Source: Bacilli bacterium | GTDB taxonomy: Bacteria > Bacillota_I > Bacilli_A > RFN20 > CAG-826 | Reading direction: 5' to 3' | Length of the DNA: 64,000 nucleotides | Assembly (NCBI GenBank): GCA_036657515.1 | Contig: JAVXGI010000003.1 | Span: forward strand, 45 to 64,044 | In this document: one piece after another, positions 1 through 64,000 of the stretch | How the letters are laid out: each line of letters opens with the position of its first letter | Position numbering within the stretch: the stretch's first letter is position 1 | Made by a program: the position numbers and the translations under genes | The notes under the pieces: generated by a model | Databases searched by the model: none | What the model saw: only the letters and a program-made list of their open reading frames with translations | Told to the model about the DNA's origin: nothing

Positions 1-157
1 AAACGAGTTAAGTGGTAACTCAATTATATAAGAGATACTTTTTTTATACATTGATTTTGTCTTACTAAACTTAAAAAAAGCTAAAGATAAATAAAATAAA
101 AATGCCCTTTTTTCTAAGAGAAGAAAAAAAGGCATTTAAATTAAGTTAGAATAAGAT

Positions 158-850
158 TTATAACTGTGTTTTTTTGGTAATAGCAACGTTATATTCTGCT
201 TTTATTGAAACAATTTGTGATGTAGTAGGAGTAACGATACTTACTTCTTCATGAGTAATTAATCCACGATCATTTAATTCGAGTAAATGTTTTGATTCAG
301 TATCTTTAGCTGAAAGATTAGCATCAATTGTTAAGGCATTTCCTTTTTTAGTATAGGTAATACTACCATTTGCAAATGAAGTAGAAAATTCAACAAAAGA
401 GGTAGAATTAAATGATGCTAAGCTAGCAAGGGAAGTCTTTCCTGTTGCAATTTGATTTTGAGCTTCTGGAGCAGAAATAGAAACACAACTACCAGCAAGA
501 GAAGAACACATGTTATATTGTCCATCAGCTTTAAATATTAAAGCTTCAAGAGACATGTTAGGCATTACGATAGATGAATAATAGTAGAGATCTTTAAGAT
601 CAATATGTACAATTTGATTTAAAGTAGATTCTCCATTAGTTATTGTACTAGCAGTATAGACGATAGAATTTAAGGCATCAAATTCTTGTGAAGCATTATA
701 ACTATTTAAAAGAGTTTTAGCCTCTTCTGATGAAATGCTTGATTCACATGATGTTAAGCCTACTGATAAAAGACAAGCAGCGCTTATTAAAAATATTTTA
801 TTTTTCATATAAATACCCCCTATGAATATTAAAGATAATACACCTTTCAA
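158..850 (-). CDS. putative lipoprotein (signal peptide + lipobox LTSC)
   Basis: 230-aa ORF. N-terminal hydrophobic signal ends in L-T-S-C lipobox. No recognisable catalytic motifs. Confidence 0.55.
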   Translation of the reverse strand: MKGVLSLIFIGGIYMKNKIFLISAACLLSVGLTSCESSISSEEAKTLLNSYNASQEFDALNSIVYTASTITNGESTLNQIVHIDLKDLYYYSSIVMPNMSLEALIFKADGQYNMCSSLAGSCVSISAPEAQNQIATGKTSLASLASFNSTSFVEFSTSFANGSITYTKKGNALTIDANLSAKDTESKHLLELNDRGLITHEEVSIVTPTTSQIVSIKAEYNVAITKKTQL

Positions 851-958
851 TTATGCAAATCAAATGAATAAGTTAAGTATTCTTATTAATAATTAGCAAA
901 AAAACAAAAAAAGATATAAAAAGATGAGCACTTTAGGTGCTCATCTTTATTAATAATT

Positions 959-1810
959 TTATTCAAGAGTAGTTTTTTTGTTTTTTATTGGAGAATTATA
1001 AGTAATGTTACCTTTTGCGGAGACTTCACTATTTTGATACATTCCTGTTCCAGCAAGACTAGTTAATAGACCATAATCATTAAAGGTAAATCTTCCTGTT
1101 TCAAGAAGATAGGTTTCATATGATATTTCTGAGGCTACTTCAAATATAATAGAAGAGGCGCCAGTAACATAAAAGTTTAAGTTACTGACGTAAGCATTAT
1201 TTAATAAGAAGGTTCTTATAAATAATGCTTTGAAAGCATTTTGCTTTGAATTAGCGATAAGTGTTTTAGTTTCTTCTTCGGTCTTATTTCCAGTATTTGT
1301 AGCATTAGGATTACTGCTAAGATATTGATATTGATTATCTATTTTATTAACTAGATCAATGAGTTTTTTATCTAATATAAAAGCATATGTTTCCTTAATA
1401 TATGAATACATATAATATTCTCCTGGAGTATCATCTATTTGTTGAATAAATTTATAAGCATATACTCCTTGAATAGCACTAGCTGTACTTTCTTCTTGAA
1501 TAGTATTTATATAGTTAAATGATTCTGTTTCATTAATTCGTGTAAAAGCAATAGCTAATGCTTCTTCATATGTTATTGGTTCTATTTTATTTGGATCATG
1601 ATCACCAATTGAGACAAAGGAACTAGGTATTGAAATAGGAGTAGTAATACTAGTTGTTGAAGAAGGCTTACTAGAAGTACTAGTAGTAGTAGTTGAAGTA
1701 GAAGAAGACGAAATATTACTAGAAGAACTAGTAGTAGAACTAGTATATCCAGTACACGAGGTTATCATTGCTAAAGGAGCAATTAACGTAAATAATAATT
1801 TTCTTTTCAT
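959..1810 (-). CDS. Ser/Thr-rich (mucin-like linker) lipoprotein
   Basis: 283-aa ORF. Signal peptide with ITSC lipobox, followed by ~45 aa that are almost pure S/T (TSSTTSSSSNISSSSTSTTTTSTSS...), then a globular domain. Confidence 0.55.
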   Translation of the reverse strand: MKRKLLFTLIAPLAMITSCTGYTSSTTSSSSNISSSSTSTTTTSTSSKPSSTTSITTPISIPSSFVSIGDHDPNKIEPITYEEALAIAFTRINETESFNYINTIQEESTASAIQGVYAYKFIQQIDDTPGEYYMYSYIKETYAFILDKKLIDLVNKIDNQYQYLSSNPNATNTGNKTEEETKTLIANSKQNAFKALFIRTFLLNNAYVSNLNFYVTGASSIIFEVASEISYETYLLETGRFTFNDYGLLTSLAGTGMYQNSEVSAKGNITYNSPIKNKKTTLE

Positions 1811-1919
1811 AATATAATTCCTTATATCTAAATTATATAGTTTTATTTACTAAAATGGTATTTTTTTGATTGAATTGTAAATAAAATTATTGTATATTAA
1901 ATAAGCGCAAAGCGTATGT

Positions 1920-1996
1920 GGGCCTTTAGCTCAGTTGGTTAGAGCGCGTCCCTGATAAGGACGAGGTCGATAGTTCGAGCCTATTAAGGCCCACCA
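1920..1996 (+). tRNA. tRNA-Ile (anticodon GAT)
   Basis: Cloverleaf read by eye: acceptor GGGCCTT/AAGGCCC, D-arm AGCTCAGTTGGTTAGAGC, anticodon loop CTGATAA, T-arm GGTTCGAGCC, encoded CCA. Confidence 0.85.
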
Positions 1997-2041
1997 TTAA
2001 ATTTGCAACATACTATTTCTTAGAGATTGAATGAGTTAAGT

Positions 2042-2116
2042 GGACATTTAGCTCAGCGGGAGAGCGCTTCCTTCACACGGAAGAGGCCATAGGTTCAATC
2101 CCTATAATGTCCACCA
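2042..2116 (+). tRNA. tRNA-Val (anticodon CAC)
   Basis: Acceptor GGACATT/AATGTCC, anticodon stem CTTCC/GGAAG with loop TTCACAC, T-arm GGTTCAATCC, encoded CCA. Confidence 0.75.
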
Positions 2117-2122
2117 ATATAC

Positions 2123-2198
2123 GCCGTCTTAGCTCAATTGGCAGAGCAATTGATTTGTAATCAATAGGTTGTTGGTTCGATTCCGATAGACGGCACCA
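2123..2198 (+). tRNA. tRNA-Thr (anticodon TGT)
   Basis: Acceptor GCCGTCT/AGACGGC, anticodon stem ATTGA/TCAAT with loop TTTGTAA, T-arm GGTTCGATTCC, encoded CCA. Confidence 0.8.
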
Positions 2199-2207
2199 GA
2201 AAAAAAC

Positions 2208-2241
2208 AATAAATCGATCCTTACGAAGGATCGATTTTTTA
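2208..2241 (+). terminator. rho-independent terminator after tRNA cluster
   Basis: Hairpin AATCGATCCTT-ACGA-AGGATCGATT followed by a T-run. Confidence 0.7.
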
Positions 2242-2504
2242 TATTTTACGTTTATTTTCTAACGTCATAAATCGATTTTGATACGTAAACGTAAAAGATA
2301 TTTATACTCGAACCCACGAACTAAATTTAAAAAGAAAAAAGATTTAAAACAAATAACGTATAAGTAAAAGTAAATTGAATTGAAAATATTTAACTTAAAA
2401 GTTTAATATTTTCAAAATAATAAAACTAGATTATAATGGTATTATTCAAAGTGAAAACATGAGTTATTAAAGTTTGTTAAATAAATAATTTTAGGTAAAG
2501 AAAG

Positions 2505-3155
2505 ATGAATAAAGAATGGTCGGAAAAAAATAAAGAAGTAAAATTATTGTTAAATAATAGAGTTTCTTTTAATAAAGGAATTAAAGAATTAATAAAGTTA
2601 AGAACTCTATTATTTTATTATTGGTTTGATTCTATGAAAGAATTATCAAATGATGATTATTCAAAACAACCTTTTATTGCTAAAGAAGGATATGAATCTA
2701 AAACAATTTCTTATTCTATTTATCATGTATTTAGAATTGAAGATATTGTATTAAATACATTAATAAAAAACAAACAACAAATTTTTACGAGAGATAATTA
2801 CCAAAATAAAATGAATTCATCAATTATTACAACAGGAAACGAATTAAAAAAGGAATGTATTTTTAATTTTTCTAAAAAATTAAAAATAGAAGAATTGTGG
2901 AATTATGCAAAAGAAGTATTTGAAGAATCAAATGAACGGTTATCTTTACTTACGTTTGAAGATTTAGGAATAATATATTCTGAAGAAGATAAGAATAGAA
3001 TTAGAATAACTAATACAATAGCTCCAAGTGAAATGTGGTTGATTGACTATTGGTGTGATAAAAATATTAAAGGGTTATTAGGAATGCCGTTTTCACGTCA
3101 TTATATAATGCATTTAGAAGCATCGCTTAGAATCAAGAATAAGATTGTTAGATAA
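2505..3155 (+). CDS. hypothetical protein
   Basis: 216-aa ORF with no motif I can assign. AT-rich, preceded by a long non-coding stretch. Confidence 0.4.
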   Translation: MNKEWSEKNKEVKLLLNNRVSFNKGIKELIKLRTLLFYYWFDSMKELSNDDYSKQPFIAKEGYESKTISYSIYHVFRIEDIVLNTLIKNKQQIFTRDNYQNKMNSSIITTGNELKKECIFNFSKKLKIEELWNYAKEVFEESNERLSLLTFEDLGIIYSEEDKNRIRITNTIAPSEMWLIDYWCDKNIKGLLGMPFSRHYIMHLEASLRIKNKIVR

Positions 3156-3441
3156 ATAAAGTCATTAATATAAAACAAACACTTTAAGGATAAATCAAGG
3201 GATTATAAATTGAGTGGTTATGTTTAAACTATTTGTTATTTGTAATTACATGTATATAAGAAACGTCTATGAGGACTGGTGCTGATTGCATTGTTGATAT
3301 TAACAGGGAAAAGAAGTTTTATTAATTTAATTTATTTTTTTAATGAAAGACAGTGTTTCTATTTTAATAACGTTAAACTTAGTATCTAACCTCAATTAAA
3401 TAACGTAAACATACATCAATTAAATAACGAAATTATACGTA

Positions 3442-3469
3442 TTGACATATCTTGAATAGGTTCTATAAT
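3442..3469 (+). promoter_or_regulatory. sigma-70 type promoter (TTGACA-16bp-TATAAT) with long structured 5' leader, copy 1
   Basis: Consensus -35/-10 hexamers read directly. The ~100-nt leader carries an 11-bp inverted repeat, ATTTGAAAATA (3494-3504) / TATTTTCAAAT (3529-3539). The whole ~190-bp block is repeated at 4477-4645. Confidence 0.6.
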
Positions 3470-3569
3470 ATTTTAAAAGAAGACATTTTATTATTTGAAA
3501 ATATTGGCTTGTAATTAAATAATGGCTCTATTTTCAAATAATATATTTTTCAATTAAAAGGAGAAGAAT

Positions 3570-3923
3570 ATGGATGTTAAAGAACATAAATTTAAAATAG
3601 GAGATGCAGTAGTCCTAAAGGAAAGAGACCCTAAGTGGGATGAAGAAGTTATTATAGAACTAATCGTTGGTTATGTCGAGGATCCTAAACTTACGTATAT
3701 TAGCGATATAGAACGAGCTGAGTTATTAGAATCAAATTATGAGTATGTAATTGAATTTGTTGGCTGTGATTGTGGATGGGGCACACTAAGCAACAGACAA
3801 TATGTCAAAGAGTCACAAATTTATAAATGTAAATATAATTCTATCGAAGACTATGAAGATTGGGAATTTGTAGAGGATGCACGAGAAATACTTAGAAAAC
3901 GTGAAAATTCAAATAACAAATGA
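3570..3923 (+). CDS. small acidic Cys-containing protein (117 aa), paralog copy A
   Basis: Good RBS (AAAAGGAGAAGAATATG). It is 117 aa with a CDCGWG motif and an N-terminal KFKIGDAV motif. A near-identical paralog lies at 6346-6699. Confidence 0.7.
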   Translation: MDVKEHKFKIGDAVVLKERDPKWDEEVIIELIVGYVEDPKLTYISDIERAELLESNYEYVIEFVGCDCGWGTLSNRQYVKESQIYKCKYNSIEDYEDWEFVEDAREILRKRENSNNK

Positions 3924-3955
3924 TTCAAAATATCAAAAGTTGTCCAATAAAATAG

Positions 3956-4210
3956 TTGCTTATTAAAGATGATTCTAAACCAGCATATTTATTTTTGCTT
4001 TTTCATACATTATTATTTTGTCATTTGTGTAAGAATGGCGAAGAATACAATAATGAATACATAGAGTGGGTTAAAAAAGTGTTTACTGATATGTTTCCTG
4101 AGAATATTAATGTAGTATACTTTGCTATTTATACACTTAAAAATAATGAAGTAGTAGAAGTTTATAGACCTGTTTTGCATAAAAAAGATTTTGAAATTCT
4201 AACCACTTGA
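3956..4210 (+). pseudogene. 3' gene fragment homologous to the C-terminus of the 127-aa protein at 7035-7418 (orphan cassette)
   Basis: No RBS. The last ~50 codons (IEWVKKVFTDMFPENINVVYFAIYTLKNNEVVEVYRPVLH.KDFEI) are nearly identical to the 3' end of 7035-7418, while the N-terminal part is unrelated. Confidence 0.55.
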
Positions 4211-4476
4211 ATGAGCAAACTTTAATGTAAAGCGTCAGTTTTGCTATTTTTTATTTTTCTCATAACAAATTTAATAGCGAACCTGTTTTTTTAGGTCTTA
4301 TCTATAGCAAAAAACACTTTAAACTAAAAACATAAAAGGTATTTATGTTCAAATAAAATATAATAATGCATGTTTTTCAAAAAAAGCATGAAAACAACTT
4401 TTTTACTTTATAATTTTGTAATTTACATCTGTTTCACATTTTATGGTTTGATTCTTATTTAATTTGTAATGAAATT

Positions 4477-4645
4477 GTTGTCTAACCTCACCTCAATTAA
4501 ATAACGAAATTATACGTATTGACATATTTAAAACACATTCTATAATATTTTAAAGAAGACATTTTATTATTTGAAAATATTGGCTTGTAATTAAATAACG
4601 GCTCTATTTTCAAATAATATATTTTTCAATTAAAAGGAGAAAAAT
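4477..4645 (+). promoter_or_regulatory. second copy of the promoter + structured leader (TTGACA 4519-4524, TATAAT 4541-4546)
   Basis: Near-identical to 3381-3569, including the 11-bp inverted repeat (4569-4579 / 4605-4615) and the RBS. Here it drives the unrelated 473-aa gene. Confidence 0.6.
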
Positions 4646-6067
4646 ATGGGATTTAAGAAAAAATTATTGTTTCTAACTTGTTTAGCATTTACATTTATTA
4701 CAGTATGTAGACCGATTGCTTCTTCAAATGAATATGAGAAAGTTGAGAAAAATTTACTTACAGAAGTAAAAAGAGCAATTAACGTTTCTAATGAAGAAGA
4801 TATTAATAATCCTGATTTTATTTTCGATAATTCAATTAATGAATACAAAAAACAATTTGCAGAATATATTAATATAACTGGTTTGAATGTTAGCGAAAAG
4901 GACGAAATAGAACTTCCAAACTTTAATTTATCTTATATTGCACCAAATTACAGTGATGTGATGTTAGGATATCAAACAAAACTTGAAAATAGTTTATCTA
5001 CAGAAGATCTAGTTAAGTATGAAGAACTTAGACATCAAGATTTTAATTTTGATAGATATGTTGCTTTAAATTGCGTTAAATACGAAAATTTAACGCCAAC
5101 CTTAAAATATAGCCATAATATTTGTCCTATTCAACCGATTAATCCTGTTACTCCTTTAAATCCTGCAATCAATGTAGGCGATGTTTCGACTAGAGCGGTT
5201 GTTGCTGGAACTTCAGCGATAGTTTCGATTTTAACTATGGCCGGTTTAGGACAGACTGCAATTACAGCTTTTACCGCCTGTATTTCAACAATTACTGCAG
5301 GTCTTTCTACAAGCTGGATTCCATTTATTGGTTGGATACTTGCTATTGCAATAGTCACTGGAGCTTTAATTGCTTTAGTGGTAATTATTGTTCAAAATTG
5401 GGAAGCTATTTGCGACGCGATGGAACAAATTAAATCATGGTTTTTGGAACAATTTGCAAGCTTTGCTGCTTTAATAACTTCATTTTTTGCTGATGCAATC
5501 GCAAAAGGAATTGAATCAACAATTGCTGGAAGAGATCACATAGGAAATAAAGAATTGGTATGGAAATCAAAAACTGTTGAAAAAGAGAGCGCTATTGCAT
5601 TGACAGAATCGTTAAGAAGAGATAAAAAAAGAATATTTTTAATGAAAAATGTTAGAAAGAAAGTCAATCCAATTGATAATGGGATGTATGTTAATTATTG
5701 GACCACTGATGGATACTATGATGAGGATTTTGTAACATCATTTAATCTTTATGATTACGGTATAAGTACATATACTTGGTACAATGATAATGCAAGGCGT
5801 CTTATGCTTAATGGAAGTACGAAAATACAATATAATCCCACTGAATATACAATTATGTATCATAATTTTTTAATAAATGATACAGCACTAAATGGATGGA
5901 ATCACTATCATATTTATGGAGTAAAATTAAATAGTGAGACTAATCAAAAGGAATATAACGATTTACACGGAGATTTACTTCATAAAGCTCATTCATTCTT
6001 TGGCCTTATGTATCTTAAATCTATTGATGGACAAATTGAGACACAAACTTTTCCAAAAAATCCATAA
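4646..6067 (+). CDS. secreted/membrane protein: signal peptide, N-domain, two hydrophobic helices (Gly/Ala/Thr-rich hairpin), aromatic His-rich C-terminal domain
   Basis: 473-aa ORF. N-terminal signal (possible lipobox ITVC), ~70-aa hydrophobic segment AVVAGTSAIVSILTMAGLGQTAITAFTACISTITAGLSTSWIPFIGWILAIAIVTGALIALVVIIV, and a C-terminal region rich in Y/W/H (HYHIYGVK, LHGDLLHKAHSFFG). Confidence 0.65.
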   Translation: MGFKKKLLFLTCLAFTFITVCRPIASSNEYEKVEKNLLTEVKRAINVSNEEDINNPDFIFDNSINEYKKQFAEYINITGLNVSEKDEIELPNFNLSYIAPNYSDVMLGYQTKLENSLSTEDLVKYEELRHQDFNFDRYVALNCVKYENLTPTLKYSHNICPIQPINPVTPLNPAINVGDVSTRAVVAGTSAIVSILTMAGLGQTAITAFTACISTITAGLSTSWIPFIGWILAIAIVTGALIALVVIIVQNWEAICDAMEQIKSWFLEQFASFAALITSFFADAIAKGIESTIAGRDHIGNKELVWKSKTVEKESAIALTESLRRDKKRIFLMKNVRKKVNPIDNGMYVNYWTTDGYYDEDFVTSFNLYDYGISTYTWYNDNARRLMLNGSTKIQYNPTEYTIMYHNFLINDTALNGWNHYHIYGVKLNSETNQKEYNDLHGDLLHKAHSFFGLMYLKSIDGQIETQTFPKNP

Positions 6068-6345
6068 TTAAATATAGTTTAAACATATGTGGTAGTGTAC
6101 ATCAAGAAAAATGAGAAATACAACGAATTCAATTATGGTGTATAAATTGTTATCGACTATGTTAAAAAAAACATGAATATATGATTATACTGCGAATGAA
6201 TATTTTGAACTTACAAAAGATATACAGGTTAAATTTCAAAAAAGAAAATATAGATCTACATAAGTTTCAATATCATTAATACGATTAATTATTAAAAGAT
6301 TTAAGCATAATACTTATTATTACGAAAATTTAAAAGGAGAAGAAT

Positions 6346-6699
6346 ATGGATGTTAAAGAACATAAATTTAAAATAGGAGACGCAGTAATCCTAAAGGAAA
6401 GAGACCCTAGTTGGAATGAAGAAGATGTTATAGAAATGATTGTTGGTTATGTTGAGGATCCTAAACTTACGTATATTAGTGATAGAAAAAGAGCTGAGTT
6501 ATTAGAATTAAATTATGAGTATGTAATTGAATTTGTTGGCTGTGATTGCGGATGTGGCACACTAAGCAACAGACAATATGTCAAAGAGTCACAAATTTAT
6601 AAATGTAAATATAATTCTATCGAAGACTATGAAGATTGGGAATTTGTAGAGGATGCACGAGAAATACTTAGAAAACGTGAAAATTCAAATAACAAATGA
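6346..6699 (+). CDS. small acidic Cys-containing protein (117 aa), paralog copy B
   Basis: About 90% identical to 3570-3923, with the same RBS but different upstream sequence. Motif is CDCGCG. Confidence 0.7.
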   Translation: MDVKEHKFKIGDAVILKERDPSWNEEDVIEMIVGYVEDPKLTYISDRKRAELLELNYEYVIEFVGCDCGCGTLSNRQYVKESQIYKCKYNSIEDYEDWEFVEDAREILRKRENSNNK

Positions 6700-6731
6700 T
6701 TCAAAATATCAAAAGTTGTCCAATAAAATAG

Positions 6732-6986
6732 TTGCTTATTAAAGATGATTCTAAACCAGCATATTTATTTTTGCTTTTTCATACATTATTATTTTGTCAT
6801 TTGTGTAAGAATGGCGAAGAATACAATAATGAATACATAGAGTGGGTTAAAAAAGTGTTTACTGATATGTTTCCTGAGAATATTAATGTAGTATACTTTG
6901 CTATTTATACACTTAAAAATAATGAAGTAGTAGAAGTTTATAGACCTGTTTTGCATAGAAAAGATTTTGAAATTTCGACAACTTGA
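6732..6986 (+). pseudogene. second copy of the 3' gene fragment (orphan cassette)
   Basis: Near-identical to 3956-4210. No RBS. Confidence 0.5.
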
Positions 6987-7034
6987 GCAAGTTCATCCAT
7001 TGAGTCCTCAAAATTAACTATTGGAGGTAGTTTT

Positions 7035-7418
7035 ATGAAATTTAAATATGGCGACTTAGTATATAGCACAGAATTAAGAAAAATAGAACATCTTTTTCCA
7101 ATGCTTGTTATTAAGTTTTACAGTAAAAAAGATAAGTATTTATGCTTAACTGCATCAAGGTATTCTCCAGGTGATGAAGGCACTATTTTTTATCTTGTGG
7201 CCGAAAGTGAATTAACTATGTTTGAACATTTTGACGGCGAGGATGGCGAAGAATTCAATGATGATCATATAGAGTGGGTTAAAAAAGTGTTTACTGATAT
7301 GTTTCCTGAGAATATTAATGTAGTATACTTTGCTATTTATACACTTAAAAATAATGAAGTAGTAGAAGTTTATAGACCTGTTTTGCATAGAAAAGATTTT
7401 GAAATTCCAACAACTTGA
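7035..7418 (+). CDS. 127-aa protein; N-terminal KFKYGDLV motif, C-terminal domain shared with the two upstream fragments
   Basis: RBS GGAGG precedes the ATG. The C-terminal 50 aa are identical to the fragments at 3956-4210 and 6732-6986. The N-terminus resembles the N-terminus of the 117-aa proteins (KFK-GD-V). Confidence 0.65.
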   Translation: MKFKYGDLVYSTELRKIEHLFPMLVIKFYSKKDKYLCLTASRYSPGDEGTIFYLVAESELTMFEHFDGEDGEEFNDDHIEWVKKVFTDMFPENINVVYFAIYTLKNNEVVEVYRPVLHRKDFEIPTT

Positions 7419-7621
7419 ATGAGCAAGCCTTAATTTTTTTAGTTCTTTTTAATAAAAAACTCTTTTAACTAAAAACATAAAAGATACATGTGCTGTGAAA
7501 GTATCAGATTAGACACATAAAAATAATACTGTAAACTATCTTTCTAAATTTTATGAGTTAAGTATGACTAATGGTTATTTCATTTTTAATAGTAAAAAGA
7601 CATATTAACTTATTTATTATT

Positions 7622-8533
7622 CTATTTCGCATTCTTAATAAATTTATCTATTTCATCATTACATTTAATTGATTCTTTTTTGTTAGGAGCAGTTACATTA
7701 AAAACATGTATTGCATCAGGTGATGATTCATAATAAAACGAAAAAGATATATCATCTTTAATGAATAATTCTTTTAATTTAAATGCTTGCTCACCTACTA
7801 CGCTATCACCCTTACTTGTTACTATTAATATATTAGTTACTTTATTCATTAAAGATGATATATCTTCAAAAGAATAAGCATTCTTTATTGATTTATTCTT
7901 ATTAATCATTAAGTTATTAAACTTATTAACAGCTATTTTATTTAAGATATTATGATGTAACATAATTTTCATATCACGAACAAATGGAGCTGGATGATTT
8001 AATATAAGATTTTTAATCTTAATATCAATATGTTTTACTTTATATAAAGCTTGAAGTTCATTATTTTCATTAATAATATCAAATAATAGTGCAAGATGTC
8101 CACCAGCACTATTTCCTGCTAATGTAATATTATTTTTATCATATGAATATTTGTTATTTAATTTAACAATGTTTGAAATAGAAGCAAAGACATCTTGCAC
8201 CATTTCACTAATTCCTACTTCTGGAATTAATCTATAATTAATAGAAACTACAAGATAGCCTCTTCGTGCAAAATCCATTGCGTATAATCCATTAAGATTT
8301 TCATCTCCATAAATCCATGCTCCACCATGAAGCACGATAAGAAGAGGCTTTAAATCTTCTTTGTTTCTATTAATATAGAAGTTTTGTTTAAGAAGAGTTG
8401 AAGTGGTAGAAAACGTTTCAGGAAAGACATCAATATCTTTAACGTTAGATTGAGACTTTATAAATGGTTCATCATGGATTCTCATTTTTTCTTTAAGATC
8501 TAGAATTTGCTTTGTTAAGTATTTATTAAACAT
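7622..8533 (-). CDS. alpha/beta-hydrolase fold esterase/lipase (Aes-like)
   Basis: HGGAW oxyanion motif (LHGGAWIYGD), nucleophile elbow GNSAGGH, and a later His. Confidence 0.7.
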   Translation of the reverse strand: MFNKYLTKQILDLKEKMRIHDEPFIKSQSNVKDIDVFPETFSTTSTLLKQNFYINRNKEDLKPLLIVLHGGAWIYGDENLNGLYAMDFARRGYLVVSINYRLIPEVGISEMVQDVFASISNIVKLNNKYSYDKNNITLAGNSAGGHLALLFDIINENNELQALYKVKHIDIKIKNLILNHPAPFVRDMKIMLHHNILNKIAVNKFNNLMINKNKSIKNAYSFEDISSLMNKVTNILIVTSKGDSVVGEQAFKLKELFIKDDISFSFYYESSPDAIHVFNVTAPNKKESIKCNDEIDKFIKNAK

Positions 8534-8621
8534 ATTGTTACCTCTTTATTATTATAAATAATTAGAATGTTAATACAAATGAATGTAAATATATTATTAA
8601 TTGTGGTATATTATTTAAGTC

Positions 8622-8705
8622 GCTGGTATGGCGGAATGGTAGACGCGCTAGACTTAGAATCTAGTGGGTAATCCCGTGCAAGTTCAAGTCTTGTTACCAG
8701 CACCA
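8622..8705 (+). tRNA. tRNA-Leu (anticodon TAG), long variable arm
   Basis: Acceptor GCTGGTA/TACCAGC, anticodon stem CTAGA/TCTAG with loop CTTAGAA, long extra arm, encoded CCA. Confidence 0.8.
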
Positions 8706-8717
8706 ATAAATAATAAA

Positions 8718-8746
8718 ACGAACTCATTAGATGGGTTCGTTTTTTC
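8718..8746 (+). terminator. rho-independent terminator
   Basis: Hairpin AACGAACTCAT-TAGA-TGGGTTCGTT followed by TTTTT. Confidence 0.65.
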
Positions 8747-8771
8747 TTTAAAGTTATTTTTATTAACGGGA

Positions 8772-9011
8772 TTACCTTTTTGTTTGTTTATATATTTTAA
8801 TAATAACAATTATAATTCCGATTAAACTAGATATAGATAAAATTGTTAAGATGATTACTGTTATTATTGCATCAGGTAGTCTCATAAAAGAATTCATAGG
8901 TGAAAAAGTAACAACGTAATGAATCATCGGAACAAGACAAAAGGTTGATAGTGCAAAAAGAATTATCAAGAGTACTAAGAGGGTTATTTTTAAACCAAGT
9001 TTCTTTTTCAT
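8772..9011 (-). CDS. small two-TM membrane protein
   Basis: 79 aa, almost entirely hydrophobic. Start overlaps the stop of the upstream gene. Confidence 0.45.
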   Translation of the reverse strand: MKKKLGLKITLLVLLIILFALSTFCLVPMIHYVVTFSPMNSFMRLPDAIITVIILTILSISSLIGIIIVIIKIYKQTKR

Positions 9012-9493
9012 TTTGTACTTTCCTTATATATTTTTGAGTAGGAAATTAATTCGGGCATCTTATTAAAAGCTGAGAATAAATCTCCATTATTTAACAAACC
9101 TTTTTCATAAGATTCAAGTGGAGTATAAAAAATATCGTCATCAAATTTATATAACAAAAATTTAATTTTATATTTAAAAGAATAAGTAAAAGTAGCGAAT
9201 TCTAAATTCCAATTCTTAGTAGTTTTATCAATTTCCCACGCTACAAAAAAACAGGTATCTTTATCTTCGGATTGAATTCTTGAAATAAATTTTGAATACT
9301 CTGTATCTTCAACTTCGGCTTTTGGGTTGGTTGGAAGAATATACTTATTATAATAAGATCTTAACATTGTAAAATTCTCAAAAACAGATGGCGTTACATC
9401 ATCGATTGGTTTAAATATTATAGGTCCACATGATGAAAGTGACAAAGTAATTGCAAATAAAATATAAAATTTTATTTTAAAAGGATTTTTCAT
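9008..9493 (-). CDS. putative lipoprotein
   Basis: 161 aa with signal peptide and LSSCGP lipobox. Confidence 0.5.
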   Translation of the reverse strand: MKNPFKIKFYILFAITLSLSSCGPIIFKPIDDVTPSVFENFTMLRSYYNKYILPTNPKAEVEDTEYSKFISRIQSEDKDTCFFVAWEIDKTTKNWNLEFATFTYSFKYKIKFLLYKFDDDIFYTPLESYEKGLLNNGDLFSAFNKMPELISYSKIYKESTK

Positions 9494-9671
9494 AAGTAGA
9501 TACCTCTAATAAAATTATAGGCTTAACTTATTTATTTGACAACTGAATAGGCATTAAACCAATAATATTATTCTTCAAAAGAGAGACTATCACTATTTAA
9601 TAATTTATCTTATTATTTGTTATTCTAATTATGTATTTTTTATTTAGTGGTTGATATATAATAAATAAGAT

Positions 9672-10556
9672 ATGAAAGGCCTATTACTTACTAATGCATT
9701 TGCTATAAATGAACATATAGAATTTCAAAGTAACTCATTTATTAAAGAGTTTAATCTTTTAGGTGTGGATCTTATTCATAAGACTAATAGTGAGTTATTA
9801 GTATATATAAATAATGATGGAGATATTGCTAAAAGATTTAACGAATACGATTTTATCTTGTATTTTGACAAAGATAAATACATTGGTAAAATGCTTGAAA
9901 AAGTCGGTTGTTCACTAATTAATTCTAGTTCTAGTGTTGAAGCGTGTGATGATAAGATGCTTACTCATATATTACTTGCTAATAACGGTATAAAGATGCC
10001 TAGAACTATCTCTTATCCATTATGTTACGAGTACCACAATAATATAGAGCCCGTTATAGCAAGTGTCTTAAAAGCCTTTAATTTTCCTTTTATCATTAAA
10101 GAAAACTTTGGTTCACTTGGTAAACAAGTATATCTTGTTAAAAATAAAGAAGAATTAATGTTATTAGAAAATAAGTTACGTTATGTTCCACATTTATATC
10201 AAGAATTTATCAGTGAATCAATTGGAGTTGATTATCGATTAATATTAATTGGAAACAAAGTAGTATCTGCAATGAAAAGAAGCAATGATAGTAATTTTGT
10301 TGCAAATATTGGATCTGGAGGTAAAGGAGAAACCTATATTCCTGATACAAGAATGAAAGAGATTGCTATTAAAGCTTCTAAAATATTAGGATTAGATTAC
10401 TGTGGAATTGATTTTGTTATCAATAGTCTTGGGGAACCAGTCTTATTAGAAGTAAATTCAAATGCTTTCTTTAAAGAAATAGATAAAATAAATAATATTA
10501 ATATACCAGAGATTTTTGCTAAATACGTAATTGAAAAAGTCAAAAATATAGATTAA
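9672..10556 (+). CDS. ATP-grasp family ligase (RimK / glutathione-synthetase-like)
   Basis: 294 aa. ATP-grasp signature region (GSLGKQVYLV, DYRLILIGNKVVSAMKR, LEVNSNAFF). Followed by a terminator hairpin. Confidence 0.6.
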   Translation: MKGLLLTNAFAINEHIEFQSNSFIKEFNLLGVDLIHKTNSELLVYINNDGDIAKRFNEYDFILYFDKDKYIGKMLEKVGCSLINSSSSVEACDDKMLTHILLANNGIKMPRTISYPLCYEYHNNIEPVIASVLKAFNFPFIIKENFGSLGKQVYLVKNKEELMLLENKLRYVPHLYQEFISESIGVDYRLILIGNKVVSAMKRSNDSNFVANIGSGGKGETYIPDTRMKEIAIKASKILGLDYCGIDFVINSLGEPVLLEVNSNAFFKEIDKINNINIPEIFAKYVIEKVKNID

Positions 10557-10713
10557 TTGGTATTTTTTACCGATTAATCTATATTTTTTATTGATAAAGT
10601 CGTTGTAACGAAAAATTGTTTCAAATTTTTACTTTTTTTGTTGAAAATCTTTTTTAGTTATTATATAATTTAATCGGTATTAAGATACCGAATAACTTGA
10701 AAGGACAAAGATA

Positions 10714-11355
10714 ATGGAAAAGAAAGATTTACTATCTCATAACTGTATAACAAGACTTCCTTTATACCTTAATTATCTTAAATCACTTGATTATGATGAT
10801 CTTACATTAGTATCAACCCAAAGTATTGCTACTGGATTGAATATTAATGCCGAAGTGGTTAAAAAAGATATTGCGGCTATTTCTTCTGAGAAAGGAATGC
10901 CAAGAAAAGGTAGAAGTGTAGTTTTATTAGTTAAAGATCTAGAAAAATTTCTAGGAGCAGGCTGTCAAATTAATGCTGTATTAATAGGAACAGGACATCT
11001 TGGAAAAGCACTTCTAAATTATGATGGATTTAGTGAATATGGATTAAACATTATTGCAGCTTTCGATTCTGATCCGCGATGTCGAGAAATAGATGTCTGT
11101 GGTATTAATGTCTACTCAATGAGTTTATTAGACAATATTATCAAAGACAAACATGCGGAAATCGGAATTATTACAGTTCCAAGCCACGCTGCACAAAGCG
11201 TAGCGGAAAAACTGGTACAAGCTGGAATAAAAGCAATATGGAATTTTGCTCCAATTAATCTTAATCTTGATCCTAGTATTATTGTCGCTAATGTTAATAT
11301 GGCAAGTTCACTTGCAGTATTATCACATCAACTTTATCTTAATAATCTGAAATAA
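10714..11355 (+). CDS. rex: redox-sensing transcriptional repressor Rex
   Basis: 213 aa. N-terminal winged-helix (RLPLYLNYL) and Rossmann GTGHLG motif. Sits immediately upstream of adhE, the classic Rex target. Confidence 0.8.
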   Translation: MEKKDLLSHNCITRLPLYLNYLKSLDYDDLTLVSTQSIATGLNINAEVVKKDIAAISSEKGMPRKGRSVVLLVKDLEKFLGAGCQINAVLIGTGHLGKALLNYDGFSEYGLNIIAAFDSDPRCREIDVCGINVYSMSLLDNIIKDKHAEIGIITVPSHAAQSVAEKLVQAGIKAIWNFAPINLNLDPSIIVANVNMASSLAVLSHQLYLNNLK

Positions 11356-11372
11356 AAAGGAGAACATTAAAT

Positions 11373-14012
11373 ATGTCCGAAAAAAAGAATGAATCAGTTC
11401 AAACACCAAACGAAGAGACAGTAAAAACTATTAACACACTTGTTGAAAATGGATTAAACGCTCTTGAAGAATATAGCGAACTTAATCAAGAACAAATTGA
11501 CTTCATCGTTGCAAAATGTAGCGTTGCTGCATTAGATAAACATGGAGTTCTTGCTAAAGCTGCAGTAGATGAAACAGGACGTGGCGTATTTGAAGATAAA
11601 GCAACTAAAAACTTATTTGCTTGTGAATACGTTGTTAATTACATGAGACATATCAAAACAGTTGGGATTATCGATGATAATCCTGTAACTGGAATAGTCG
11701 AGATCGCAGATCCAGTCGGTGTTGTATGTGGAATTACTCCAGTTACAAATCCTACTTCAACTGTTATTTTTAAAGCATTAATTTGTATTAAAACTAGAAA
11801 TCCTATTATTTTTGCTTTCCATCCTAATGCTCAACAATGTTCTAAAATGGCTGCTCAAGTAATGCTTGATGCTGCTATTGCAGCAGGAGCACCAAAGAAT
11901 TGTATTCAATGGGTTGAAAAACCATCAATGGAAGCAACATCTTTATTAATGAATCATCCAGGAGTTGCAACAATTCTTGCTACCGGCGGCAACGCCATGG
12001 TTAAAGCAGCTTATAGTTGTGGAAAACCTGCACTTGGCGTTGGAGCCGGAAATGTTCCTACTTATATTGAAAAATCAGCTGATGTTAAACAAGCATGTAA
12101 CGATATTGTTATGTCAAAAGCCTTTGACAACGGAATGGTTTGTGCCTCAGAACAAGCAGCAGTTATAGATAAGGAAATATATAAAGAGTGTATTTCTCAA
12201 TTTAAACTTTATGGAGTTTATTTTGTTAACGCTGAAGAAAAAGCTAAATTAGAGAAATTTATGTTTGGTTATGTTGCATTTGAAGCAGGAGTTCACGCTG
12301 GAACAGTTAATGCTAATGTTGTTGGTAAAAAAGCATCATGGATTGCTGAACAAGCCGGATTTGAAGTCCCAGAAAATACAATTATTTTAGCTGCTGAAGT
12401 TAAAGAAATTGGACTTAACGAACCATTAACAAGAGAAAAATTATCACCAGTTTTAGCAATTATTAAATCCAATTCAACTGAAGAAGGAATGAAATATTCT
12501 GAACAAATGGTTGAACTTAATGGACTTGGACATAGTGGAGCAATCCATACTGCCTCAAAAGAACTTGCTGAAGAATATGGTTTAAGAGTAAAAGCTTGTA
12601 GAATTATTTGGAATTCACCAACAACATTTGGTGGTATTGGAAATATTTATAACTCATTTGCTCCTTCTATGACACTTGGATGTGGATCATATGGTCATAA
12701 CTCAGTATCAGGAAATGTAAGCGTATATAATTTAATGAACATTAAAAGAATTGGTAAAAGGAGAAATACAATGCAATGGTTTAAGGTTCCATCAAAAATT
12801 TACTTTGAAAGAAATTCAATTGAATATTTAAGAACATGTAGAGATGTTGAAAAAGTATTTATCGTAACAGATAGAATGATGGTTGATCTTGGATTCGTTA
12901 ATAAGATTACAGATCAATTAAACTTAAGAAGAAATGCTGTAAAAATACAGTTGTTCTGTGACGTTGAACCAGATCCTGATATATCAACAGTTAGACGTGG
13001 CGTTCAATTAATGGAATCATTTAGACCAGATACTATTATTGCTTTAGGTGGAGGATCCGCCATGGATGCTGCTAAAGGAATGTGGTTATTCTACGAACAT
13101 CCAGAAGTTAACTTTGATGACTTAAAACAAAAATTCATGGATATTCGTAAAAGAGCATTTAAATATCCAGAATTAGGAAGAAAATCTAAATTAATTTGTA
13201 TTCCAACTACCTCTGGTACTGGAAGTGAGGTTACGCCATTTGCTGTTATCTCCGATAAAGCAAATTGCAAAAAATATCCTTTAACTGATTATAGTCTTAC
13301 TCCAACTGTTGCTATTGTTGATCCAGAATTTACAACTAATCTTCCTGCAAAAGTAACAGCTGATACCGGAATGGATGTTCTTACTCACGCAATTGAAGCT
13401 TATACTTCAGTTCTTGCAAGTGACTTTACTGATGGACTTGCACTTGAATCAATTAAATTAGTCTTTAAATTCCTTGGTCGTTCTTATAAAAACGGAGCTA
13501 ATGATCCAGAAGCAAGAGAAAAAATGCACAATGCTGCAACTATTGCAGGAATGGCATTTGCTAACGCTTTCTTAGGAATGTGCCATGCTATGGCACATAA
13601 GTTAGGTGCTCAATTACACTTACCTCATGGCTTATTAAACGCTATTTTATTACCTTACGTAATTAGATATAATGGACAAATCATACCAGGAAAGGTAAGT
13701 GTCTGGCCAAAATATAATCATTATGAAGCATCTGAAAAATTTGCTGAAATCTGCCGTGTTGTTGGTATTCCTTATAAGTCTCTTGCTGATGCTCCAATTG
13801 CTTTAGCAGATGCTGTTACTAAACTTGGAGAAGAAGTCGGATTAACAATGCACTTTGATGCATATTATCCAGATGAAGCAGATTATATGAAAAATATTGA
13901 ACAAGTCGCTTATCTTGCTTATGAAGATCAATGCACACCTGCTAACCCACGTGTTCCAATGGTTGAAGACATGATTAAGATTATGAAAGACGCATATCAC
14001 GGTAACAAATAA
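11373..14012 (+). CDS. adhE: bifunctional acetaldehyde-CoA / alcohol dehydrogenase
   Basis: 879 aa. N-terminal ALDH domain and C-terminal Fe-ADH domain (GGGSAMDAAK, histidine cluster HAMAHKLG). Confidence 0.92.
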   Translation: MSEKKNESVQTPNEETVKTINTLVENGLNALEEYSELNQEQIDFIVAKCSVAALDKHGVLAKAAVDETGRGVFEDKATKNLFACEYVVNYMRHIKTVGIIDDNPVTGIVEIADPVGVVCGITPVTNPTSTVIFKALICIKTRNPIIFAFHPNAQQCSKMAAQVMLDAAIAAGAPKNCIQWVEKPSMEATSLLMNHPGVATILATGGNAMVKAAYSCGKPALGVGAGNVPTYIEKSADVKQACNDIVMSKAFDNGMVCASEQAAVIDKEIYKECISQFKLYGVYFVNAEEKAKLEKFMFGYVAFEAGVHAGTVNANVVGKKASWIAEQAGFEVPENTIILAAEVKEIGLNEPLTREKLSPVLAIIKSNSTEEGMKYSEQMVELNGLGHSGAIHTASKELAEEYGLRVKACRIIWNSPTTFGGIGNIYNSFAPSMTLGCGSYGHNSVSGNVSVYNLMNIKRIGKRRNTMQWFKVPSKIYFERNSIEYLRTCRDVEKVFIVTDRMMVDLGFVNKITDQLNLRRNAVKIQLFCDVEPDPDISTVRRGVQLMESFRPDTIIALGGGSAMDAAKGMWLFYEHPEVNFDDLKQKFMDIRKRAFKYPELGRKSKLICIPTTSGTGSEVTPFAVISDKANCKKYPLTDYSLTPTVAIVDPEFTTNLPAKVTADTGMDVLTHAIEAYTSVLASDFTDGLALESIKLVFKFLGRSYKNGANDPEAREKMHNAATIAGMAFANAFLGMCHAMAHKLGAQLHLPHGLLNAILLPYVIRYNGQIIPGKVSVWPKYNHYEASEKFAEICRVVGIPYKSLADAPIALADAVTKLGEEVGLTMHFDAYYPDEADYMKNIEQVAYLAYEDQCTPANPRVPMVEDMIKIMKDAYHGNK

Positions 14013-14027
14013 ACAAAAGGAGAAATT

Positions 14028-14279
14028 ATGGAAATATACATTTGTGTTGGTTCATCTTGCCACTTAAAGGGAAGCCATGAAATTATCGATTTATTAAAAG
14101 AACATTTAGAAAAAGACAATTTAACTGAAAAAGTAACTTTAAGAGGTACATTTTGCTTAGGCAAATGTACCTCCGAAGGAGTTAATGTTAAAGTTAACGA
14201 CGAGGTTATTACTGGAATCAAAAAAGAGAACTTTGAACAGTTCTATAATGAAAAAATTTTGTCACAAATAAATCAATAA
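14028..14279 (+). CDS. thioredoxin-like [2Fe-2S] ferredoxin (HfsA/HydX-like small subunit)
   Basis: 83 aa with four Cys in a Cx4C...Cx3C pattern (CVGSSCH ... CLGKC). Confidence 0.65.
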   Translation: MEIYICVGSSCHLKGSHEIIDLLKEHLEKDNLTEKVTLRGTFCLGKCTSEGVNVKVNDEVITGIKKENFEQFYNEKILSQINQ

Positions 14280-14321
14280 CGCTGCAAAACTTCATTATTT
14301 TTGCATAATAGGAAGGTATTT

Positions 14322-16001
14322 ATGGAAAACATTTTAGGACTAAAAAAGTCGAATTGTAAGAATTGTTATAAGTGTATTAGACACTGTCCTGTTAAATCTA
14401 TTAGATTTGAGGAAAATCAAGCTCATATTATTAAGGATGAATGCATTCTTTGTGGTATGTGTTTTGCAATTTGTCCACAAGATGCCAAAGCTATTAGAAA
14501 TGATGTCGGATTAGTTCGCAAAGCTATTGCTGAGGGAAAAAAAGTTATCGCAACTTTAGCTCCATCATTTGTAGCAAACTACGAAAATAGTAATCTTACC
14601 TCAATTACTTCTACATTAAAAAGCTTAGGTTTTGCTGATGTTGTTGAAACATCAGTTGGAGCTAAAGTTGTTAAAGATAAATATGATGAATTAGTTAATT
14701 CTAATGAGCATGATATTTTGATTTCAACGTGCTGCCATAGTGTTATCCTTCTTATTGAAAAATATTATCCAGAATTAGTGAAATATTTAGCAGAAGTAAA
14801 ATCTCCAATGCAAGTATCAGGAGATTTAATTGCAAAAGAAAATCCTGATGCTTTTATTGTTTTTATTGGACCATGTATTTCTAAAAAAGATGAGATTGAA
14901 AAAGTTAAAACTAACATAGATGTAGTTCTAACTTTTGAAGAACTTGATTCATGGTTTAAAGAAGATAATATTAAGTTAGCAGAGATTTCTGAAGATAAAT
15001 TAGAAAGATCAAAAACAAGATTATTTCCAACGACGGGTGGAATTCTTAAAACAATGGCTTGTAATAATAGCGAATTTACATATATGGCAATCGATGGAAT
15101 GGAAAACTGCATGAAGGCACTAGATGACATTACACATAATCTACTTCATAATGTTTTCATTGAAATGTCATCTTGTGCCGGAAGCTGTATTAATGGACCA
15201 TCAATTATTAAGGAACACCAAGCTCCAATTAAAGATTTTATTAGAATATCAAAATATGCAGGTTCTGCAGACTATTTGATAGATAAAGATGCAGTTGAGA
15301 CGAAAAAAGAATTTAAATATCTAGGAACACATAAATCTATTCCTAGTGAAAAAGATATTGAAGATATTTTACAAAGAATGGGTAAAATTACAAAAGAGAA
15401 AGAATTAAATTGTGGATCTTGTGGATATCCAACATGTAGAGATAAGGCTGTAGCTATATTTCAAGGCAAAGCTATGATTGAAATGTGTTTACCATTTTTA
15501 CAAGAAAAAGCTCAATCTTTCTCTGATAACATTATTAAGATTACTCCAAACGGAATTTTAGTATTAAATGAAAAACTTCATATTGAGTTAGCAAATAAAG
15601 CCATGTGTGATATTTTTTGTGTAAGTTCACAACAACGTTTAGTTGGTAAAGATATAAGTGAATTTATAAATCCTGGTTTATTTGCAACTGTTTTAAATGA
15701 AAAAAGACAAATAAAAGCAAGAAAGATGCATTTAGATAGACAAAATAAATATGTTGAAATGAGTGTAAGTTATGATGAAGATCATCATATTATTATCTTA
15801 TTAGTAAGAGATATTACTGAAGAAACTAATGAAAAAACTGAAAAAGATTTAATGATTCAAAGAACAATTGAGATTACTAATAATGTTGTACAAAAACAAA
15901 TGACAGCAGTTCAAGAAATTGCTTCTTTATTAGGAGAATCTACTGCTGAGACGAAAGTTGCTTTAATTAATTTAAAGGACTCACTTGAAAATGGCAAATA
16001 A
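14322..16001 (+). CDS. sensory [FeFe]-hydrogenase-like protein with C-terminal PAS domain (HydS/HfsB-like)
   Basis: Two 4Fe-4S ferredoxin motifs (CKNCYKCIRHCP, CILCGMCFAICP). H-cluster domain with degenerate L1 (TCCHS) and conserved L2/L3 (GPCISKK, EMSSCAGSCINGPS). A further Cys cluster, then a PAS-like region. Start chosen at ATG 14322 (RBS AGGAAGG); the ORF track uses an upstream TTG. Confidence 0.75.
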   Translation: MENILGLKKSNCKNCYKCIRHCPVKSIRFEENQAHIIKDECILCGMCFAICPQDAKAIRNDVGLVRKAIAEGKKVIATLAPSFVANYENSNLTSITSTLKSLGFADVVETSVGAKVVKDKYDELVNSNEHDILISTCCHSVILLIEKYYPELVKYLAEVKSPMQVSGDLIAKENPDAFIVFIGPCISKKDEIEKVKTNIDVVLTFEELDSWFKEDNIKLAEISEDKLERSKTRLFPTTGGILKTMACNNSEFTYMAIDGMENCMKALDDITHNLLHNVFIEMSSCAGSCINGPSIIKEHQAPIKDFIRISKYAGSADYLIDKDAVETKKEFKYLGTHKSIPSEKDIEDILQRMGKITKEKELNCGSCGYPTCRDKAVAIFQGKAMIEMCLPFLQEKAQSFSDNIIKITPNGILVLNEKLHIELANKAMCDIFCVSSQQRLVGKDISEFINPGLFATVLNEKRQIKARKMHLDRQNKYVEMSVSYDEDHHIIILLVRDITEETNEKTEKDLMIQRTIEITNNVVQKQMTAVQEIASLLGESTAETKVALINLKDSLENGK

Positions 16002-17172
16002 TATTACATATGATGTTGGTTATAAATCAATAAATCATTATGGTGAAGAACTTTGTGGAGATCATGTTGAAAGAGTATCAGATTTTAAACATGGTACTTT
16101 TGCTGTTGTTTTAGCAGATGGATTAGGATCCGGAGTTAAAGCTAATATTCTTTCAATTTTAACTTCTAAAATCATTTCAACTATGATGGCAAATGGAGCA
16201 TATATTGAAGATTGTGTTGCAACAATTGCTTCTACTCTTCCAGTATGTAAACTTAGAGGAGTAGCTTATTCAACCTTCTCAATTGCTAAAGTTATTAAAA
16301 ATAATGTTATTGAAATATATGAATATGATAATCCTCACTTTGTAATGTTACGTAATGGAGTTTTATTTGAACCAGTTTGTGAAACATTAACAATTGAAGG
16401 AAAATTAATTACAAAATCTACTATTAATGTTGAAGAAAATGATACTCTTATTTTCTTTAGCGATGGTGCGGTGCATGCTGGAATTGGTGCAGAACTAAAT
16501 TTTGGTCGGGAACGTAATGAAATCGCAGAGTTTATGCAAAATATGTACGATCACTCTTATTCTGCAAAAACTTTATGTACAATATTAAGTGATAAATGTA
16601 ACCAATTATACGAAGAAAAACCAGGAGATGATACAACGGTTTTAGTTATTAAAGCTCGTAAGAAAAATGATGTAAATCTTGTATTTGGTCCACCTCGAAA
16701 CGCAGAAGATGATGCTAAAATGTGTGAAGCATTCTTTACTTCACCAGGAAAACACATTGTTTCCGGCGGCACAACCTGCAATATTATCTCAAGATATCTC
16801 CAAAAACCTATTTCGGCAGAACTAGATATGTATGTTAAAAATGATATTCCACCGATGGCTAAAATTGAAGGTTGTGATTTAGTTACGGAAGGAGTTATTA
16901 CTTTATCAAAAGTAGTCGAATATGCTTCTTCATTCTTATATAATAATGAGAAGTTTTATGATTGGCTTTATGATAATGATGGAGCAAGTCTTATTACAAG
17001 ATGTTTACTTGAAGAAGCAACAGATATTTCTTTCTTTGTAGGAACAGCAATAAATCCTGCTCATCAAAATCCTAATCTTCCTATTTCATTTAATATAAAG
17101 ATGCGTATTATAGAAGAGTTAGCATCTAAACTTAGAGAAATTGGTAAACGAGTTACTATTAATTATTTTTAA
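15991..17172 (+). CDS. PP2C-family Ser/Thr phosphatase (SpoIIE/RsbU-like; HfsC-like)
   Basis: Metal-binding PP2C motifs (CGDHVE, VLADGLGSGVKA, FFSDGAVHAG). Overlaps the hydrogenase-like gene by a few codons. Confidence 0.7.
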   Translation: MANNITYDVGYKSINHYGEELCGDHVERVSDFKHGTFAVVLADGLGSGVKANILSILTSKIISTMMANGAYIEDCVATIASTLPVCKLRGVAYSTFSIAKVIKNNVIEIYEYDNPHFVMLRNGVLFEPVCETLTIEGKLITKSTINVEENDTLIFFSDGAVHAGIGAELNFGRERNEIAEFMQNMYDHSYSAKTLCTILSDKCNQLYEEKPGDDTTVLVIKARKKNDVNLVFGPPRNAEDDAKMCEAFFTSPGKHIVSGGTTCNIISRYLQKPISAELDMYVKNDIPPMAKIEGCDLVTEGVITLSKVVEYASSFLYNNEKFYDWLYDNDGASLITRCLLEEATDISFFVGTAINPAHQNPNLPISFNIKMRIIEELASKLREIGKRVTINYF

Positions 17173-17187
17173 AAAGGAAGGTAAATT

Positions 17188-18627
17188 ATGTATAAATTTG
17201 ATACCAAAGTACAAGAACTTAAATATAGAGTCTTAAAAGAAGTAGCAAAACTTGCTTATGAAGATAAGTTAGTAGAAAAAATGAATGAAATACCAAAAAT
17301 TATTGTTCCAGGTCCAAAACCAACAATGAGATGTTGTATTTATAAAGAAAGAGCAATTGCTGCGGATCGAGTTGCTTTAGCAGTAAAAAAACCAAAAGAA
17401 AGTGAAAATGTAATTCATGTTATTTCGATTGCTTGCGAAGACTGTCCTTTAGGAGGATATTTTGTCGGTGACGCATGTCGTGGATGCATCGCACATAGAT
17501 GTGAAACAGTTTGTTTTAAAAAAGCAATCTATTTTGATGAAGTAACGCGTCACGCTCATATTGATAAAACTAAATGTGTAAATTGTGGATTATGTGCAAA
17601 GAATTGCCCATATAACGCTATTACTAATAGAGTTAGACCGTGTGAGGCAGCTTGTCCCGTAAAGGCTATATCTCCAGATATAAATGGAGCAGCAGTTATT
17701 AATGATGATAAATGTGTTCAATGTGGTAAATGTGTATATATGTGTCCATTTGGTGCAATTAATGATGAATCATATATTACTGAAGTAATAAAATACTTTA
17801 AAGAGAGTGAAAACAATACTAAATATAAAGTTTATGCAATCGTTGCTCCTTCTATTTCATCACAGTTTTATTATGCTAAATTAGGGCAAGTAATTTCAGG
17901 ATTGAAATTACTTGGATTTCATACAGTAGTAGAAGCTGCACTTGGAGCAGATATGGTTGCGTATAAAGAAGCTAAAGAATTAGAAGAAAAAGGAATATTA
18001 ACTTCTTCTTGCTGTCCTGCTTTTGTTTCCTATATTAAAAAGATGTATCCTAGTTTAGTAGGTAATATATCTAGTAATCTTTCTCCAATGGCTGAGATAT
18101 CTCGCTATGTAAAATCAGTTGATCCAACTAGTAAAGTAGTATTTATTGGACCATGTACGGCAAAGAAACAAGAAATAAAAGATGAGAAAGTAGGAGAATA
18201 TGTTGATGCTACCCTTACTTTTGAAGAAGTCCAAGCTCTTTTTGATGCTAAAGACTTAGATATTAGTTCTTTAAAGTTAGATTTACTTGATAACGCTTCT
18301 TATTTTGGGCGAATATTTGCAAGAACTGGTGGATTAAGTGATTCAGTTGTTGAAGCACTTAAAGAACAAGGATCAGACTTTGAAGTTAAACCTGTAGTTT
18401 GCAGTGGAATTGATGAATGTAAGTTAGCTCTTAATAAGTTTAAAGCTGGAAAACTAGATGGTAACTTTATTGAAGGAATGGCTTGTAATGGTGGCTGTAT
18501 TGGGGGACCATGCTGCTTAACTCATGAAGTAAGAGATAAATCCGAAGTAGATAAATACGGTCATGAAGCACTAGAAAAAACCATTGAAAGTGCCATTAGT
18601 GCTGTTGAAGATATAGATAAAAAATAA
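17188..18627 (+). CDS. [FeFe] hydrogenase catalytic subunit (HydA/HfsD-like)
   Basis: Multiple 4Fe-4S motifs, plus canonical H-cluster motifs L1 TSSCCPAF, L2 FIGPCTAKK and L3 EGMACNGGCIGGPC. Confidence 0.8.
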   Translation: MYKFDTKVQELKYRVLKEVAKLAYEDKLVEKMNEIPKIIVPGPKPTMRCCIYKERAIAADRVALAVKKPKESENVIHVISIACEDCPLGGYFVGDACRGCIAHRCETVCFKKAIYFDEVTRHAHIDKTKCVNCGLCAKNCPYNAITNRVRPCEAACPVKAISPDINGAAVINDDKCVQCGKCVYMCPFGAINDESYITEVIKYFKESENNTKYKVYAIVAPSISSQFYYAKLGQVISGLKLLGFHTVVEAALGADMVAYKEAKELEEKGILTSSCCPAFVSYIKKMYPSLVGNISSNLSPMAEISRYVKSVDPTSKVVFIGPCTAKKQEIKDEKVGEYVDATLTFEEVQALFDAKDLDISSLKLDLLDNASYFGRIFARTGGLSDSVVEALKEQGSDFEVKPVVCSGIDECKLALNKFKAGKLDGNFIEGMACNGGCIGGPCCLTHEVRDKSEVDKYGHEALEKTIESAISAVEDIDKK

Positions 18628-18687
18628 TAGTTAAATTAAATAAAAGCGATTAGAAATATATAAATTGTTTCTTCTGCAAAAAAAATA

Positions 18688-18727
18688 AAAATTAGTTTTT
18701 CTTAGCAAAAACTAATTTTTTTCCTTT
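18688..18727 (+). terminator. rho-independent terminator after hydrogenase operon
   Basis: Hairpin AATTAGTTTTT-CTTAGC-AAAAACTAATT followed by a T-run. Confidence 0.6.
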
Positions 18728-18911
18728 TTTGCTCTAAAATGAGGAAAATCAAGGAAAATTCAGGACTTAATTCAAAGTTTTTGAATGAGATTGAGTTTTT
18801 TTTATTAAAATTTATAGTTATTTTGATATAAATATTGATAAATGACAAGAAATTCAAAAGACATTGAGTTTTTTTTATAATGTTTTATAATATAGAAAAG
18901 GAGCTAAAATT

Positions 18912-19634
18912 ATGAAAAAGTGTTTTAGTCTAGCATTTATTCCAATGTTATTGCTCACTTCATGCAATAACGTAAGCGATTTATCAAAAGAGAGATTTGA
19001 TTTTATCTATAATCATATTATGGAAAATAAAATGAATGTTTTTACTGTTAAAACAGATGATTCAACATGGTCTTTTGATAATCAAAAAGCTAAAAAAGAA
19101 TTAGATGACGGTAGTTCTATTTACTATTATGTAAGCGATAATAAAGTATTAATGAAAATATTTGATGCTGATGGGAAGCCTCTACAAGATATTACAACAC
19201 CGGATGATTATCGTTTCTTTGCTTCATTTAAATTAAATATGTTTGCATCAATATTTCCTATTAATATACCTAGTGTAATTGAAAAAGAAATGACAACATA
19301 TGATGCTTCTAATGAGTACTTTATGAATGTAATTAAGAACTTTAATATTAATTCTGCATATGAGGTTTCTAGTGCAGGATCTGAAAGAACATTATCGTTT
19401 TGTGCAAAATTCAGTAAACCAGAAAATGAAGCACATGAAATAGTTACTACAGAAAGTTTTATATCTTATTATTACGAATATCAAGATTATGGTAAAGACG
19501 AAGTTAATATTAAGATTAAAAGAACAGATATTGAAAAAACATATGTAAAAGAAAAATTAAAAGTTATGAATACTCGTGATTATGATTTTAAATTTTCTAA
19601 CTACTGTTATGATGAAATTATTGTTCCTAATTAA
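18912..19634 (+). CDS. putative lipoprotein
   Basis: 240 aa with signal peptide and LLTSCNN lipobox. Confidence 0.5.
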   Translation: MKKCFSLAFIPMLLLTSCNNVSDLSKERFDFIYNHIMENKMNVFTVKTDDSTWSFDNQKAKKELDDGSSIYYYVSDNKVLMKIFDADGKPLQDITTPDDYRFFASFKLNMFASIFPINIPSVIEKEMTTYDASNEYFMNVIKNFNINSAYEVSSAGSERTLSFCAKFSKPENEAHEIVTTESFISYYYEYQDYGKDEVNIKIKRTDIEKTYVKEKLKVMNTRDYDFKFSNYCYDEIIVPN

Positions 19635-19836
19635 TAAGATTTGTTAAAGTAATAAGCGGTTATCTAATATTAATCGATAACAATTTTAAAAGGTATTAAA
19701 AGTTGTTTTTTAGTTTATTTGTTGTAAAATTAAAAGATATATAAGTAGCAATTAAATAGTCTGTTGCTTACTTATTTATCTTTTTTTATTTGTTAAGAGT
19801 AAAATTTTATCTAGTAAAGGCATAAAGGAATTAATC

Positions 19837-20697
19837 ATGAAAATAAAATATTTATCCACTGTTTGTTTATTAAGTACTTTGCTATTTTCTTGTGGAAACG
19901 GAAGTGATCTTATTGATTCAAATTTAACTGCTACATTAAACAGTGAATTTAAATATAAAAGAAATTTTGAAACAAACTGGTGGAATGAAAAAGATGGTAA
20001 GAATTATTATTTTGAAAAATCTAAAGATCAAGTTATCTTAGAATTTAAAACATACGACAAAGAATTACTTGGAGTGTATTTTAAAACATCTTATGTAGAA
20101 AAAATGCTTTCAAAATTAAACGAGAGCAGTTCAGGTGACAGACTAGTTTTTTACGAAAAATTAACTGAAAGTGCCTCAAATTCTTTAGATATATTAGAAA
20201 AGAAAAATACTATCAAGTATGTAAATGCAAAAACAATAGAGTCGCTCCCGTTTCAAACAGGAGAATACACTTTAGGTAAAATATGCACGACAAGAGATGT
20301 AATAGTAACTAAAAATGATAAAACAATAACTAAAAAAATAATAGGCAACTCAACTTATGCTGCAACTACAAATGGTATTGTTCATAAAGATTTAAATACA
20401 TATGAAAAAAATGCTATTGGTAAATTTTCATATGTTGATGCTCCTGGCGAAGACTCACACTTAAAATTAGAGAATTCCTTTTTAACTTGTGGAGAAAATG
20501 GGTTCTATTATGATTTTAATTCTCACGCATTACCTATAATTAATTACAAAGGAAAAGACTGCATTAAAATAGTTGATATACTTTATAGCAACTATTCTAA
20601 TTATGAAGAAATTAAAACAATAATTAACAAAAGTAAAATCGGAACAGAGGTTGAATCTGATATAACTTTTTCCTATTTGGATGTCACAAAATTCTAG
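19837..20697 (+). CDS. putative lipoprotein
   Basis: 286 aa with signal peptide and LFSCGNG lipobox. Confidence 0.5.
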   Translation: MKIKYLSTVCLLSTLLFSCGNGSDLIDSNLTATLNSEFKYKRNFETNWWNEKDGKNYYFEKSKDQVILEFKTYDKELLGVYFKTSYVEKMLSKLNESSSGDRLVFYEKLTESASNSLDILEKKNTIKYVNAKTIESLPFQTGEYTLGKICTTRDVIVTKNDKTITKKIIGNSTYAATTNGIVHKDLNTYEKNAIGKFSYVDAPGEDSHLKLENSFLTCGENGFYYDFNSHALPIINYKGKDCIKIVDILYSNYSNYEEIKTIINKSKIGTEVESDITFSYLDVTKF

Positions 20698-20810
20698 TTT
20701 TATATTGGTTGAAATTATATTGGAGCGGTTTTTCGTCTATTGACATGCATTTATATAGTAATATTTGAATATAATATATAAATATGTTAGAATAACGCAC
20801 GGGGAAAGTT

Positions 20811-21188
20811 ATGACCTTTGAAGAATTATACGATATTGCTAAAAGCATATTAAACACTAGAGAATTATCTAAAAATACAATAGTAGGACAAGTTGGCTGT
20901 GCATTGGAAACAATAGACGGCCATATTTTTACTGGAGTAAACATTGACACAGCATGTTCAATGGGATTTTGCGCTGAAGCTAACGCTATTGGATCTATGA
21001 TTACTGCAGGAGAAACAAGAATTGTTCGTCTTGTTGCAGTAAGTGAAAAACATGATATTGTTCCACCATGTGGAAGATGCAGAGAATTTATGGTTCAAAT
21101 AGACCATGATAATATAAATGCTTTAATAAAATTAAGTGATAGAGTATATACTCTTGACGAATTATTACCACATAGATGGGGAGAATAA
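20811..21188 (+). CDS. cdd: cytidine deaminase
   Basis: 125 aa with zinc-binding CAE (CAEANAIG) and PCGRCRE motifs. Confidence 0.85.
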   Translation: MTFEELYDIAKSILNTRELSKNTIVGQVGCALETIDGHIFTGVNIDTACSMGFCAEANAIGSMITAGETRIVRLVAVSEKHDIVPPCGRCREFMVQIDHDNINALIKLSDRVYTLDELLPHRWGE

Positions 21189-21189
21189 A

Positions 21190-21570
21190 ATGCTACATAC
21201 ATTTGGAAGAATGATTATTTTTATCGCTGGAATCATTCTCGGAATTATACTTACAGTTGAATCAATGTTTCTAGGATCTTTTTATATTAGGGAGACATTT
21301 AATTTGTTTCCGTGCGTAGTTAATTGTCTTGCTATTATATTTATGTTTTTTGCTGGAGCAATCGCCTTATATACAGTTTTTAAAAATAACTCAGGTAGAT
21401 ATCTAATAATATATGGTTGTATAATAATCGCTTTTAGTGGTTTTAATTTTTACTTTTATGGTGCTAATATGCCAGGAGATTCTACTTGGTTATTATTTGC
21501 TATTCTTGATCTTACAACTGGAATATTTTACTTATTTGGTTCAATTTTAGCTAGAAAGAGGGTTAAATAA
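21190..21570 (+). CDS. small multi-TM membrane protein
   Basis: Start moved to ATG 21190 (RBS GGGGAG) rather than the overlapping upstream start in the ORF track. Four predicted TM helices. Confidence 0.45.
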   Translation: MLHTFGRMIIFIAGIILGIILTVESMFLGSFYIRETFNLFPCVVNCLAIIFMFFAGAIALYTVFKNNSGRYLIIYGCIIIAFSGFNFYFYGANMPGDSTWLLFAILDLTTGIFYLFGSILARKRVK

Positions 21571-21572
21571 AT

Positions 21573-22454
21573 ATGAACGAAACAAATTTTAGAGGTTTAT
21601 TAACTACAGATTTATCAGCAGCAGACGTTACTATTACTGGCATTCCATTTGATAAAAATGCATCAATTGGAAAAGGCGCTTCTCTTGCACCTGATCATAT
21701 AAGAGAATTAAGTGTAATGATTCCACCACTTTCAATGGAAGGCTACATTATCAATAAGATAAAACTTTTTGATAACGGAAATATTTTAGATGAAGATTTT
21801 TCAAAAATTAAAGAAAAGGCAAATAATCTATACAACAATAAAAAGTTTAATATCGTTCTAGGCGGAGATCATTCAATTTCTATTCCTCTTGAACAAGCTT
21901 TTTATGATTATGCTTTATCAATTGGAAAAGAACCTGTAATTATTCATATTGATGCTCATCCTGATATTTGTGATGTTTATGAAGACAATAAATTTTCTCA
22001 TGCCTGTCCAAATAAAAGATCACTTGATTATGGATATAAAGATGAAAACGTTACTCTTATTGGCATAAGAGGAGTTGAAGAACAAGAAGCTTTATTATTT
22101 CAAAATCATCCTGAAATTGATGTTTTTAAAACAACAGATGTTAAAACGCTTGGTCCTGATAGACTTGTTCAATATTTAAAAGGCAAATACAGCAATCCAA
22201 AATATATTGTCTATTTATCGTATGATATCGATGCAAATGATCCTTCATTTGCACCTGGAACAGGGACTCCTGAACCATTTGGTTTAACTAATTTTGAAGT
22301 CTTAGATATCATTCTTGGTCTATTTAAAAACTTAAATATAGGAACATTTGATATTGTTGAAGTCTCTCCTAAATTAGATACAAATGATATCACTTCATAT
22401 CTTGCAATTAAGACTCTTTATGAAGTTCTATATCTCTTACAATTAAAAAAATGA
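21573..22454 (+). CDS. ureohydrolase (arginase/agmatinase/formimidoylglutamase family)
   Basis: Mn-binding motifs GGDHSIS, DAHPD and SYDIDANDP. Confidence 0.7.
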   Translation: MNETNFRGLLTTDLSAADVTITGIPFDKNASIGKGASLAPDHIRELSVMIPPLSMEGYIINKIKLFDNGNILDEDFSKIKEKANNLYNNKKFNIVLGGDHSISIPLEQAFYDYALSIGKEPVIIHIDAHPDICDVYEDNKFSHACPNKRSLDYGYKDENVTLIGIRGVEEQEALLFQNHPEIDVFKTTDVKTLGPDRLVQYLKGKYSNPKYIVYLSYDIDANDPSFAPGTGTPEPFGLTNFEVLDIILGLFKNLNIGTFDIVEVSPKLDTNDITSYLAIKTLYEVLYLLQLKK

Positions 22455-23134
22455 ACAATTACACTGCAGAACCTAACTATTTTTTGTGGAAAGGTCTTTT
22501 AAGTGAAATTAATAATAAATCATATTTTAAAGAACTTTTAAGTTTTCTTGAAAAGGAATATGCGGAAAAAACCATTTTTCCACCTTCTAAAGATCTCTTT
22601 AAAAGCTTTTTATTGTGCAAAGAAGAAAACTTAAAAGTTGTTATCATTGGTCAAGATCCGTATCACGAAATAAATCAAGCAAATGGGTTAGCTTTTTCCG
22701 TAAATAAAGGAATAAAATTACCTCCTAGCTTAAAAAATATCTATAAAGAAATTGAAAACGAATATAACGTAAAGACTAAAAATGATGGAGACTTAACTTA
22801 TCTTGCTAAACAAGGAGTTTTACTTTTAAATAAATATTTAAGTGTAGAAGAAGGAAAACCACTTAGTCATAAAAACAAATTATATGATGAATTTTTTAAA
22901 GATGTTATCAGCTATATTGAAAGTATTAATAAGCCAATTGTTTTTATGTTGTGGGGCGGAGAAGCTAAAAAAGTAAAACCATATATTGCTAATAAATTAC
23001 ATATTATTTTAGAAGCAAACCATCCTTCTCCATTAAGTGCAAATAGGGGTGGATGGTTTGACTCTAAAATATTTTTAAGATGTAACGAATATCTTAAAAA
23101 GTTTAATGTAGAAGAGATTGATTGGACGAAGTAA
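22451..23134 (+). CDS. ung: uracil-DNA glycosylase
   Basis: GQDPYH water-activating loop and HPSPLS motif. 227 aa. Confidence 0.85.
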   Translation: MNNYTAEPNYFLWKGLLSEINNKSYFKELLSFLEKEYAEKTIFPPSKDLFKSFLLCKEENLKVVIIGQDPYHEINQANGLAFSVNKGIKLPPSLKNIYKEIENEYNVKTKNDGDLTYLAKQGVLLLNKYLSVEEGKPLSHKNKLYDEFFKDVISYIESINKPIVFMLWGGEAKKVKPYIANKLHIILEANHPSPLSANRGGWFDSKIFLRCNEYLKKFNVEEIDWTK

Positions 23135-23147
23135 TAAGTGTAAGATA

Positions 23148-23230
23148 TATCCGGGTGCTGAAGTATATTCGGCTGAGATGATTGTAGTCAATCAAACCGT
23201 ACTTGATCTAGGTAATACTAGCGGAAGGAG
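23148..23230 (+). ncRNA. TPP (THI-box) riboswitch
   Basis: GGTGC ... CTGAGA ... ACC-N-TGATCTAGGTAATACTAGCGGAAGG matches the THI-box core elements. Lies directly upstream of a ThiT-like transporter. Confidence 0.8.
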
Positions 23231-23234
23231 AAAT

Positions 23235-24317
23235 ATGGAACAAAAAGTTATCAAGGAAAAAACTTTTACAGAGAAAATGGTTGCTGTAATAAGTGAAAAC
23301 AGGACCATTATTCTAGACGTAGTCGCATTAGTAGCAGGAGTTATAGGAATAATTCTATCTCTATTTGCTTTTGCTAAGATTAAAGATTTTGAAGGGACAA
23401 AGATTATAGTTACAGGAATAGAGGTATTCTTTGGAACTAGCAGTTTATTAGGATTTAATGTGATTGCATTTTTTATCTTCTTACTTCCTTTATTAGGATT
23501 AGTAAGTATTCCAATGTCACATTTCTTTAAACCAATTAAAGGCATGTCGGCTTTATTCTTACTTGCATCAGCTATTTTAATTATTATTTTACCATCAGTT
23601 TTAATTCAAGGAATTGACGGACCACGATTTGAGTATGTTAAGCTACAAGATTTTGCAGCAATTGCAAGCGCTCTTTATTTCTTATCAGGTATTGCATTGT
23701 TTATCTCTGATTATCAAAATGATAAATTCTCAATTTCTGACATTGCAGAAACTGCAATGTTAATTGCAATTGCCGTCGTATTAAATTATATAAAAGTTCC
23801 ACTTGGAGCAACGGGCGGATCAATTAACTTACAAATAGTACCACTTGTTATAATTGCATTACGTTATTCACCATCTAAAACATTTTTTGCATCAGGATTA
23901 TGTTATGGATTAATATCATGTATTCTTGATGGATATGGATTACATACCTTTCCATTTGAATATTTAATTGCATTTGGTTCAGTTGTTATTATTTCGTTTG
24001 TTAGAAAATACGTTATATCTAAAGGAAAACCAACTATTATTGGAGGAGCATTAATCCTATTCTTAGTAATGGTTGCTACTGGTATTAGATTCTTTGGCGC
24101 TTCATTTGATAGTGTAATATTCTATAACTATACTTGGACTGCTGCTTTTGCATATAACGCAATTTATATTTGGCCAACTGGAGCATTAACTGCAGTTGTT
24201 GCTGTTTTATTTTATATAAAACCTTTATTCTTTTTAAATAGATTATTCCCAACTACCGATATGAAGCGTGATTTAACTGAAAAAGTTGTTGTTGAAGAAA
24301 TCGCAGAAACAAAATAA
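23235..24317 (+). CDS. thiamine ECF-transporter substrate-binding (S) component ThiT-like, with N-terminal extra membrane domain
   Basis: C-terminal half matches the ThiT family pattern (AETAMLIAIAVVLNYI..LGATGGSINLQIVPLVIIALRYS). The N-terminal ~170 aa are additional TM helices. Start at ATG 23235 with RBS GGAAGGAG; the ORF track's upstream TTG start would run through the riboswitch. Confidence 0.65.
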   Translation: MEQKVIKEKTFTEKMVAVISENRTIILDVVALVAGVIGIILSLFAFAKIKDFEGTKIIVTGIEVFFGTSSLLGFNVIAFFIFLLPLLGLVSIPMSHFFKPIKGMSALFLLASAILIIILPSVLIQGIDGPRFEYVKLQDFAAIASALYFLSGIALFISDYQNDKFSISDIAETAMLIAIAVVLNYIKVPLGATGGSINLQIVPLVIIALRYSPSKTFFASGLCYGLISCILDGYGLHTFPFEYLIAFGSVVIISFVRKYVISKGKPTIIGGALILFLVMVATGIRFFGASFDSVIFYNYTWTAAFAYNAIYIWPTGALTAVVAVLFYIKPLFFLNRLFPTTDMKRDLTEKVVVEEIAETK

Positions 24318-24336
24318 TATTTAGTAATTTATACGA

Positions 24337-24390
24337 TAAGCACATTGGAAAAGATGAATCTTTAGCCAATGTGCTTTTTATTTTACATAT
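24337..24390 (+). terminator. rho-independent terminator
   Basis: Hairpin AAGCACATTGG ... CCAATGTGCTT followed by TTTTTTATTTT. Confidence 0.6.
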
Positions 24391-24495
24391 AAACAGTATC
24401 GATTTAGTAAGGTGATACAAATAACAATAAATATTATTTTTAAAATGCTTATTAAAATGTGGTAAAATAAACATGCATTAAGTGGAGGAAAAATT

Positions 24496-25632
24496 ATGTT
24501 AAAAAGAAAAGAAGACATTGTCGAAAATAATGATTTAGAAAATGCAAAAACGGAATTTGAAAAAAATATTTTAGATGATGAAGTTAAAGTTGAAGAGCCA
24601 GTTATTACTGCTGAAAATAGTGATGCTAATGATATAAAAAATATGCAAAGAGTAGATGAAGAAGGATTTGCAGTTAATAGTGAAGAAACTACTGTTGATG
24701 AGAATGCTGCAGAATACGTTAAAGTAGTTGATGATGCACGTTTACATTATCTTGGTCTTGCTAAGAAAATGAAATATATTAACTATGGTATTCTTGCACT
24801 CATTTTGGTTTCGATTGTTTTAGTATTTATATTTCTTATTGGAAAAGGTACAAAAGAAAACAATCTCAACATTATAGGAACAGTAGTGGTTGTTTTATTA
24901 CTTGCTGCTGTATTAGGTTATAACTTCTTTAGTAAAAGATTTTTAAATAAGAAAGCTATTGATTATGTACAAGTTTATTATAAACATATTATTAATACTA
25001 TCTTCTCGGATGAATCATTTAGTGATCTTGAAAACGATCCTAAAGGAAAGATTGATCCTGAATTATTTAAATCTTCAAGAGTATTTAATGGTATTAAAGC
25101 TGTTGGAAGTAGAAATGTAACTCATGTTAAACATAATGGTGTTCCTTTTATGTTGTTTGATGCTTCAGCTGAAGTTCAAGGACCTAAAAGATTAGAGCCA
25201 GTATTTTTAGGAAAAGTATTACATTTTGAAAATGCTTTAGATTTTCCTGGAAGAATATTAATAAGTGTTAAAGGAACAAGTAAATATTATATTAGACCAA
25301 ATGATATTGAAGGTCTTACTGTTCTTGCTGAAACTGATGGATATGTAATTTACTCAAACTATGAGAAAGCAAATAAACTTATTACAAAAAGTGTATTAAA
25401 TGAAATTTCAAAATATAAAGTTAATGAGAATCTCATTGATATCTTTATTAGTGTTAGTAAAGGAAATACATTTGTTGGTATTGATTTAAGTGATAAAGAA
25501 ATGAATATTCCTGTTGATACTGCATTTAATGCTGCAGCTTTTGAAAATACAAAACAATATATTCTTCAAGGAATAAGTATTATAGAAAAGATTGAAAAAA
25601 ACGGAACTAAAAAAGAAGAGAATAAAGAATAA
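24496..25632 (+). CDS. membrane-anchored protein (acidic N-terminus, 2 TM, C-terminal globular domain)
   Basis: 378 aa. Two hydrophobic helices around residues 95-145. Stop overlaps the start of the next gene (TAATG). Confidence 0.45.
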   Translation: MLKRKEDIVENNDLENAKTEFEKNILDDEVKVEEPVITAENSDANDIKNMQRVDEEGFAVNSEETTVDENAAEYVKVVDDARLHYLGLAKKMKYINYGILALILVSIVLVFIFLIGKGTKENNLNIIGTVVVVLLLAAVLGYNFFSKRFLNKKAIDYVQVYYKHIINTIFSDESFSDLENDPKGKIDPELFKSSRVFNGIKAVGSRNVTHVKHNGVPFMLFDASAEVQGPKRLEPVFLGKVLHFENALDFPGRILISVKGTSKYYIRPNDIEGLTVLAETDGYVIYSNYEKANKLITKSVLNEISKYKVNENLIDIFISVSKGNTFVGIDLSDKEMNIPVDTAFNAAAFENTKQYILQGISIIEKIEKNGTKKEENKE

Positions 25633-26159
25633 TGATTATTAATCCCATTGCTGTCACGATAAAATGTTTTAAGAACGATGGAAGTATTCATCGTACTTGG
25701 CGTAGTTCATTTCTTATTGATAGCAATGAGGATTATTTTATTGTTGCTTCTCAACGTGCAATTGTTACAGAAAATAACAATAGAAAATGGGTAAGTAAAG
25801 AACCAGCAATAACATTCTTTAGTAAAAAAAGATGGTTTAACGTTATTGCGATGTTAAAAAGTCCAAATATTGGGTATTATGTAAATCTTGCTTCTCCTAG
25901 TATTCTTGATGGAGATGCAATTAAATATGTTGATTATGATGTTGATTTAAAACTTAATTTCGATAACGAAATTAAGGTATTAGATCTTAATGAATACGCA
26001 AATCATAAAAAGAAAATGCACTATGATCCAAAGCTTGATCTTATTATTAAAGAAACATCTGCATATATTAAAGAATTGATGGTTAAAAGAAAATTTCCAT
26101 TTGATGATAGAGCGATTATTAATTACTATTATGATTTTTTAGAGAAGAGTTCTAATTAG
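25632..26159 (+). CDS. DUF402-like protein (possible nucleoside di/triphosphatase fold)
   Basis: 175 aa, translationally coupled to the upstream gene. The DUF402 assignment rests on general pattern only. Confidence 0.35.
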   Translation: MIINPIAVTIKCFKNDGSIHRTWRSSFLIDSNEDYFIVASQRAIVTENNNRKWVSKEPAITFFSKKRWFNVIAMLKSPNIGYYVNLASPSILDGDAIKYVDYDVDLKLNFDNEIKVLDLNEYANHKKKMHYDPKLDLIIKETSAYIKELMVKRKFPFDDRAIINYYYDFLEKSSN

Positions 26160-27038
26160 TTTAACTAGTTCATCTACTTCAACGAATCCAGGTTGGATTC
26201 GTTTTATTTTGTCTTGATAATTAGCATTGTCTCCAACAGCAAAAATGCAATCTATTGAGGTTCTGCAGTGATTTTCAACATCAAAAGTTGTTTTATTGTC
26301 GCAAAACATGAATTTATTTATGAAAGCAATGTTACCATAACTTACTAATAAATAGTCACATTCTAATATATGTATATCATCATTATTAATCGTATTTACT
26401 ATTTTAATACCTTTACAAATATCATCTTCAACTATAAGTTCTTTAACAATAAAAGATAAGTAAGTACAAAGATTTTTGCAATCTTTAATAGTGTTTTTAT
26501 TTCCTCTAAATTCATTTCTACGATGAACAAGAGACAAACTAGAAGCAATATTATTTAAGTGTTTTGCCCAGTCAAGAGCAGTATCGCCACCACCTAAAAT
26601 AACAACTTTTTTATCCTTAAAAAGATTAAAATCTTTAACAGTGTACACGATATTAGAGCACTTTTCTTCATTAGCAACGCCAATTTTACAAGGTTTAGAA
26701 AAGCCGATTCCTTCTGCTAAAACGACGAAATCAAAAATAAAATCATCGTTTAAATTGAGTTTAAATTTACCATTAATTTGGTCAATGCTAGTTATTTCGG
26801 TGTTTAAAAATACATCGTTTTGATTTATATTTTTGATTAACGAGTTAATGACTTCACGAGCCGTGCAAGAAGGAACGTCAATTAGGTCATTAACTTGTTT
26901 TAAAGGATAAAGTGAAGTTAGTTGGCCACCAAGTATTTTATTTGCTTCAAAAAGGTTAACTTTTAGATTAAGTTTTGATAATTCGATATAAGTTTTAAGG
27001 CCGATTGGACCGCCTCCGATGATAGCTACTTTTTTCAT
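26139..27038 (-). CDS. thioredoxin-reductase-like ferredoxin--NADP+ reductase (YumC type)
   Basis: FAD motif VAIIGGGPIGL, GGQL, and second dinucleotide motif VVILGGGDTALDWA. 299 aa. Confidence 0.7.
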   Translation of the reverse strand: MKKVAIIGGGPIGLKTYIELSKLNLKVNLFEANKILGGQLTSLYPLKQVNDLIDVPSCTAREVINSLIKNINQNDVFLNTEITSIDQINGKFKLNLNDDFIFDFVVLAEGIGFSKPCKIGVANEEKCSNIVYTVKDFNLFKDKKVVILGGGDTALDWAKHLNNIASSLSLVHRRNEFRGNKNTIKDCKNLCTYLSFIVKELIVEDDICKGIKIVNTINNDDIHILECDYLLVSYGNIAFINKFMFCDNKTTFDVENHCRTSIDCIFAVGDNANYQDKIKRIQPGFVEVDELVKLIRTLL

Positions 27039-27089
27039 ATTTTTTTGATATTGTTCCTAACAATTATGTTATACTATTAACGGCAAATT

Positions 27090-27557
27090 ATGTACAAAAT
27101 TTTATTAAAAACTAATGCTAAAAATGAAACTATTCAATTAGGCATTACTATTTCCGCCTTCCTTAGAAAAGGAAGTGTAATACTATTATCTGGTGATCTT
27201 GGTGCAGGAAAGACAACATTAACACAAGGAATTGCGCAAGGATTACAAATTAAGGATAATGTAATAAGTCCAACATTTAATATTCTTAAATGTTATTTTG
27301 GTAAGAAACTTAATCTATATCATATTGATGCATATAGATTAGAAAATGCGATGAGTGATATTGGACTTGAAGAGTTTATTGATGGAGATGGAGCATGTGT
27401 TGTTGAATGGCCTCAATATATTAATAAATTACTTCCAAGTAATACGCTTAATATTGAGATATTAAATAAAGGTGATAACACTCGTTTATTTACTATTAGT
27501 AGCTCTAACAGCATTTATGAACAGTTATTTATATTATTGGAGAACTTATATGTATAG
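27090..27557 (+). CDS. tsaE: tRNA t6A37 biosynthesis ATPase TsaE
   Basis: P-loop GDLGAGKTT. 155 aa. Operon context with tsaB, rimI and tsaD. Confidence 0.8.
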   Translation: MYKILLKTNAKNETIQLGITISAFLRKGSVILLSGDLGAGKTTLTQGIAQGLQIKDNVISPTFNILKCYFGKKLNLYHIDAYRLENAMSDIGLEEFIDGDGACVVEWPQYINKLLPSNTLNIEILNKGDNTRLFTISSSNSIYEQLFILLENLYV

Positions 27558-28131
27558 TTTATATTTAGATAGTTCTAATGTAGAACTTATTGTAGGATTA
27601 GTAAAAGACGATGTAAAGATCGATGAGATAAGTTACGAAGCTTGGCAACGTCAATCAGAATATATGATTCTTGAAATAGATAAGATATTAAAACGTAATA
27701 ATGTATCTCCAAAAGAAATAGAAGAAGTTGTTACTACAATGGGTCCAGGTAGTTATACTGGTGTTCGTATATCTTTAACTATTGCTAAAATATATGCTTA
27801 TTCTAGGAATATTCCATTATATTTACTTTCTTCTCTTGAAGTAGAAAAGAAAGATAATGAATTATCATTATGTTTAATGAATGCTAGAAGTGGAAGATCT
27901 TACGTAGGAATATATCATCAAGATAAAACAATCTTAGCTGATTGTATTTTAACAAATGATGAAGTTAAAAAATATATTGATGAAGGAAAATACGCTATTT
28001 GTGGAGATACAGGTTATCTAGATATTAAGTCAACAACAGGAGACATTATTAACAACATGATTTCAATCAAACTAAGATCTGCTCCATGTGAAAATGTTCT
28101 TGCTGCAAAGCCTGTTTATTTAAAAGACTAA
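27550..28131 (+). CDS. tsaB: tRNA t6A37 biosynthesis protein TsaB
   Basis: YeaZ-like N-terminal ASKHA fold (LYLDSSN..VGL). Start at ATG 27550 with RBS GGAG. Confidence 0.7.
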   Translation: MYSLYLDSSNVELIVGLVKDDVKIDEISYEAWQRQSEYMILEIDKILKRNNVSPKEIEEVVTTMGPGSYTGVRISLTIAKIYAYSRNIPLYLLSSLEVEKKDNELSLCLMNARSGRSYVGIYHQDKTILADCILTNDEVKKYIDEGKYAICGDTGYLDIKSTTGDIINNMISIKLRSAPCENVLAAKPVYLKD

Positions 28132-28132
28132 T

Positions 28133-28570
28133 ATGATTAATTTTAGAACTGCCACACATGACGATGTAAGTAAAATTAGTAAGCTTGAAAGGGAATCTTT
28201 TTCACATCCGTTTAGAAAACAAGATGTTTTATATGAACTAGAAGAAAATGATTTTTCAATTATTATGGTGGCAACGGATGATGAAAAAGTTGTCGCTTAT
28301 ATTGATTTCTGGATCACGTTTGATAGTGCGACAATTTGTCGAATTGCGGTAAATCCGCTGTATCGCAAACGTGGGATTGGGTTTGGACTTTTAAATTTAA
28401 TGGAAAAAAGAGCTAAAGCTGAAAAATGTTCTAATATTACGCTTGAAGTTCGTGAAGGAAATATTGAAGCAATTGGCTTATATCAAAAGTTTGGATTTAT
28501 AGTTATTACTAAAAAGATACAGTTTTATGATGATGGTGAGAATGCCATCTATATGGTTAAAGGAGTTTAA
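28133..28570 (+). CDS. rimI: ribosomal-protein-alanine N-acetyltransferase (GNAT)
   Basis: GNAT acetyl-CoA motif RKRGIGFGLL. Conserved position between tsaB and tsaD. Confidence 0.75.
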   Translation: MINFRTATHDDVSKISKLERESFSHPFRKQDVLYELEENDFSIIMVATDDEKVVAYIDFWITFDSATICRIAVNPLYRKRGIGFGLLNLMEKRAKAEKCSNITLEVREGNIEAIGLYQKFGFIVITKKIQFYDDGENAIYMVKGV

Positions 28571-28571
28571 T

Positions 28572-29582
28572 ATGTCAATAATTTTAGCATTAGAATCTAG
28601 CTGTGATGAAACAGCTATTGCTATTATAAAAGATGGTAATTTATTATGTAATGTTGTTTCAACTCAAATAGAAGTTCATCAAAAATATGGTGGAGTAATG
28701 CCAGAAATAGCTTCAAGATTACATGTTGAAAATATAGGTGCAGTATTAGATCAAGCACTTAGTAAAGCAAATGTAAGTTTAGAAGATATCGATGCTTTTG
28801 CAGTGACAAGAGGGCCAGGATTAATTGGCGCACTGCATGTTGGGTTACAAGCTATTAAAACTTTAGCAATGATTTATAATAAGCCAATTATTCCTTGCCA
28901 TCATTTAGCAGGACATATTTATGCTAATGAATATATAACAACATTTGCTTTTCCAATGCTTGCTGTTGTTGTAAGTGGTGGAAATACGGAATTAGCTATT
29001 ATGAAAGATCATTTAGAGTTTGAAATAATTGGTGAAACTGAAGATGATGCTATTGGAGAATGTTTTGATAAAGTAGCACGTGTTTTAGGACTTCCTTATC
29101 CAGGAGGTGTAGCAATTGATAAAATGGCTAAACAGGGTAAACATATTTATTCTTTTAAAACACCACACGTTGAAAAGAAATATAATTTTTCTTATAGCGG
29201 ACTTAAAACCGGCGTAATAAATTTTGTTAATTCTTGTAAGATGTCTGATACTTCATTTCAAATTGAAGATGTTGCTAAATCTTTCCAAGATGTTGCTGTT
29301 GATGTAATTGTTGAAAAATCATTTATGGCTGCAAATGAATATAAAGTTAAAATGGTTTGTCTTGCGGGTGGAGTTAGTGCAAACTCATATTTACGCGAAA
29401 GAATGGTTGAAAAGTTTAAAGATAGTGGAATTGAAGTAATTCTTCCTCCAATTTGGTGTACAACTGATAACGCAGCAATGATTGCTAAGTTAGCTGAACA
29501 TCTTTTTGCTAGAAATATTACAGCACCCCTCTCACTTGGGGTCGATCCAAATTGGAGAATTGAAGATTACTTAAAGTATTGA
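28572..29582 (+). CDS. tsaD: tRNA N6-adenosine threonylcarbamoyltransferase TsaD
   Basis: Kae1/YgjD motifs (LALESSCDETAIAI, HHLAGHI, GGVSAN). Start at ATG 28572. Confidence 0.85.
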   Translation: MSIILALESSCDETAIAIIKDGNLLCNVVSTQIEVHQKYGGVMPEIASRLHVENIGAVLDQALSKANVSLEDIDAFAVTRGPGLIGALHVGLQAIKTLAMIYNKPIIPCHHLAGHIYANEYITTFAFPMLAVVVSGGNTELAIMKDHLEFEIIGETEDDAIGECFDKVARVLGLPYPGGVAIDKMAKQGKHIYSFKTPHVEKKYNFSYSGLKTGVINFVNSCKMSDTSFQIEDVAKSFQDVAVDVIVEKSFMAANEYKVKMVCLAGGVSANSYLRERMVEKFKDSGIEVILPPIWCTTDNAAMIAKLAEHLFARNITAPLSLGVDPNWRIEDYLKY

Positions 29583-29633
29583 TTGAAAGATTAAATATAT
29601 AATATAATATATAAATATATCAGGAGAAAAGTT

Positions 29634-31019
29634 ATGCAAGAAAGAGAAATTGTAATTAGTGACATTTATCAAAGTGTTTTAGCAAAGGATGGTACCTTTA
29701 AAAATGGACAAGAAGTTCATCTTGAAGGATGGGTTAGAACAAATAGAGATAATGGTTCTATTGGATTTATTGAATTTAATGATGGATCTTTCTTTAAAAA
29801 TGCTCAAATAGTCTATACCGAAGCTTCAAAAGATATGGAATTTATTTCCCATATTTCAACTGGATCTGCAATTGCAATCGATGGTAAAATTGTATTTACT
29901 CCGGAAAATAAGCAACCATTTGAAATAAGTGCTGATGAAATTAAAGTCTTGGGTGGTGTTGAAGAAGGATATTCTCTTCAAAAGAAACGTCATTCTTTTG
30001 AGTTTTTAAGAGATATTGCTCATTTACGTCCAAGAACAAATACATTTAATGCTGTTTATCGTGTTCGTTCATCCCTTTCGTTTGCTATTCATAAATATTT
30101 TAATGAACATGGATTTATATATATTCACACTCCTATTATTACGGCAAACGATGCTGAAGGAGCAGGTGAAGCATTTAGTGTTATTACAGATTTAAAACAT
30201 CCAGATGCATTTTTTAACAAAAATGCATCACTTACAGTTTCTGGTCAACTTCATGTTGAACCATTTGCTTTAGCTTATCGTAATGTTTATACGTTTGGTC
30301 CAACATTTAGAGCAGAAAAGTCAAATACAACAAAACATGCTGCTGAATTTTGGATGATTGAACCTGAAATTGCATTTGCTGATTTAGAAGATAACATGGC
30401 ATTAATTGAAGACTGTTTAAAATTTGTAATTAACTACGTTTTAGTTAATAACAAAGATGAGATGGAATTCTTTAATCAATTTGTAGATCATACATTACTA
30501 GAAAGATTACATAACGTAGTTAATTCAAATTTTAAAAAGATTGAATATAGCGAATGTGTAACTATTCTTCAAGACGCTGTTAAAGCTGGAGTTAATTTTG
30601 ATAATAATAATATTTATTGGGGACTAGATTTCCAAAGTGAACATGAAAAATATATTACTGAACAAGTTGTTAAAGGACCAGTATTTGTAACTAATTTCCC
30701 AGAAGAAATGAAAGCATTTTATATGAGACTAAATGATGATAAAACTACTGTTGCAGCATGTGATTTACTTGTTCCTGGAGTAGGAGAATTAGTAGGTGGA
30801 TCTCAAAGAGAAGAAAGATTAGAACTTCTTGAAGCAAAAATGAAAAAGATTGGAAACAAAGAAGAACTTGAATGGTATCTTGATACAAGAAGATATGGTG
30901 GATGTAAACATGCAGGATTTGGTATCGGATTTGATAGATTAATAATGTATGTAACAGGCGTTAACAATATTAGAGATGTTCAACCTTACCAAAGAACGTT
31001 TGGATCGTTAAAATATTAA
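29634..31019 (+). CDS. asnS: asparaginyl-tRNA synthetase
   Basis: Class II aaRS motifs (FRAEKSNTTKHAAEFWMIEPE, GGSQREER, GFGIGFDR). The 461-aa length fits AsnRS, not AspRS. Confidence 0.8.
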   Translation: MQEREIVISDIYQSVLAKDGTFKNGQEVHLEGWVRTNRDNGSIGFIEFNDGSFFKNAQIVYTEASKDMEFISHISTGSAIAIDGKIVFTPENKQPFEISADEIKVLGGVEEGYSLQKKRHSFEFLRDIAHLRPRTNTFNAVYRVRSSLSFAIHKYFNEHGFIYIHTPIITANDAEGAGEAFSVITDLKHPDAFFNKNASLTVSGQLHVEPFALAYRNVYTFGPTFRAEKSNTTKHAAEFWMIEPEIAFADLEDNMALIEDCLKFVINYVLVNNKDEMEFFNQFVDHTLLERLHNVVNSNFKKIEYSECVTILQDAVKAGVNFDNNNIYWGLDFQSEHEKYITEQVVKGPVFVTNFPEEMKAFYMRLNDDKTTVAACDLLVPGVGELVGGSQREERLELLEAKMKKIGNKEELEWYLDTRRYGGCKHAGFGIGFDRLIMYVTGVNNIRDVQPYQRTFGSLKY

Positions 31020-31020
31020 T

Positions 31021-31230
31021 ATGGCAGAAGAAACAAAAAAATATTCCTACGAAGATCCATCTATTAGCAAATATACTCAAAAGCAAGCAAAGAAAAGTAA
31101 TATCTATTTGTCTCCAGAAGAAAAACGCGCAATAGTGCGTGGCAGAATATTTATCGTTTTACTTGGCGTTGCTATTATTCTAGTTGGTGCAATCGCTTAT
31201 GCGATACTTGGTTTATTTAAAATAATATAA
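31021..31230 (+). CDS. small membrane protein
   Basis: 69 aa with one C-terminal TM helix. Followed by a bidirectional terminator. Confidence 0.4.
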   Translation: MAEETKKYSYEDPSISKYTQKQAKKSNIYLSPEEKRAIVRGRIFIVLLGVAIILVGAIAYAILGLFKII

Positions 31231-31232
31231 AA

Positions 31233-31272
31233 AATAACCTGTGAAATCAGAAATTTCACAGGTTATTTTTGT
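31233..31272. terminator. bidirectional rho-independent terminator
   Basis: AACCTGTGAAAT-CAGA-AATTTCACAGGTT with T-runs on both sides, between convergent genes. Confidence 0.7.
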
Positions 31273-32039
31273 TGTTGATTACCACTTTGTGGTGGGGTGG
31301 CAACATTTTGAGTTGGTGAGGTATTGTCGTAACTTATACAGTTATCTTGGAATTTAAGATTAGTTAAGGAATCGAATCTAACGTTATCAAGTTTTTTGAT
31401 GTAAATTGATTTAGCTAATTTATATATTCTAAATGTTCTTGCAAGACTAGCTTGGCAGTTAAGTAAGAACCAGATAGCACCGGTAAAAAATAAAGGCATA
31501 ATGAAATAACTTGCAAGTGCGGTTACTTCAAAGTGAGGAGAAGATAAGATTGGAGCCCAATCACTCCAAATAGTAAGACCGAAAAATACTCCGGTTGGAA
31601 TATTATTAAAGTCCCATAAAAACATAATAGTAGAGAATCCTCTTCCACCAACATAGGATTTAGTTGCTTCGTTATATGTACCAAAGTCTGTAAATAACTC
31701 AATAATATTCCAGTTTCTAATGACTGCGGAATAAATTACTGTTATTAAGATTGCAAGAATCATTAATAGTATTGGTATTTGACTTGCTTTAAAGAATTGA
31801 ATATTACTTTTTTTCATTCCTACTCTGATAAATTGTTTATCATCAGTTATAGTTGAAGTTAAAACAACATCATGCATTAATTGATCAACTTTAAGAGCTT
31901 GATATCTAGAGACTTTTGCAACAAGTAAACAAATAAAAGCAAAGATAGCAATAACAAGAATAAATATTAATAAAAAAGCAATAATAAATTTCTTATCATT
32001 TTCAGTAAATTGAAGAAGAGATAGTAAAGCGTTATTCAT
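31263..32039 (-). CDS. multi-TM membrane protein with Gln/Pro-rich C-terminus
   Basis: 258-aa hydrophobic ORF. Part of a three-gene membrane-protein operon on the minus strand. Confidence 0.45.
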   Translation of the reverse strand: MNNALLSLLQFTENDKKFIIAFLLIFILVIAIFAFICLLVAKVSRYQALKVDQLMHDVVLTSTITDDKQFIRVGMKKSNIQFFKASQIPILLMILAILITVIYSAVIRNWNIIELFTDFGTYNEATKSYVGGRGFSTIMFLWDFNNIPTGVFFGLTIWSDWAPILSSPHFEVTALASYFIMPLFFTGAIWFLLNCQASLARTFRIYKLAKSIYIKKLDNVRFDSLTNLKFQDNCISYDNTSPTQNVATPPQSGNQQQK

Positions 32040-32535
32040 GTTTAGTATCTCCTACATCATTAAAACTATAACTATTTGGGTTATGTTCAATTGATTTTTG
32101 TTCTTCTATAAGTGGTTTTGGAGTATTACATTCAATAGCATCAGGATCATTAGTGTTTATTTCAACAGGTCTTGGTTGATTTCCAATTGGTGTAGCACCA
32201 AATGGAAGCGGTCCATTTCCTTGATATATATAATAGGTATTAGTAGTATTAGTATTAGTGTTATTAACTGATGCATTAGATTCTTGTTTTAAACGTTCTG
32301 CTTCTGCTTTTGCTCCAGCTATTTTATCAACTGCTAATTTATCTTCTGCGGTAAAGTTTGTTAATCTTTCTCCTTTAAAGAATTTAATAATAGAATAAAT
32401 TAATATACAAAAATAAAGAACTAAACTATATGCACACCATAAAACAAATCCAACTATAATTAATGGTGAACTTATAAAATATAAACATCCACGACCCAAT
32501 GTTCTAAAAAATCCCATATATAAAATATTATACAT
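32032..32535 (-). CDS. membrane protein (2 TM + Asn/Thr-rich soluble tail)
   Basis: 167 aa. Overlaps its neighbours by a few nt. Confidence 0.4.
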   Translation of the reverse strand: MYNILYMGFFRTLGRGCLYFISSPLIIVGFVLWCAYSLVLYFCILIYSIIKFFKGERLTNFTAEDKLAVDKIAGAKAEAERLKQESNASVNNTNTNTTNTYYIYQGNGPLPFGATPIGNQPRPVEINTNDPDAIECNTPKPLIEEQKSIEHNPNSYSFNDVGDTKHE

Positions 32536-33431
32536 TAAATTTTATTTAGTTTAGACATAATTAATGTATATATATTAGTAATTAGTAACGATACTAAAAA
32601 TATGTTAATCTCAAGTGGATGATTTATATATTTATAAGTAAAAATAAATATAATAAATGATACTATTATTGAACTTAATAATACAGGTAATATCTTTTTA
32701 ATAAATTGTTTAATATCAATTAAACTAAACAAAGTAAAATATAAAGCAAACGCTCCAAAAATAAATGATAAAGATTGAAGAGAAACGTGTGACACCGCAA
32801 AAATTATAGATAAGATAATCGAAAATAGCGAGATAGAAGCAAATTGTGATTTCTTACTTAAATCGCAATTTGCTTCTAAATTTAATTTATCAAATTGGAT
32901 AGCAGAAAATCCAAAAGAAATGGAAGTTTCAATAAGAGAAAGTATAAATAAAAATATAGGAATAAATAGATAAGTATAGGGATAATTTGCTAATCCAAAT
33001 AAGTTAATTCCTGATGCAATTAAGTCTGTTTCAAAAACAAAATTAATTAAAATTAGTGAAAAACACTGCAGAACTAAGTTAATTATTGTTGAAAACAAAA
33101 TAGAGTAAATAATATTAATTTTGTTTTTGATAAATAAACCAATAAAATAACCACATATCATTCCTGGAATTATATAGAAAATTGTGTCCCACATCATGTC
33201 AAATGTGATAGCAAAACTAATTAAAATTGTTGCTAAAAAATATAATAAATAATATTTACTTTTTAAAGAAAGCGAGACAAATGTTGCAAGACATGGAATT
33301 AACAGGGCAAAAAAAACAAAACCAAATGGCACAAATCTGAATATAGTTACTAAAACAATTACAACCGCGCTATTGATTGCAGCAAAGGCAATACTTTCGT
33401 TTGGTTTTGTTTTATTTGAAACAAATTTCAT
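32535..33431 (-). CDS. polytopic membrane protein
   Basis: 298 aa with about 8 TM helices. No recognisable motif. Confidence 0.45.
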   Translation of the reverse strand: MKFVSNKTKPNESIAFAAINSAVVIVLVTIFRFVPFGFVFFALLIPCLATFVSLSLKSKYYLLYFLATILISFAITFDMMWDTIFYIIPGMICGYFIGLFIKNKINIIYSILFSTIINLVLQCFSLILINFVFETDLIASGINLFGLANYPYTYLFIPIFLFILSLIETSISFGFSAIQFDKLNLEANCDLSKKSQFASISLFSIILSIIFAVSHVSLQSLSFIFGAFALYFTLFSLIDIKQFIKKILPVLLSSIIVSFIIFIFTYKYINHPLEINIFLVSLLITNIYTLIMSKLNKI

Positions 33432-33514
33432 ATACTTATTATAATATATTAGAATGAAAAATTATTCACTAAATCAATTAAAAAAGTATGTTCCGATATG
33501 GTATAATTAATCAT

Positions 33515-35698
33515 ATGATTGAATACTTAAAAACGCTTAATGAGAATCAATATAAAGCTGTTACCACTGAAAGCCAATATGTTAGAATTGTTGCTGGAGC
33601 AGGTTCAGGCAAAACCCGTGTTTTAACATTTAGAATTGCATATTTAGTCGAGCAATTTGGTGTTCGTCCATGGAATATTTTAGCAATTACTTTTACTAAT
33701 AAGGTTGCAAAAGAGATGAAAGAAAGAACACTCAAATTGCTTGATGTTCCTAGTAATCAAATTAATATATCTACATTTCACAGTTTTTGTGCAAGATTTT
33801 TAAGAAGACAAATAAATTTAATTGGATATCCATCTAATTATTCTATTCTTGATTCAGATGATCAAGAAAAGATTATTAAAGATATTGGGGTTGAGTTAGG
33901 TTATAAAAGAAGTGATAAGATTATTAGCAATGCGCTCAATTATATTGCTGATAAAAAATGTGCAGGTATATATCCTGGAGATATTGTAATTAAAGGATTT
34001 AATTTTCCTCTTGAAAAGAAATGTTTAGAAATATATAAATTATATGAAGCTCGTAAAGCTAAGTTATATGCTTTAGATTTTGATGATTTACTTCTTAAAA
34101 CTATTCAAATTCTTGAAGAGTTTCCAGATGTAAGACGTTCAACTGCGGAAGAAAATAAACATATCTTAATTGATGAATTTCAAGATACAAACGATATTCA
34201 GTTTCGTTTATTAAAGTTAATTATGACCGGAGAAACTAATCTTTATGTGGTTGGTGATCCTGATCAAACTATCTATACATGGCGTGGTGCTAATCAAGAC
34301 ATTATTATGAAACTTAATGTTAATTTTCCTAATGTTGAAACAATTGTTCTTGATGTAAACTATCGTTCAACAAAGAAAATACTTGGTGTTGCTAATAAAC
34401 TTATTGCCCATAACTCTAATCGAATTAAAAAGAATTTAGTTACGAATAATGGCGAAGGATGCGACGTAATTACTAATAAATCATTTACCACTAAAGATGA
34501 AGCAAGATGGGTTGCAGATCAAATTGCAAAACTTAAAAGCACTGTAACTGATTTTAAATATAGTGATGTTGCCGTACTTTATCGCTCAAACTTTATTTCA
34601 GGTGAACTTGAAACAACCTTAACTCAACGTCGTATTCCTAATATTATTTATGGGGGTCAACGTTTCTATTTAAGAGCAGAAGTAAAAGATGTTTTAGCTT
34701 ATTTTAAATTAATTAATAATCCTGATGATGACTTATCATTTTTACGAATTATAAATATTCCTCGTCGTGCAATTGGTCAAGTTACAATTGATCATATTAA
34801 TGAAGCTACTGCAATAGAAAAAGTATCGATCTATGAATACTTTAAAAATATCGGTTTATATAATGATAACTATTTAACATTTAAAACAGTAACTGCTGTG
34901 ACTACTCTTATCACGTTAATTGATGAAGCCAGGGGCAAAATTGCTGAAGGCGAAGAAGCAACGGTCGCAATTTTGCAAGATTTTATTACGGCAATTGATT
35001 ATAATAGTTATCTTTCAACGCTTGAAGATGGCGAAGATCGTAAAGATAACGTTAAAGCTCTTTACAATGATTTAAACAACTATTTAAAAGAAGATGAGTC
35101 ATATTCACTTGATTCTTATTTACAAAATGTATCTTTATTTAGTGCGCAAGATGAAATGAAAGATGAACCTAAAGTTAAACTTCTTACTGTTCATACAGCT
35201 AAGGGATTAGAGTTTAGATATGTTTTTGTTGTTTACTTAAATGAATCTGTTTTTCCTAGTAGAAGAACAGTTGAAGATAAAGGAATTTCTGGGCTTGAAG
35301 AAGAAAGAAGACTTTGTTATGTCGCATTTACTCGTGCAAAAGAAAAATTATTTATTTCATGCAATAGTGGATATTCATTTGTTAGTGAATCAAATGGTAT
35401 TCCTTCACGCTTTTTTAAAGAAGCTGAATTAAAGTTTAGTGGCTACGATAAAGAATATATGAATCCAAACTTTGGAGTAAATAATATTGCTACTGTTGAA
35501 AAAAGTAAACCAACTGATTTCTTTAAGATTCTTAAAGATAACAATAATATAACGTGGGCTGTAGGAGATGAGGTTAATCATAAAACCTTTGGTAAAGGCA
35601 TTGTTAAGGAAATAAAAAGTGACATCTTAATAATTGATTTTACTTCCCAAGGTGTTAAAAAAATTATTGGTACTCACCCAAGTCTTTCAAAAATTTAA
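33515..35698 (+). CDS. pcrA: ATP-dependent DNA helicase PcrA/UvrD
   Basis: SF1 helicase motifs (AGAGSGKT, DEFQDTN, VGDPDQTIY, YRS, LTVHTAKGLEF). Start placed at ATG 33515; the ORF track uses ATG 33488. Confidence 0.85.
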   Translation: MIEYLKTLNENQYKAVTTESQYVRIVAGAGSGKTRVLTFRIAYLVEQFGVRPWNILAITFTNKVAKEMKERTLKLLDVPSNQINISTFHSFCARFLRRQINLIGYPSNYSILDSDDQEKIIKDIGVELGYKRSDKIISNALNYIADKKCAGIYPGDIVIKGFNFPLEKKCLEIYKLYEARKAKLYALDFDDLLLKTIQILEEFPDVRRSTAEENKHILIDEFQDTNDIQFRLLKLIMTGETNLYVVGDPDQTIYTWRGANQDIIMKLNVNFPNVETIVLDVNYRSTKKILGVANKLIAHNSNRIKKNLVTNNGEGCDVITNKSFTTKDEARWVADQIAKLKSTVTDFKYSDVAVLYRSNFISGELETTLTQRRIPNIIYGGQRFYLRAEVKDVLAYFKLINNPDDDLSFLRIINIPRRAIGQVTIDHINEATAIEKVSIYEYFKNIGLYNDNYLTFKTVTAVTTLITLIDEARGKIAEGEEATVAILQDFITAIDYNSYLSTLEDGEDRKDNVKALYNDLNNYLKEDESYSLDSYLQNVSLFSAQDEMKDEPKVKLLTVHTAKGLEFRYVFVVYLNESVFPSRRTVEDKGISGLEEERRLCYVAFTRAKEKLFISCNSGYSFVSESNGIPSRFFKEAELKFSGYDKEYMNPNFGVNNIATVEKSKPTDFFKILKDNNNITWAVGDEVNHKTFGKGIVKEIKSDILIIDFTSQGVKKIIGTHPSLSKI

Positions 35699-37720
<2,022 letters not shown>

Positions 37721-38017
37721 ATGAAAGAAATAAATATAGATGTACTAAAAGACGCTGCAAATAGGCTATATTTTACAATGTCTGATGAAGAATATGCTAC
37801 ATTGCTAGAAGAATTTAAAATAATGATTAAACAAATGCGACTTATTGGCGGAATTCAAGACATTGATGATGTTGCACCAATGACTTTTCCTTTTTCTGTT
37901 TCAACAAGTGAAATGCGTGAAGATATATCCTCCAATATCCTTGCGACATCAGTTGCACTTCGTAATGCAACTGATGTCAAAGACAATCAAATCAAGCTTC
38001 CAAAGGTGGTAAAGTAA
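37721..38017 (+). CDS. gatC: Asp/Glu-tRNA(Asn/Gln) amidotransferase subunit C
   Basis: 98 aa, immediately upstream of gatA and gatB. Confidence 0.75.
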   Translation: MKEINIDVLKDAANRLYFTMSDEEYATLLEEFKIMIKQMRLIGGIQDIDDVAPMTFPFSVSTSEMREDISSNILATSVALRNATDVKDNQIKLPKVVK

Positions 38018-38018
38018 T

Positions 38019-39479
38019 ATGAATATTTTAGATTTAACTATTCGTGAAATTCACCAAGCTTTAAAAGAAAAAAGAACTACTCCGCTTCTTCTTACGCAAG
38101 AAGCAATTTCAAGAGCAAAAGAAGATAAAAATAATGCTTTTGAATATATTGCTGAACAAGAAGCTCTTGAATTTGCTTCTACTTTAACGGAATTTGAAGA
38201 AGATAATTTACTTTATGGAATTCCATATGTATTAAAAGATAATTTTTCAACAAAAGATATTCCAACAACTGCTTCTTCTAATATTTTAGCAAACTATATT
38301 CCTGTTTTTGATGCAGAAGTTGTTAGATTATTACGAAATAAGAAATGTGTTTTGATTGGTAAAACAACATTAGATGAATTAGCTATGGGTGGAACTGGTA
38401 CAACGGGTCATTTAGGAATTACTTATAATCCTTATAGTAAAGATAGATTATGTGGTGGAAGTTCATGTGGATCTGCTGCTGCAGTTGCTGCAGCAATTGT
38501 TCCTTTTGCTCTTGGTAGCGATACTGGAGATAGTGTTAGAAAACCAGCATCTTTTGTTGGATTAGTAGGTTGTAAACCAACTTGGGGAAGAATCTCAAGA
38601 TTTGGATTATTCCCATTTGCGCCATCTCTTGACCATGTCGCATATTTCACTCGTTCTGTTGAAGATAGCGCAATTTTACTTGAAGCTTTAGCTGGAAAAG
38701 ATCTTAAAGACGCTACTTCAAGTGAAGTAAGGACTGAAGTTTATAGTAAAGAACTCGCTACTTCGTCATTAGCTGGGAAAAGAATCGGATATATTAAAGA
38801 AGTTATTGATTCACTTACTGATAAAAGAACAATTTCTTTATTTAATGATGTCTTAAATAAAATGAAATTAGCAGGAGCAGAAATTGTTCCTTTATCAATG
38901 GATAAAAAATTACTTGAAGCTGTTGTTCCAACGTATTTTGTTATATCTTGTGCCGAGGCTGGAAGCAATAATGCTAATTTAGACGGCGTTAAATTTGGCG
39001 TAAGAAAAACTGGTTCTACATATGAAGAAACGATAAAGAACACGAGAACTGCAGGGTTTTCAGAACTTATTAAGAGAAGATTCATTATTGGAAGTTTTGC
39101 CTTAATGAATGAAAATAGACATGAATTATTTATAAGAGCAGAAAAAGCTAGAAGAGTTATTGTTGAAAAACTTAACTTAATTATGAATGATGTTGATGAA
39201 ATTATTCTTCCAGCAGCTCCAAGTATTGCTCCTAAATTTACTGATTCAACTGATAAATTATCAAACGAATATCTTATTGCTGATAATCATTTAGCCTTAG
39301 GAAATTTTGCTGGTCTTCCTTCTATTACTCTTCCAATGGGATTCATTGAAGATATGCCAGTAGGACTTAATTTGATGGGTAAAAAGTTTGAAGAATCTCT
39401 TCTTTTTGCCGTGGCAAAAAGAATTGAAGATATAACACAGTTAAGTAATGTTTCACTAAACAACAAAGGAGCAAAATAA
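38019..39479 (+). CDS. gatA: Asp/Glu-tRNA(Asn/Gln) amidotransferase subunit A
   Basis: Amidase signature GGSSCGSAAAVAA. Confidence 0.9.
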   Translation: MNILDLTIREIHQALKEKRTTPLLLTQEAISRAKEDKNNAFEYIAEQEALEFASTLTEFEEDNLLYGIPYVLKDNFSTKDIPTTASSNILANYIPVFDAEVVRLLRNKKCVLIGKTTLDELAMGGTGTTGHLGITYNPYSKDRLCGGSSCGSAAAVAAAIVPFALGSDTGDSVRKPASFVGLVGCKPTWGRISRFGLFPFAPSLDHVAYFTRSVEDSAILLEALAGKDLKDATSSEVRTEVYSKELATSSLAGKRIGYIKEVIDSLTDKRTISLFNDVLNKMKLAGAEIVPLSMDKKLLEAVVPTYFVISCAEAGSNNANLDGVKFGVRKTGSTYEETIKNTRTAGFSELIKRRFIIGSFALMNENRHELFIRAEKARRVIVEKLNLIMNDVDEIILPAAPSIAPKFTDSTDKLSNEYLIADNHLALGNFAGLPSITLPMGFIEDMPVGLNLMGKKFEESLLFAVAKRIEDITQLSNVSLNNKGAK

Positions 39480-39480
39480 T

Positions 39481-40911
39481 ATGAATTTTGAAGCTGTTAT
39501 TGGTCTTGAAATACACGTTGAAACAAAATCTAAAACGAAGATGTTTTCAAGTGCTCCTAATGAATTTAGTAAAACTCCAAATACTAATGTTACATATTTA
39601 GATTTTGCTTTTCCTGGAACTTTACCAGTAGTAAATAAACAAGCTGTCATTAATGCTATTAGAGTGTGTTCAGCACTTCATATGAGTATTGATAGAGAGA
39701 TTTGGTTTGATAGAAAGAACTATTTTTATAGTGATCTACCAAAAGGATATCAAATTACTCAGCAATTTAGACCAATTGGAAAAGATGGATATGTTGATAT
39801 TAGAGTTAATAATAAGATTAAACGAATTGGAATAGAACGTGCTCATATGGAAGAAGATACTTGTAAACAGTTTCATATGAGAGATTATTCTTTGCTTGAT
39901 TATAATCGAGCTGGAGTTCCACTTTTAGAAATAGTTTCTCTTCCTGAAATTAAAAATGGTACCGAAGCCATGGAATACGTTAATGCAATTAGAAATATTG
40001 TTATTTATAGCGATGTATCTGATGGAAAAATGGAAGAAGGATCGCTTAGATGCGATGTTAACATTTCTCTTATGCCGTGTGGTGCTAAAAAATTTGGTAC
40101 TAAAGTTGAAATTAAGAATTTGAATAGTACTGCTAATATTGAAAAAGCAGTAGACTTTGAAATATTAAGACAGTCTAAATTACTTCTTAAAGGTTTATCC
40201 GTTGTTCAAGAAACAAGAAGATGGGATGAAACTAAAAAAGAAACAGTACTAATGAGACTTAAAACTGATGCTGTTGATTATAAATATTTTGTTGAACCTA
40301 ATATTGTTCCAATTAAACTTGATGAAAAGTTTATAAGTGAAGTAATTTCTACTTGTCCAGAACTTTTAGAAGCTAAAAGAAAAAGATATATCGAACAATT
40401 TGGTTTAAGCGAATATGATGCCGATGTTATTTTATTTTCAAAAGATAACGCACTTTATTTTGAAGAAATTTGCAAGTTTACAAAAGAATATAAACTTGCA
40501 GCTAACTGGTTAATCGGAGATATTCAATCCTATTTAAATAAGTCAGCAATTAGCATTAAAGAATTTGAAATTGCTCCAAGTTCAATTGCTTTACTTATAA
40601 ATAATATTGCGACGAATAAAATTTCATCAAAACAAGCTAAAGAAATATTTCTTAAAACACTTGAAAAAGAGGTTGTTCTTGAAGAAGCAATTGCACTTTG
40701 TGGTTCATCATTTATTTCAAATGATGATGAAATATTAAAATTAGTAAATACTACTCTTGATGAATTTCCACAATCAATTATTGATTATTTTGCTGGTAAG
40801 GATCGTTCGATCGGATTCCTTGTTGGACAAATTATGAAGAAAAGTCATGGAAAAGTAAATCCTAAGTTAACAAACGAAATTTTATTACGTGAAATAAATA
40901 AGAGAAAATAG
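39481..40911 (+). CDS. gatB: Asp/Glu-tRNA(Asn/Gln) amidotransferase subunit B
   Basis: N-terminal MNFEAVIGLEIHVE; 476 aa. Confidence 0.9.
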   Translation: MNFEAVIGLEIHVETKSKTKMFSSAPNEFSKTPNTNVTYLDFAFPGTLPVVNKQAVINAIRVCSALHMSIDREIWFDRKNYFYSDLPKGYQITQQFRPIGKDGYVDIRVNNKIKRIGIERAHMEEDTCKQFHMRDYSLLDYNRAGVPLLEIVSLPEIKNGTEAMEYVNAIRNIVIYSDVSDGKMEEGSLRCDVNISLMPCGAKKFGTKVEIKNLNSTANIEKAVDFEILRQSKLLLKGLSVVQETRRWDETKKETVLMRLKTDAVDYKYFVEPNIVPIKLDEKFISEVISTCPELLEAKRKRYIEQFGLSEYDADVILFSKDNALYFEEICKFTKEYKLAANWLIGDIQSYLNKSAISIKEFEIAPSSIALLINNIATNKISSKQAKEIFLKTLEKEVVLEEAIALCGSSFISNDDEILKLVNTTLDEFPQSIIDYFAGKDRSIGFLVGQIMKKSHGKVNPKLTNEILLREINKRK

Positions 40912-40968
40912 TGATTATTAGTTGCTGCTTACTGATACATAAAATTACCGGAAGCAAAAGGAGAAGAT

Positions 40969-43170
40969 ATGGGAAATGAGCCGTTTATTAAATTAGTAGA
41001 TGTATCTAAAATATATACATCGAAGGGCACTTCTTCTATTGGATTGCAAAATGTCAGTGCCGAATTCTCACTTGGAGAATTCGTAGCAATAACAGGAGAA
41101 TCTGGAAGTGGAAAATCCACTCTTTTAAATGTTATTGCTTGCCAAGATGTTTATGAAGAAGGTGAATTATTTATTAATGGAGAAGAAACTAGTGAAGTAA
41201 ATATTAGTAAACTAGATTCGTTTCGTAATAATAATATTTCATTTATATTTCAAGATTATAATATTGTTGAATCTTATAGCGTTCTTGAAAACGTCATGCT
41301 GCCATTGCTTGCACGTGGAATGAAAAAACGTGAAGCAAAAAAGCTAGCACTAGAAGTAATTGAAAAAGTAGGATTAAGTAGTGTTAAAGATTCTAGTAGT
41401 AGCAAGTTATCGGGTGGAGAAAAACAAAGAACAGTTATAGCAAGAGCTTTAATGAACAACACTCCAGTTTTAGCTTGTGATGAACCGACTGGAAATCTTG
41501 ATTCTAAAACTGGAGCAGAGATTGTTGCTTTATTAAAAGAAGTAAGTAAATATCGTTTAGTTTTATTTGTTACTCACGATTACGCCTCTCTTAAAGATAG
41601 TGCTACAAGACACATTGAACTTAAAGACGGACATATAGTTTTAGATGAACGTCTCAAAGAATTTGTTCCACTTGAGTATGTAAAACCGGCTGAAACTAAG
41701 ACAATTAGTACCTTTTCTGCTGTTTTAATTGGGTTAAAGAACTTTATTAAAACACCAAAGAAAAGTTTACTAATTAGTGCTATATCATTGGTTTCTGGTC
41801 TTATTATTTGTGGAGCAGGAATTACTGCTGTTAATATTGATGATGCTTATAAAAGCAGTCATAATATTTTTTTTAATGAACAAACTCAAAATAATATTGC
41901 AAATAGAGTTACGGTTAAACGTAAAAATATAGATGCAAAATCTCCTGAGGAAATACTTGGAAATAAATACGATTACTTTTTAGATAAAGGTTCTTTAACG
42001 GAAAATTTGTCTTTTAATCTTTCTTTTATAAATAGCAATGGAGTTTATGAAGTAAATCCAAATAATGTTACTTTAAATATTCTTTGTTCAGATGATAAAT
42101 TAATGATTGGAGAAAAAATTAAAGATGATCATGAAATTGCTATTTTTGCGAATGATATTAATCGTATAAACAAAGATTTTTTTAGCGATGATATAGGCAA
42201 AGAAATGAAAATATCTTTAATTGATCATAATACTGGTAAGAGTCAAGTTGAAGAAATTGTAAAACTTGTAGGTGTATACGCCTCGGAATATAAGCTACCT
42301 CCTGGATTCTCAATTGTTGGAAATCGAAAATTTGTAGAAAGATATTTAGAGAGAATTAAATATGAAAAATTAGAAGCTAAATATATTGGTCAAATTTTAG
42401 AAAATGGTGTTATGAAAGTTGATGGTACTCCTATTTTATTAGCAAATAATCCAATTGATTTTGAAACAAAATTTGAAAAAATTGTTTTATCTTCCATTTA
42501 TAAGGGAAAACCAATTGAATATTCAATAATGAATACAAATATAAAACTTAATGAAAACGATGTGATATATAGAGACGATCTTAAATTTGGATATTATCAT
42601 ACAAGAAGTTCATTTACTAAATTAGCAGAAAAGTATGATTTAAATACGACGATTATTTTAAATAATGTAAAAGATAAAGCCGGAGTTATGGGATCGTTTA
42701 ATAATAATGACTATATTATACTTAACAATGGAGAATATGTTGAAAAATTTGAACTTGCATCATTTATCGGTGTTGCATTATTAATGATTTTTGTCTTCCT
42801 TCCAATTGTTATATTTTCTTTCTATATTGCAATGTATCTTGAAACAGTGATTTATAAACGTAATTTAAAGGATTATTCAATTTTTAAAACCTGTGGATTC
42901 TCTGCTAATAAAGTTAGTTTGTTTCCTCTTTTTGAACAATTATTAACAATTATATGTTCGCTTTTAATTCTAACTATTTTAATTTCAATTGCACTTGCTT
43001 ATCCGACAATATTACCAAAGGAATATATCCTTATATTTAAGAACCCATTATTTTATAGTGTTACCTTTATATTTGGAATTTTATATTCGATTTGGTTCTC
43101 AATGAAATTAAGAAAAAAGATTGAGATAACTACCGTAAGCAAAGGGCTTAGAGAGGATGAATTGTTATGA
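40969..43170 (+). CDS. fused ABC transporter: MacB/LolD-type ATPase + FtsX-like permease with large extracytoplasmic domain
   Basis: Walker A GESGSGKST, signature LSGGEKQR, Walker B LACDEPTGNLD, then TM1, a ~330-aa extracellular domain, and three C-terminal TM helices. Confidence 0.75.
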   Translation: MGNEPFIKLVDVSKIYTSKGTSSIGLQNVSAEFSLGEFVAITGESGSGKSTLLNVIACQDVYEEGELFINGEETSEVNISKLDSFRNNNISFIFQDYNIVESYSVLENVMLPLLARGMKKREAKKLALEVIEKVGLSSVKDSSSSKLSGGEKQRTVIARALMNNTPVLACDEPTGNLDSKTGAEIVALLKEVSKYRLVLFVTHDYASLKDSATRHIELKDGHIVLDERLKEFVPLEYVKPAETKTISTFSAVLIGLKNFIKTPKKSLLISAISLVSGLIICGAGITAVNIDDAYKSSHNIFFNEQTQNNIANRVTVKRKNIDAKSPEEILGNKYDYFLDKGSLTENLSFNLSFINSNGVYEVNPNNVTLNILCSDDKLMIGEKIKDDHEIAIFANDINRINKDFFSDDIGKEMKISLIDHNTGKSQVEEIVKLVGVYASEYKLPPGFSIVGNRKFVERYLERIKYEKLEAKYIGQILENGVMKVDGTPILLANNPIDFETKFEKIVLSSIYKGKPIEYSIMNTNIKLNENDVIYRDDLKFGYYHTRSSFTKLAEKYDLNTTIILNNVKDKAGVMGSFNNNDYIILNNGEYVEKFELASFIGVALLMIFVFLPIVIFSFYIAMYLETVIYKRNLKDYSIFKTCGFSANKVSLFPLFEQLLTIICSLLILTILISIALAYPTILPKEYILIFKNPLFYSVTFIFGILYSIWFSMKLRKKIEITTVSKGLREDELL

Positions 43171-45905
43171 TTAAAATTAATAATTTGGATAAATATTTCT
43201 TTGAAGGAAAAAGAAATGAGATTCATGTAATAAACGATATCTCTCTTTCAATTGAAGGGAAAGGACTTTTGATGATTCTTGGACGTTCTGGAAGTGGAAA
43301 ATCAACATTACTTAATGTTATTGGTGGATTAGATTCTGCAAAAGGTAGTATAAGTTATGATGAGACAACATTTGATTCATATCAAATGGGTAAAATTGAT
43401 AAATTTAGATCGAAAAATATTGGCTATATTTTTCAAAACTATATGTTGCTTGACAATTTTACCGTTAAAGAAAACATCAATAATACACTTGTTCTTCTTG
43501 GAATGTGTGATGAAAAAGAAAGAAATAAACGTATTGATGAATCACTTAATGCAACTGGAATGTATCGTTATCGTAATAAGTTATGTAATGCACTTAGTGG
43601 TGGACAACGTCAAAGAGTTGGAATTGCTCGTGCATTAGCAAAAGATGCCGATATTTTAATTGCAGATGAACCAACTGGTAATCTTGATAGCAAGAATTCA
43701 ACAGAGATTTTAAAGATTATTAAAGAAATATCAAAAAATAAGTTAGTAATTATGGTCACACATAATGAAACATTAGCCAAACAATATGGAGATAGAATCA
43801 TAAATTTCCAAAATGGGCAAATTTTTTCTGATGTTGCAAATGTTGCTACTGGATCAAAAAGAATTATTAATGAAAACGATGTTTTTGTAAAAGATTTTAA
43901 AGCTGAAGAACATATAATTGATGACAAAGTTAAGATAAATGTTTTAAGTGATGACGTAAATAACGATGAATGTTTAAATATAAAGATCATTAAAAGAAAT
44001 GGTAAATATCTTCTTTTTGCTGATGAAAATGTTTCAATAAATCCTAATGTTAATTTATTAGACGAAAGCAAAGAAGAAGTAATGGAAACATTAGAAAAAG
44101 AGGATGCTGAATTATCATTCTTTGACTTATCTGATTTTGATAAAGATACACCAAAGAAAAATATATCTTTATTTAAATATATTTGGATAGAAATTAAGCA
44201 AATATTTACAAGAAAAAAGAAGTTTAGAAAAAGTTTTTTTAACTTAACTAATTTCGGTCTTGGAATTGCACTTGCATTTTTAACATCATATCTTTTTAAT
44301 TTTAGTGCAATTAATTTTTCAAGAGCCAAAATTACTAATTGCTTTCCTGCAACTTATGTAATGAATCCTGTTGGTAAACATGATGATCGCATTAACAATG
44401 AAAGAGCTCTTAAATATTTTAATTTTATGAACGATAAAGAATCTGGTATTGATTCATACGTGGCTCGAAATACTGAAATGATTTGTAAACAACGGTTTTC
44501 TTTATTTAATTCTTCGAGTAATACTTCTATAAGTGCTGCTTATATATCAAAAGATTCTTATAAAGGACCTGACAAGTTGATTGCTGGAGAATTTCCAAAA
44601 TCTCATTTTGAAGTTTGCATTGATAAATTAACTATAGATTATTTTTATGAAAATAACAAAACGTATAATATTACAATTAATGATTATATTGGCACTCGTA
44701 TAAATACTCGCAAAATTTTAAATGGTGAGAAATTAGTTTATACAATTGTTGGTGTTACTGATAACGGCTTTAATTCGTTAATGTTTGCACCAGAAGACTA
44801 TGATATTGCTGTTCAATCATTAACTAATTATTATGATGTTAAGTTAAATTATGCATATACTGTTGGATTTGATCCTTTGATTGAAAAAATTGATTTACTT
44901 GAAAATTCAGATCTAACCGAAGAAGATAAAAAAGATGCTATTACTAAGTACGATAGGTGCAATATTTATGTGAGTGAACAACTTTTAGCATTATTCCCAA
45001 ATTATTTTGATAGTAACTATTTTAATATTTGCAAAAAGTACAACGACCATTCAAATAAAGTATCAATGTATTTTTCTGATATCAAACAAGCAGAACGTCT
45101 ATTAAAATATAATGTTCAACATATTAATACAATTCCAATGCGTTTACAAAATGATAGTCTTGTAATTACCGAAGGAAGAAAAGCTCTAAGTGCGAACGAA
45201 ATAGTAGTATCCGATACTTTAACTGGAATTAGTTTATCTATGTTTAATGATTTATATAAAGTTGTTGGCAAATATAAAGCTAATTCATTACGTGATAGTT
45301 TTTATACCTATACTACATTATCTGGATTTCAATACTTTATATATAATTCGGGATTCAGCAGTTGCTTTAATAATTCTTGGCCTTTAAGTGAAGCAACATT
45401 ATTTACAAACAACCCTCAACAAGTAGAAAAATATTTACAAGAGAAACTTGGAAGTGATTTTAAATGTGGCAATGTTGGGACCTTTCTTACAAATTTTGAA
45501 ACTCAACGTAAAGTAGAATCACAAATAATAATACTTTCATTATTTATTAGTTTCTTAATAATACTAGTTGTTCTTGTAGTATTACATGGAAGAACTAAAT
45601 TAATTAGTAAACAATATTCGGTTGCGGTATACCGTTGTCTTGGTGTTAGCAAGACCTCAATTTCTAAACTGTTCCTAGCGGAAGGAATAGCAATATTTAC
45701 TATTTATACAACGCCTGGATTTATAGTTGGCTTATTAATAGCTAATATATTCAGAATCTTTGAAAATGCAACGCCACTTATATATTTAGGAATTTTTGGA
45801 TCATATGTACTTCTATTTTTAGTCTCAATAGGCGCACTTATTATTCCACTTATTTTACTCCTTAGAAAAACTCCTCATAAGATTGCTATTAAATATGACA
45901 TTTAA
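43167..45905 (+). CDS. second fused ABC ATPase + FtsX-like permease
   Basis: Walker A GRSGSGKST, signature LSGGQRQR, Walker B LIADEPTGNLD. Long extracytoplasmic region and C-terminal TM bundle. Overlaps the previous gene by 4 nt. Confidence 0.75.
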   Translation: MIKINNLDKYFFEGKRNEIHVINDISLSIEGKGLLMILGRSGSGKSTLLNVIGGLDSAKGSISYDETTFDSYQMGKIDKFRSKNIGYIFQNYMLLDNFTVKENINNTLVLLGMCDEKERNKRIDESLNATGMYRYRNKLCNALSGGQRQRVGIARALAKDADILIADEPTGNLDSKNSTEILKIIKEISKNKLVIMVTHNETLAKQYGDRIINFQNGQIFSDVANVATGSKRIINENDVFVKDFKAEEHIIDDKVKINVLSDDVNNDECLNIKIIKRNGKYLLFADENVSINPNVNLLDESKEEVMETLEKEDAELSFFDLSDFDKDTPKKNISLFKYIWIEIKQIFTRKKKFRKSFFNLTNFGLGIALAFLTSYLFNFSAINFSRAKITNCFPATYVMNPVGKHDDRINNERALKYFNFMNDKESGIDSYVARNTEMICKQRFSLFNSSSNTSISAAYISKDSYKGPDKLIAGEFPKSHFEVCIDKLTIDYFYENNKTYNITINDYIGTRINTRKILNGEKLVYTIVGVTDNGFNSLMFAPEDYDIAVQSLTNYYDVKLNYAYTVGFDPLIEKIDLLENSDLTEEDKKDAITKYDRCNIYVSEQLLALFPNYFDSNYFNICKKYNDHSNKVSMYFSDIKQAERLLKYNVQHINTIPMRLQNDSLVITEGRKALSANEIVVSDTLTGISLSMFNDLYKVVGKYKANSLRDSFYTYTTLSGFQYFIYNSGFSSCFNNSWPLSEATLFTNNPQQVEKYLQEKLGSDFKCGNVGTFLTNFETQRKVESQIIILSLFISFLIILVVLVVLHGRTKLISKQYSVAVYRCLGVSKTSISKLFLAEGIAIFTIYTTPGFIVGLLIANIFRIFENATPLIYLGIFGSYVLLFLVSIGALIIPLILLLRKTPHKIAIKYDI

Positions 45906-45961
45906 TTATTTGTTATAAAATAATGAAGTTTCGCAGTCTAAATTCTCAAACAAGATGAAAT

Positions 45962-45998
45962 AATCCAACTGTTTTCTTTTAAAAAACAGTTGGATTTT
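45962..45998. terminator. terminator hairpin between convergent genes
   Basis: ATCCAACTGTTTT-CTTT-TAAAAAACAGTTGGAT flanked by T-runs. Confidence 0.65.
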
Positions 45999-46010
45999 CT
46001 TTTACATAAA

Positions 46011-46033
46011 AAAATGGTTCCATTGGAACCATT
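46011..46033. repeat. perfect palindrome AATGGTTCCATTGGAACCATT
   Basis: Read directly. Second hairpin in the same intergenic region, flanked by 17-nt imperfect direct repeats (GTTTCGCAGTCTAAATT / GTTTTGCAGTCTAATTT). Confidence 0.5.
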
Positions 46034-46059
46034 GAGGTTTTGCAGTCTAATTTAAAAAA

Positions 46060-46962
46060 TTATTTAATTGATCTATCTTTTGCTAAGAAGAAAATAGATA
46101 ACATACCAGGTCCAACGTGGCTTCCAATAATTGGTCCAATTTCATGAATTTCAATTGGTGGAAGTTCGATTGATTTAAATGTTTTTCTTAATAATGTTTC
46201 TACTTTAAGTGCATCTTCTAGATCATCAGCATGGCCAATCCAGATAACTTCACTTTCAATTTTTTTATTAATCATTGATATACTTTTCTTTGTTTCATTT
46301 ATTAAGTCTTTAATAGCTTTTGTTCTACCATGAGAGACATTAAATGAAACTAATCTTCCTTGTTCATCAACTCTAAGACAAGGTTTAAGAGATAAAGTTT
46401 TAGCAACAAATGCTTTTGTTGCAGTTAAACGGCCACCTCTTTCTAATACACCAATATCATCAACTGTAAAAATATGAACTACTCTAAGTTTTATATATTC
46501 TGCATATTCTACTACTTGTTCAAAATTAGGATTTTTTTCAGCGAAACGTGCGACTAAAATACTATAATATGCTTGTCCTAAAGCAGCGCATAATGAATCA
46601 ATTACCACAATTTTTGCATCTGGATAAGTTTCTAGAAGCATATTTTTTGCAAGACAAGCACTATTATGCGTTCCACTTAAAGCACTAGAAAATGTTAAAT
46701 AAATAAGGGAATATCCCTCTTTTATATATTGCTCACCACAACTCATAAATTCAGAAGTGGTTACTTGTGCGGTTTTAGAAATATTTTTTTCTCTTAATAA
46801 ATCATAGAATTGTTTATTGCTTAATACTGGCGAGCAAGGATCATCTATATAAGATATATCGTTAATAGTATAGCTCATTTTACAAAAACCAAAATTATAC
46901 TTAATAATTTCATTTTTTGTAAAGTCACCAGCGGAATCAACTATAATTTTTATTTTGTCCAT
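46060..46962 (-). CDS. DegV-family fatty-acid-binding protein
   Basis: N-terminal IIVDSAGD motif. 300 aa. Confidence 0.8.
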   Translation of the reverse strand: MDKIKIIVDSAGDFTKNEIIKYNFGFCKMSYTINDISYIDDPCSPVLSNKQFYDLLREKNISKTAQVTTSEFMSCGEQYIKEGYSLIYLTFSSALSGTHNSACLAKNMLLETYPDAKIVVIDSLCAALGQAYYSILVARFAEKNPNFEQVVEYAEYIKLRVVHIFTVDDIGVLERGGRLTATKAFVAKTLSLKPCLRVDEQGRLVSFNVSHGRTKAIKDLINETKKSISMINKKIESEVIWIGHADDLEDALKVETLLRKTFKSIELPPIEIHEIGPIIGSHVGPGMLSIFFLAKDRSIK

Positions 46963-47045
46963 ATGTTCTATTATACATTGAAAATAGTATTTCTAAAAAG
47001 AGTTTTTTATTAGTTTTTGAATATATTTTATTATATAATCATTAT

Positions 47046-47696
47046 ATGAAAGAAACTTATGAAAATCTAAATTGGTGGCTTGCAAATCTAGATAAACAAA
47101 AATTGCCTGAATATTCTAAACTTCCAGAAGTAAATCTTTATATGGAACAAGTGGTTTCTTTTGTTGCTGAATCGGTTAAACCATTTAGCAATGATAATAA
47201 TTGTGATTTAACCTCATTTATGGTCAATAACTATGTAAAAGCTAAAATTATTGAACCTCCAAATGATAGAAAATATAATCGTGATCATATAACTCATTTA
47301 ATAGCATTATCGATGCTTAAATCTGTAACAAATTTAGAAGATTTAAGTCTAATTTTAGATAGTAAAACATCAATGATGACACCAGAAGACTCATATAACT
47401 TTTTTAAGAAAACAACAGAGGATTCTGTTACTAATGTTCTTCACAAAACGAAAGTTCGTGTTGATACAATTAATAAAAAGGCTGATACAGATCGCAACAA
47501 GGCTAAGAAAAATCAAGAGAAGATTAAAAAGATTGATGGAATCCAAAAAAATCAATTAATTTACTCTGCTTTTAGATTGCTTGTTGAATCTGAAATTAAT
47601 AAAATGGTAGCAGATAAGATTTTATCAGAAGTTCGTGTTGATCATTCTAGTTTAAAAAAAGCAGGCGTTAAAACGCCTACCAAAAAGGACAAATAA
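47046..47696 (+). CDS. DUF1836-like protein with basic C-terminal tail
   Basis: A MVNNYVK-type motif and the common DegV neighbourhood suggest DUF1836. The C-terminal third is Lys-rich. Confidence 0.4.
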   Translation: MKETYENLNWWLANLDKQKLPEYSKLPEVNLYMEQVVSFVAESVKPFSNDNNCDLTSFMVNNYVKAKIIEPPNDRKYNRDHITHLIALSMLKSVTNLEDLSLILDSKTSMMTPEDSYNFFKKTTEDSVTNVLHKTKVRVDTINKKADTDRNKAKKNQEKIKKIDGIQKNQLIYSAFRLLVESEINKMVADKILSEVRVDHSSLKKAGVKTPTKKDK

Positions 47697-47710
47697 AAGG
47701 GAGGAACATT

Positions 47711-48724
47711 ATGAGAGTTTTAGTTACGGGTGGTACTGGATTTATTGGAAGTCATACTGTGGTTGAATTAATCAAAGAGGGTCACGAACCTATAATCGTT
47801 GATAATTTAATCAATTCATCAAAAGAAGTTTTAAATCGTATTAAGAAATTAACGGGTGTTAAACCTGTTTTTTACGAAGTTGATGTATGTAATAAAAGCA
47901 ATTTAGAGGAAGTATTTAAAGCAGAACATGTTGATGCTGTTATTCATTTTGCTGGATTAAAAGCAGTAGGTGAATCAGTTAGTAAACCTCTAGAATATTA
48001 TAGAAATAACATCGATTCTACTTTAACCCTTGTTGAAGTAATGAAAGAATTTGATGTTAAGAATCTTATTTTTTCAAGTAGTGCAACAGTTTATGGTACA
48101 CCAACTCGTGTTCCACTTTATGAAAAAGATCCAGTTGGAATTGCAACAAATCCATATGGTGAAACCAAGATTATGATCGAGCGTATCTTAACTGATTACG
48201 CATATGTTGATAAAACAATGAATATTATATTGTTAAGATACGCTAATCCAATTGGAGCACATCCAAGTGGATTGATGGGTGAAGATCCACAAGGCATTCC
48301 TAATAATTTAATGCCATATATTACACAAGTCGCTGTTGGTAAATTAAAGAATTTATTTGTCTATGGCGATGATTATGCAACCGAAGACGGAACCGGCGTC
48401 CGAGATTATATACACGTTGTAGATCTTGCTACTGGTCACGTTGCCGCTTTAAAGATTATTGATACATGTGGATTACGTGTTTATAATCTCGGGACAGGAA
48501 AAGGAACTAGTGTTCTTGAACTTGTAAATGCTTTTAAGAAAGTTAATAAAATTGAGATTCCATATAAAATCGTTGATAGAAGAGCAGGAGATATTGCTTC
48601 ATCTTATTTAAATTGTGATTTAGCTAAGGCTGAATTAAATTGGACTTCTAAATTAACAATTGAAGATTGTTGTAAAGATGCTTGGAATTGGCAGTCTCAT
48701 AATCCAACAGGTTATAAGAAATAA
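47711..48724 (+). CDS. galE: UDP-glucose 4-epimerase
   Basis: GGTGFIGSH Rossmann motif, SSSATVYG, YxxxK (YGETK). 337 aa. Confidence 0.85.
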   Translation: MRVLVTGGTGFIGSHTVVELIKEGHEPIIVDNLINSSKEVLNRIKKLTGVKPVFYEVDVCNKSNLEEVFKAEHVDAVIHFAGLKAVGESVSKPLEYYRNNIDSTLTLVEVMKEFDVKNLIFSSSATVYGTPTRVPLYEKDPVGIATNPYGETKIMIERILTDYAYVDKTMNIILLRYANPIGAHPSGLMGEDPQGIPNNLMPYITQVAVGKLKNLFVYGDDYATEDGTGVRDYIHVVDLATGHVAALKIIDTCGLRVYNLGTGKGTSVLELVNAFKKVNKIEIPYKIVDRRAGDIASSYLNCDLAKAELNWTSKLTIEDCCKDAWNWQSHNPTGYKK

Positions 48725-48728
48725 AAAG

Positions 48729-49199
48729 ATGAAGAAAATGATTTTATTAAGCGCCGTTCCTGGTGCTGGAAAGTCAACTTGGGCAGAAAAATATAAAAAA
48801 AATCACCTAAATACATTCATTGTATCAAGTGATGAGATAAGGAAAGAACTTGGTGGATCTTATAAATATTTTGCAGAAGAAGAAAAAGTATGGAAGCTTT
48901 TTATTGAACGTGCAAATTCATATTTAAATTTTCCACTAGATAATTTAACTGTTATTTTAGATTCTACACTCATGAATGATTATTATCGTGAATATTACTT
49001 AAAAAAGACATCAGGTTTTGATTTTCATTCACTTGTTTTTATTGATGTTCCTTTTGATGTTGCTAAAGAAAGAAACGTAGAACGTATAGAAGATAAGGTT
49101 GTTCCAGAAGAAGTTTTAATAAAAATGTATCACGATTTTGAGCGACCAAGCGACAAAGTTATTTCTTTATTTGATTCTTATCAAATAATTAAAATATAA
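48729..49199 (+). CDS. P-loop (AAA_33-like) ATP-binding protein / predicted kinase
   Basis: Walker A AVPGAGKST near the N-terminus, 156 aa. Start placed at ATG 48729, not the overlapping upstream start in the ORF track. Confidence 0.55.
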   Translation: MKKMILLSAVPGAGKSTWAEKYKKNHLNTFIVSSDEIRKELGGSYKYFAEEEKVWKLFIERANSYLNFPLDNLTVILDSTLMNDYYREYYLKKTSGFDFHSLVFIDVPFDVAKERNVERIEDKVVPEEVLIKMYHDFERPSDKVISLFDSYQIIKI

Positions 49200-49203
49200 C
49201 TAT

Positions 49204-49278
49204 TGCCCTGTGGGCAAGCGGTAAGCCAGGTGGCTCTGAACCACCTATTCCCAGGTTCGAATCCTGGCAGGGCAGCCA
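49204..49278 (+). tRNA. tRNA-Gln (anticodon CTG), U1:A72
   Basis: Acceptor TGCCCTG/CAGGGCA, anticodon stem GGTGG/CCACC with loop CTCTGAA, T-arm GGTTCGAATCC, encoded CCA. Confidence 0.7.
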
Positions 49279-49548
49279 TTATATGACACATGAACAATAC
49301 TAGTAATTAGTATTGTTTTTTTGTATTTTAAGGCATTTTTAATAGATTAACGGATATTTTTATGTATTGGTTAATCAGTTAACGTTAAGGGCGTATCAAT
49401 TTGAACCCTAAAACGAAATTATTAGATGAATGTACAAAATTATCGTTAAATTATTGGAAAACGTTAAAAGATTGAAAATAAGACATCTTCTCTATTTGGT
49501 AAGTATAGATTTTATGATAAAATATGTTTAGAGAAATGAAGTGAAAAG

Positions 49549-50559
49549 ATGATAAATACAAATGAAAAGAAAGAATTAAGTACGTTAAGTAGAAGTGAGA
49601 TTATTCATAATAACTTCTTTAATGAATTAAAAAAGCAAGGAATTACAAATGCTCAATATGCTAAAGACAATAATTTGGATAAAACTGTTTTATCGAAGTG
49701 GAAGAATATGACTACTATTATGTCTACAGAACAAGTTTATCAAGCGGCTGAATATTTGCATATTACTGTTAATAATTTATTCTATTCAACAGCAGAGAAA
49801 AAGGAAATAATGGTTCTAAATAATGATTCTGATTATATTCCCATCAAAGCACAACAAACGCTTGAAATAAAAATGTATGAAGAATCATTTAAGCATCCCT
49901 TCGACTTACTTGGATTAATTTTATTTGTCTTTGTTTTATTTACATCTATTTCCTTTTTCGCAAGTAAATCATCAGGATTTTGGATGTTTCTATTAATAGG
50001 TATTCCTATGGGTGGTTATACTTACTATAAAGAACAATTTGGGCATAAAAAGACTTATATTGTAGATTATTTAGATGATATCTATTACAAAATTGATAAG
50101 CCTAAAAATCAATATTTCATAATTAATTTAATCTTACATATTGTTTCATTATTAAGTGTTATTACTTCATTTGTATTTTTACTTCAAAGAGTTTATCCAA
50201 CTGAAGATAATCTAGTAACAATGATAATATTCCTATTATTAGGTATGGCTGTGTATGCTATTGTAAATTTCTTTACTCTATTTACTCACCAATTATATTT
50301 AAAAGAAGAAATATATGATAATGAAATAATGCCTCATACAAGCTCAATGGTTAATCTTTATATATCATTATTATTGCTAGCGATTGGTATTTGCTTTTTG
50401 TATCAGTACTTTGTTTACTATTGGTATGTTGTAGCATTTTTATTTTTATCTTCGGGTTTTTCTTTGATTGAATATTTACTATTGTCAAAAAAATATAGTG
50501 AATATAAACTAGTATATAAGGAGCATGATAAAGAGATTCAAGAATTGTTCCCTAATTAA
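49549..50559 (+). CDS. XRE-family HTH domain fused to multi-TM membrane domain
   Basis: N-terminal ~80 aa resemble an HTH (QGITNAQYAKDNNLDKTVLSKWKN). Followed by about 6 hydrophobic helices. Confidence 0.5.
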   Translation: MINTNEKKELSTLSRSEIIHNNFFNELKKQGITNAQYAKDNNLDKTVLSKWKNMTTIMSTEQVYQAAEYLHITVNNLFYSTAEKKEIMVLNNDSDYIPIKAQQTLEIKMYEESFKHPFDLLGLILFVFVLFTSISFFASKSSGFWMFLLIGIPMGGYTYYKEQFGHKKTYIVDYLDDIYYKIDKPKNQYFIINLILHIVSLLSVITSFVFLLQRVYPTEDNLVTMIIFLLLGMAVYAIVNFFTLFTHQLYLKEEIYDNEIMPHTSSMVNLYISLLLLAIGICFLYQYFVYYWYVVAFLFLSSGFSLIEYLLLSKKYSEYKLVYKEHDKEIQELFPN

Positions 50560-50730
50560 TAGTTGCAAATATTGCAACTTCGCCTCTATTTAGTTGCAGT
50601 ATCTGCAACCTACCTAGATTAGAAACCTACTTTATTATAAATTAGACTTAGCAAGTAAATCTTGTTATTGCAGATGAAGAAGTGCAGTGCACGCATCATT
50701 AATTTATGCAAGGAAAGTAGGTGGAAAGAT

Positions 50731-51078
50731 ATGGGATTATTTAGTTTTATTAATGACAAAATTCATACTAATTGCAAGAAGAGCAAAGATACTTCTTACC
50801 CTAATAAGTCTTATAAAGATGGAAAATATAGAGTTGGTGACCATGCTGTTACGCGAATGAATCAAAGACAAATAACAAAAGGTGAGTTACATGTAAATTT
50901 GCATACTAAACCTATAAAAATTACTTCAATAAAACATACTGAAGATGGGCCTTCTTATGAAAGATATAGTAAGAATAAGATTAACTCAAGAATCAACCCG
51001 GAAACAGATAATGTTAATACTGTTAGCAGATTTCATACAAGCAAGTATAATAAAATTATGAAAGGAAAGAAAAAATAA
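50731..51078 (+). CDS. DUF4258-like (RelE/BECR-fold toxin-like) small basic protein
   Basis: The HAVTRMNQRQITKGEL motif matches the H-A-x-x-R-M-x-x-R-x-I-[ST]-x-x-E pattern of DUF4258. RBS AGGTGG precedes ATG 50731; the ORF track extends it to 50662. Confidence 0.45.
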   Translation: MGLFSFINDKIHTNCKKSKDTSYPNKSYKDGKYRVGDHAVTRMNQRQITKGELHVNLHTKPIKITSIKHTEDGPSYERYSKNKINSRINPETDNVNTVSRFHTSKYNKIMKGKKK

Positions 51079-51320
51079 TGAAAAGATATAGTGAAAAAGT
51101 CGATTTATTTCTAACATCAATTGTCTTACCAAAAATGAAGTTGACGGAATATAATTATGACAATATAGGTGATATTGTTGATTATATGTTTTCAGAAATA
51201 GAAGGACCACTTTGTGATGCTGAAGAGAATGGAAGAATATTATCAAACGAAGATAAAGAGCTTTTAAATATAGTTACTACATCTATCACAGAGATAACAA
51301 CAAGAGACGATTGGGAATAG
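51078..51320 (+). CDS. small acidic protein, possible antitoxin/immunity partner
   Basis: 80 aa, strongly acidic. Start overlaps the stop of the previous gene (TAATG). Confidence 0.35.
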   Translation: MKRYSEKVDLFLTSIVLPKMKLTEYNYDNIGDIVDYMFSEIEGPLCDAEENGRILSNEDKELLNIVTTSITEITTRDDWE

Positions 51321-51329
51321 AATTATGGA

Positions 51330-52356
51330 TTAAATTTCTAATCTTATACTAGTAACATTCTTAATATGAAATATCGCATATCCATCTTTAGTGATGACTA
51401 TCTTACTAATTAAGTGATGGAAGAGTATTTCATCAAATTCAATAGGAGGAGTATCTAACTTCTTGATTTCATCAATAAACTTGGTGATTTCAATATTTTG
51501 GATTCTCCTTTTTTCGTTTGTTTCAATGATTGAATTGCATTTACTTTCAATGTTTTTATATCTTGATACAAGCTTATCATATTCAGCTAAGTAGGAATCA
51601 CTACTTTCTTTAGCACCGTATTCCACATGACGGTTGATTAGTTCTGATACTGTCTCTAATTCTCTTTTTAAATCGTTTAACGCTTCTTAATTGGTAGGTG
51701 TAAATAATTTATCCTTAACAAGCTCAAAGTCGTTTATAAGTGAAGTTTTGGCCTTAAACACTTGATTAAAGACATCAATGAACATTTCTTTTATTCTCTT
51801 ATCATCAATATGAGGAGTGGAGCAAAAGTGTTCTTTATTCTTGTATTTGTTATTACATTGGCAGACTAATTTACGACCTTTATCATTACTGTGCCATACT
51901 TTGAGTCCATAAGCACTTCCACATTCTTCACAAAATATTCTAGAGCAAAGTATTGATGATTTATGTGATTTGGATTTTGTTTCGTTTCTTATGTTTCTTT
52001 CTATTTGTACTTGTTCCCATTCATATGGATCAATAATTGCGGGGTGACTTTCTTCAACATAATATTGAGGGATTTCTCCTTCATTCTTTTTAAATGTTTT
52101 AGTTAGAAAATCCACTGAATAATTGTTTTGAAGAAGTGCGGATCCTTTATATTTTTCATTAGACAAGATTGAATCAATCGTGGAGTAGAACCATTTTGTT
52201 TTACCTCCAGGTGCTTTTACTCCATCACTTGTAAGAATATCTGCAATATGAGATTGGGATTTTCCTTCAAGAAATAGGGAATAGATTCTTTTAACGATAA
52301 TAGCTTCTTCAGGAATAATAACTACATTGCTATTTTCATCTTTCTTATAACCTAAA
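51330..52356 (-). pseudogene. large serine recombinase remnant (5'-truncated, frameshifted)
   Basis: The minus-strand frame encodes a Recombinase domain (EEAIIVKRIYSLFLEGKSQSHIADIL..GVKAPGGKTKWFYSTIDSIL), a Zn-ribbon (CEECG ... CQC ... C) and a coiled-coil C-terminus. There is no resolvase catalytic domain upstream, and a frame break lies at 51627-51686. Confidence 0.6.
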
Positions 52357-52553
52357 AATTTAACTTAATTAAATTATTAACTTCAATAAATAGAAAGCTT
52401 TGAGAAATATAAGTATCTCTGTACAATATCAAATGATGTGAGACAAAATCGATGTATTAAAAAATAGCTTATAGATAATTGAGTTAGCACTTAATTATCT
52501 TTTTATTTAATTTTAGGCTTTTTTAGGCTAAAATATAAAAAAGGAGTTATTAT

Positions 52554-53456
52554 ATGATTGAAAAATTTTCTTTTAAGAATTCTTATGGAGAAGAACTAAA
52601 AGGTTCTAAATGGTTGCTAGAAAAAGCTGTTGCTAATGTTATTTTAATTACTGGATTATGTGAATACAGTCAAAGATATGAACGTTTTGCTACATTTTTA
52701 AATAGTAAAATGATGAATGTTTATTGTCTTGATCATCATGGGCAAGGAGAAAATGTTAAGGACGAAAAAGAGCTAGGTACTGCTCCAAAAGATTATTTCT
52801 ATAAAATGACTGATACTATTTTTGAATTAGAACTAGAACTTGAAAAAAATAGTAAACTTCCTGTTTATTTAGTAGGACATTCAATGGGTTCGTTTATTCT
52901 TCAAGAATTAATTCAACGTCATCCAAATTGTTCCAAAAAGATTGTTTTAATCGGAACAAGTGGACCGATGTTTATTTCAAAACCTGGATATCTTATTTTA
53001 AAGATGTTAACTACAAAGAAAAACTTTGATAAGCCATCTAAGTTTGCTCATAAATTATCAATTGGACCTTATGAAAAAAGTGTTAAAGGTAGTAAATATC
53101 CTTGTGAATGGATCTCATATAACGAAGAAAACTCAACTAAATATCATCATGATAAAAAATGTAATTATATTAGGTCGTGGGGTGCTCAATTAGGATTAGT
53201 TGATGGAGTAGCTCATCTTCATCAAAAGAAAAAAATGGCTAATATCGCAAAAGATGTTAAAATCCTTATTGTTAGTGGACAAGACGATCCTGTTTCTTCT
53301 AATTGTAAAACAATTACTCCACTTGTTAAGTTATATAATAAAGTAGGAGTAAAAAATGTTGGTGTAATAATTTATGATCATATGCGTCATGAAATATTAA
53401 ACGAAGACAAACATAATAAAGTCGAAAACGATATCTATAATTTCTTAATTCAATAA
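52554..53456 (+). CDS. alpha/beta hydrolase (lysophospholipase / monoacylglycerol-lipase-like)
   Basis: HGxGE (HHGQGEN), nucleophile elbow GHSMGS, C-terminal His. 300 aa. Confidence 0.7.
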   Translation: MIEKFSFKNSYGEELKGSKWLLEKAVANVILITGLCEYSQRYERFATFLNSKMMNVYCLDHHGQGENVKDEKELGTAPKDYFYKMTDTIFELELELEKNSKLPVYLVGHSMGSFILQELIQRHPNCSKKIVLIGTSGPMFISKPGYLILKMLTTKKNFDKPSKFAHKLSIGPYEKSVKGSKYPCEWISYNEENSTKYHHDKKCNYIRSWGAQLGLVDGVAHLHQKKKMANIAKDVKILIVSGQDDPVSSNCKTITPLVKLYNKVGVKNVGVIIYDHMRHEILNEDKHNKVENDIYNFLIQ

Positions 53457-53458
53457 AA

Positions 53459-53495
53459 AAACTTCCGGATTTTGTTCCGGAAGTTTTATTTTTGC
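53459..53495. terminator. bidirectional terminator
   Basis: AACTTCCGGA-TTTTGTT-CCGGAAGTT with A-run and T-run flanks. Confidence 0.7.
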
Positions 53496-53499
53496 CTTC

Positions 53500-53673
53500 T
53501 TATTTATTCTTTTTGTTACATTCAAATGCTGAACGAACTGAGGAAACTGAGGCATTATTGCTTAATATACTTGAGTTAGCAAGGAAGGCACCGTAAGCAA
53601 ATAATGGACTGTTACCTAAATAACTCTCTGATTGTTCATCATCGTAGTCATTGTTTTCGTAAAATTTAATCAT
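53500..53673 (-). CDS. unannotated 57-aa small protein (not in the ORF track)
   Basis: Minus-strand ORF MIKFYENNDYDDEQSESYLGNSPLFAYGAFLANSSILSNNASVSSVRSAFECNKKNK, with a strong RBS (AAGGGGGTT, 9 nt before the ATG) and ending at the terminator. Confidence 0.5.
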   Translation of the reverse strand: MIKFYENNDYDDEQSESYLGNSPLFAYGAFLANSSILSNNASVSSVRSAFECNKKNK

Positions 53674-53799
53674 ATTATTAACCCCCTTGAATTAATGGTT
53701 CTTTTGGAACCACTTATAGTATAACTAGTGTAAATATGGGTACAATAGTGTAAACGCTTACTGTAACCGTTTACATATTTAACTATAAATTTTATTTAA

Positions 53800-53884
53800 A
53801 TTTGCTATAATAAATAGGCTTTATTAATAAGTTTAACTAGGTTTACTTCCTTGTTAACTGCCTATTGTAGAACAAGGAGAATAA
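53800..53884 (+). promoter_or_regulatory. extended -10 promoter (TGCTATAAT) and ~65-nt leader with SD-sequestering hairpin upstream of queT; candidate preQ1-responsive element
   Basis: TCCTTGTT (53848-53855) pairs with AACAAGGA (53871-53878), which overlaps the AAGGAG SD. The downstream gene is a QueT-type transporter, which often carries a preQ1 riboswitch. Confidence 0.4.
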
Positions 53885-55541
<1,657 letters not shown>

Positions 55542-55542
<1 letters not shown>

Positions 55543-56579
55543 TGGATATAAATTTATTTGATTTTGATTTACCTCAAAATCTTATTGCTCAGACTCCGGA
55601 AGATCATCGCGATAATTGCAGATTATTAGCAATTAATAGAGAAAATAAGACTTATGAAGATAAGCATTTTCATGATATTATCGATTATTTAAATCCAGGA
55701 GATGTACTAGTTAGAAATAATACTAAAGTCATTCCGGCGCGTTTGTTTGGAATAAAAAAAGAAACAAACGCTCATGTTGAAGTGCTTTTATTAAAAGAAT
55801 TAAGTGATTCAACATGGGAGTGTTTATGTGGAAATGCTAAAACAATTAAGGTTGGTTCTACTATTTCTTTTGGTGAAAATAATGAATTAGTAGGAACATG
55901 TGTTGCTTATTTTCCTGAAGGAATACGTCATATTAAGTTTAGTTATGATGGTATATTTTTAGAGATATTAGATAAAATTGGTAAGATGCCACTACCTCCA
56001 TATATTAAAAAACAGTGTGATGATAACAACAAATATCAAACAGTATATGCTAAGGTTGAAGGATCAGCTGCTGCTCCAACAGCCGGGTTTCATTTTACGC
56101 CTGAACTATTAGAAAAGATAAAAGAAAAAGGTATAGATATTGTAGATATTACTCTCCATATTGGACTCGGTACCTTTAGACCGGTGAAAGTAGAAGATAC
56201 AAAAGATCACATCATGCATAGTGAAGAATATGAAATTGATGAGGGTTCTGCAGTGAAATTGAACAAATATAAGGCAGAAGGAAGAAGAATTATTGCAGTT
56301 GGAACAACTACAACAAGAACATTAGAAGCTAATTTTACGAAGTATAATAAATTTGTTGCTACTCGTGAATCTACTAATATATTTATTTCTCCTGGATACA
56401 CTTTTAAAGCAATTGATGCCTTAATTACTAATTTTCATTTACCTAAATCAACATTAATTATGTTAGTTTCAGCATTTTCAACAAGAGAATTTATTTTAGA
56501 ATGTTACGAACATGCAATTAAAGAGCGTTATAGATTTTTTAGTTTTGGAGATGCAATGTTTATTTATGGAAAAGTGTGA
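55542..56579 (+). CDS. queA: S-adenosylmethionine:tRNA ribosyltransferase-isomerase
   Basis: N-terminal LFDFDLPQNLIAQTP and PLPPYIKK motifs. 345 aa. Confidence 0.9.
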
Positions 56580-57204
56580 TTACTATCAATTATCAATTGA
56601 TGAACTAGAAAAAATAGAAAAAAGTGGCGTAAAACCGTCACTTTTACTCCACGCATGCTGTGGAGTTTGTCCTATTTTTCCACTCAGTTGGTTATATAAA
56701 TATTTTGATATCACAGTTTATTTTAATAATTCTAATATTTTTCCATATGAAGAATATGGCAAAAGATTAGAGGAATTAATAATTTATATTAGTGAATTTA
56801 ATAGTCTAAATAAAACAAATATTAAGCTTATAAATACTGATTACGACAACGATACTTTCATTCAAGATCTTCTTCCTTTTGCGGATCTTCCAGAAGGAGA
56901 AAAGCGTTGTTTCATTTGTTATTATAAACGCATGAAAGATGCCAATAACTATGCAGAACTCAAACATTTTGACTATTTCACTACAGTAATGAGCGTATCA
57001 CGTCAAAAAAGTTCTGAAGTTTTAAACGAGATCGGACGTGAACTTGTAAAAGAAAACAAGCACACAAAATACTTTTATAGTGACTTTAAAAAGAAATCGG
57101 GCGGAGAAATCGGCACGAAAATTGCCAAAGATAAGAAGATGTATATTCAAGAATATTGTGGATGTCAATTTTCGCTTAAAAACAGCCTAGATAAGCAGAA
57201 TTAA
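56566..57204 (+). CDS. queH: epoxyqueuosine reductase QueH (DUF208)
   Basis: LLLHACCGVC motif near the N-terminus, plus a C-terminal Cys pair. Start at ATG 56566, overlapping the end of queA. Confidence 0.75.
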   Translation: MEKCDYYQLSIDELEKIEKSGVKPSLLLHACCGVCPIFPLSWLYKYFDITVYFNNSNIFPYEEYGKRLEELIIYISEFNSLNKTNIKLINTDYDNDTFIQDLLPFADLPEGEKRCFICYYKRMKDANNYAELKHFDYFTTVMSVSRQKSSEVLNEIGRELVKENKHTKYFYSDFKKKSGGEIGTKIAKDKKMYIQEYCGCQFSLKNSLDKQN

Positions 57205-57255
57205 TCTTTTATTCTTAAAGTATAGATAATTGGGCGAAAATAGTTGCGAATTTAG

Positions 57256-57284
57256 TTGATTAATTAGCCCTATATAAATATAAT
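57256..57284 (+). promoter_or_regulatory. S10-operon promoter (TTGATT-17bp-TATAAT)
   Basis: Hexamers read directly. Followed by a ~130-nt GC-rich leader. Confidence 0.55.
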
Positions 57285-57420
57285 ATAAAAGCATGTGTTC
57301 TCACGTTGATGTGCGAGGTTGCTGATACACCGACAGGCGTTGTCATGAATGGTGGTCAGGTAATTCGTTCTGAGCGAGGTAAACACATAAGCCCTGTTTA
57401 TGTATATAGGAGGAAAATTC

Positions 57421-57735
57421 ATGGCTAAGCAAGAGAAGAAAATTCGTGTTCGTCTTCAAGCTTATGATGCAAAAGTTTTAGAACTTAGTGTTGGTAAGAT
57501 CGTTGATGCAGCAAGAAAATCAGGTGCAGGAGTTGTAGGACCAGTCCCACTCCCAACTGAAAGACAAGTCTATACAGTATTAAGAGCAGTTCACAAATAT
57601 AAAGATGCTCGTGAACAATTTGAGATTAGAACTCACAAGAGATTAATCGATATTACCAATCCTACAAAAGAGACAATCGACTTATTAAGAAGATTAGATC
57701 TTCCAAGTGGTGTTGATATCGACATCAAGTTATAA
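57421..57735 (+). CDS. rpsJ: 30S ribosomal protein S10
   Basis: [16 protein letters not shown] start. 104 aa after trimming the ORF-track start. Confidence 0.95.
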
Positions 57736-57749
57736 GGAGGAACAAAATA

Positions 57750-58463
57750 ATGAAATCAATCGTAGGACGCAAGATGGGTATGACCCAAGTCTTTGCAGAA
57801 GATGGAACATCTTATGCAGTTACAGTTGTTGAAGTTACTCCAAACGTCGTTACACAAGTAAAGACAGTTGAACATGATGGATATAGCGCTCTTCAAGTCG
57901 GTGTTGAAGATACTAAAGAATCAAAATTAAACAAATGTGAAAAGGGAATCTTTGAGAAAGCAAATGTTGCTCCAAAGAAACACTTATTTGAAGTAAAGGG
58001 TGATGAATTAGCATCATTCGTCGTTGGAAGTGAAATCAAAGCAGATCTATTTACTGCTGGCGATATTGTTGATGTCGTTGGAGTTTCAAAAGGTAGAGGC
58101 TTTGCTGGACCAATTAAGAGATGGCATCAAAAGATTGGACCAAAAGGTCATGGATCTGGTGCTCATAGAACAATAGGTTCTGCTGCTAATACTGGACTTG
58201 GTACTAACCGTATCATTCCTGGTAAAAGAATGCCTGGACATATGGGTCACTTATCTGCAACAGTTCAAAACTTATTAGTTATTGAAACATCTGGAGAAAA
58301 GGGTTACATCTTAGTTAAAGGTGGAATTCCAGGACCAAAGAAATCATTCGTTACAATTAAAACCGCTTCTAAAACTCAATTTGGTAAAAAACAAGTAGTT
58401 AAACCAATTCTCGATAGAAGTGAAAAAGTAGAAGCTGCTCCTGCAACAGAAGCTGCTCAATAA
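57750..58463 (+). CDS. rplC: 50S ribosomal protein L3
   Basis: MKSIVGRKMGMTQVF start and operon order. Confidence 0.95.
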   Translation: MKSIVGRKMGMTQVFAEDGTSYAVTVVEVTPNVVTQVKTVEHDGYSALQVGVEDTKESKLNKCEKGIFEKANVAPKKHLFEVKGDELASFVVGSEIKADLFTAGDIVDVVGVSKGRGFAGPIKRWHQKIGPKGHGSGAHRTIGSAANTGLGTNRIIPGKRMPGHMGHLSATVQNLLVIETSGEKGYILVKGGIPGPKKSFVTIKTASKTQFGKKQVVKPILDRSEKVEAAPATEAAQ

Positions 58464-58480
58464 GTTAGGAGAAAATAAAT

Positions 58481-59107
58481 ATGGCAAACAAAACAATAAC
58501 CGTTAAAGTTTACTCCCAAACTGGTGAGAATGTCTCAGAAATGGGACTTGATGCTTCAGTATTTGGAGTAAAAGTTAACAAATCAGTAATGTTCGACGCA
58601 GTTCAAGTTTATCAATCAAATTTAAGACAAGCTACTGCAAAGACAAAAACAAGAGCTGAAGTTTCCGGTGGTGGTAAGAAACCATGGAGACAAAAAGGTA
58701 CAGGTAGAGCACGTGCTGGTTCTAACACCTCACCAATTTGGGTTGGCGGTGGACAAGCATTAGGTCCAACAGGTACTCAAAATTATAAGATTTCCCAAAA
58801 CAAGAAAGAACATTTATTGGCACTTAAGTCTGCTCTTACATTAAAAGCAGAAAATGGCTTAATCGTAGTTGATTCAATTAAAGTTGAACCAAAAACCAAA
58901 ATTGTTAAAGCAATGTTAGAAAAAATCGGAGCAAATAAGAAAGTATTACTTGTTACAAGTGATGCTGACTTAGCCTTAGGAGCAAGAAATTTAGACTTTG
59001 TAATGGTAAGAGAAGCAACAAACGTTTGCGTCTATGAATTATTAAATGTCGATTATCTTGTTGCTACAGTTGAAGAAATTAAGAATATTGAGGAGGCTTT
59101 AGCATAA
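58481..59107 (+). CDS. rplD: 50S ribosomal protein L4
   Basis: Conserved operon position. KPWRQKGTGRAR motif. Confidence 0.95.
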   Translation: MANKTITVKVYSQTGENVSEMGLDASVFGVKVNKSVMFDAVQVYQSNLRQATAKTKTRAEVSGGGKKPWRQKGTGRARAGSNTSPIWVGGGQALGPTGTQNYKISQNKKEHLLALKSALTLKAENGLIVVDSIKVEPKTKIVKAMLEKIGANKKVLLVTSDADLALGARNLDFVMVREATNVCVYELLNVDYLVATVEEIKNIEEALA

Positions 59108-59439
59108 TGGCACGTACAAAAAAAGCAGAAGCAGTAAAATCAACTGCTTCAATTCATGACTTTGATGTAATTATTCGTCCAATCATTACTGAAAAATCCA
59201 TGAAGGCAATGCAAGAAGAAAATAAAGTCACATTAGAAGTTAAGCCAAATGCAAATAAGATACAAATTAGAATTGCTTTTGAAAAGATCTTCAATGTAAA
59301 AGTTAATTCTGTAGCTATTACAAACGTAGTTGCAAAATCAACAACACGCGGTGGAAAATATAAAGGTTTCATCGGTGCATACAAAAAAGCAATTGTTACA
59401 GTTGCTGAAGGTCAAGCAATTGACCTATTCAAGGAATAA
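59107..59439 (+). CDS. rplW: 50S ribosomal protein L23
   Basis: Position. IIRPIITEKS motif. Confidence 0.9.
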   Translation: MARTKKAEAVKSTASIHDFDVIIRPIITEKSMKAMQEENKVTLEVKPNANKIQIRIAFEKIFNVKVNSVAITNVVAKSTTRGGKYKGFIGAYKKAIVTVAEGQAIDLFKE

Positions 59440-59503
59440 TAACGCCCGCGTACGTACGCGTTCATTATTATTCATAATATAGGAAAATATAGGAGAAAGA
59501 AAA

Positions 59504-60346
59504 ATGCCAATTAGAACATATAAACCTACGACAAAATCACGTCGTAACATGACTAATCTAACTTTCGAAGAAATAACAAAAAATAACGCTCCTGAGAAAT
59601 CACTTACAGTAAGTTTATCAAAAACTGGTGGTCGTAATAACCAAGGTGTTATTACAACAAGACACATTGGTGGCGGACATAAAAGAAAGTATAGAATAAT
59701 CGATTTTAAAAGAAATAAAATCAATATCCCTGCAAAAGTTGTTAGTATCGAATACGATCCAAACAGAACTGCAAATATTGCTTTATTAAACTATGTAGAC
59801 GGTGAAAAACGTTATATCATTGCTCCACTCGACCTTAAAGTCGGAGATAAAATTATCTCTTCAGGTGAAGAAGCTTGTGACGTTAAAATCGGAAACGCAA
59901 TGCTATTATCCAACATCCCAGAAGGTACAAGAGTTCATAATATTGAATTAATGCCACTTAAGGGCGGACAAATGTGCCGTGCTGCTGGAAGTAGTGCTCA
60001 AGTATTAGGAAAAGAAGGAGCATACGTTATCCTTAGACTTCAATCGGGCGAAACAAGAAAAGTCTTAGGAGCATGTAGAGCTACAGTTGGAGTTGTCGGA
60101 AACATCGATCACAGCCTTGTTAAATTAGGTAAAGCTGGTAAAAATCGTTGGTTAGGAATGCGTCCAACAGTTAGAGGTTCCGCAATGAACCCATGTGATC
60201 ACCCACACGGTGGTGGTGAAGGTAAATGTCCAATCGGACGTGACGCACCAAGAACACCATGGGGCAAACGTGCACTTGGAGTTAAGACTCGTAGACATCA
60301 ACAAAACTCATCTAGATTAATCATCAGAAGAGTAAATGATAAATAA
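59504..60346 (+). CDS. rplB: 50S ribosomal protein L2
   Basis: [10 protein letters not shown] start, GGGHKR and HPHGGGEG motifs. Confidence 0.95.
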
Positions 60347-60366
60347 AGGTAAAGGAGAATTTATAA

Positions 60367-60666
60367 ATGGCTAGAAGTTTAAAAAAGGGACCATTTGCTG
60401 ATCAACACTTATTAAATAAGGTTGATAAGTTAAATGTCGCCGGTAAAAAAGAAGTTATTAAGACTTGGTCAAGAAGATCAACGATCTTCCCATCATTTGT
60501 AGAGCACACCTTTGCAGTTTATAACGGCCGTACTCATATTACAGTTTATGTAACTGAAGATATGGTTGGTCATAAATTAGGCGAATTTGCACCTACAAGA
60601 ACGTTCAAAGGTCACAATGGACATACTGCTGAAGATAAAGCAGCAGCTGCAGGAGGAAAGAAATAA
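60367..60666 (+). CDS. rpsS: 30S ribosomal protein S19
   Basis: [10 protein letters not shown] start, YNGR motif. Confidence 0.95.
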
Positions 60667-61190
60667 TGGCAGAGAAGAAAACCGCTACTAAAGCTAAAAA
60701 AGAAGAAGTAGCTAAAATAGAAGTTGAAACTGCAGAAGTCGCTCCTAAAGCAGAAAAAGCAACAAAGAAAGCAACTAAGAAAGCTTCAAAAAAAGTCGAA
60801 GAAGTCGCTGTTGCTTCAAAGAAAACTAAAAAAGAAGTTGAGTTAAAAGCTCCTGTAACTGAAGCAAAAGCAATTGCTACAAACGTGAAGGTTACTCCAC
60901 GTAAAGTAAGATTAGTTCTTGATTTAATTAGAGGTAAGTCAGTTGAGGAAGCAATTGCTATCTTAACAAACTTAAATAAAGCTGCTTCATTACCAGTATT
61001 AAAGGTTGTAAAAAGTGCTGCTGCAAATGCCACTAACAATCATAATCTTGATGGAGACAGATTATTCATTAAAGAAATCTATGCAAATGATGGCTTAAGA
61101 ATGAAAAGATTTATGCCAAGAGCAAAAGGTAGTGCAAGTGGAATTGTTAAAAGATCCTCTCACGTTATCTGCGTTGTGGCTGAAAGATAG
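60666..61190 (+). CDS. rplV: 50S ribosomal protein L22 with ~60-aa Lys/Ala/Glu-rich N-terminal extension
   Basis: C-terminal ~110 aa are canonical L22 ([16 protein letters not shown]...). The N-terminal [13 protein letters not shown]...KKASKK segment is low-complexity. Confidence 0.9.
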
Positions 61191-61204
61191 GAGGGAAATC
61201 AAAA

Positions 61205-61879
61205 ATGGGACAAAAAGTTAATCCAGTTGGAATGAGAATTGGAATCAATAGAGATTGGTCTACACGTTGGTTCGCTAACGATAAAGATTTCTCAACTTAT
61301 TTATTAGAAGATTTAAAAATTAGACAATTCTTAACCAAAGAATTAAAAGATGCCTTACTTTCACACGTTGAAATTGAAAGAGTAAAATCTGACAAAGGTC
61401 ATATCGTTTCAATTCTTATCTTCGTTGCTCGTCCAGGAGTCGTTATTGGACAAGATGGCGCAAGAATTAATCAATTAAAGAAAACATTAGCAAAACTTGT
61501 CAAAACAGGAATTGTTAAAATAGACGTTATTGAAGTTAAGAATCCAAATCTAGACGCAAATCTTGTTGCTCAAATGATTGCAAAATCATTAGAAGAAAGA
61601 GTTTCGTTTAGAATCGCTCAAAAGAAAGCTATTCAATTAGTTAAGAAATCGGGCGCAAAAGGAATTAAAACTGAAGTTTCAGGACGCCTTGGCGGAGCTG
61701 AAATTGCACGTAGTGAAGGCTATAAAGATGGTATTGTACCTCTTCATACCTTAAAAAGTGATATTGACTATGCACTTGCTGAAGCTGCAACAACTTATGG
61801 TAAATTAGGCGTTAAAGTTTGGATTTGCCGTGGTGAATATGCAACCAAACCTAAGAAAGTAGTCAAGGAAGGAGAATAG
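61205..61879 (+). CDS. rpsC: 30S ribosomal protein S3
   Basis: [13 protein letters not shown] start, KH domain. Confidence 0.95.
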
Positions 61880-61884
61880 GATCT

Positions 61885-62295
61885 ATGTTACAACCAAAAA
61901 GAGTAAAGTATAGACGCCCTCATATTATTAGATATGAAGGTAAATCAAAATCAGGTACAACAGTAGCTTTTGGTGAATATGGTCTTCAAGCAGTTGAGGG
62001 CGCATGGATCAGTGCAAGACAAATTGAATCTGCTCGTATCGTTTTATCAAGATATACAAAAAGAAGTGGTCAAATTTGGATTCGTATATTCCCACATTTA
62101 GCAAAAACAAAAAAACCAGCTGAAGTCCGTATGGGTTCTGGAAAAGGAAATCCAGAATACTGGGTCGCAGTTGTCAAAACTGGAAGAATTATGTTTGAAA
62201 TTGGTGGAGTACCAGAGGCTGATGCTGTTGAAGCATTACGTCTTAGTGCTTATAAACTTCCAATCAAATGTAAGATCGTAAAGAAAGGAGAGTAA
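61885..62295 (+). CDS. rplP: 50S ribosomal protein L16
   Basis: [11 protein letters not shown] start. Confidence 0.95.
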
Positions 62296-62298
62296 GTT

Positions 62299-62496
62299 AT
62301 GAAAATTGATGAAATAAAAAATTTAACTGATGAAGAACTTAACCAAAAAGTTTACTTACTCAAGGAAGAATTGTTCCACCTTCGTCGTAAGAAGGCAGTT
62401 GGCCAATTAGAGCACGCTGAACAAATTAGAACAATAAGAAAAGATATCGCTCGCATTAACACTGTTAAAAGAGAACGTGAGTTAGGAATTAAATAA
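62299..62496 (+). CDS. rpmC: 50S ribosomal protein L29
   Basis: 65 aa in the conserved position. Confidence 0.9.
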
Positions 62497-62507
62497 GGAG
62501 AACTAAA

Positions 62508-62831
62508 ATGGAAGAAAGAAATTTAAGAAGAGACGTTACAGGCGTCGTAGTTTCTGACAAAAATGATAAAACAATCATCGTTTTAGTTGAAACTCACAAA
62601 AAGCATCCTAAGTATGGAAAAAGAGTCCAATATTCTAAAAAATATTATGCTCATGATGAAAACAATGAAGCAAAAGTCGGAGATAAAGTTACCATTATGG
62701 AAACTAGAAGACTTTCTAAAACAAAGAAATGGAGACTTGTTTCTATTGATAGAGTCCATCTTGAATCTATTAAAGAAGCCAAAGAAGAAGTTGCTGAAAT
62801 TTTAGCAGAAGCCGAAGCTGTAGAGAAATAG
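62508..62831 (+). CDS. rpsQ: 30S ribosomal protein S17 (with ~20-aa acidic/Ala-rich C-terminal tail)
   Basis: Core S17 OB-fold motifs. The tail [15 protein letters not shown] extends beyond the typical ~85 aa. Confidence 0.9.
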
Positions 62832-62844
62832 GGAGGACAATAAA

Positions 62845-63219
62845 ATGATTCAAACAGAAACAAATTTAGTAGTCGCCGATAACTCTGGAGCTAGAGCTGT
62901 AAGAGTTTTCCGTTTATTCGGCGGATCTATTAGAAGATCAAGTTCAGTTGGTGATATCGTTCTTTGCGCAGTCAAAGAAGCTGCACCAAATGGAAAAATT
63001 AAAAAAGGTGATATCGTTAAAGTCGTCGTTGTCAGAACCAAATATCCTGTTCTTAGAGCAGATGGTTCAACAATTAGATTTGATGATAACGCTTGTGTTG
63101 TTATTAATGAAGATGGTTCACCAAGAGGCACCCGTGTCTTTGGACCAGTTGCAAGAGAATTAAGAGACAAGGGCGAGGGATTTATGAAGATTATTTCCTT
63201 AGCACCAGAAGTTTTATAA
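62845..63219 (+). CDS. rplN: 50S ribosomal protein L14
   Basis: [16 protein letters not shown] start. Confidence 0.95.
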
Positions 63220-63238
63220 GGATTGGAGGTAAAAATTT

Positions 63239-63562
63239 ATGAAAATCAAAAAAGGCGATAAAGTAAAAGTCATCTCCGGTGCTGATAAAGGCAAGGAAGG
63301 AATTGTTCAAAAGGCATTCCCAAAGTTAAACAAAGTTGTTATTGAAGGTGTTAGTGTTCATAAAAAACACAAAAAACCAACACAACAAAATCCAGAAGGT
63401 TCAATCTTAGATATTTATACACCAATTGATGTTAGCAATGTTATGCTCATCGATCCTAAAACTAAGAAAGTTACCCGTGTTGGATATACATTTAAAACCG
63501 ATAAAGCAGGGAAGGTCAGCAAAGTTAGAATCGCTAAGAAATCTAACTCTGTTCTTGACTAA
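63239..63562 (+). CDS. rplX: 50S ribosomal protein L24
   Basis: [17 protein letters not shown] motif. Confidence 0.95.
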
Positions 63563-63579
63563 GAAAGGAGCAAAAAGTA

Positions 63580-64000
63580 ATGGAAGAAATTAAATCAGAA
63601 GTTGTAAAAAAACCAGTTGCTGCTAAAGCTCCTGCTAAAAAAGCTGCACCAGTTGCTAAAGTTGCAGATTCTGCAGTTGAAGCAAAAAGTGCTCCAAAAA
63701 AACCAGCCGCTAAGAAAGTTGCTCCAAAAGCTGAAGCAGTTCAAACTGAAACAGTAAAAGGCGAAGCAAAAGTCAAAGCAAAAGAAGCTAAAGGTAATAA
63801 AGTTGCAGTTAACACAAATCGTCTAGAAGCAAAATTTAAAGGTGAAGTAAGCAAAGCCATGGTTGAAAAATTTAATTATAAATCAATTATGCAAGTTCCA
63901 CACCTTGAAAAAGTTGTTATCAATATCGGTGTCGGTGAAGCAGCAAATAATCCAAAAGTATTAGATGAAGCAGTTAGTGAATTAGCTATTATTACAGGAC
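63580..64000 (+). CDS. rplE: 50S ribosomal protein L5 (partial at window end) with ~75-aa Ala/Lys/Pro-rich N-terminal extension
   Basis: An ORF starts at 63580 with RBS AAGGAG and runs to the window end. The canonical L5 start ([11 protein letters not shown]...[18 protein letters not shown]) appears only after an AKKPAA-repeat low-complexity segment. Not in the ORF track because it is truncated. Confidence 0.8.

Follow-up and report, generated by a model that had tools for sequence, protein, structure and literature searches.

How did a 4-kb locus come to hold two genes for 117-residue proteins, each with a 3′ fragment of a gene for a 127-residue protein, on either side of a gene for a protein of 473 residues, and what might these proteins do? 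A sequence-only reading of the window (the whole 64-kb stretch of DNA analysed here) took the arrangement for a recombining toxin/immunity, or effector/orphan-cassette, locus beside a tRNA cluster and could name no family for its proteins. Pfam, NCBIfam and PADLOC likewise returned no match for the 117-, 127- or 473-residue proteins, and tRNA genes do adjoin the locus, on both sides. The same arrangement recurs in the independent MAG contig L028, with 99.5% identity across the locus, and is therefore not an assembly artefact. Its features are as follows.

1920-2198: genes for tRNA-Ile, tRNA-Val and tRNA-Thr
3392-3429, plus strand: two copies of TCAATTAAATAACG upstream of promoter 1 (repeat family and direct reading of the sequence)
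3442-3469, plus strand: promoter 1, TTGACA, 16 nt, TATAAT (consensus match, 12/12)
3570-3923, plus strand: 117a, small acidic protein of type D, putative immunity protein (ORF; E=6e-43 against the type-D profile)
4032-4210, plus strand: fragment A, the 3′ 58 codons and stop of a type-E (127-like) gene (matches positions 66-120 only of the type-E profile)
4211-4341, plus strand: first copy of the 3′ flank, homologous to the flank after the 127-residue protein gene (7419-7486) and including CTTTAAACTAAAAACATAAAAG at 4317-4338
4519-4546, plus strand: promoter 2 (consensus match, 12/12), with the leader of the 473-residue protein gene
4646-6067, plus strand: 473-residue putative toxin (ORF; family of 56 homologs)
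4646-4720, plus strand: its signal peptide, residues 1-25
5192-5515, plus strand: Gly/Ala/Ser/Thr-rich hydrophobic helical module, residues 183-290 (PHROG tape-measure matches)
5507-6064, plus strand: variable C-terminal domain, residues 288-473, putative toxic enzyme
6346-6699, plus strand: 117b, type-D small protein, putative cognate immunity protein (ORF; E=8e-44 against the type-D profile)
6808-6986, plus strand: fragment B, second copy of the type-E 3′ fragment (repeat alignment and profile match)
7035-7418, plus strand: intact 127-residue type-E small protein, putative orphan immunity protein (full-length type-E profile match, E=9e-42)
8622-8705: gene for tRNA-Leu

Repeats, gene fragments and promoters

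The two 117-residue proteins, described earlier as about 90% identical, share 91.5% of their residues. The differences amount to 10 of 117 residues and 18 of 354 nucleotides, all 18 confined to 3605-3779, with a dN/dS of 0.39. Both genes lie within a gapless duplication of 657 nt (3554-4210 and 6330-6986, 96.5% identity), and each is indeed followed by the same 3′ fragment lacking a ribosome-binding site, over which the program-made ORFs run from 3956 to 4210 (A) and from 6732 to 6986 (B). The fragments are not, as had been claimed, identical to the end of the 127-residue protein, since they match its gene at 94-96% of the DNA and at 51 and 52 of 58 residues. Fragment A also lacks the 5′ half of the gene: local alignment of the region upstream of 4032 with that half scored 18 against a shuffle mean of 19, so the breakpoint is sharp. 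Its dN/dS against the 127-residue protein gene is about 0.8, and it is putatively a recombination scar or pseudogene. A three-copy repeat spans 4032-4226, 6808-7002 and 7240-7434, the first and third copies being 94% identical, and a flank pair (4264-4341 and 7409-7486) is 78% identical. The spacer motif CTTTAAACTAAAAACATAAAAG does recur, with 21 of 22 positions equal between 4317-4338 and 7463-7484, although its second copy follows the 127-residue protein gene and not, as had been stated, a 117-residue one. The KFK-GD-V likeness noted between the 117- and 127-residue proteins reflects distant homology, with an hhalign probability of 86% over 86 columns.

The promoter and 5′ leader are themselves duplicated (3413-3573 and 4490-4649, 94% identity), before 117a and before the 473-residue protein gene, a feature absent from the sequence-only reading. 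Promoters 1 and 2 are the only 12/12 matches within 3150-7650, and the leader of about 100 nt after promoter 1 (3470-3569) is 94% identical to that of the 473-residue protein gene. The extra copy 117a stands directly behind this duplicate of the putative toxin promoter and leader, and the junction, read from the sequence and the repeat alignment, falls in a shared ribosome-binding block, TTAAAAGGAGAA(G/A)AATATGG. A third copy of TCAATTAAATAACG lies at 4493-4506, upstream of promoter 2, and these repeats are possibly an operator or UP element.

A modular large protein and its small partners

The 473-residue protein carries the signal-like segment, the hydrophobic segment and the aromatic, His-containing C-terminal domain (7 His, 26 aromatic residues) that had been read from its sequence. 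Structure prediction, which the sequence-only reading had recommended, gave an AF2 model with a pLDDT of 84.5 and a pTM of 0.79, of low confidence at residues 21-32 and 168-183 only. A helical N-domain (about 33-160) and a Pro-rich variable linker (161-182) are followed by the hydrophobic helical module (183-290) and an alpha/beta C-terminal domain (288-473). The hydrophobic module is the best-conserved part of the family. Tape-measure families are the only PHROG matches of the window protein (phrog_58, E=1.9e-6), and 30 of 41 family members match phrog_28 (best E 6e-8). Reversed and eight shuffled versions of the sequence gave no tape-measure match, which indicates that the likeness depends on residue order, and we propose that the module may serve in membrane insertion or translocation. 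The C-terminal domain matched no family and no fold in the PDB. Its invariant residues are Y376, T377, A383, H420 (5903-5905), H422 (5909-5911), H449 (5990-5992), F452 and P470; the three histidines, present in 41 of 41 aligned family members, form an H-x-H...H triad, and the domain may be a metal-dependent enzyme acting in the cytoplasm.

Comparison covered about 60 related loci of uncultured low-GC gut Bacilli (29 after dereplication; 41 aligned proteins). The family keeps one architecture over its full length of 430-490 residues, and in every related locus with enough sequence the large gene is followed directly, sometimes with overlap, by a small one. The last ~180 residues of the large protein sort into subtypes, each paired with one type of small protein (1 with E2, 2 with E, 3 and 4 with D, 5 with B, 6a with C, 6b with A). 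Across the 29 dereplicated loci, similarity of the C-terminal domain correlates with that of the small protein (r=0.81, Mantel p ~2e-4, an approximate value because the loci are not phylogenetically independent), and similarity of the N-part correlates with that of the C-terminal domain at r=0.05. The small gene next downstream thus tracks the subtype of the C-terminal domain but not the N-part. The closest relative of the window protein, P0002, is 68% identical in its N-part and 27% in its C-terminal domain, identity dropping sharply at residues ~295-300, just past a GxES motif; in L038, a relative of P0002, the next gene downstream is of type E. In L003, L008, L016, L059, L064 and L066 the cognate small gene is followed by further, non-cognate ones, and the order in L021 is toxin (6b)-A, orphan subtype-2 tip-E, A, orphan 6b fragment-A.

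Within the window, the small proteins are acidic (pI 4.6-5.0) and lack signal peptides. The gene for 117b is the first small gene downstream of the 473-residue protein gene, the cognate position, and type-D genes stand downstream of subtype 3/4 domains in every related locus, an arrangement that supports 117b as the likely cognate partner. The 127-residue protein has its closest relatives among the cognate partners of subtype-2 toxins (L051, L052, L055) and in an extra gene of L008. Its putative role is that of an orphan partner to a C-terminal domain of subtype 2 (FKHFHN), which is missing from the window; no second toxin or C-terminal remnant was found in these 64 kb.

Competing explanations

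The locus probably represents a polymorphic toxin/immunity-type module whose family, found in uncultured low-GC gut Bacilli, has not been described. The modular large protein with its swapped tails, the small gene directly downstream, the subtype pairing, the extra and orphan cassettes and the lack of any named family support this interpretation, and with it the suspicion first raised from the sequence. Further support comes from the tape-measure likeness, from the repeat junctions and gene conversion in the window, and from a variable genomic context, since across genomes restriction or defence genes, recombinases or a terminase are often found next to the module; toxicity, neutralization, topology, delivery route and chemistry are what we infer from them. 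Several observations count against it. The variability that had been anticipated across relatives is seen as swapped tails and extra or orphan cassettes in related loci, but gene order is fixed across four or five MAGs of this species, where variation takes the form of gene conversion between repeats: in L029 and L033, 14 substitutions relative to the window cluster at 6821-6954, in fragment B, which indicates such conversion. The gene for 117b starts 278 nt downstream of the 473-residue protein gene and does not abut it. The tape-measure likeness is modest, the isolated segment reaching E values of 0.002-0.07 only. Classical polymorphic toxin families share domains between delivery systems, whereas no member of this family has the C-terminal domain on another delivery domain or the N-part with an unrelated tail. 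All C-terminal subtypes form one homologous domain family, found in this architecture only, which suggests diversification of one toxin fold and not a mix of unrelated toxin domains. Finally, a strongly hydrophobic 21-residue helix (residues 230-250) follows the exported N-domain; it would normally be a stop-transfer anchor, leaving the C-terminal domain in the cytoplasm of the producer.

This topology, the simplest for a protein with a signal peptide, an exported N-domain and a single strong transmembrane helix, would place the C-terminal domain alongside the signal-less small proteins, as in a toxin-antitoxin or abortive-infection (anti-phage) system anchored in the producer's own membrane, whose N-domain lies outside and whose effector lies inside, kept inactive by the small protein. 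Envelope or phage-injection signals, perhaps perceived through the tape-measure-like segment, would free the effector, and the infected cell would be killed or arrested. Contact with incoming phage tails could explain the tape-measure likeness, and defence-type neighbours occur in several loci (GmrSD, DNA methylases, SLFN/AlbA_2, AAA_14/DUF4143). We nevertheless regard such a system as rather unlikely: arrays of several different non-cognate small genes, together with orphan tails that each have a small gene of their own, characterize interbacterial toxin loci but not toxin-antitoxin or abortive-infection modules, PADLOC found nothing, the toxin gene precedes the partner gene, and tails and N-parts are freely reassorted. 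Co-variation in itself speaks for interaction between tail and small protein and not for toxicity. Together with the single fold of all tails, the strongly conserved N-part and the purifying selection implied by the dN/dS of 117a and 117b, it would suit a surface or membrane protein that is not toxic, such as a receptor, an adhesin or a signalling protein, whose cytoplasmic tail co-evolves with a small chaperone, adaptor or regulator, the duplications being neutral. Such a protein seems quite improbable given a patchy distribution with a different genomic position in each genome, orphan tail tips and extra non-cognate partners, an invariant His triad suggestive of catalysis over scaffolding, and large genes often broken by frameshift or nonsense mutations beside an intact small gene (L013, L019, L022, L023, L024). 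Least credible is a prophage remnant, in which the 473-residue protein would be a degraded tape-measure or tail gene product and the small genes phage morons without joint function. The PHROG matches and the presence of the module on two IMG/VR contigs (L070, with a terminase gene upstream; L069, with serine recombinases downstream) favour it, but the likeness is limited to ~100 residues of a protein that has a signal peptide and an architecture conserved over its full length, tblastn of 50,697 phage records and 72,556 plasmids gave no match, and the neighbours of the window locus are housekeeping genes, among them tRNA, esterase and AdhE genes, with no phage genes around.

Known systems and a proposed mechanism

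CdiA-CT/CdiI and Rhs-CT/RhsI are reportedly polymorphic toxin systems with orphan cassettes. As in these, a conserved N-terminal part here gives way abruptly to a variable C-terminal domain, a cognate small gene immediately downstream travels with the tail, further on come orphan tails, each with a putative immunity gene, and recombination occurs at conserved sequence. Unlike them, this family lacks filamentous haemagglutinin or YD repeats, VENN or PxxxxDPxGL motifs and a T5SS, T6SS or T7SS context; its proteins are short (~450 residues) with a Sec signal peptide, and their tails form one domain family common to no other delivery system. In MafB/MafI of Neisseria, a Sec signal peptide and a conserved N-terminal domain without an assigned role precede a variable C-terminal toxin, and the immunity gene lies downstream, a layout shared here with a putative toxin, as are alternative C-terminal/immunity cassettes and a post-Sec secretion step that is not understood. 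MafB proteins, however, come from Gram-negative hosts and have unrelated tail domains, while here a tape-measure-like module joins a single tail fold and the Pfam scan found no MafB-type family. In the nuclease colicins E2, E7, E8 and E9, one toxin fold diversifies with small acidic cytoplasmic Im proteins into cognate pairs, much as one fold with conserved, putatively catalytic residues diversifies with small acidic partners here; the folds are unrelated, and colicins, encoded on plasmids together with lysis genes, rely on receptor-binding and Tol/Ton translocation domains.

In the T7SS loci EsaD/EsaG and TspA/TsaI of Firmicutes, immunity paralogues that are tandem but not identical undergo homologous recombination, from which deletions, hybrids and altered copy numbers result (Garrett et al. 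2022, PMC9484751). The repeat junctions and gene conversion in the window fit such recombination, and 117a/117b, the type-E fragments and the conversion tracts match its pattern, although Pfam scans of the proteins tested found no T7SS genes or LXG/WXG domains and export here is by a Sec-type signal peptide. An experimental precedent for the tape-measure likeness is the T6SS DNase Tde1, whose translocation into the target cell requires a tape-measure-like glycine-zipper region (Ali et al. 2023, PMC10240207). Both proteins join a small-residue-rich, tape-measure-like hydrophobic segment to a toxin domain, putative here, that acts in the cytoplasm; the segment of Tde1, a T6SS effector with an Ntox15 DNase toxin, is N-terminal, whereas that of the window protein is central, after an exported N-domain, with a putative role in translocation.

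For a toxin/immunity module, we envisage that the Sec signal peptide would export the conserved helical N-domain, and that the tape-measure-like module would insert into a membrane, presumably that of the target cell, carrying the C-terminal domain across. This domain of ~180 residues would be the toxic part, perhaps a metal-dependent enzyme in the cytoplasm, and each small acidic protein would bind and neutralize its own C-terminal subtype, with 117b as the cognate immunity protein. The gene for 117a may stem from a duplicated operon whose toxin gene was lost by recombination at the shared ribosome-binding block, and it would for that reason be transcribed from a separate copy of the toxin promoter. 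The 127-residue protein could act as orphan immunity against subtype-2 toxins of competing strains, the two 3′ fragments being probable scars of recombination between tandem type-E genes. The toxin/antidote-type layout would then belong to a family not described before.

Organization and history of the cassette

The locus comprises three small genes, one large gene and several overlapping repeats, at the following window coordinates.

Genes and repeats of the locus
3413-3573 and 4490-4649: duplicated promoter and leader (94% identical), one before 117a, the other before the 473-aa gene
3554-4210 and 6330-6986: gap-free 657-nt duplication, 96.5% identical, containing 117a and 117b
3570-3923 and 6346-6699: the two 117-aa genes, 117a and 117b
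4646-6067: 473-aa gene, the putative toxin
4032-4226, 6808-7002 and 7240-7434: three-copy repeat, 94-96% identical; the last copy covers the 3' end of the 127-aa gene
7035-7418: 127-aa gene

ORF listing, repeat finding and direct reading recover the two 117-aa genes with the 473-aa gene sandwiched between them, as the sequence-only reading had described. The two proteins differ at 10 of 117 residues (dN/dS 0.39), and the 18 nucleotide differences between their genes all fall within 3605-3779 and are followed by about 400 identical nucleotides, a distribution that suggests recent gene conversion between the copies. Each 117-aa gene had also been said to precede a fragment identical to the 3' end of the 127-aa gene; the fragments (A and B) are indeed there, at 94-96% identity rather than as exact copies. 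Upstream of 4032 the sequence resembles the 5' half of the 127-aa gene no more than shuffled controls do; the 108 nt at 3924-4031 were accordingly rejected as a diverged 5' half, and the fragments are truncated at a sharp breakpoint.

What had been missed is a perfect consensus promoter (TTGACA, 16 nt, TATAAT) which is duplicated together with a leader of about 100 nt. Direct reading shows that this duplication and that of the 117-aa genes overlap in a 20-nt block, TTAAAAGGAGAA(G/A)AATATGG, which forms the ribosome-binding site and start of 117a, 117b and the 473-aa gene alike. The leader belongs to no known riboswitch or RNA family, as an Rfam scan of 1-12000 yielded tRNAs alone. A 14-mer, TCAATTAAATAACG, is found twice ahead of the 117a promoter (3392-3405 and 3416-3429) and once ahead of that of the 473-aa gene (4493-4506), and may be an operator or UP element common to both transcription units.

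The 3' flank of the first copy resembles the flank after the 127-aa gene, and not that after fragment B. The simplest history would begin with an ancestral operon of a toxin gene, a 117-aa gene and two 127-like (type-E) genes, the first of which lost its 5' half. The whole unit would then have been duplicated, the toxin gene of the upstream copy deleted between two ribosome-binding blocks, and, in that copy, recombination between the 3' halves of the fragment and the 127-aa gene would have reduced the two to one. An independent MAG contig of the same species (L028, 99.5% identical) has an identical arrangement. Read in this way, the window would document how immunity-only cassettes and orphan immunity genes originate when recombination acts on a shared ribosome-binding block and on tandem paralogues.

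The proposal that this is a recombining locus is supported, with a qualification. Gene order is kept in four or five same-species MAGs (98-99.7% identity), and strain differences are concentrated in the cassettes, where L029 and L033 share a cluster of 14 substitutions in fragment B and two positions in 117a of L028 coincide with positions that distinguish 117a from 117b in the window; short-read contigs, including L029 and L033, often stop inside the repeats. Within the species, then, the locus keeps its structure while undergoing gene conversion, and the variability expected of it is seen between species, where the module occupies differing genomic places and carries differing tails.

The window is chromosomal, with 29.8% GC, the standard code and housekeeping neighbours such as AdhE, hydrogenases, PcrA, LigA and GatAB. 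A TGA-as-Trp code was considered because the small genes terminate in TGA, and was rejected since table 11 leaves long housekeeping ORFs of 879, 912 and 736 aa unbroken. Several neighbouring features were recorded alongside.

Neighbouring features
158-850 and 959-1810, minus strand: genes of two predicted lipoproteins, each with a lipobox Cys; the second has in addition a long linker rich in Ser and Thr, a type of build usual in Bacilli that are wall-less or Mollicutes-like
2505-3155: 216-aa protein between the tRNA cluster and the cassette, conserved in L028, with weak similarity to the DinB superfamily and mycothiol transferases (E 1e-4 to 0.2)
7622-8533, minus strand: alpha/beta-hydrolase (BD-FAE esterase) gene
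7744-7768 and 7842-7866: perfect 25-nt inverted repeat inside the hydrolase gene, arms 73 nt apart and both coding
8900-9546: gene for a 79-aa membrane protein and the greater part of one for a 161-aa lipoprotein, missing from L033 through a strain-level deletion immediately past a tRNA-Leu gene

A perfect 25-nt repeat is very unlikely to arise by chance in a 30% GC genome; no inversion was seen at 7744-7866, where close strains are colinear.

Architecture of the 473-residue protein

An AF2 model built on 41 homologs (pLDDT 84.5, pTM 0.79) is disordered only at residues 21-32 and 168-183 and divides the protein as follows.

Parts of the 473-aa protein, in order
Signal-like N-terminus
Helical N-domain
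Pro-rich linker, which many homologs do not have
Block of hydrophobic and amphipathic helices, residues 183-290
Alpha/beta C-terminal domain (the tail)

The N-terminus reads as Sec-like, with a basic n-region, a hydrophobic core of 13-14 residues and an A-x-A-like site, and export is probably Sec-dependent. Mean pairwise identity across the family is highest, at 60-73%, in the hydrophobic block and drops to 23-33% past residue 300, the switch being sharp, at residues ~295-300 after a GxES motif; taken as wholes, the N-terminal part shows 45-68% identity and the C-terminal domain 21-44%. In polymorphic toxins, by definition, a conserved N-terminal region for trafficking gives way at a set junction to a variable C-terminal domain, and the 473-aa protein has this organization. 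Within the variable tail Y376, T377, A383, H420, H422, H449, F452 and P470 are invariant in all 41 sequences. A model of the tail alone (pLDDT 92.1) places the H-x-H pair on one long strand and the third histidine directly before a later strand, a predicted geometry which suggests that H420, H422 and H449 could form a three-histidine metal site.

In scans against PHROG, about residues 183-291 match tail tape-measure families only, and 30 of the 41 family members match phrog_28 (best E 6e-8). Neither the reversed sequence nor eight shuffled versions gave a tape-measure match, so residue order counts as well as composition; the hydrophobic segment in isolation reaches E values of 0.002-0.07 only. 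Phage tail tape-measure proteins are coiled-coil proteins of more than 600 aa whose genes lie between those for the tail chaperone and the distal tail proteins. The 473-aa protein was rejected as one of them on account of its length, its apparent signal peptide and a match confined to residues ~183-291; the window has no phage genes nearby, and tblastn gave no match in phage records. A published precedent is the T6SS DNase Tde1, in which a tape-measure-like glycine-zipper segment is needed for target-cell entry (PMC10240207). Given this precedent and the tape-measure similarity, the hydrophobic module may insert in the target membrane and help the tail across.

Co-variation of tails and small proteins

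Seventy related loci were collected from genomes, metagenomes, viral contigs and exact-protein look-ups. Wherever a locus extends far enough, the large gene is directly followed by one for a small protein without a signal peptide. A word-indexed homology search with the 117-aa protein returned one 93%-identical strain variant only, and because the small proteins are too divergent for such searches they were typed with local profiles from the related loci. They sort into types A, B, C, D (117-like), E (127-like) and E2, which profile comparison connects with probabilities of 86% for D with E, 97% for E with E2 and 96% for A with C.

Across about 60 loci the tail subtypes (1, 2, 3/4, 5, 6a and 6b) pair one-to-one with the small-protein types, giving the co-varying gene immediately downstream that characterizes polymorphic toxin systems. 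Among 29 dereplicated loci similarity of the tails correlates with that of the small proteins at r=0.81 (Mantel p ~2e-4, an approximate value as the loci are phylogenetically non-independent), whereas the N-terminal part correlates with the small protein at r=0.20 and with the tail at r=0.05. The tail therefore travels together with its small gene, irrespective of the N-terminal part. The closest relative of the window protein, P0002, illustrates this, its identity to that protein falling from 68% before residue ~300 to 27% beyond; its tail is of subtype 2, and in the related locus L038 a type-E gene comes next. The window tail is of subtype 4, nearest to subtype 3, and the gene after it is of type D; the same succession is seen in L036, L037, L003, L024 and L039-41.

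The 127-aa protein is a full-length member of type E, and the proteins closest to it are those that serve as cognate partners to subtype-2 toxins. Since the 64-kb window contains neither an intact subtype-2 tail nor a remnant of one, the 127-aa protein is an orphan; the window thus carries an orphan type-E gene and two type-E fragments. Six-frame profile searches found no orphan tail remnant in 2200-8700 or in the whole window. In a Candidatus Enteromonas MAG (L003, 3216-3887) the D and E types are fused in a 223-aa protein directly after the toxin gene, showing that the two types can act as a single polypeptide; a type-B gene follows.

Orphan tail or immunity cassettes and extra immunity genes downstream, a further property of polymorphic toxin systems, recur among the related loci. 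In L021 a toxin with a 6b tail and its type-A gene are followed by an orphan subtype-2 tip with a type-E gene, another type-A gene, and an orphan 6b fragment with type A, the 6b fragment beginning immediately ahead of the conserved YTWYNNTAKR motif. Extra non-cognate small genes are found in L003, L008, L016, L059, L064 and L066, and the extra type-E ORF of L008 continues into a 6a-like tip. At five loci the large gene is interrupted while the small gene is intact, by one in-frame TGA codon in place of a nearly invariant Ser (ST*WIP) near position 933 in L013 and by frameshifts in L019, L022, L023 and L024; the interruptions reflect either true pseudogenes or errors in MAG assembly. Frequent loss of the large gene beside an intact small gene gives an indirect hint that the tail may be toxic and specifically neutralized by its partner. 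An exhaustive profile search recovered many tail tips of ~80 aa and six internal-deletion derivatives (P0068, P0073, P0075, P0079, P0086 and P0091), in which the signal peptide is joined in frame to all or part of the tail, skipping the N-domain and hydrophobic module, and which may be decay products or short secreted forms. Such orphan cassettes, disrupted genes, deletion forms and tail tips look as would be expected of interbacterial toxin loci, and are hard to square with a housekeeping membrane protein.

Family status, distribution and function

None of the locus proteins could earlier be assigned to a family, and this stands: Pfam, NCBIfam and PADLOC scans remain below threshold for all of them, and likewise for ten small proteins from related loci. 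Sub-threshold Pfam scores of the small proteins go to Chromo_shadow (E=0.1) and to SH3_2 and Tudor_5 (E=0.05-0.15). PDB profile searches with the toxin and type-E families gave nothing meaningful, the type-E family weakly matching one SH3-containing adaptor protein (E=0.87). The 473-aa protein has 56 homologs of full-length type (33-53% identity), all unnamed and labelled as uncultured Bacilli, "Mollicutes", Onthovivens or Enteromonas MAGs. Neither the libraries nor the literature that were searched contain a description of the family.

A tail profile search of 1.84 billion representatives returned 56 proteins, every full-length one with identical architecture, and none of the 56 homologs joins the N-terminal part to an unrelated tail. 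The tails are thus not drawn from the pool of unrelated toxin folds common to other delivery systems; diversity reflects a single fold diverging along with its partners, much as nuclease colicins have done with their immunity proteins. The module is absent from the phage and plasmid record collections searched by tblastn and is carried by only two IMG/VR contigs. One has a terminase large subunit upstream of the module (L070, 2352-4010) and the other two large serine recombinases downstream (L069, 8030-10892), which suggests occasional carriage at the edge of a prophage or integrative element.

Modularity, pairing and orphan cassettes together support the toxin/immunity interpretation advanced by the sequence-only reading, and we consider it likely that the locus is such a system. 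The large protein might instead be directed at its own cell, as part of a membrane-anchored toxin-antitoxin or abortive-infection system. The main support for such a reading is the hydrophobic module, which in the producing cell would be expected to serve as a stop-transfer anchor and in the AF2 model could anchor the protein rather than permit release. Defence-type neighbours at some loci point the same way; against this, none of the six locus proteins matches a PADLOC anti-phage defence model, and we regard a self-directed system as improbable. Within the toxin/immunity interpretation a fuller account is plausible, and we advance it tentatively: a lineage-restricted class of Sec-exported antibacterial toxins of reduced-genome gut Bacilli, in which a tape-measure-derived or convergent module would carry a three-histidine enzyme of new fold across the target membrane without a dedicated secretion machine, while the tails and small, beta-barrel-like immunity proteins would have co-diversified into at least six specificity groups exchanged by recombination.

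These uncultured Bacilli are common in animal and human guts, and to our knowledge almost nothing is known of how they compete. If the locus is a toxin/immunity system, these bacteria, with their small genomes, would wage strain-level warfare with a compact Sec-dependent weapon and no large secretion apparatus. The family would then offer biochemistry a new toxin fold, with an apparent catalytic triad, together with new immunity families, and would provide a simple model for the way in which a tape-measure-like hydrophobic segment might move a protein domain across a membrane.

What the first reader, a model, noticed from the sequence alone, without database searches (positions are those of the whole stretch)
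3381..4645. An identical ~170-bp promoter + structured 5' leader drives two unrelated genes
The block from TCTAACCTCA..., through TTGACA-16-TATAAT and a ~100-nt leader, to AAAAGGAGAA-ATATGG occurs at 3381-3569 upstream of the 117-aa gene and at 4477-4645 upstream of the unrelated 473-aa gene. It contains a perfect 11-bp inverted repeat (ATTTGAAAATA ... TATTTTCAAAT) enclosing a 24-nt loop. Conservation of an entire UTR across different ORFs points to a shared cis-regulatory RNA structure or operator, not coding constraint.
Basis: seen in the sequence. Interest (0 to 1): 0.6.

Follow-up and report, generated by a model that had tools for sequence, protein, structure and literature searches.

The report
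Duplicated promoter-leader from a local gene rearrangement
A strong promoter with its roughly 93-base untranslated leader sits in front of two unrelated genes because a recent local duplication fused it onto a second copy of a neighbouring small gene, so the near-identity reflects recency and is no evidence of a conserved regulatory RNA.

Summary
The repeat is real. Window 3383-3573 and 4479-4649 share about 161 alignable nt at 94% identity. Each copy holds a perfect TTGACA-16-TATAAT promoter, a ~93-nt leader, a perfect 15-bp inverted repeat with a 25-nt loop, and a Shine-Dalgarno site.

The identity does not show selection. Copy 1 is a chimera. It matches the 473-aa gene's leader as far as a 12-nt stretch, TTAAAAGGAGAA, and from there matches the 117-aa cassette that lies downstream of the 473-aa gene. 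That cassette includes 402 nt with no differences between its two copies, part of it non-coding. Between strains the leader diverges faster (4.2%) than the 473-aa coding sequence (1.05%).

- No Rfam family matches.
- A covariance model finds no further copy in 363 kb.
- The nearest relative (52% protein identity) keeps the promoter and a long leader, but has no hairpin.
- 20 more distant homologues have short, unrelated leaders.

The host is an uncultured RF39-like gut Bacilli MAG. The 473-aa gene encodes a conserved membrane protein that is almost always followed by small acidic partner genes.

One lead remains. The same half-sites (TTGAAAATA...TATTTTCAA) form a third inverted repeat over the neighbouring gene's promoter (2380-2415). 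This hints at an operator. What the hairpin does is unresolved. The finding is ordinary in origin and of modest interest.

The parts
3383..3573 (+). Repeat copy 1: promoter, leader and Shine-Dalgarno site in front of the 117-aa gene (117a). It is a chimera: 473-leader type up to 3553, shared 12-nt junction at 3554-3565, 117b type from 3566.
4479..4649 (+). Repeat copy 2: promoter, leader and Shine-Dalgarno site of the 473-aa gene. This is probably the original copy.
   Evidence: The promoter is orthologous to that of the nearest relative, L036.
3442..3469 (+). Promoter of copy 1: TTGACA, a 16-nt spacer (TATCTTGAATAGGTTC), then TATAAT. The predicted transcription start is about 3476.
   Evidence: The start site is inferred, not mapped.
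4519..4546 (+). Promoter of copy 2: TTGACA, a 16-nt spacer (TATTTAAAACACATTC), then TATAAT. The predicted transcription start is about 4553. The spacer is the variable patch between the two copies and between strains.
3489..3543 (+). Hairpin or inverted repeat in copy 1: 15-bp perfect arms (3489-3503 and 3529-3543) around a 25-nt loop that contains AATTAAATAATG.
   Evidence: (I18)
4565..4619 (+). Hairpin or inverted repeat in copy 2: arms 4565-4579 and 4605-4619 around a 25-nt loop.
3544..3570 (+). Weak second hairpin in copy 1 (8 pairs, UAUUUUUC / GAAGAAUA). The Shine-Dalgarno site (AAGGAG, 3558-3563) lies in its loop and the first base of the start codon in its stem. The equivalent in copy 2 is 4620-4646.
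   Evidence: Minimum-free-energy folds. Low stability. The G/A difference is explained by the recombination junction.
3554..3565 (+). TTAAAAGGAGAA, a 12-nt microhomology shared by the 473 leader (4630-4641) and the region upstream of 117b (6330-6341). It is the inferred crossover site that fused the leader to the 117 cassette.
3394..3429 (+). Two AATTAAATAACG 12-mers upstream of the -35 hexamer in copy 1 (3394-3405 and 3418-3429). Copy 2 has one (4495-4506). A further copy lies in each hairpin loop (3513-3524 and 4589-4600).
   Evidence: 5 hits, 0.2 expected. The significance is weakened because the 3' CG is not kept in strains L034 and L035 and the 10-nt core is common.
3570..3923 (+). 117a gene. 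It encodes a small acidic protein and is a paralogue of 117b.
   Evidence: Homologues directly follow the 473 homologue in L030, L032 and L037.
3956..4210 (+). Truncated copy (fragment a) of the 3' half of the 127-aa gene. Together with 4211 to about 4340 it is a relic of that gene's 3' end and downstream region.
4646..6067 (+). 473-aa gene. It encodes a conserved membrane protein of unknown function, with an N-terminal signal or anchor, a helical domain, a Pro-rich linker, hydrophobic helices, and a C-terminal alpha/beta domain with invariant H420, H422 and H449.
6330..6992 (+). The 117b gene (6346-6699) plus fragment b (6732-6986). This is the source-type copy of the cassette duplicated at 3554-4216.
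   Evidence: (D1)
7035..7418 (+). Full-length 127-aa gene, a small acidic protein of a second partner family.
2380..2415 (.). Third, independent inverted repeat with the same half-sites (TTGAAAATATT...AATATTTTCAA). It overlaps the predicted -35 hexamer of the neighbouring 216-aa gene's promoter.

Best explanation
**What it is.** The block is a strong housekeeping-type (sigma-A) promoter, a leader of about 93 nt and a Shine-Dalgarno site. It belongs to the operon of a conserved 473-aa membrane protein in an uncultured RF39-like gut Bacilli species.

**Why it occurs twice.** The repeat-rich gene array around that gene was locally duplicated and rearranged. One copy of the leader was joined, by recombination inside a 12-nt stretch (TTAAAAGGAGAA) common to both ribosome-binding regions, to a copy of the 117-aa gene cassette. 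That cassette normally lies downstream of the 473-aa gene. This is promoter capture.

**Why the two blocks are so alike.** The near-identity is due to recent duplication and ongoing gene conversion, not to purifying selection on an RNA.

**Consequence (inferred).** The extra copy of the small partner gene is now transcribed on its own from the same strong promoter as the 473-aa gene. The two products should therefore be made in parallel.

**The 15-bp inverted repeat.** It is a genuine but lineage-specific feature of this leader. I split its role three ways, all inferred:
- about 35%: paired DNA half-sites for an unidentified repressor that also acts at the neighbouring 216-aa gene's promoter;
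- about 30%: a 5'-UTR hairpin that affects mRNA stability or translation;
- about 35%: no specific role.
For: **Shown**
- The repeat and the perfect promoters are real.
- Copy 1 is 473-leader type to the left of TTAAAAGGAGAA and 117b type to the right. This includes G3566 and the whole 117-plus-fragment cassette, 3554-4216 against 6330-6992.
- The cassette is a mosaic: 51 nt identical, then 18 differences in 175 nt, then 402 nt with no differences, part of it non-coding. This is the pattern of recent gene conversion.
- Both ends of the leader repeat are abrupt. Sequence upstream of TCTAACCTC is unrelated between the copies (z = 0.8).
- The DNA after fragment a is homologous to the DNA after the 127-aa gene (z = 5.9). 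The region is therefore built from rearranged copies of one ancestral unit.
- In relatives the order is 473 homologue followed by a small acidic gene, in 20 of 22 loci, and the 117 and 127 families are among those genes. The copy behind the 473-aa gene is therefore the ancestral position, and 117a is the derived copy.
- Between strains the leader diverges 4.2% (L035), against 1.05% for the 473-aa coding sequence and 3.8% for the non-coding gap.
- There is no Rfam match.
- A covariance model of the leader finds only the known copies in 363 kb.
- The nearest relative has an orthologous promoter and a ~105-nt leader, but without the hairpin (z = +0.88).
- 20 other homologues have short, unrelated leaders.
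- MAG assemblies break at these repeats (L007, L008, L034, L035, L038).
Against: - Seven of the 9 mismatches between the copies sit in 10 nt of the promoter spacer, the one part of a promoter where the sequence is free to vary. The spacer is also variable between strains. That pattern could equally mean an older duplication, with the -35, the -10 and the leader held constant by selection.
- DNA next to copy 2 (4217-4480) is only about 75-80% like its counterpart after the 127-aa gene. At least part of the rearrangement is therefore old.
- All three substitutions seen in the hairpin region fall in the loop and none in the 30 stem positions. The chance probability is about 0.09, so this is not significant, but it points towards constraint.
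- The 15-bp perfect inverted repeat is unusual. The other long perfect ones in the window are terminators.
- The third inverted repeat with identical half-sites, at 2380-2415, has 0.01 expected by chance. This argues that the arms have a function.
- Only about 69 kb of this species' genome could be searched, so further copies elsewhere are not excluded.
Confidence: 0.65

Rival explanations
1. DNA operator. The inverted repeat TTGAAAATA-N25-TATTTTCAA in the leader, possibly together with the AATTAAATAAYG boxes on both sides of the promoter, binds a locus-specific repressor. That repressor would also bind TTGAAAATA-N18-TATTTTCAA over the -35 hexamer of the neighbouring 216-aa gene. Three transcription units would then be co-regulated. 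This concerns function and is compatible with the duplication origin.
For: - The half-site pair occurs 3 times in the window against 0.01 expected. The third site is independent and lies 1.1 kb away, over a predicted -35 hexamer.
- There is no wider homology between that region and the leader, so the shared arms are not simply another duplication.
- A third half-site-like copy, TATTTTTCAA, follows 15 nt after the right arm.
- The 12-mer occurs only in these units.
- The variation seen falls in the loop or spacer and not in the arms.
Against: - The distance between half-sites differs by 7 bp between the two kinds of site, which is awkward for a simple dimer.
- The leader site lies at +13 to +67, downstream of the promoter.
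- None of the 10 neighbouring proteins scanned (158-10556) has a DNA-binding domain hit; the nearest is the Put_DNA-bind_N/CoA_binding gene at 10714-11355.
- Relaxed-match searches find no regulon beyond chance.
- The 3' end of the 12-mer is not kept in other strains, and its 10-nt core is common in this AT-rich genome.
- The coincidence was noticed after the fact.
Confidence: 0.2
2. Cis-regulatory RNA. The leader folds into a structured element (a riboswitch-like sensor, an attenuator, a thermosensor or a stabiliser) that controls both genes after transcription starts.
For: - The hairpin is more stable than shuffled sequence (z = -3.05 and -3.53).
- It is followed by UAUAUUUUUC.
- A weak second hairpin holds the first base of the start codon.
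- The stems are invariant in all strains seen.
Against: - No Rfam family matches at E <= 10.
- No homologous structure exists in the nearest relative's orthologous leader or in 20 other homologues. No covariation exists to test.
- The structure is a single AU-rich hairpin with an unstructured 25-nt loop. That is too simple for a ligand-binding aptamer.
- It is unlike this genome's terminators, which have 3-7-nt loops and G-C pairs.
- No alternative antiterminator pairing and no leader peptide were seen.
- The G/A difference that keeps pairing in the second hairpin is a by-product of the recombination junction.
Confidence: 0.12
3. Dispersed mobile promoter cassette or small palindromic repeat element (MITE-like) that has inserted in front of different genes across the genome.
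For: - The repeat has sharp boundaries.
- It contains an internal inverted repeat.
- MAG assemblies break at it.
Against: - Only two copies occur in 69 kb of this species. Both lie inside one rearranged array, and a covariance model finds no others.
- The 22-mer core has no match in 185,579 species genomes or in viral contigs, and only chance matches in metagenomes.
- The 3' boundary coincides with a microhomology junction, not with an element terminus.
- There are no target-site duplications or terminal inverted repeats at the ends of the block.
Confidence: 0.05
4. Assembly artefact. The duplication was created by mis-assembly of a metagenome bin.
For: - The source is a MAG.
- Several sister assemblies break exactly at these repeats.
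Against: - Two independent assemblies, the window and L006 (99.5% identical), carry both copies with the same copy-specific differences.
- The copies differ at 10 positions, and each has its own unique flanks.
Confidence: 0.03

Closest known systems
Promoter capture by segmental duplication and microhomology or gene-conversion recombination in repeat-rich gene arrays (general bacterial genome evolution; from my own knowledge, not a paper read here)
   Same: - Two copies with abrupt ends.
- A chimeric junction in a short shared stretch.
- Mosaic blocks of 100% identity next to diverged patches.
- Truncated gene relics nearby.
- Assemblies that break at the repeats.
   Different: Nothing essential differs. 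The junction happens to lie exactly in the Shine-Dalgarno region, so a complete promoter and leader were transplanted onto another reading frame.
Mollicute variable surface-protein gene families (for example the Mycoplasma vlp and vsp families), in which each paralogue carries a highly conserved promoter and 5' region (from my own knowledge)
   Same: - A low-GC lineage related to the Mollicutes.
- A near-identical promoter and 5' UTR in front of more than one gene in a cluster.
- Sequence variability located in the promoter spacer.
   Different: - Here the two genes are unrelated, and homology stops at the start codon. There is no shared signal peptide.
- The spacer has no homopolymer tract and keeps a constant 16-nt length, so there is no sign of phase variation.
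- Only two copies are seen.
Effector or toxin gene followed by variable small acidic immunity-type genes, including extra or orphan copies (polymorphic toxin and bacteriocin loci; from my own knowledge)
   Same: - A large secreted or membrane protein is followed in 20 of 22 genomes by small acidic ORFs of five unrelated families.
- The window holds duplicated and truncated copies of those genes.
- One extra partner copy has its own strong promoter.
   Different: - No known toxin or immunity domain was detected, and there is no fold match.
- The large protein is conserved over its whole length rather than having a variable C-terminal tip.
- No secretion-system genes were seen nearby.

Membership is therefore not claimed.
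5'-UTR stabilising hairpins and intrinsic attenuators of Firmicutes (from my own knowledge)
   Same: A stable stem-loop early in a leader, followed by a U-rich stretch and a strong Shine-Dalgarno site.
   Different: - The hairpin starts about 13 nt from the predicted 5' end, whereas protective hairpins are usually at the very end.
- It has a 25-nt loop and only one G-C pair.
- There is no alternative structure.
- It is not conserved in relatives.

Membership tests
Known cis-regulatory RNA family (Rfam 15) | Match to a curated covariance model | tested here: not met
   There is no hit on the leader at gathering thresholds or at E <= 10 over 3300-4700. The same scan did find a TPP riboswitch elsewhere in the window.
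Conserved structured RNA (new family) | Homologous leaders in other genomes that keep the helix through compensatory changes | tested here: not met
   There are no homologues outside the species. The pattern scans of genome, metagenome and viral collections gave none or only chance hits. The covariance model finds nothing in relatives' loci. The orthologous leader in L036 is unstructured. Within the species the stems never vary, which is uninformative.
Intrinsic terminator or attenuator | G+C-containing stem, a short loop (3-8 nt), and a U-tract directly after the stem | tested here: not met
   The stem has 1 G-C pair in 15 and the loop is 25 nt. The terminator scan does not call it. Real terminators in this window have 3-7-nt loops. 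A partial U-tract, UAUAUUUUUC, is present.
Intrinsic terminator or attenuator | A mutually exclusive antiterminator structure or a leader peptide | tested here: inconclusive
   The folds show no competing helix. There is no ATG-initiated small ORF in the leader (read from the sequence). Protein-dependent antitermination cannot be excluded.
Sigma-70 / sigma-A promoter | -35 and -10 hexamers close to consensus, with a 16-18-nt spacer, in front of a gene | tested here: met
   Both copies match 12 of 12 positions. They are the only two such matches in 64 kb, against 0.18 expected.
Sigma-70 / sigma-A promoter | A mapped transcription start | not testable with these tools
   This needs 5'-RACE or a metatranscriptome.
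Recent segmental duplication or gene-conversion repeat | Abrupt repeat boundaries, adjoining duplicated DNA of equal or higher identity, and a chimeric junction | tested here: met
Recent segmental duplication or gene-conversion repeat | The repeat is no more conserved between strains than neutral DNA | tested here: met
   The leader diverges 4.2% (L035) and 1.8% (L034). The 473-aa coding sequence diverges about 1% and the non-coding gap 3.4-3.8%. The counts are small.
Palindromic operator of a transcription factor | Inverted half-sites that recur at other promoters | tested here: met
   TTGAAAATA...TATTTTCAA occurs at 2380, 3495 and 4571, against 0.01 expected.
Palindromic operator of a transcription factor | Constant half-site spacing and a cognate regulator gene | tested here: not met
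   The spacing is 18 nt at one site and 25 nt at the others. None of the 10 neighbouring proteins scanned (158-10556) has a DNA-binding domain hit; the nearest is the Put_DNA-bind_N/CoA_binding gene at 10714-11355.
Toxin-immunity (polymorphic toxin) locus | A recognisable toxin or immunity domain or fold | tested here: not met
   Pfam, NCBIfam, PADLOC, PDB sequence and PDB/BFVD fold searches are all negative. The only hit is a tape-measure-like hydrophobic segment.
Toxin-immunity (polymorphic toxin) locus | A variable small gene directly downstream of the large gene | tested here: met
   Seen in 20 of 22 loci, with five families and pI 4.2-6.6.
Mollicute vlp/vsp-type phase-variable gene family | Paralogous surface-protein genes that share the 5' region and signal peptide, with a length-variable tract in or near the promoter | tested here: not met
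   The two genes are unrelated. Homology ends at ATGG. The spacer is 16 nt in every copy and strain and has no homopolymer run.

The most novel reading that the evidence does not exclude
The inverted repeat in the leader, the matching inverted repeat over the neighbouring gene's promoter, and perhaps the AATTAAATAAYG boxes are sites for a so far unidentified regulator. An alternative version is a species-specific RNA hairpin switch. Either would co-ordinate expression of a conserved but uncharacterised membrane effector of RF39-type gut bacteria with its small acidic partner proteins. The duplicated leader would then have been retained by selection because the effector and an extra partner copy must be made in step, as toxin-immunity logic would predict.
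Probability: 0.2. Interest if true: 0.45.

Novelty: new member of a known kind. Interest (0 to 1): 0.25.

Why it matters
Mainly as a caution. Near-identical non-coding DNA in front of different genes within one locus is first of all a sign of recent duplication, and should not be read as a conserved regulatory RNA without comparative support.

It is also a clean small example of how a complete promoter and leader can be transplanted onto another gene by recombination inside the ribosome-binding site.

The surrounding locus may deserve more attention than the leader itself. A 473-aa membrane protein is conserved across uncultured RF39-like gut Bacilli, has no known domain or fold match, and is almost always followed by fast-changing small acidic genes.

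Tried and rejected
**Searches for further copies of the leader**
- An exact 22-mer scan of the leader core gave 0 hits in genome contigs and 0 in viral contigs.
- The same scan gave 5 hits in metagenomes, all chance matches with unrelated flanks.
- The species is not among the GTDB representatives, so a whole-genome count of copies was impossible.

**Searches for a known or conserved RNA**
- Rfam was searched at gathering thresholds and at E <= 10. Nothing matched.
- A covariance model R1 (the hairpin plus the weak second hairpin) was run over the window and 28 loci. It found only the known copies.
- I looked for a homologous leader upstream of 20 homologues from other species and of the two nearest ones. 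None was found.

**Wider homology and motifs**
- Wider homology between 2250-2510 and the leader: none.
- Relaxed half-site and 15-mer searches for a regulon: at chance level.
- A CodY-box resemblance of the arms (about 11 of 15 by eye) was considered and dropped as uninformative in a 30% GC genome. It was not tested.
- Terminator reading: rejected on loop size and G-C content.
- Phase variation through the promoter spacer: rejected, because the spacer length is constant.

**Function of the 473-aa protein**
- The AlphaFold model is good (pLDDT 84.5).
- Foldseek found nothing in the PDB or BFVD, and there was no PDB sequence hit.

**Smaller families and side checks**
- The 117-aa and 127-aa family searches returned only proteins from the same species.
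- Alternative genetic code for the broken L030 homologue: rejected, since it is frameshifted.
Full report
**1. The observation**

Window 3383-3573 and 4479-4649 are copies of one block. It lies directly upstream of the 117-aa ORF (3570-3923) and of the unrelated 473-aa ORF (4646-6067).

BLASTN gives 93.8% identity over 161 nt, with 9 mismatches and 1 gap. A 34-nt core occurs twice, against 0.00 expected. The block is therefore real but not identical. The differences are:
- seven mismatches clustered in 10 nt of the promoter spacer;
- a 1-nt indel just after the -10 hexamer;
- a T/C difference in the hairpin loop;
- a G/A difference after the Shine-Dalgarno site;
- an additional CAATTAAATAACG unit upstream in copy 1.

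Each copy carries a perfect TTGACA-16-TATAAT promoter. These are the only two in the 64 kb, against 0.18 expected. The transcription start is inferred at about 3476 and 4553, which gives a 93-94-nt leader. The Shine-Dalgarno site AAGGAG lies 6 nt before the ATG.

As RNA it folds better than shuffled sequence, with z = -3.05 and -3.53. A weak second hairpin places the Shine-Dalgarno site in its loop and the first base of the start codon in its stem.

Both copies are present, with the same copy-specific differences, in an independent assembly of the same species (L006, 99.5% identical).

**2. Where it comes from**

The window belongs to an uncultured 'Bacilli bacterium' known only from MAGs (GCA_036662375.1 and sister assemblies). 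It has 30% G+C and uses the standard genetic code. Relatives carrying homologues of the 473-aa gene are named Candidatus Enteromonas, Onthovivens, Enterosoma and 'uncultured Mollicutes'. This is the RF39-like part of the Bacilli.

**3. Anatomy of the locus**

The order of features is:
- 216-aa gene (2505-3155);
- leader copy 1, then 117a;
- a truncated copy of the 3' half of the 127-aa gene (3956-4210);
- about 260 nt of other sequence;
- leader copy 2, then the 473-aa gene;
- a 278-nt gap;
- 117b (6346-6699);
- the same truncated fragment (6732-6986);
- the full 127-aa gene (7035-7418).

The cassette 3554-4216 repeats 6330-6992. The stretch after fragment a is homologous, at lower identity and with an insertion of about 60 nt, to the stretch after the 127-aa gene (z = 5.9). 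Several MAG assemblies break exactly at these repeats.

**4. The junction**

The three sequences upstream of the start codons are:
- upstream of 117b: ...AAAATTTAAAAGGAGAAGAATATGGATG;
- upstream of the 473-aa gene: ...TTCAATTAAAAGGAGAAAAATATGGGAT;
- upstream of 117a: ...TTCAATTAAAAGGAGAAGAATATGGATG.

Copy 1 is therefore 473-leader type to the left of the shared 12-mer TTAAAAGGAGAA, and 117b type to its right.

The simplest history is a tandem duplication of the unit leader-473-117-fragment, followed by loss of the 473-aa gene from one copy. That loss would have happened by recombination within the Shine-Dalgarno microhomology. This is inferred.

In 20 of 22 other genomes the 473 homologue is followed within about 60 nt by a small acidic ORF. 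Homologues of the 117-aa and 127-aa proteins are among these ORFs. The position behind the 473-aa gene is therefore ancestral, and 117a is the derived copy that captured the promoter.

**5. Does the identity need selection?**

The evidence says no.
- The duplicated cassette next to the leader is a mosaic: 51 identical nt, then 18 differences in 175 nt (10 non-synonymous and 6 synonymous codons), then 402 nt without a single difference. That last stretch includes non-coding DNA and a gene relic. The leader is no better conserved than this.
- The repeat ends abruptly upstream at TCTAACCTC. Beyond that point the two flanks are unrelated (z = 0.8).
- Between strains the leader diverges 4.2% (L035) and 1.8% (L034). 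This compares with about 1% for the 473-aa coding sequence and 3.4-3.8% for the non-coding gap.

There are caveats. The clustering of differences in the functionally free promoter spacer could also fit an older duplication with constraint on everything else. The same applies to the fact that all three substitutions in the hairpin region lie in the loop. The numbers are too small to decide, since the chance probability is about 0.09 for the loop/stem split.

**6. Comparative tests for an RNA element**

- No Rfam family matches at gathering thresholds or at E <= 10.
- The leader core has no exact match in 185,579 species genomes or in viral contigs, and only chance matches in metagenomes.
- A covariance model of the two hairpins finds only the known copies in 363 kb, comprising the window, same-species loci and 23 relatives' loci. 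The next best hit has E = 0.47.
- The nearest homologue (52% protein identity, L036) keeps a recognisably orthologous promoter (ATTGACATAT...TTCTACAATATT) and a leader of about 105 nt. That leader is unalignable and unstructured (z = +0.88).
- Twenty more distant homologues have TATAAT boxes 30-45 nt before the ATG and no similar element.

No covariation exists to test, and the stem is lineage-specific.

The hairpin also does not look like this genome's terminators. Those have 3-7-nt loops and several G-C pairs.

**7. A lead in favour of function**

The half-sites of the leader's inverted repeat recur as an independent 36-bp inverted repeat at 2380-2415: TTGAAAATATTTAACTT-AA-AAGTTTAATATTTTCAA. 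This repeat overlaps the predicted -35 hexamer of the neighbouring 216-aa gene's promoter.

The pattern TTGAAAATA-N10-40-TATTTTCAA has 3 hits in the window against 0.01 expected. There is no wider homology between the two regions. This is what an operator shared by neighbouring promoters would look like.

Several points count against that reading:
- the spacing differs by 7 bp between the two kinds of site;
- no regulator gene is evident nearby;
- relaxed searches reveal no further sites;
- the AATTAAATAAYG boxes lose their 3' end in other strains and have a common 10-nt core.

I rate an operator role at about 0.2 as a rival explanation. Within the three-way split given under the best explanation, it is about one third of the possible roles of the repeat.

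**8. The genes served**

The 473-aa protein belongs to a family of at least 56 clusters, conserved over its full length at 33-52% identity. The model is confident (pLDDT 84.5). It shows:
- an N-terminal signal or anchor;
- a helical domain;
- a Pro-rich linker;
- hydrophobic helices resembling the hydrophobic segment of phage tape-measure proteins (PHROG 58, E = 1.9e-6);
- a C-terminal alpha/beta domain with invariant histidines.

There is no Pfam, NCBIfam, PADLOC, PDB sequence, PDB fold or BFVD fold match.

The small acidic downstream genes fall into five BLAST-level families. This resembles an effector-immunity layout, but no defining toxin or immunity feature was met, so membership is not claimed.

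**9. Verdict**

The origin is an ordinary local duplication with promoter capture (confidence about 0.65 for the whole account, and higher for the origin alone).

The inference from conservation to a cis-regulatory RNA is not supported. A species-specific operator or UTR hairpin remains possible and is testable.

Novelty: a new instance of a known kind of event. Interest: 0.25.

Noticed in passing
window 2380-2415: A 36-bp near-perfect inverted repeat (17-nt arms, 2-nt centre) overlaps the predicted -35 hexamer of the 216-aa gene's promoter. Its outer 11 nt are identical to the half-sites of the leader hairpin.
   Followed up: partly
window 3452-3461 and 4529-4538; L035 about 30-45: The promoter spacer is a small hot spot of variation. 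Seven of 10 nt differ between the two copies, and 3 differ in strain L035, while the spacer length stays at 16 nt and the hexamers stay perfect.
   Followed up: partly
window 3554-4216 vs 6330-6992: The two cassette copies form a mosaic. Differences cluster at 3605-3779 (10 non-synonymous and 6 synonymous codons in the 117-aa gene), followed by 402 nt with none. This suggests gene conversion or diversifying change in the N-terminal half of the small protein.
   Followed up: partly
window 3956-4210 and 6732-6986: The 84-aa ORFs are truncated copies of the 3' half of the 127-aa gene (7035-7418), 94-95% identical over about 180-195 nt. Gene callers annotate them as 61-aa proteins.
   Followed up: yes
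loci L011-L037, just downstream of each 473 homologue: Twenty of 22 homologues of the 473-aa gene are followed within about 60 nt by a small acidic ORF (111-256 aa). These fall into five unrelated BLAST families, and some genomes carry two. The system is conserved but uncharacterised.
   Followed up: partly
window 4646-6067: The 473-aa protein gives a confident AlphaFold model but has no Pfam, PDB or BFVD match. H420, H422 and H449 are invariant in its C-terminal domain. The central hydrophobic helices resemble those of phage tape-measure proteins.
   Followed up: partly
window 23141-23247: A TPP riboswitch (59.7 bits) lies on the + strand within a run of + strand ORFs.
   Followed up: no
L012, L013, L020, L026 (genome contigs record titles): Contigs that encode clear homologues of this low-GC Bacilli protein are titled Bacteroides uniformis, Hallerella sp., Escherichia coli and Lachnospiraceae bacterium ('cleanbin' MAGs). 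L038 is titled Malacoplasma sp. These are probably mislabelled or contaminated bins.
   Followed up: no
L030 6001-7440: One Candidatus Onthovivens copy of the 473 homologue is frameshifted in its middle under both code 11 and code 4. It is either a pseudogene or an assembly error. The same MAG has two further copies or fragments (L029, L032).
   Followed up: yes
window 46-879 vs L006 4545-5369: The lipoprotein-like 230-aa gene at the left end of the window has an 80%-identical tandem paralogue just outside the window, another sign of local gene duplication in this region.
   Followed up: no
window 6068-6345: The gap between the 473-aa gene and 117b is 278 nt, against about 10-60 nt in relatives. 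No terminator-like hairpin was called there. It is unclear whether 117b is co-transcribed with the 473-aa gene.
   Followed up: no

Follow-up and report, generated by a model that had tools for sequence, protein, structure and literature searches.

A probable exported toxin of an undescribed family, with candidate immunity genes, in a gut bacterium of the RFN20 lineage

The gene described here lies on a 64,000-nt stretch of DNA (the window) from an RFN20 Bacilli bacterium. It probably encodes an exported, membrane-inserting toxin of an undescribed family that belongs to a polymorphic toxin–immunity system, in which the small flanking ORFs would be immunity genes. This assignment was reached by sequence comparison and structure modelling.

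The ORF (4646..6067, forward strand, ATG start) encodes 473 aa; no ORF of comparable size was found on the opposite strand at this position. The initial annotation had described a 473-aa secreted protein with a hydrophobic hairpin and a Tyr/Trp/His-rich C-terminal domain; the ORF is genuine and all of these features are present. Its family is small and without annotation (54 representatives among 1.84 billion proteins). Full-length homologues (n=56) were 33–52 % identical to the window protein; pooling of all searches gave 83 distinct full-length members, and the locus comparison covered ∼63 loci. Every source with a name was an RFN20-type "Bacilli/Mollicutes" MAG from the gut. The named hosts Ca. 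Enteromonas and Ca. Enterosoma correspond to the RFN20 families CAG-826 and CAG-288 (PMC8035907), both predicted to be without peptidoglycan (PMC10868615). Locus L003 carries a mollicute-style mraZ-rsmH-ftsA-ftsZ cluster from which mur genes are absent, and the host bacteria are probably wall-less.

The family had been called unknown, and Pfam, NCBIfam, PADLOC, PDB-sequence and Foldseek searches indeed gave no match for any domain of the toxin. Scans of Pfam, NCBIfam and PHROG with the toxin, the domain alignments for each member and the partner proteins returned only tape measure matches from PHROG. The proposal of an exported effector rather than a transporter agrees with these results: homology to a housekeeping membrane protein family was looked for and not found, and conserved synteny was limited to the small gene downstream, joined in 11 loci by an upstream gene (FAM3). 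A T7SS LXG/WXG toxin was rejected (no Pfam match in any member, Sec signal peptide present); neither EssC nor WXG genes occurred in L001–L010, for which Pfam annotation of the called genes was available. A known anti-phage or toxin–antitoxin system was likewise rejected by using PADLOC, Pfam and NCBIfam, all without a match.

Table 1. Features of the toxin gene and its surroundings (window positions; aa numbering refers to the toxin).
Feature	Position	Strand	Remarks
Promoter and 5′ leader, copy 1, upstream immunity-like gene	3413..3573	+	perfect TTGACA-16-TATAAT at 3442–3469
117-aa immunity-like protein, family F2, copy 1	3570..3923	+	KFKIGDAV near start, no signal peptide
84-aa ORF, TTG start, F0 remnant, copy 1	3956..4210	+	last 59 aa = F0 C-terminal half
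Promoter and 5′ leader, copy 2, toxin gene	4490..4649	+	perfect TTGACA-16-TATAAT at 4519–4546
Predicted Sec-type signal peptide (aa 1–27)	4646..4726	+	KKK n-region, 15-aa h-region; family consensus, hydrophobicity scan
Helical N-domain and Pro-rich linker (aa 28–182)	4727..5191	+	family alignments
Hydrophobic module (aa 183–252, 70 aa)	5192..5401	+	three helices, small-residue-rich
Two amphipathic net-acidic helices (aa 253–291)	5402..5518	+	end in junction motif DAIAKGIES
C-terminal α/β domain, putative toxin (aa 292–473 and stop)	5519..6067	+	type A-like subtype, GWNHYHIYGV
117-aa immunity-like protein, family F2, copy 2	6346..6699	+	own RBS, presumed cognate immunity gene
84-aa truncated F0-like ORF, copy 2	6732..6986	+	98 % aa identity to copy 1
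127-aa full-length F0 protein, orphan immunity-like	7035..7418	+	family follows type-B (AFKHFHN) toxins elsewhere

The N-terminus (MGFKKKLLFLTCLAFTFITVCRPIASS) has the n-region and h-region typical of a Sec signal peptide, and we infer its cleavage from the A-x-A-type site found in most relatives (e.g. IATA↓NE). A lipoprotein was rejected; the window protein has Cys21, but most members have no Cys. The N-domain carries the conserved residues Y74, LNV80–82, FD135–136 and K154, was modelled by AF2 with a pLDDT of 80–90 over aa 70–160, and is predicted to be extracytoplasmic; we infer a role as a receptor-binding domain or stalk. No family member gave a Pfam match for this domain, and a search of 5.8 billion proteins with its profile returned family fragments only, never joined to another C-terminus.

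In the hydrophobic module AF2 places helices at 181–198, 203–222 and 228–250. Residues 183–252 contain a single charged residue (R183), 46 % G/A/S/T and eight small-xxx-small motifs, half of them conserved family-wide (G219–S223, G229–A233, A235–G239 and G239–A243). Strong hydrophobicity was confined to 227–250 (summed Hessa ΔG −4.8); the helices at 184–202 and 204–224 were marginal (Hessa ΔG +2 to +3.5). The small-residue-rich hydrophobic segment reported initially is thus borne out, and it is the best-conserved region of the toxin (mean column identity 68 %; N-domain 50 %, C-domain 38 %), conserved beyond the needs of a passive anchor.

The module weakly resembles the hydrophobic region of phage tape measure proteins. 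In the PHROG scan phrog_28 was matched by 24 of 32 members (E 1e-5 to 6e-8), and nine of the ten PHROG families matched were tape measure proteins, the region concerned being aa 183–290. This resemblance amounts to only ∼27 bits at profile level and may be compositional. A whole-database search (5.8 billion proteins) with the profile of the module gave family fragments only and no tape measure protein, BLAST of the hydrophobic region gave E ∼0.7 and likewise no tape measure protein, and tblastn of the whole toxin against 50,697 phage records gave no match. [quoted passage not shown] The toxin differs in having no long coiled coil and in lying outside a tail module. That it is itself a tape measure protein was rejected in view of its length (473 aa), its globular N- and C-domains and the non-tail contexts of all loci.

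The architecture had been likened to pore-forming or membrane-inserting effector domains, and for the C-terminal region the initial annotation was not upheld: this region is a globular α/β domain with an invariant His triad, and it is variable and recombining. The AF2 model is compact (pLDDT 91.7, pTM 0.88), and the motifs quoted for the region were located at aa 420 (HYHIYGVK) and aa 440 (LHGDLLHKAHSFFG). Across the 83 members Y376, T377, W378, A383, K/R384, H420, H422, H449, S450, F452, G453 and P470 are conserved, the HxH...H triad (H420, H422, H449; codons 5903–5905, 5909–5911 and 5990–5992) being invariant; no acidic residue of this domain is conserved among them. Every member carries the same His-triad domain in one of at least five homologous subtypes with one fold, and unrelated C-terminal folds on the same N-terminal scaffold were not found.

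Matches to the C-domain profile among 1.84 billion representatives were confined to the toxin family. Nothing better than E 0.26 was obtained in a PDB sequence search with the whole protein and the C-domain profile, and Foldseek (C-domain model against PDB and BFVD, full-length model against PDB) gave best E values of 0.14–0.33 with TM-scores ≤0.29. JAB/MPN proteins and small alarmone synthetases recurred as weak PDB matches and were rejected because TM-scores were ∼0.2 and the conserved Glu/Asp of JAMM sites is absent; 2H phosphoesterase and HNH readings were unsuitable in motif spacing and secondary structure. We read the domain as a putative enzymatic toxin active in the cytoplasm, possibly an RNase. 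The absence of a conserved acidic residue favours a metal-independent phosphodiesterase of this kind, with a three-His zinc hydrolase as the alternative; enzymatic activity is a guess, and neither fold nor profile searches pointed to an RNase or another activity.

A constant part (N-terminal 290 aa) and a variable part (C-terminal ∼185 aa) meet at the junction motif, which spans aa 283–291 (family consensus DAxAQGE(E/K)S) and ends in a serine, S291, that is conserved in 98 % of the 83 members. In four pairs sliding-window identity fell from 90–100 % to 20–40 % at a breakpoint within aa 285–295. Many pairs combine N parts that are 85–95 % identical with C parts of 18–33 % identity (P0022/P0039: 95 and 32 %; P0037/P0043: 95 and 20 %; P0017/P0029: 85 and 18 %), and the converse was seen in P0017/P0038 (57 and 79 %). 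A constant N-terminus that recombines with variable C-termini, a feature of polymorphic toxins, is thus present in these sequences.

The gene immediately downstream matched the toxin subtype in 49/49 classifiable cases (family-assignable ORFs at −25 to +23 nt). Toxins of the GWNHYHLG subtype are followed by F1 (13 loci), those of the GWNHYH.G[KM]Y subtype by F4 (six loci), those of the [AGS]F.H[FY]HN subtype by F0/F9 (17 loci), type-A toxins (GFNHYHVFEY) together with the A-like toxins of L015 and L061 by F2 (ten loci), and those of the KHFHNC subtype by F9 (three loci); the combined F0/F9 cluster follows 17 of the 18 type-B toxins. F0 and F9 are related (hhalign 94 %), which is the only demonstrable kinship among the partner families; a single superfamily for all partners was rejected, F0 against F2 and F4 being not significant beyond the K-x-G-D-x-V start. 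Identity between immunity-like proteins followed that between C-domains (r = 0.79) more closely than that between N parts (r = 0.51), and among pairs with N parts at least 80 % identical the correlation with the C-domain reached r = 0.97. By sequence, a co-varying candidate immunity gene therefore lies directly downstream of the toxin gene. In the window its place is taken by F2 copy 2, which starts 278 nt past the toxin stop codon, unlike the abutting genes elsewhere, and was not included in the pairing count.

The partner proteins have no signal peptide and no membrane or hydrophobic segment. C-domains are matched one-to-one with small soluble downstream proteins, the arrangement typical of an enzymatic toxin whose immunity protein acts in the cytoplasm. 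Pore-forming bacteriocins have membrane-embedded immunity proteins. We give little credence to the idea that the glycine-zipper-like hairpin is itself lethal and the C-domain accessory, in the manner of pore-forming colicins or of T7SS glycine-zipper depolarising toxins. Conservation within the protein is highest in the module, small-xxx-small motifs included, and membrane-depolarising glycine-zipper toxins offer a precedent: TspA (PMC7456083), EsxX (PMC12744356) and the N-terminus of Tde1 (PMC10240207). Specificity and immunity, however, follow the C-domain rather than the invariant module, for which one immunity type would be enough were it the sole killer; the immunity-like proteins are without the membrane segment found in those of pore-formers, and the full-length model matched no pore-forming fold, that of colicins included. 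A pore-forming bacteriocin of the colicin type was rejected for the lack of Pfam and Foldseek matches and of a hydrophobic segment in the immunity-like proteins. A secondary membrane-permeabilising activity of the module may exist, by analogy with Tde1.

Downstream of the cognate gene, the window and L014, L022/L055, L027 and L064 carry further immunity-like genes that are non-cognate. C-terminal fragments, each accompanied by an immunity gene, were seen in L032/L064, L033, L061, L065 and L027. Orphan immunity genes and stand-alone C-terminal cassettes, features of polymorphic toxin systems, are thus recognisable by sequence. In five loci the toxin gene is frameshifted or carries a nonsense codon while the downstream ORF is intact. 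A genetic-code artefact was rejected as the source of these broken genes; the defects comprise frameshifts plus a single TGA and a single TAA, without systematic TGA codons.

The claimed embedding of the gene in a duplicated cassette was confirmed and turned out to be the key clue: a 657-nt repeat (3554–4210 and 6330–6986, 96.5 % identity) flanks the toxin gene on both sides. The two F2 proteins are 91 % identical and gave no match in Pfam, NCBIfam or PADLOC. The leader copies (161 nt at 3413–3573 against 4490–4649) are 93.8 % identical, and promoter copy 1 matches all 12 consensus positions. The 84-aa ORF is 86 % identical to aa 69–127 of the 127-aa F0 protein and, since its final 59 aa correspond to the F0 C-terminal half, is a 5′-truncated or recombined remnant; the underlying DNA repeat is 4032–4226 = 7240–7434. 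The full-length F0 protein shares 39 % identity (E 1e-32) with the ORF located behind toxin P0029. Neither a second toxin gene nor a type-B toxin was found in the window by tblastn.

Tail-fibre/chaperone (Tfa) cassettes also join a constant N-terminal part to variable C-terminal ones and have a downstream gene that co-varies, and HxH motifs hold structural iron in T4 gp37 and P2-type tail spikes. The toxin locus shares that architecture, one clade of the family lies in prophage, and its HxH motif could be a structural-metal site as in fibre tips. A surface adhesin or receptor-binding protein with a ligand-variable C-domain, structural metal at the His residues and the small protein as a domain-specific assembly chaperone is nevertheless very improbable: orphan partners without a matching C-domain (window 7035–7418) would be useless as chaperones, and a cytosolic chaperone is awkward for a domain exported unfolded via Sec. 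In addition, the prophage copy sits between replication/modification genes and terminase, outside the tail module, BFVD and PDB show no fold likeness to fibre tips, and the conserved His/His/His/Thr/Ser/Tyr/Lys set resembles an active site.

The genomic contexts differ (prophage moron position, defence island, beside ftsZ, housekeeping neighbourhoods) and have only the two-gene module in common, with FAM3 as an occasional third member. Several loci have defence genes as neighbours (GmrSD, methyltransferases, resolvase, HNH and AAA_21). These loci, like those in prophage, would suit a membrane-anchored toxin–antitoxin or abortive-infection module in which the outward N-domain acts as a sensor (e.g. 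of phage adsorption or membrane damage), the helices span the cell's own membrane and a cytoplasmic enzyme is restrained by its antitoxin. Three hydrophobic helices (AF2) after a cleaved signal peptide would place the C-domain in the producer's own cytoplasm, a position that would better suit toxin–antitoxin or defence than a toxin aimed at other cells, and its partners are cytosolic proteins. The stretch that follows the last hydrophobic helix, on the other hand, is net acidic (average −1.75), a weak argument for its lying outside the cell. Many loci are outside defence islands, and PADLOC matched no component (toxin, representatives of F0, F1, F2/F4 and F9, FAM3). Non-cognate orphan partners and C-terminal fragments fit protection from neighbours and not a self-contained toxin–antitoxin pair, and toxin pseudogenes with a kept partner fit immunity "cheaters". 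We therefore regard such a module as improbable, if somewhat less so than the adhesin or the pore-former.

Under the preferred reading, a polymorphic toxin with an immunity array, Sec would export the toxin and leave the N-domain outside the cell, and the protein would either be retained in the producer membrane by its hydrophobic module or be released. On meeting a related cell, whose membrane would be exposed as the hosts are probably wall-less, the module would enter the target membrane and bring the C-domain into the target cytoplasm, where the enzyme would use H420, H422 and H449 with Y376, T377, S450 and K/R384. The matching small protein would bind the C-domain and so protect carrier cells. 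In the window the presumed cognate 117-aa immunity gene is present twice, one copy under a duplicate of the toxin promoter, and the 127-aa gene would guard against a different toxin subtype from neighbours. Against the toxin reading stand the homology of all subtypes, which lack the unrelated-fold diversity of classic polymorphic toxins, the topology suggested by the three helices, and the 278-nt gap between toxin and immunity gene in the window. A bolder version, in which a single self-delivering protein kills on contact among wall-less gut Bacilli and the tape-measure-like module passes from the producer membrane or from solution into the bare membrane of a neighbour and threads a new-fold His-triad enzyme into the cytoplasm of that cell without a dedicated secretion or injection machine, is put forward tentatively and is on balance doubtful.

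Polymorphic toxin systems have been defined in general terms (Zhang et al. 2012; PMC3482391), and the Sec-dependent S8-PTS of Gram-positive bacteria combines a signal peptide, a BetaH domain, a variable toxin and immunity (PMC9424270). The window family shares with such systems, S8-PTS included, the signal peptide, the constant N-terminus, the recombining C-terminus, downstream immunity, and orphan immunity genes and C-terminal cassettes. It differs in having no BetaH, S8 peptidase, LXG, RHS, PT-TG or other trafficking domain, in the three-helix hydrophobic module between N-domain and toxin, and in its hosts, which are reduced, probably wall-less RFN20 Bacilli. Classic systems deploy many unrelated toxin folds, whereas this family has one, and in this respect it is closer to the diversification of colicin E DNases and their Im proteins. 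Nuclease colicins comprise the DNases E2, E7, E8 and E9 and the RNases E3, E5 and D, with Im proteins encoded just downstream; they have binding, membrane-crossing and catalytic regions, and one catalytic fold has diversified, each type with its cognate immunity. The three-part protein and the small, soluble, cytoplasmic immunity protein are common to both, but there is no sequence or fold relation. Colicins are released by a lysis protein, whereas the window toxin has a Sec signal, and their Tol/Ton-dependent translocation domain contrasts with a hydrophobic helical module directed at a target without an outer membrane.

The T6SS DNase Tde1 has a tape-measure-like glycine-zipper segment that permeabilises the target membrane and is needed for translocation (PMC10240207). 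Common to Tde1 and the window toxin is a small-residue-rich hydrophobic segment, weakly tape-measure-like, on an enzymatic toxin (putative in the window family) with a cytosolic immunity protein. Tde1 is T6SS-delivered, with an N-terminal zipper of ∼40 aa and an Ntox15 toxin domain; the module of the window toxin is 70–110 aa long and internal, lies behind both the signal peptide and the extracytoplasmic domain, and comes without a T6SS.

Toxin systems that act between bacteria have been well charted in Proteobacteria, Bacteroidota and walled Firmicutes; for RFN20 and related wall-less gut lineages, none turned up in literature searches. If the toxin reading is true, the locus is a candidate weapon, kin-discrimination or competition system for these poorly known gut bacteria, and the family would add a toxin domain without a detectable relative in sequence or fold libraries. 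Toxin subtypes and immunity genes could then serve as strain markers in gut metagenomes. For many toxins the route through the cytoplasmic membrane has yet to be explained. The locus would provide a small and genetically tractable example in which a hydrophobic module may move a folded enzyme through a lipid bilayer; were contact killing true as well, it would represent a minimal device for protein translocation and, for an RFN20/mollicute-like lineage, the first weapon against other bacteria on record.

The Tyr/Trp/His/Asn richness of the C-terminal part amounts to 24 % over residues 291–473, compared with 13 % in the long ORFs of the window; the N-domain reaches 21 %, which reflects the abundance of Asn in a genome of 29.8 % GC.

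The gene of the putative toxin is a real ORF and had no competing frame. At the N-terminus of its product lies a Sec-type signal sequence (MGFKKK followed by LLFLTCLAFTFITV); a soluble region then extends to ~aa 182, ending in a Pro-rich linker. The hydrophobic module that follows (aa 183-252, 70 residues) contains a single charged residue and 46% Gly/Ala/Ser/Thr, and is strongly hydrophobic only at aa 227-250, its two preceding helices being marginal. Tyr, Trp, His and Asn make up 24% of the last ~183 residues versus 13% in the long ORFs of the window. The initial annotation had described the ORF, signal peptide, soluble region, hydrophobic stretch, Y/W/N/H-rich C-terminus and a duplicated cassette; it was right in every point, since ORF, composition, its two quoted motifs (starting at aa 420 and aa 440) and a flanking direct repeat were all as stated. 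The whole protein was modelled with AlphaFold2 by using the family alignment (pLDDT 78.8, pTM 0.76), which showed the N-domain to be helical and predicted a run of five helices (181-198, 203-222, 228-250, 252-269 and 271-290); the C-domain (aa 292-473) modelled alone gave a compact alpha/beta fold (pLDDT 91.7, pTM 0.88).

The protein had no match in Pfam, NCBIfam or PADLOC, nor among all PDB sequences searched by phmmer and with a C-domain profile. Full-length relatives (56; 430-485 aa; 33-52% identity) were all unannotated and derived from gut metagenomes, or from MAGs with the label Bacilli, Mollicutes, Ca. Enteromonas, Ca. Onthovivens or Ca. Enterosoma. The C-terminal domain was also searched alone, as initially suggested: a 188-aa profile run against 1.84 billion cluster representatives returned 54 proteins, all of the same architecture or fragments of it. 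When the N-domain and the hydrophobic module were each searched as profiles, only fragments of the same family were returned; the three parts are therefore always found together. The predicted toxin family is small and phylogenetically narrow. Some loci of relatives (L012, L013, L015/L026 and L020) lie in "cleanbin" MAGs titled Bacteroides uniformis, Hallerella sp., Lachnospiraceae bacterium and Escherichia coli; they have a GC content of 34-42%, yet carry this RFN20-type family, and their organism labels are probably wrong.

About 63 loci were compared. Pairwise identities of the N part (aa 25-288) and C part were 95 and 32% for the family members P0022/P0039, 95 and 20% for P0037/P0043, and 85 and 18% for P0017/P0029; the reverse pattern (57 and 79%) was found for P0017/P0038. 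Judged from these values, the two parts evolve independently. Identity falls from 90-100% to 20-40% over ten residues at the conserved motif DAxAQGE(E/K)S (DAIAKGIES, aa 283-291, in the window protein). The C parts fall into subtypes that can be told apart by the motif surrounding the first two histidines, and each has its own family of small downstream ORFs. Counting classifiable cases with an ORF at -25 to +23 nt from the toxin gene, GWNHYHLG was paired with partner family F1 (13 loci), GWNHYH.G[KM]Y with F4 (6), [AGS]F.H[FY]HN with F0/F9 (17), GFNHYHVFEY and A-like variants (L015, L061) with F2 (10) and KHFHNC with F9 (3), and no pairing was discordant. The window toxin (A-like, GWNHYHIYGV; F2 gene 278 nt downstream) was left out of this count.

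Partner identity correlated with C-part identity (r = 0.79; r = 0.97 for pairs with N parts at least 80% identical) and less with N-part identity (r = 0.51). A K-x-G-D-x-V hairpin motif opens most partner proteins. Homology could be demonstrated between F0 and F9 (hhalign 94%); the remaining families could not be shown to be related. Signal peptides and membrane segments were absent from all of them, and they look cytosolic. The initial annotation had likened the architecture to pore-forming or membrane-inserting effector domains. A pure pore-former is disfavoured: with specificity tracking the C-domain and with soluble immunity proteins, lethality cannot lie in the hydrophobic module alone, which may have a secondary permeabilising effect like that of the T6SS DNase Tde1.

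Non-cognate partner genes, or C-terminal fragments with a partner gene, were found in the window and in L014, L022, L027, L032, L033, L061, L064 and L065. Lone C-terminal fragments adjoining an immunity-like gene occur in L032/L064 (128-aa fragment with F2), L033 (117 aa and 118 aa), L061, L065 and L027, the last with a type-E C-terminal piece within an array of F0 and F1 genes; such stand-alone units resemble orphan CT-immunity cassettes. Frameshifts, one TGA and one TAA break five toxin genes (L019, L025, L028, L029, L030), with the downstream partner ORF open; L030 has three frame changes and a stop codon. Either real pseudogenes or errors of MAG assembly could account for these breaks.

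Features of the window and of loci of relatives (each in its own numbering)
Feature	Coordinates	Strand	Description
Putative toxin ORF	4646-6067	+	ATG start, 473 aa
Direct repeat	3554-4210 and 6330-6986		657 nt, 96.5% identity; flanks toxin gene
117-aa ORF copies	3570-3923 and 6346-6699	+	F2 (partner of A-type toxins); 91% mutual identity
84-aa ORFs	3956-4210 and 6732-6986	+	C-terminal 59 residues of F0 behind unrelated N-terminus
127-aa ORF	7035-7418	+	F0 (partner of B-type toxins); 39% identical (E 1e-32) to gene downstream of P0029
Spacer	6068-6345		278 nt, AT-rich; toxin stop codon to downstream 117-aa gene
216-aa ORF	2505-3155	+	weak DinB-like match only
Predicted lipoproteins	158-850, 959-1810, 9008-9493	-	...(T/S)SC lipoboxes; one with long Ser/Thr-rich linker
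FAM3, L003	5573-5941
FAM3, L006/L023	5543-5929
FAM3, L042	3543-3929
FAM3, L022	5571-5894
FAM3, L055	3508-3894
FAM3, L035-L037, L049, L063
C-terminal toxin fragment, L027	2332-2577
P0111, L002 (same locus as L018)	4074-4466		130 aa; repeats first ~101 toxin residues
Division cluster, L003-L005	about 1050-5073		mraZ-rsmH-two small ORFs-ftsA-ftsZ; mur and pbp genes absent

Since the window contains no B-type toxin, its 127-aa ORF would be an orphan among the immunity genes. Both 84-aa ORFs are remnants of recombination. A 161-nt segment with a perfect TTGACA-16-TATAAT promoter, leader and ribosome-binding site is present both ahead of the toxin gene and ahead of the upstream 117-aa gene, so that a separate copy of the toxin promoter is predicted to drive one of the immunity copies. 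The upstream set would be best explained as a duplicated cassette that lost its toxin. The spacer, much longer than in relatives (-25 to +23 nt), has a unique sequence without detectable ORF remnant. Just upstream of the cassette, the 216-aa protein had only a weak match to mycothiol transferase NF047843 (E 1.3e-4), well short of the curated cut-off, with no sign that it belongs to the system. The three predicted lipoproteins had no family matches and are typical of mollicute-like surface proteomes.

Taken together, the comparative features are those that mark a polymorphic toxin accompanied by immunity genes, both cognate and orphan; at the sequence level, modular architecture and toxin/immunity genetics are established. 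The logic is that of polymorphic toxin systems, and Sec-dependent export is common to this system and S8-PTS (PMC9424270). Three of four genomic features tested for such systems were found; the fourth was not, all C-terminal variants sharing one fold, in which respect the nuclease colicin/Im radiation is closer than Rhs, CdiA or LXG toxins. The proteins belong to no named trafficking, toxin or immunity family, and literature searches turned up nothing of this kind for Mollicutes, Tenericutes or RFN20. The candidate toxin system would be of interest for the fields of interbacterial antagonism and membrane translocation.

Given its signal peptide, the toxin would be exported by Sec, and its N-domain would be extracellular. 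With 68% mean column identity and 24 invariant positions, the hydrophobic module is the best-conserved part, which favours a sequence-specific role over a passive anchor. When the members were scanned one by one against PHROG, phrog_28, a tape measure family, was matched by 24 of 32 proteins (best E 6e-8). Nine of the ten matched families were tape measure proteins, and the matched region was always aa ~183-290. At ~27 bits the similarity is weak; it left no trace in BLAST or whole-database searches and is regarded as a resemblance short of proven homology. The hydrophobic regions of the TP901-1 tape measure protein have three putative spans each (PMC5099701), and the T6SS DNase Tde1 requires a tape-measure-like glycine-zipper segment to cross the target's cytoplasmic membrane (PMC10240207). 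By analogy, aa 183-290 may insert in the target membrane and carry the C-domain across. Ca. Enteromonas and Ca. Enterosoma belong to the RFN20 families CAG-826 and CAG-288 (PMC8035907), which are predicted to lack peptidoglycan (PMC10868615); the window's own organism has a GC content of 29.8%. The L003-L005 division cluster has the Mollicutes arrangement and fits a peptidoglycan-deficient host. With this prediction and such a cluster in one locus, the target membrane would be directly exposed. Three spans past a cleaved signal peptide would instead leave the C-domain in the producer's cytoplasm, as in a membrane-anchored toxin-antitoxin or abortive-infection module, and some loci do lie among defence genes; such a module fits poorly with the orphan arrays, the acidic flank after the last helix and the lack of a PADLOC match. 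For the exported toxin, a cytoplasmic target of the C-domain is suggested by the soluble immunity proteins devoid of signal peptides.

Conservation in the C-domain, over 83 full-length members, covers [ST]375, Y376, T377, W378, A383, K/R384, H420, position 421 (always aromatic), H422, H449, S450, F452, G453 and P470, and includes no Asp, Glu or Asn; the three histidines are kept even in the most divergent members. This active-site-like conservation, together with Sec export and orphan partner genes, argues against a variable adhesin with its chaperone, for which tail-fibre tips offer the same genetic pattern. Three His with Lys/Arg and Thr/Ser/Tyr but no acidic residues are typical of metal-independent phosphodiesterases, for example many RNase toxins. 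For the C-domain of the putative toxin, such an activity is only a lead, and an HxH...H zinc site is the alternative. As no search result supports either, "RNase or other nuclease" is given somewhat less than an even chance under the toxin hypothesis.

No gene besides the toxin/partner pair is universally conserved around it. Conserved synteny with unrelated genes in distant taxa, named initially as evidence against an effector, was not found. Contexts comprise a prophage moron position, a defence island, a site adjoining ftsZ and housekeeping neighbourhoods. One clade (L006, L007, L008, L023, L042) carries the pair within a prophage, in a moron-like position flanked by ParB-methyltransferase, SAM synthetase and HNH genes and, at the opposite end, by amidoligase, GGACT and large terminase genes. 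Apart from the pair, only FAM3 recurs as a neighbour. This polytopic membrane protein of 107-135 aa carries an HEYGH (HExxH) motif and, in 11 loci, is encoded about 60-175 nt (mostly 60-105 nt) upstream of the toxin gene, independently of C-terminal subtype and wider context. It is absent from the window, had no match in Pfam, NCBIfam or PADLOC, and could be a processing peptidase or other accessory of the system. In L002, the P0111 ORF (signal peptide and start of the N-domain) lies 3.5 kb upstream of the intact toxin gene, with HNH/EcoRI-methylase-like and AAA_21 genes in between, and looks like a 5' toxin fragment left after insertion or duplication.

Follow-up and report, generated by a model that had tools for sequence, protein, structure and literature searches.

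The region at positions 10714-18627 of the window (the whole 64-kb stretch of DNA analyzed here) contains six genes, from rex to a catalytic hydrogenase. We consider it probable that they form a single operon, rex-adhE-fdx-hydS-pp2C-hydB, which would be orthologous to the Rex-AdhE-HydS-HydA2 cluster of R. albus 7 and would respond to H2. The observed part of this explanation comprises what the six genes encode, how closely they are packed, a single promoter-like site, a single terminator and a synteny that is widely conserved. The arrangement is already known from R. albus and C. thermocellum, and the window is a further example of it rather than a new kind of system.

Organization and Genomic Setting of the Cluster

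The host is an uncultured, gut-type, low-GC Bacilli lineage, and the genes that surround the cluster are of the housekeeping kind, including tRNA-modification genes, aminoacyl-tRNA ligases and an amidotransferase, and DNA ligase, with a RimK-like gene just upstream of the operon region. Profile matches to NCBIfam and Pfam (Table 1) bear out the six gene calls and positions proposed in an earlier, sequence-only reading, with all six genes on the plus strand, and the direct linkage of rex, adhE and the hfs-like genes that it described also holds, as from rex to hydB they are separated by gaps of 17, 15 and 42 nt, an overlap of 11 nt, and a gap of 15 nt. Ten larger open reading frames of the window were scanned, of which eight are housekeeping genes and two have no family match; none of the ten encodes a HydE, HydF or HydG maturase. 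Rfam models matched only tRNAs and a TPP riboswitch in the window, with no match within the operon.

Table 1. Genes and predicted regulatory signals of the cluster, in window coordinates.
Feature	Position	Strand	Evidence
Upstream hairpin	10543..10587	+	20-bp stem then T run, after the RimK-like gene; terminator scan
Promoter-like site, sigma-70-type	10641..10669	+	TTGAAA, 17 nt, TATAAT; 11/12 consensus match
Palindrome (candidate operator)	10674..10691	+	Perfect TCGGTAttaagaTACCGA, TCGGTA-N6-TACCGA; starts 5 nt past the -10 box
rex	10714-11355	+	NCBIfam NF003994 Rex, 222.9 bits (cutoff 130); Pfam Put_DNA-bind_N and CoA_binding
adhE	11373-14012	+	NF010378, 1371.7 bits (cutoff 951), full length, residues 10-878
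fdx, thioredoxin-like [2Fe-2S] ferredoxin, 83 aa	14028-14279	+	PF01257, 36.7 bits (cutoff 24.8)
hydS, hfsB-type sensory (group C) [FeFe] hydrogenase, 559 aa	14322-16001	+	Pfam domains
pp2C, SpoIIE/RsbU-type Ser/Thr phosphatase	15991-17172	+	PF07228 SpoIIE, 56.9 bits (cutoff 25)
hydB, catalytic group B [FeFe] hydrogenase, HydA2/HfsD ortholog	17188-18627	+	TIGR04105, 555 bits (cutoff 450)
Likely operon terminator	18687..18730	+	AT-rich 14-bp-stem hairpin then U run

Four MAGs of this species share the gene order, which is kept in more distant relatives at 54-73% identity and recurs in dozens of species-level genomes; the six-gene arrangement is far beyond chance. The comparison set consisted of the 80 best-scoring loci of at least 595, which are not a random sample. 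Within these best 80, the thioredoxin-like ferredoxin gene precedes hydS in 77 of 79 relatives, the PP2C gene follows it in 71 of 71 and HydB is present in 52 of 61, so that the core Fdx-HydS-PP2C-HydB appears to be near-universal among the relatives sampled. Among species-level relatives with enough upstream sequence, again from the best 80 of at least 595 loci, adhE is linked to hydS in 33 of 69 and rex in 26 of 69. The direct coupling to adhE had been read as special to the window; it is instead the commonest layout of the cluster in this best-scoring sample. Furthermore, rex is found beside hydS even in six clusters that have no adhE (L017, L019, L040, L077, L078, and L095), which suggests that Rex belongs to the sensor module.

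The Rex and AdhE Proteins

The rex product is predicted to be an NAD(H)-sensing regulator that belongs to a divergent subtype of the Rex family. It has a winged-helix N-domain (PF06971) and a Rossmann NAD(H) domain (PF02629) with the motif G-T-G-H-L-G, in which the GxGxxG pattern is kept, and it aligns over its full length with 3wg9 and 2vt2, the closest solved structure being that of T. ethanolicus RSP (3wg9, E = 3e-35). These two domains are shared with canonical Rex, as are the autoregulated layout next to adhE and the 7-4-7 geometry of an 18-bp palindromic candidate target, but the half-sites of the associated palindrome are TCGRTA and the residues of the recognition helix and wing are changed. 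The helix and wing together read EVVKKDIAAISSEKGMPRKGRSV, and the wing, VVKKDIAAISSEKGMPRKGRS, departs from the canonical pattern QIRKDLSxFGxFGxxGxGY. This divergence is common to the Rex proteins encoded in such clusters. We considered a conserved Ser in the wing as a phospho-acceptor and rejected it, since Rex proteins of different clusters have Ser, Cys, Thr, or Leu at that position. The adhE-adjacent Rex_1799 of C. thermocellum is only 34-36% identical to characterized Rex proteins, and the study concerned reports a DAP-seq motif for Rex_2471 and none for Rex_1799 (PMC8457756). The adhE gene of the window is predicted to encode a bifunctional acetaldehyde-CoA/alcohol dehydrogenase.

The Ferredoxin, the Two Hydrogenases, and the Phosphatase

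The small ferredoxin has four Cys, at positions 6, 11, 43, and 47, in a CX4C...CX3C pattern. The open reading frame listed for hydS begins with TTG at 14301, and its likely start is the ATG at 14322, which stands behind the ribosome-binding site AGGAAGG. HydS contains two Fer4 ([4Fe-4S]) domains, an H-domain (Fe_hyd_lg_C, 179 bits), an FeS motif (PF04060, 42.5 bits, residues 369-398) with invariant C364, C367, C372, and C389, and a C-terminal PAS_9 domain (28.7 bits against a cutoff of 27, residues 416-507). The equivalents of the H-cluster ligands C300, C355, C499, and C503 align with those of CpI and are invariant in relatives. Relative to CpI, M353 is replaced by Gly, M497 by Ser, E279 by Lys, R286 by Ser, and P301 by His, and the equivalent of C299 is kept, as it is in ~17% of group C enzymes (PMC10055695); changes at M353 and M497 are typical of sensory [FeFe] hydrogenases (PMC10055695). 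By its predicted H-domain, PAS domain and FeS motif, and by these second-sphere residues, HydS is of the group C sensory type.

The H-cluster environment of the second hydrogenase is different. HydB fits the model of a monomeric group B [FeFe] hydrogenase (TIGR04105) and keeps C299, C300, E279, E282, S319, K358, M497, C499, and C503 in CpI numbering, with Gly at M353, and its proton-pathway residues are intact as opposed to the sensor-type substitutions of HydS.

The phosphatase gene lies between the two hydrogenase genes and is the one that overlaps hydS. The AF2 model of its product (pLDDT 85) gives 3pu9, SpoIIE, and RsbU as the top Foldseek matches (entries 3pu9, 5mqh, and 3ke6, with E down to 4.5e-15), and 27 homologs all share the metal-binding Asp residues D24, D43, D158, D213, and D214. 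The enzyme also has a C-terminal alpha/beta domain (residues about 226-393), for which searches found no Pfam match even at E <= 10 and no PDB sequence match, and whose confident model resembles methylglyoxal synthase only weakly in Foldseek (E = 0.03, TM 0.4-0.5).

A Candidate Operator at the Promoter of the Cluster

The promoter-like site listed in Table 1 is the only strong plus-strand candidate between the upstream terminator and rex. The palindrome starts so close to its -10 box that it overlaps the expected transcription start, and it is the only zero-mismatch match to the motif in the 64-kb window. A second, distal copy (TTGGTAtttttTACCGA, 10557-10573, with a 5-nt spacer and 1 mismatch) is located 117 bp upstream of the promoter copy, atop the upstream hairpin (RNA fold -24.1 kcal/mol, z = -8.4). 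In L010, a relative with a different upstream gene, TTAATCGGTA-N5-TACCGATTAA likewise sits atop the upstream hairpin. At the other end of the operon, the downstream hairpin (RNA fold -21.1 kcal/mol, z = -2.8) was missed by the terminator scan because its stem has no G+C.

The canonical Rex operator is TTGTGAA-N4-TTCACAA, with TTGTTAA-N4-TTAACAA as the form in the Clostridiaceae. The check for the first of these boxes that had been proposed from the sequence alone would fail here: the rex promoter region has no canonical box at <=3 mismatches, the best match having 4, and window-wide counts of the two consensus forms at that threshold are at or below chance (28 against 29.4 expected and 5 against 11 expected). 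A different palindrome occupies the promoter. The motif family TCGRTA-N5-7-TAYCGA, on the other hand, has 30 exact matches in 1.38 Mb of related loci, of which ~26 sit 30-200 bp upstream of rex or adhE. Among the best 80 of at least 595 loci, it precedes 24 of 30 Rex-encoding clusters and 4 of 45 clusters without Rex (Fisher p = 3e-10, a value that overstates independence because the loci are related to each other). Of all 7-mers in the sequence upstream of cluster rex genes, ATCGATA shows the strongest enrichment (p = 6e-21). The association has exceptions in both directions, with two clusters (L047 and L059) that have the palindrome without an adjacent rex and six of the 30 Rex-encoding clusters of the same best-scoring set that have no good match. 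The canonical TTGTTAA-N4-TTAACAA box is present at 18 of 45 Rex-less clusters (again from the best 80 of at least 595 loci), including 13 of the 15 that contain adhE.

From this distribution we infer that the Rex paralog encoded in the cluster uses the palindrome at 10674-10691 as its operator; its predicted targets would be TCGGTATTAAGATACCGA and TATCGATA-type boxes (also TATCGATA-N6-7-TATCGATA). Were it the operator of the operon's own Rex, the operon would be autoregulated and would also read NADH/NAD+. In the clade of the window the boxes are located at the transcription start, whereas in R. albus the likeliest -10 box lies ~50-70 bp downstream of them, and hence one simple repression mechanism may not fit all clusters. 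In Clostridia loci, 2-4 boxes stand in an array, spaced 14-15 bp apart. As a separate observation, a second array of boxes at locus L095 precedes an Fe-ADH/SDR/NfnAB-like operon.

Comparison With Known Systems

The cluster on pRUMAL01 of R. albus 7 (RUMAL_RS17350-17385) has the order Rex-AdhE(Aad)-kinase-Fdx-Fdx-HydS-PP2C-HydA2, with the same order and strand as in the window, and the corresponding proteins are 48% (HydS, over 99% of its length), 53% (PP2C), 63% (HydA2), 44% (AdhE), and 39% (Rex) identical. The two clusters share the best NCBIfam models for Rex and hydrogenase (HydA2 matches TIGR04105 at 577 bits), their orthology is one-to-one, and a palindrome of the same family, TCGATAaagataaTATCGA, is located upstream of the R. 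albus rex. The primary paper on the R. albus 7 cluster is reportedly that of Zheng et al. from 2014. The R. albus cluster differs in that it is plasmid-borne, rather than located among housekeeping genes, that it has two ferredoxin genes rather than one, that its AdhE is of a different lineage, and that a gene for a 250-aa APH-type kinase separates adhE from the ferredoxin genes. A tblastn search with this kinase (E <= 1e-5) found no such gene in the 64-kb window, and it is likewise absent from loci L010, L013, and L024, so that the kinase-less version is common to the window and a few Bacilli and Anaeroplasmatales relatives. Given that there is no kinase gene in the 64-kb window, the phospho-relay proposal made for R. 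albus is not transferable unchanged. The eight-gene cluster of R. albus 7 is 111-fold down in co-culture with an H2 consumer, and H2 sensing by the group C hydrogenase has been proposed (Greening et al., 2019; PMC6776011).

The hfs genes of Thermoanaerobacterium saccharolyticum and T. thermosaccharolyticum provide the genetic evidence. According to the published descriptions, HfsB is a PAS hydrogenase, HfsC a PP2C, and HfsD a ferredoxin-linked hydrogenase, in the order found in the window, and hfsA-D, like the cluster of the window, include no kinase gene. The published account of HfsA gives no resemblance to known proteins beyond a partial one to hydrogenase large subunits (PMC11837493), and the first gene of the hfs-like part of the window is a PF01257 ferredoxin; hence the hfsABCD-like label applied from the sequence alone stands for B, C, and D, in domain content and order, and may not extend to A. 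The influence of hfs on ethanol formation that was named along with this label is documented, as the genes are linked genetically to adhE expression and ethanol yield (PMC5707799, PMC11837493), and deletion of hfsB raises both in Thermoanaerobacterium and C. thermocellum (PMC5707799, PMC7063780). By their locus tags, adhE (Tsac_0416) and rex (tsac_2615) are distant from hfsB (tsac_1551) and thus unlinked in Thermoanaerobacterium, whereas they are adjacent in the window. In C. thermocellum DSM 1313, where disruption of hfsB raises the ethanol yield (PMC7063780), a divergent second Rex (Clo1313_1799), adhE (Clo1313_1798), and hfsB (Clo1313_1795) are neighbors by locus-tag numbering (PMC8457756, PMC11365378, PMC7063780). 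The proposal of a single unit that ties H2 sensing to ethanol production is consistent with published work on orthologous clusters (PMC6776011, PMC5707799, PMC7063780).

Two further systems are alike in part. HydS of Thermotoga maritima shares the logic of an H-domain with a PAS domain, and its G177 and S267 correspond to the M353 Gly and M497 Ser of the window (PMC10055695), but it has Ala at the C299 position where the sensor of the window has Cys, and its genomic partners differ. The HoxBC-HoxJ-HoxA system of Ralstonia eutropha is similar in outline, in that a low-activity, hydrogenase-like sensor and protein phosphorylation control catalytic hydrogenase genes (PMC5707799), but its components ([NiFe] sensor, histidine kinase, and response regulator) have no homology to the proteins of the window.

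Proposed Mechanism and Its Alternatives

By analogy with the literature on R. albus, C. thermocellum, and Thermoanaerobacterium, the explanation that we favor would work as follows. H2 would be sensed by HydS together with its small [2Fe-2S] ferredoxin, the PAS domain of HydS would modulate the translationally coupled PP2C phosphatase, and transcription, as our own comparison of loci suggests, would be controlled at the palindrome TCGGTA-N6-TACCGA beside the -10 box by the divergent Rex of the operon. At high H2 the operon would be on, with AdhE, as a sink for NADH that yields ethanol, produced together with HydB for ferredoxin-dependent H2 production, and at low H2 it would be off.

It is rather unlikely, in our assessment, that the genes are co-located without any H2 signal reaching adhE. 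Rex and NADH/NAD+ alone would then control the operon, HydS and PP2C would act post-translationally on the activity or assembly of HydB, and the link to ethanol would be the co-expression of two redox sinks. The many genomes that carry the Fdx-HydS-PP2C-HydB core without rex or adhE are consistent with this, as they would make the hydrogenase the primary partner of the sensor module, and so are the requirement for hfsD in the ethanol phenotype of the T. thermosaccharolyticum hfsB deletion (PMC11837493) and the fact that changes in adhE transcript explain only part of the changes in enzyme activity (PMC5707799). However, the 111-fold change of the R. albus cluster upon H2 removal extends to the whole cluster, adhE included (PMC6776011), deletions of hfsA and hfsB raise the adhE transcript 2-3 fold even though the genes are unlinked (PMC5707799), and the six adhE-less clusters retain rex with hydS.

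Less probable still, and in our view improbable, is that the palindrome is not a DNA operator but a 5'-terminal stem-loop of the transcript, serving as an mRNA stabilizer or a site for an RNA-binding protein, with the distal copy being the terminator of the upstream gene. At the predicted 5' end the palindrome does fold as a 7-bp hairpin (-7.6 kcal/mol, z = -2.4), the distal copy is inside a strong terminator hairpin, and symmetric two-arm variants occur (TCAGTA...TACTGA in L024 and L056; TAGATA...TATCTA in L086). Against this, four exact sites pair TCGATA with TACCGA, which would place an A-C mismatch in an RNA stem, the Clostridia arrays have a spacing typical of protein-binding DNA, and the sequence of the half-sites, beyond their pairing, is conserved from Bacilli to Clostridia in clusters whose proteins are only 40-50% identical, and it is for these three reasons that we judge the hairpin the less likely reading. 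In addition, the presence of the motif tracks rex, the gene of a DNA-binding protein, and the hairpin is clear of the ribosome-binding site. Finally, it is very unlikely that HydS is no sensor and that the four hfs-like proteins assemble into a single multi-subunit hydrogenase for metabolic disposal of reducing equivalents, as in the first reading of hfs (hydrogenase-Fe-S), since the retained H-cluster cysteines and C299 equivalent, the low but measurable activity of T. maritima HydS (PMC10055695), and the ferredoxin gene nearly always beside hydS are outweighed by the sensory hallmarks of group C (PAS domain, extra FeS motif, M353G, and M497S), the replaced proton-pathway residues E279 and R286, the translational coupling of PP2C to hydS in every relative of the best-scoring set in which it could be counted, and the hydrogenase activity that was raised, not lowered, by deletion of hfsB in T. 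saccharolyticum (PMC5707799).

A broader hypothesis that builds on the favored H2-responsive operon is tentative, and we think it possible rather than probable. The cluster Rex, of the Rex_1799 type, may be a neofunctionalized paralog of altered DNA specificity that binds TAYCGRTA boxes, paired as TCGRTA-N5-7-TAYCGA, in place of the canonical Rex box, and may at the same time be the transcriptional output of the HydS/PP2C H2-sensing module, such that H2 partial pressure and NADH/NAD+ would be integrated at one promoter to set whether ethanol or acetate plus H2 is formed. The kinase-less version in Bacilli would then show that the module works without a dedicated kinase.

Implications

In fermenting bacteria of the gut and rumen, and in those used for biofuels, the balance of ethanol against acetate plus H2 depends on the partial pressure of H2, and the route by which the HydS/HfsB signal reaches adhE is a standing question in the engineering literature on Thermoanaerobacterium and C. 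thermocellum. The window shows the known cluster in an uncultured low-GC Bacilli lineage and in a minimal, kinase-less form, and the comparison with its relatives yields a concrete and testable prediction, namely that the adhE-linked Rex paralog, uncharacterized to date, has a specific palindrome as its operator. If true, this prediction would supply the missing DNA-level link in an H2-responsive switch, and it would provide a handle for engineering ethanol yield or the flows of H2 and methane in the rumen.

Organization of the operon

The window has a G+C content of ~29% and contains a compact operon, preceded by a conserved palindrome at its promoter, that encodes a Rex-type regulator, AdhE, a sensor-type hydrogenase and ferredoxin, a phosphatase, and a catalytic hydrogenase. 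The six genes that the sequence-only reading had placed at 10714-18627 are indeed present as co-oriented forward-strand ORFs, with families assigned by Pfam and NCBIfam scans (see table). The sensor likely starts at ATG 14322 instead of TTG 14301, as this ATG is preceded by a ribosome-binding site (AGGAAGG) and is the start annotated in public assemblies. The phosphatase most likely overlaps the sensor stop by 11 nt, and the remaining intergenic gaps are 17, 15, 42, and 15 nt. The promoter-like site comes after the strong terminator hairpin of a RimK-like gene, and the sole forward-strand candidate for a terminator between the operon genes or within them is a weak 5-bp stem in adhE.

Features of the operon, and relatives' loci with a canonical Rex box
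Feature	Location	Strand	Remarks
Promoter-like site	10641-10669	+	TTGAAA, 17 nt, TATAAT; single good candidate ahead of rex
rex	10714-11355	+	NF003994, 222.9 bits vs cutoff 130
adhE	11373-14012	+	NF010378, 1371.7 bits vs 951
Thioredoxin-like [2Fe-2S] ferredoxin, 83 aa	14028-14279	+	PF01257
Sensor hydrogenase	ORF from TTG 14301	+	Two 4Fe-4S motifs, H-domain, further 4-Cys FeS motif, PAS
SpoIIE/PP2C phosphatase	Most likely start ATG 15991	+	Pfam/NCBIfam scans
Group B monomeric [FeFe] hydrogenase	17188-18627	+	TIGR04105, 555 bits vs 450
AT-rich hairpin and U run, 3' of last operon gene	18687-18730
Canonical box upstream of adhE	L021, L041, L044, L045, L048, L070, L072, L074, L079, L082, L084, L085, L092
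Canonical box upstream of first gene, further loci	L032, L057, L060, L076, L088

Two conserved ORFs lie directly downstream of the operon (18912-19634 and 19837-20697), neither with a match in Pfam or NCBIfam, and the first has a lipoprotein-like signal at its start (MKKCFSLAFIPMLLLTSCNN). Elsewhere in the window, a TPP riboswitch (Rfam RF00059, 59.7 bits) is found at 23141-23247, upstream of a gene for a Thia_YuaJ-type thiamine transporter.

Distribution and known counterparts

A protein of MAGs labelled "Bacilli bacterium" shares 99% identity with the sensor, and the same six genes occur in the same context in four assemblies of that label. The order rex-adhE-fdx-hydS-pp2C-hydB, where hydS encodes the sensory (group C) and hydB the catalytic (group B) enzyme, is kept in relatives whose sensors are 73%, 60%, and 54% identical to that of the window; others have an extra APH-type kinase gene after adhE or fdx-hydS-pp2C-hydB alone. 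A scan of one genome per species detected relatives in at least 595 genomes, and in tblastn-based synteny counts over the best 80 of these loci a PP2C gene lies 3' of hydS in 71/71 and a ferredoxin gene 5' of it in 77/79, with a group B hydrogenase gene downstream in 52/61. Of the 69 loci whose upstream sequence extends far enough, 33 have a linked adhE and 26 a linked rex, and the commonest full layout among the best 80 is Rex-AdhE-kinase-Fdx-Fdx-HydS-PP2C-HydB. The window, L010, L013/L014, and L024, the last labelled Anaeroplasmatales, share a layout with a single ferredoxin gene and no kinase gene. A tblastn search with the R. albus kinase gave no match in the 64-kb window, so that either a kinase from another locus acts in this system or the phosphatase has a different mode of use.

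The AdhE of the window is 73-78% identical to that of the kinase-less clusters L010, L013, and L024 but only 44-46% identical to that of Clostridia-type clusters (L001 of Ruminococcus albus 7, L015, L025, and others), whereas HydS, PP2C, and HydB stay at 49-67%, which suggests separate recruitment or replacement of adhE in each of the two lineages. In Desulfitobacterium sp. Sab5 (L066), two cluster-type rex genes (1950-2684 and 7337-8047) lie no more than 6 kb upstream of a hydS-PP2C pair that has no detected ferredoxin, adhE, or group B hydrogenase gene adjoining it.

On plasmid pRUMAL01 of R. albus 7 the order is Rex, AdhE, a "phosphotransferase", two 2Fe-2S ferredoxins, HydS (with 48% identity to the window sensor), a SpoIIE phosphatase, and HydA2. 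Growth with an H2 consumer is reported to down-regulate the eight genes 111-fold, and in the model proposed there the group C hydrogenase, transcribed together with the other genes, acts as an H2 sensor that induces both the alcohol dehydrogenase and the ferredoxin-only enzyme (Greening et al., 2019, PMC6776011). By locus tags, a divergent second Rex (Rex_1799), adhE (Clo1313_1798), and hfsB (Clo1313_1795), the counterpart of hydS, also adjoin in C. thermocellum (PMC8457756, PMC7063780, PMC11365378). Deletion of hfsB leads to more ethanol in this organism, and deletion of hfsA or hfsB in Thermoanaerobacterium raises both the adhE transcript and the ethanol yield (PMC5707799). Hence rex-adhE-hydS coupling is an established form of the cluster, and the direct link to adhE claimed from the sequence is present here but is common rather than special. 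The cluster is known and widespread, and the window adds a version of it that lacks the kinase and has one ferredoxin, from an uncultured lineage of Bacilli. The accompanying proposal that H2 sensing is linked to ethanol formation is probably right by analogy, and the same interpretation has been published for R. albus (PMC6776011).

The hydrogenases and the phosphatase

Both hydrogenases were aligned to C. pasteurianum CpI. In the sensor, the cysteines that bind the cluster and the equivalent of C299 are intact, and five other CpI residues are replaced (M353 by Gly, M497 by Ser, E279 by Lys, R286 by Ser, and P301 by His); changes at M353 and M497 are described for sensory enzymes, and TmHydS has Gly/Ser at the equivalent positions (PMC10055695). 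The downstream hydrogenase retains C299, E279, E282, S319, K358, and M497, as would fit a catalytic enzyme. R. albus HydA2 was assigned to the group A1 ferredoxin-only hydrogenases (PMC6776011); we note that it (L001 10844-12280) scores 577 bits with the NCBIfam group B model TIGR04105 and only 158 with the group A model, and that its window ortholog also fits group B better.

The N-terminal 225 residues of the phosphatase give a confident PPM fold model, with bacterial Ser/Thr phosphatase, SpoIIE, and RsbU-type domains as best structural matches, and all of 27 homologs keep the metal-binding aspartates. Residues 226-393 (16666-17172) form a separate alpha/beta domain with the strongly conserved motifs HIVxGGTT, DLVTEG, DGAS, and NPAHQNPxLPI, of which HIVxGGTT, DLVTEG, and NPAHQNPxLPI are invariant or nearly so. 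This domain matched no Pfam family, and structural comparison with the PDB gave nothing significant, the closest entry being methylglyoxal synthase (E = 0.03), a weak likeness that hints at a domain that may bind a phosphate-bearing ligand.

A promoter palindrome that tracks the cluster-encoded Rex

Rex boxes had been put forward as a check on co-regulation, and neither TTGTGAA-N4-TTCACAA nor the broader canonical form TTGTKAA-N4-TTMACAA is present at the promoter, with matches across the 64-kb window at chance level. What is found is a perfect palindrome, TCGGTAttaagaTACCGA, at 10674-10691, 5 nt past the -10 box and the only exact match in the window. A second copy (10557-10573), with one mismatch and a 5-nt spacer, is located at the tip of the terminator hairpin that precedes the promoter. 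The same element is at the same place in L010 and L013, and L010 also has the distal copy despite a different upstream gene. In all fetched loci (1.38 Mb), TCG[GA]TA-N5-7-TA[CT]CGA occurs 30 times, ~26 of them 30-200 bp upstream of rex or adhE, and ATCGATA ranks first in an unbiased 7-mer count upstream of the 30 cluster rex genes (20/30 loci vs 173/4149 background pieces, p = 6e-21). The element takes the form of 2-4 TAYCGRTA boxes at 14-15 bp spacing in Clostridia loci. Motif presence tracks that of rex in the cluster, being upstream of 24/30 Rex-encoding clusters vs 4/45 others with up to one mismatch (Fisher p = 3e-10, with kinship among loci ignored).

From this comparison we infer that the palindrome is a candidate operator of the cluster-encoded Rex paralog. 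The alternative, that it acts at the RNA level as a hairpin in the 5' end of the mRNA, is possible but less likely, as four exact sites would then have an A-C mismatch, the boxes occur as arrays, and it is the half-site sequence rather than pairing that is conserved. As an operator, its mode of action may differ between lineages, since the R. albus boxes are upstream of the likeliest -10 box and not over the transcription start. A second TAYCGRTA array (TTGATAtagattaTATCGATAttgataaTACCGATA) is seen at L095 840-890, ~100 nt ahead of a gene for an Fe-alcohol dehydrogenase, after which come SDR and NfnA/NfnB-like genes (ORFs 978-5479), and this operon is directly upstream of a rex-kinase-fdx-fdx-hydS cluster without adhE.

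The recognition helix and wing are VQVRKDLAxVSGxGKPKIGY in cluster Rex proteins and EVVKKDIAAISSEKGMPRKGRSV in the clade of the window, both unlike canonical Rex. This agrees with a study of C. thermocellum in which the paralog Rex_1799 shares only 34-36% identity with Rex proteins characterised before, and in which a DAP-seq motif, the canonical box, is reported for Rex_2471 and none for Rex_1799 (PMC8457756). With up to two mismatches, the canonical box is found upstream of 3/30 Rex-encoding clusters vs 18/45 others, the latter including 13 of the 15 adhE-containing clusters without rex. In rex-less clusters a near-perfect clostridial Rex box often lies ahead of the first gene, as in L076 (TTGTTAAGACATTAACAA) and L070 (ATGTTAAAATATTAACAA), which suggests that this cluster may be regulated in either of two ways.

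Proposed function

Homologous systems suggest that a build-up of H2, accompanied by one of NADH, would turn the operon on and so provide for ethanol formation and ferredoxin-dependent H2 production, and that scavenging of H2 would turn it off. The H2 signal may act through Rex, through the enzymes, or through both. Comparative genomics points to the cluster's own Rex as the protein that would bind the palindrome. The most useful by-product of this analysis is a predicted operator, open to experimental test, for the Rex paralog linked to adhE.
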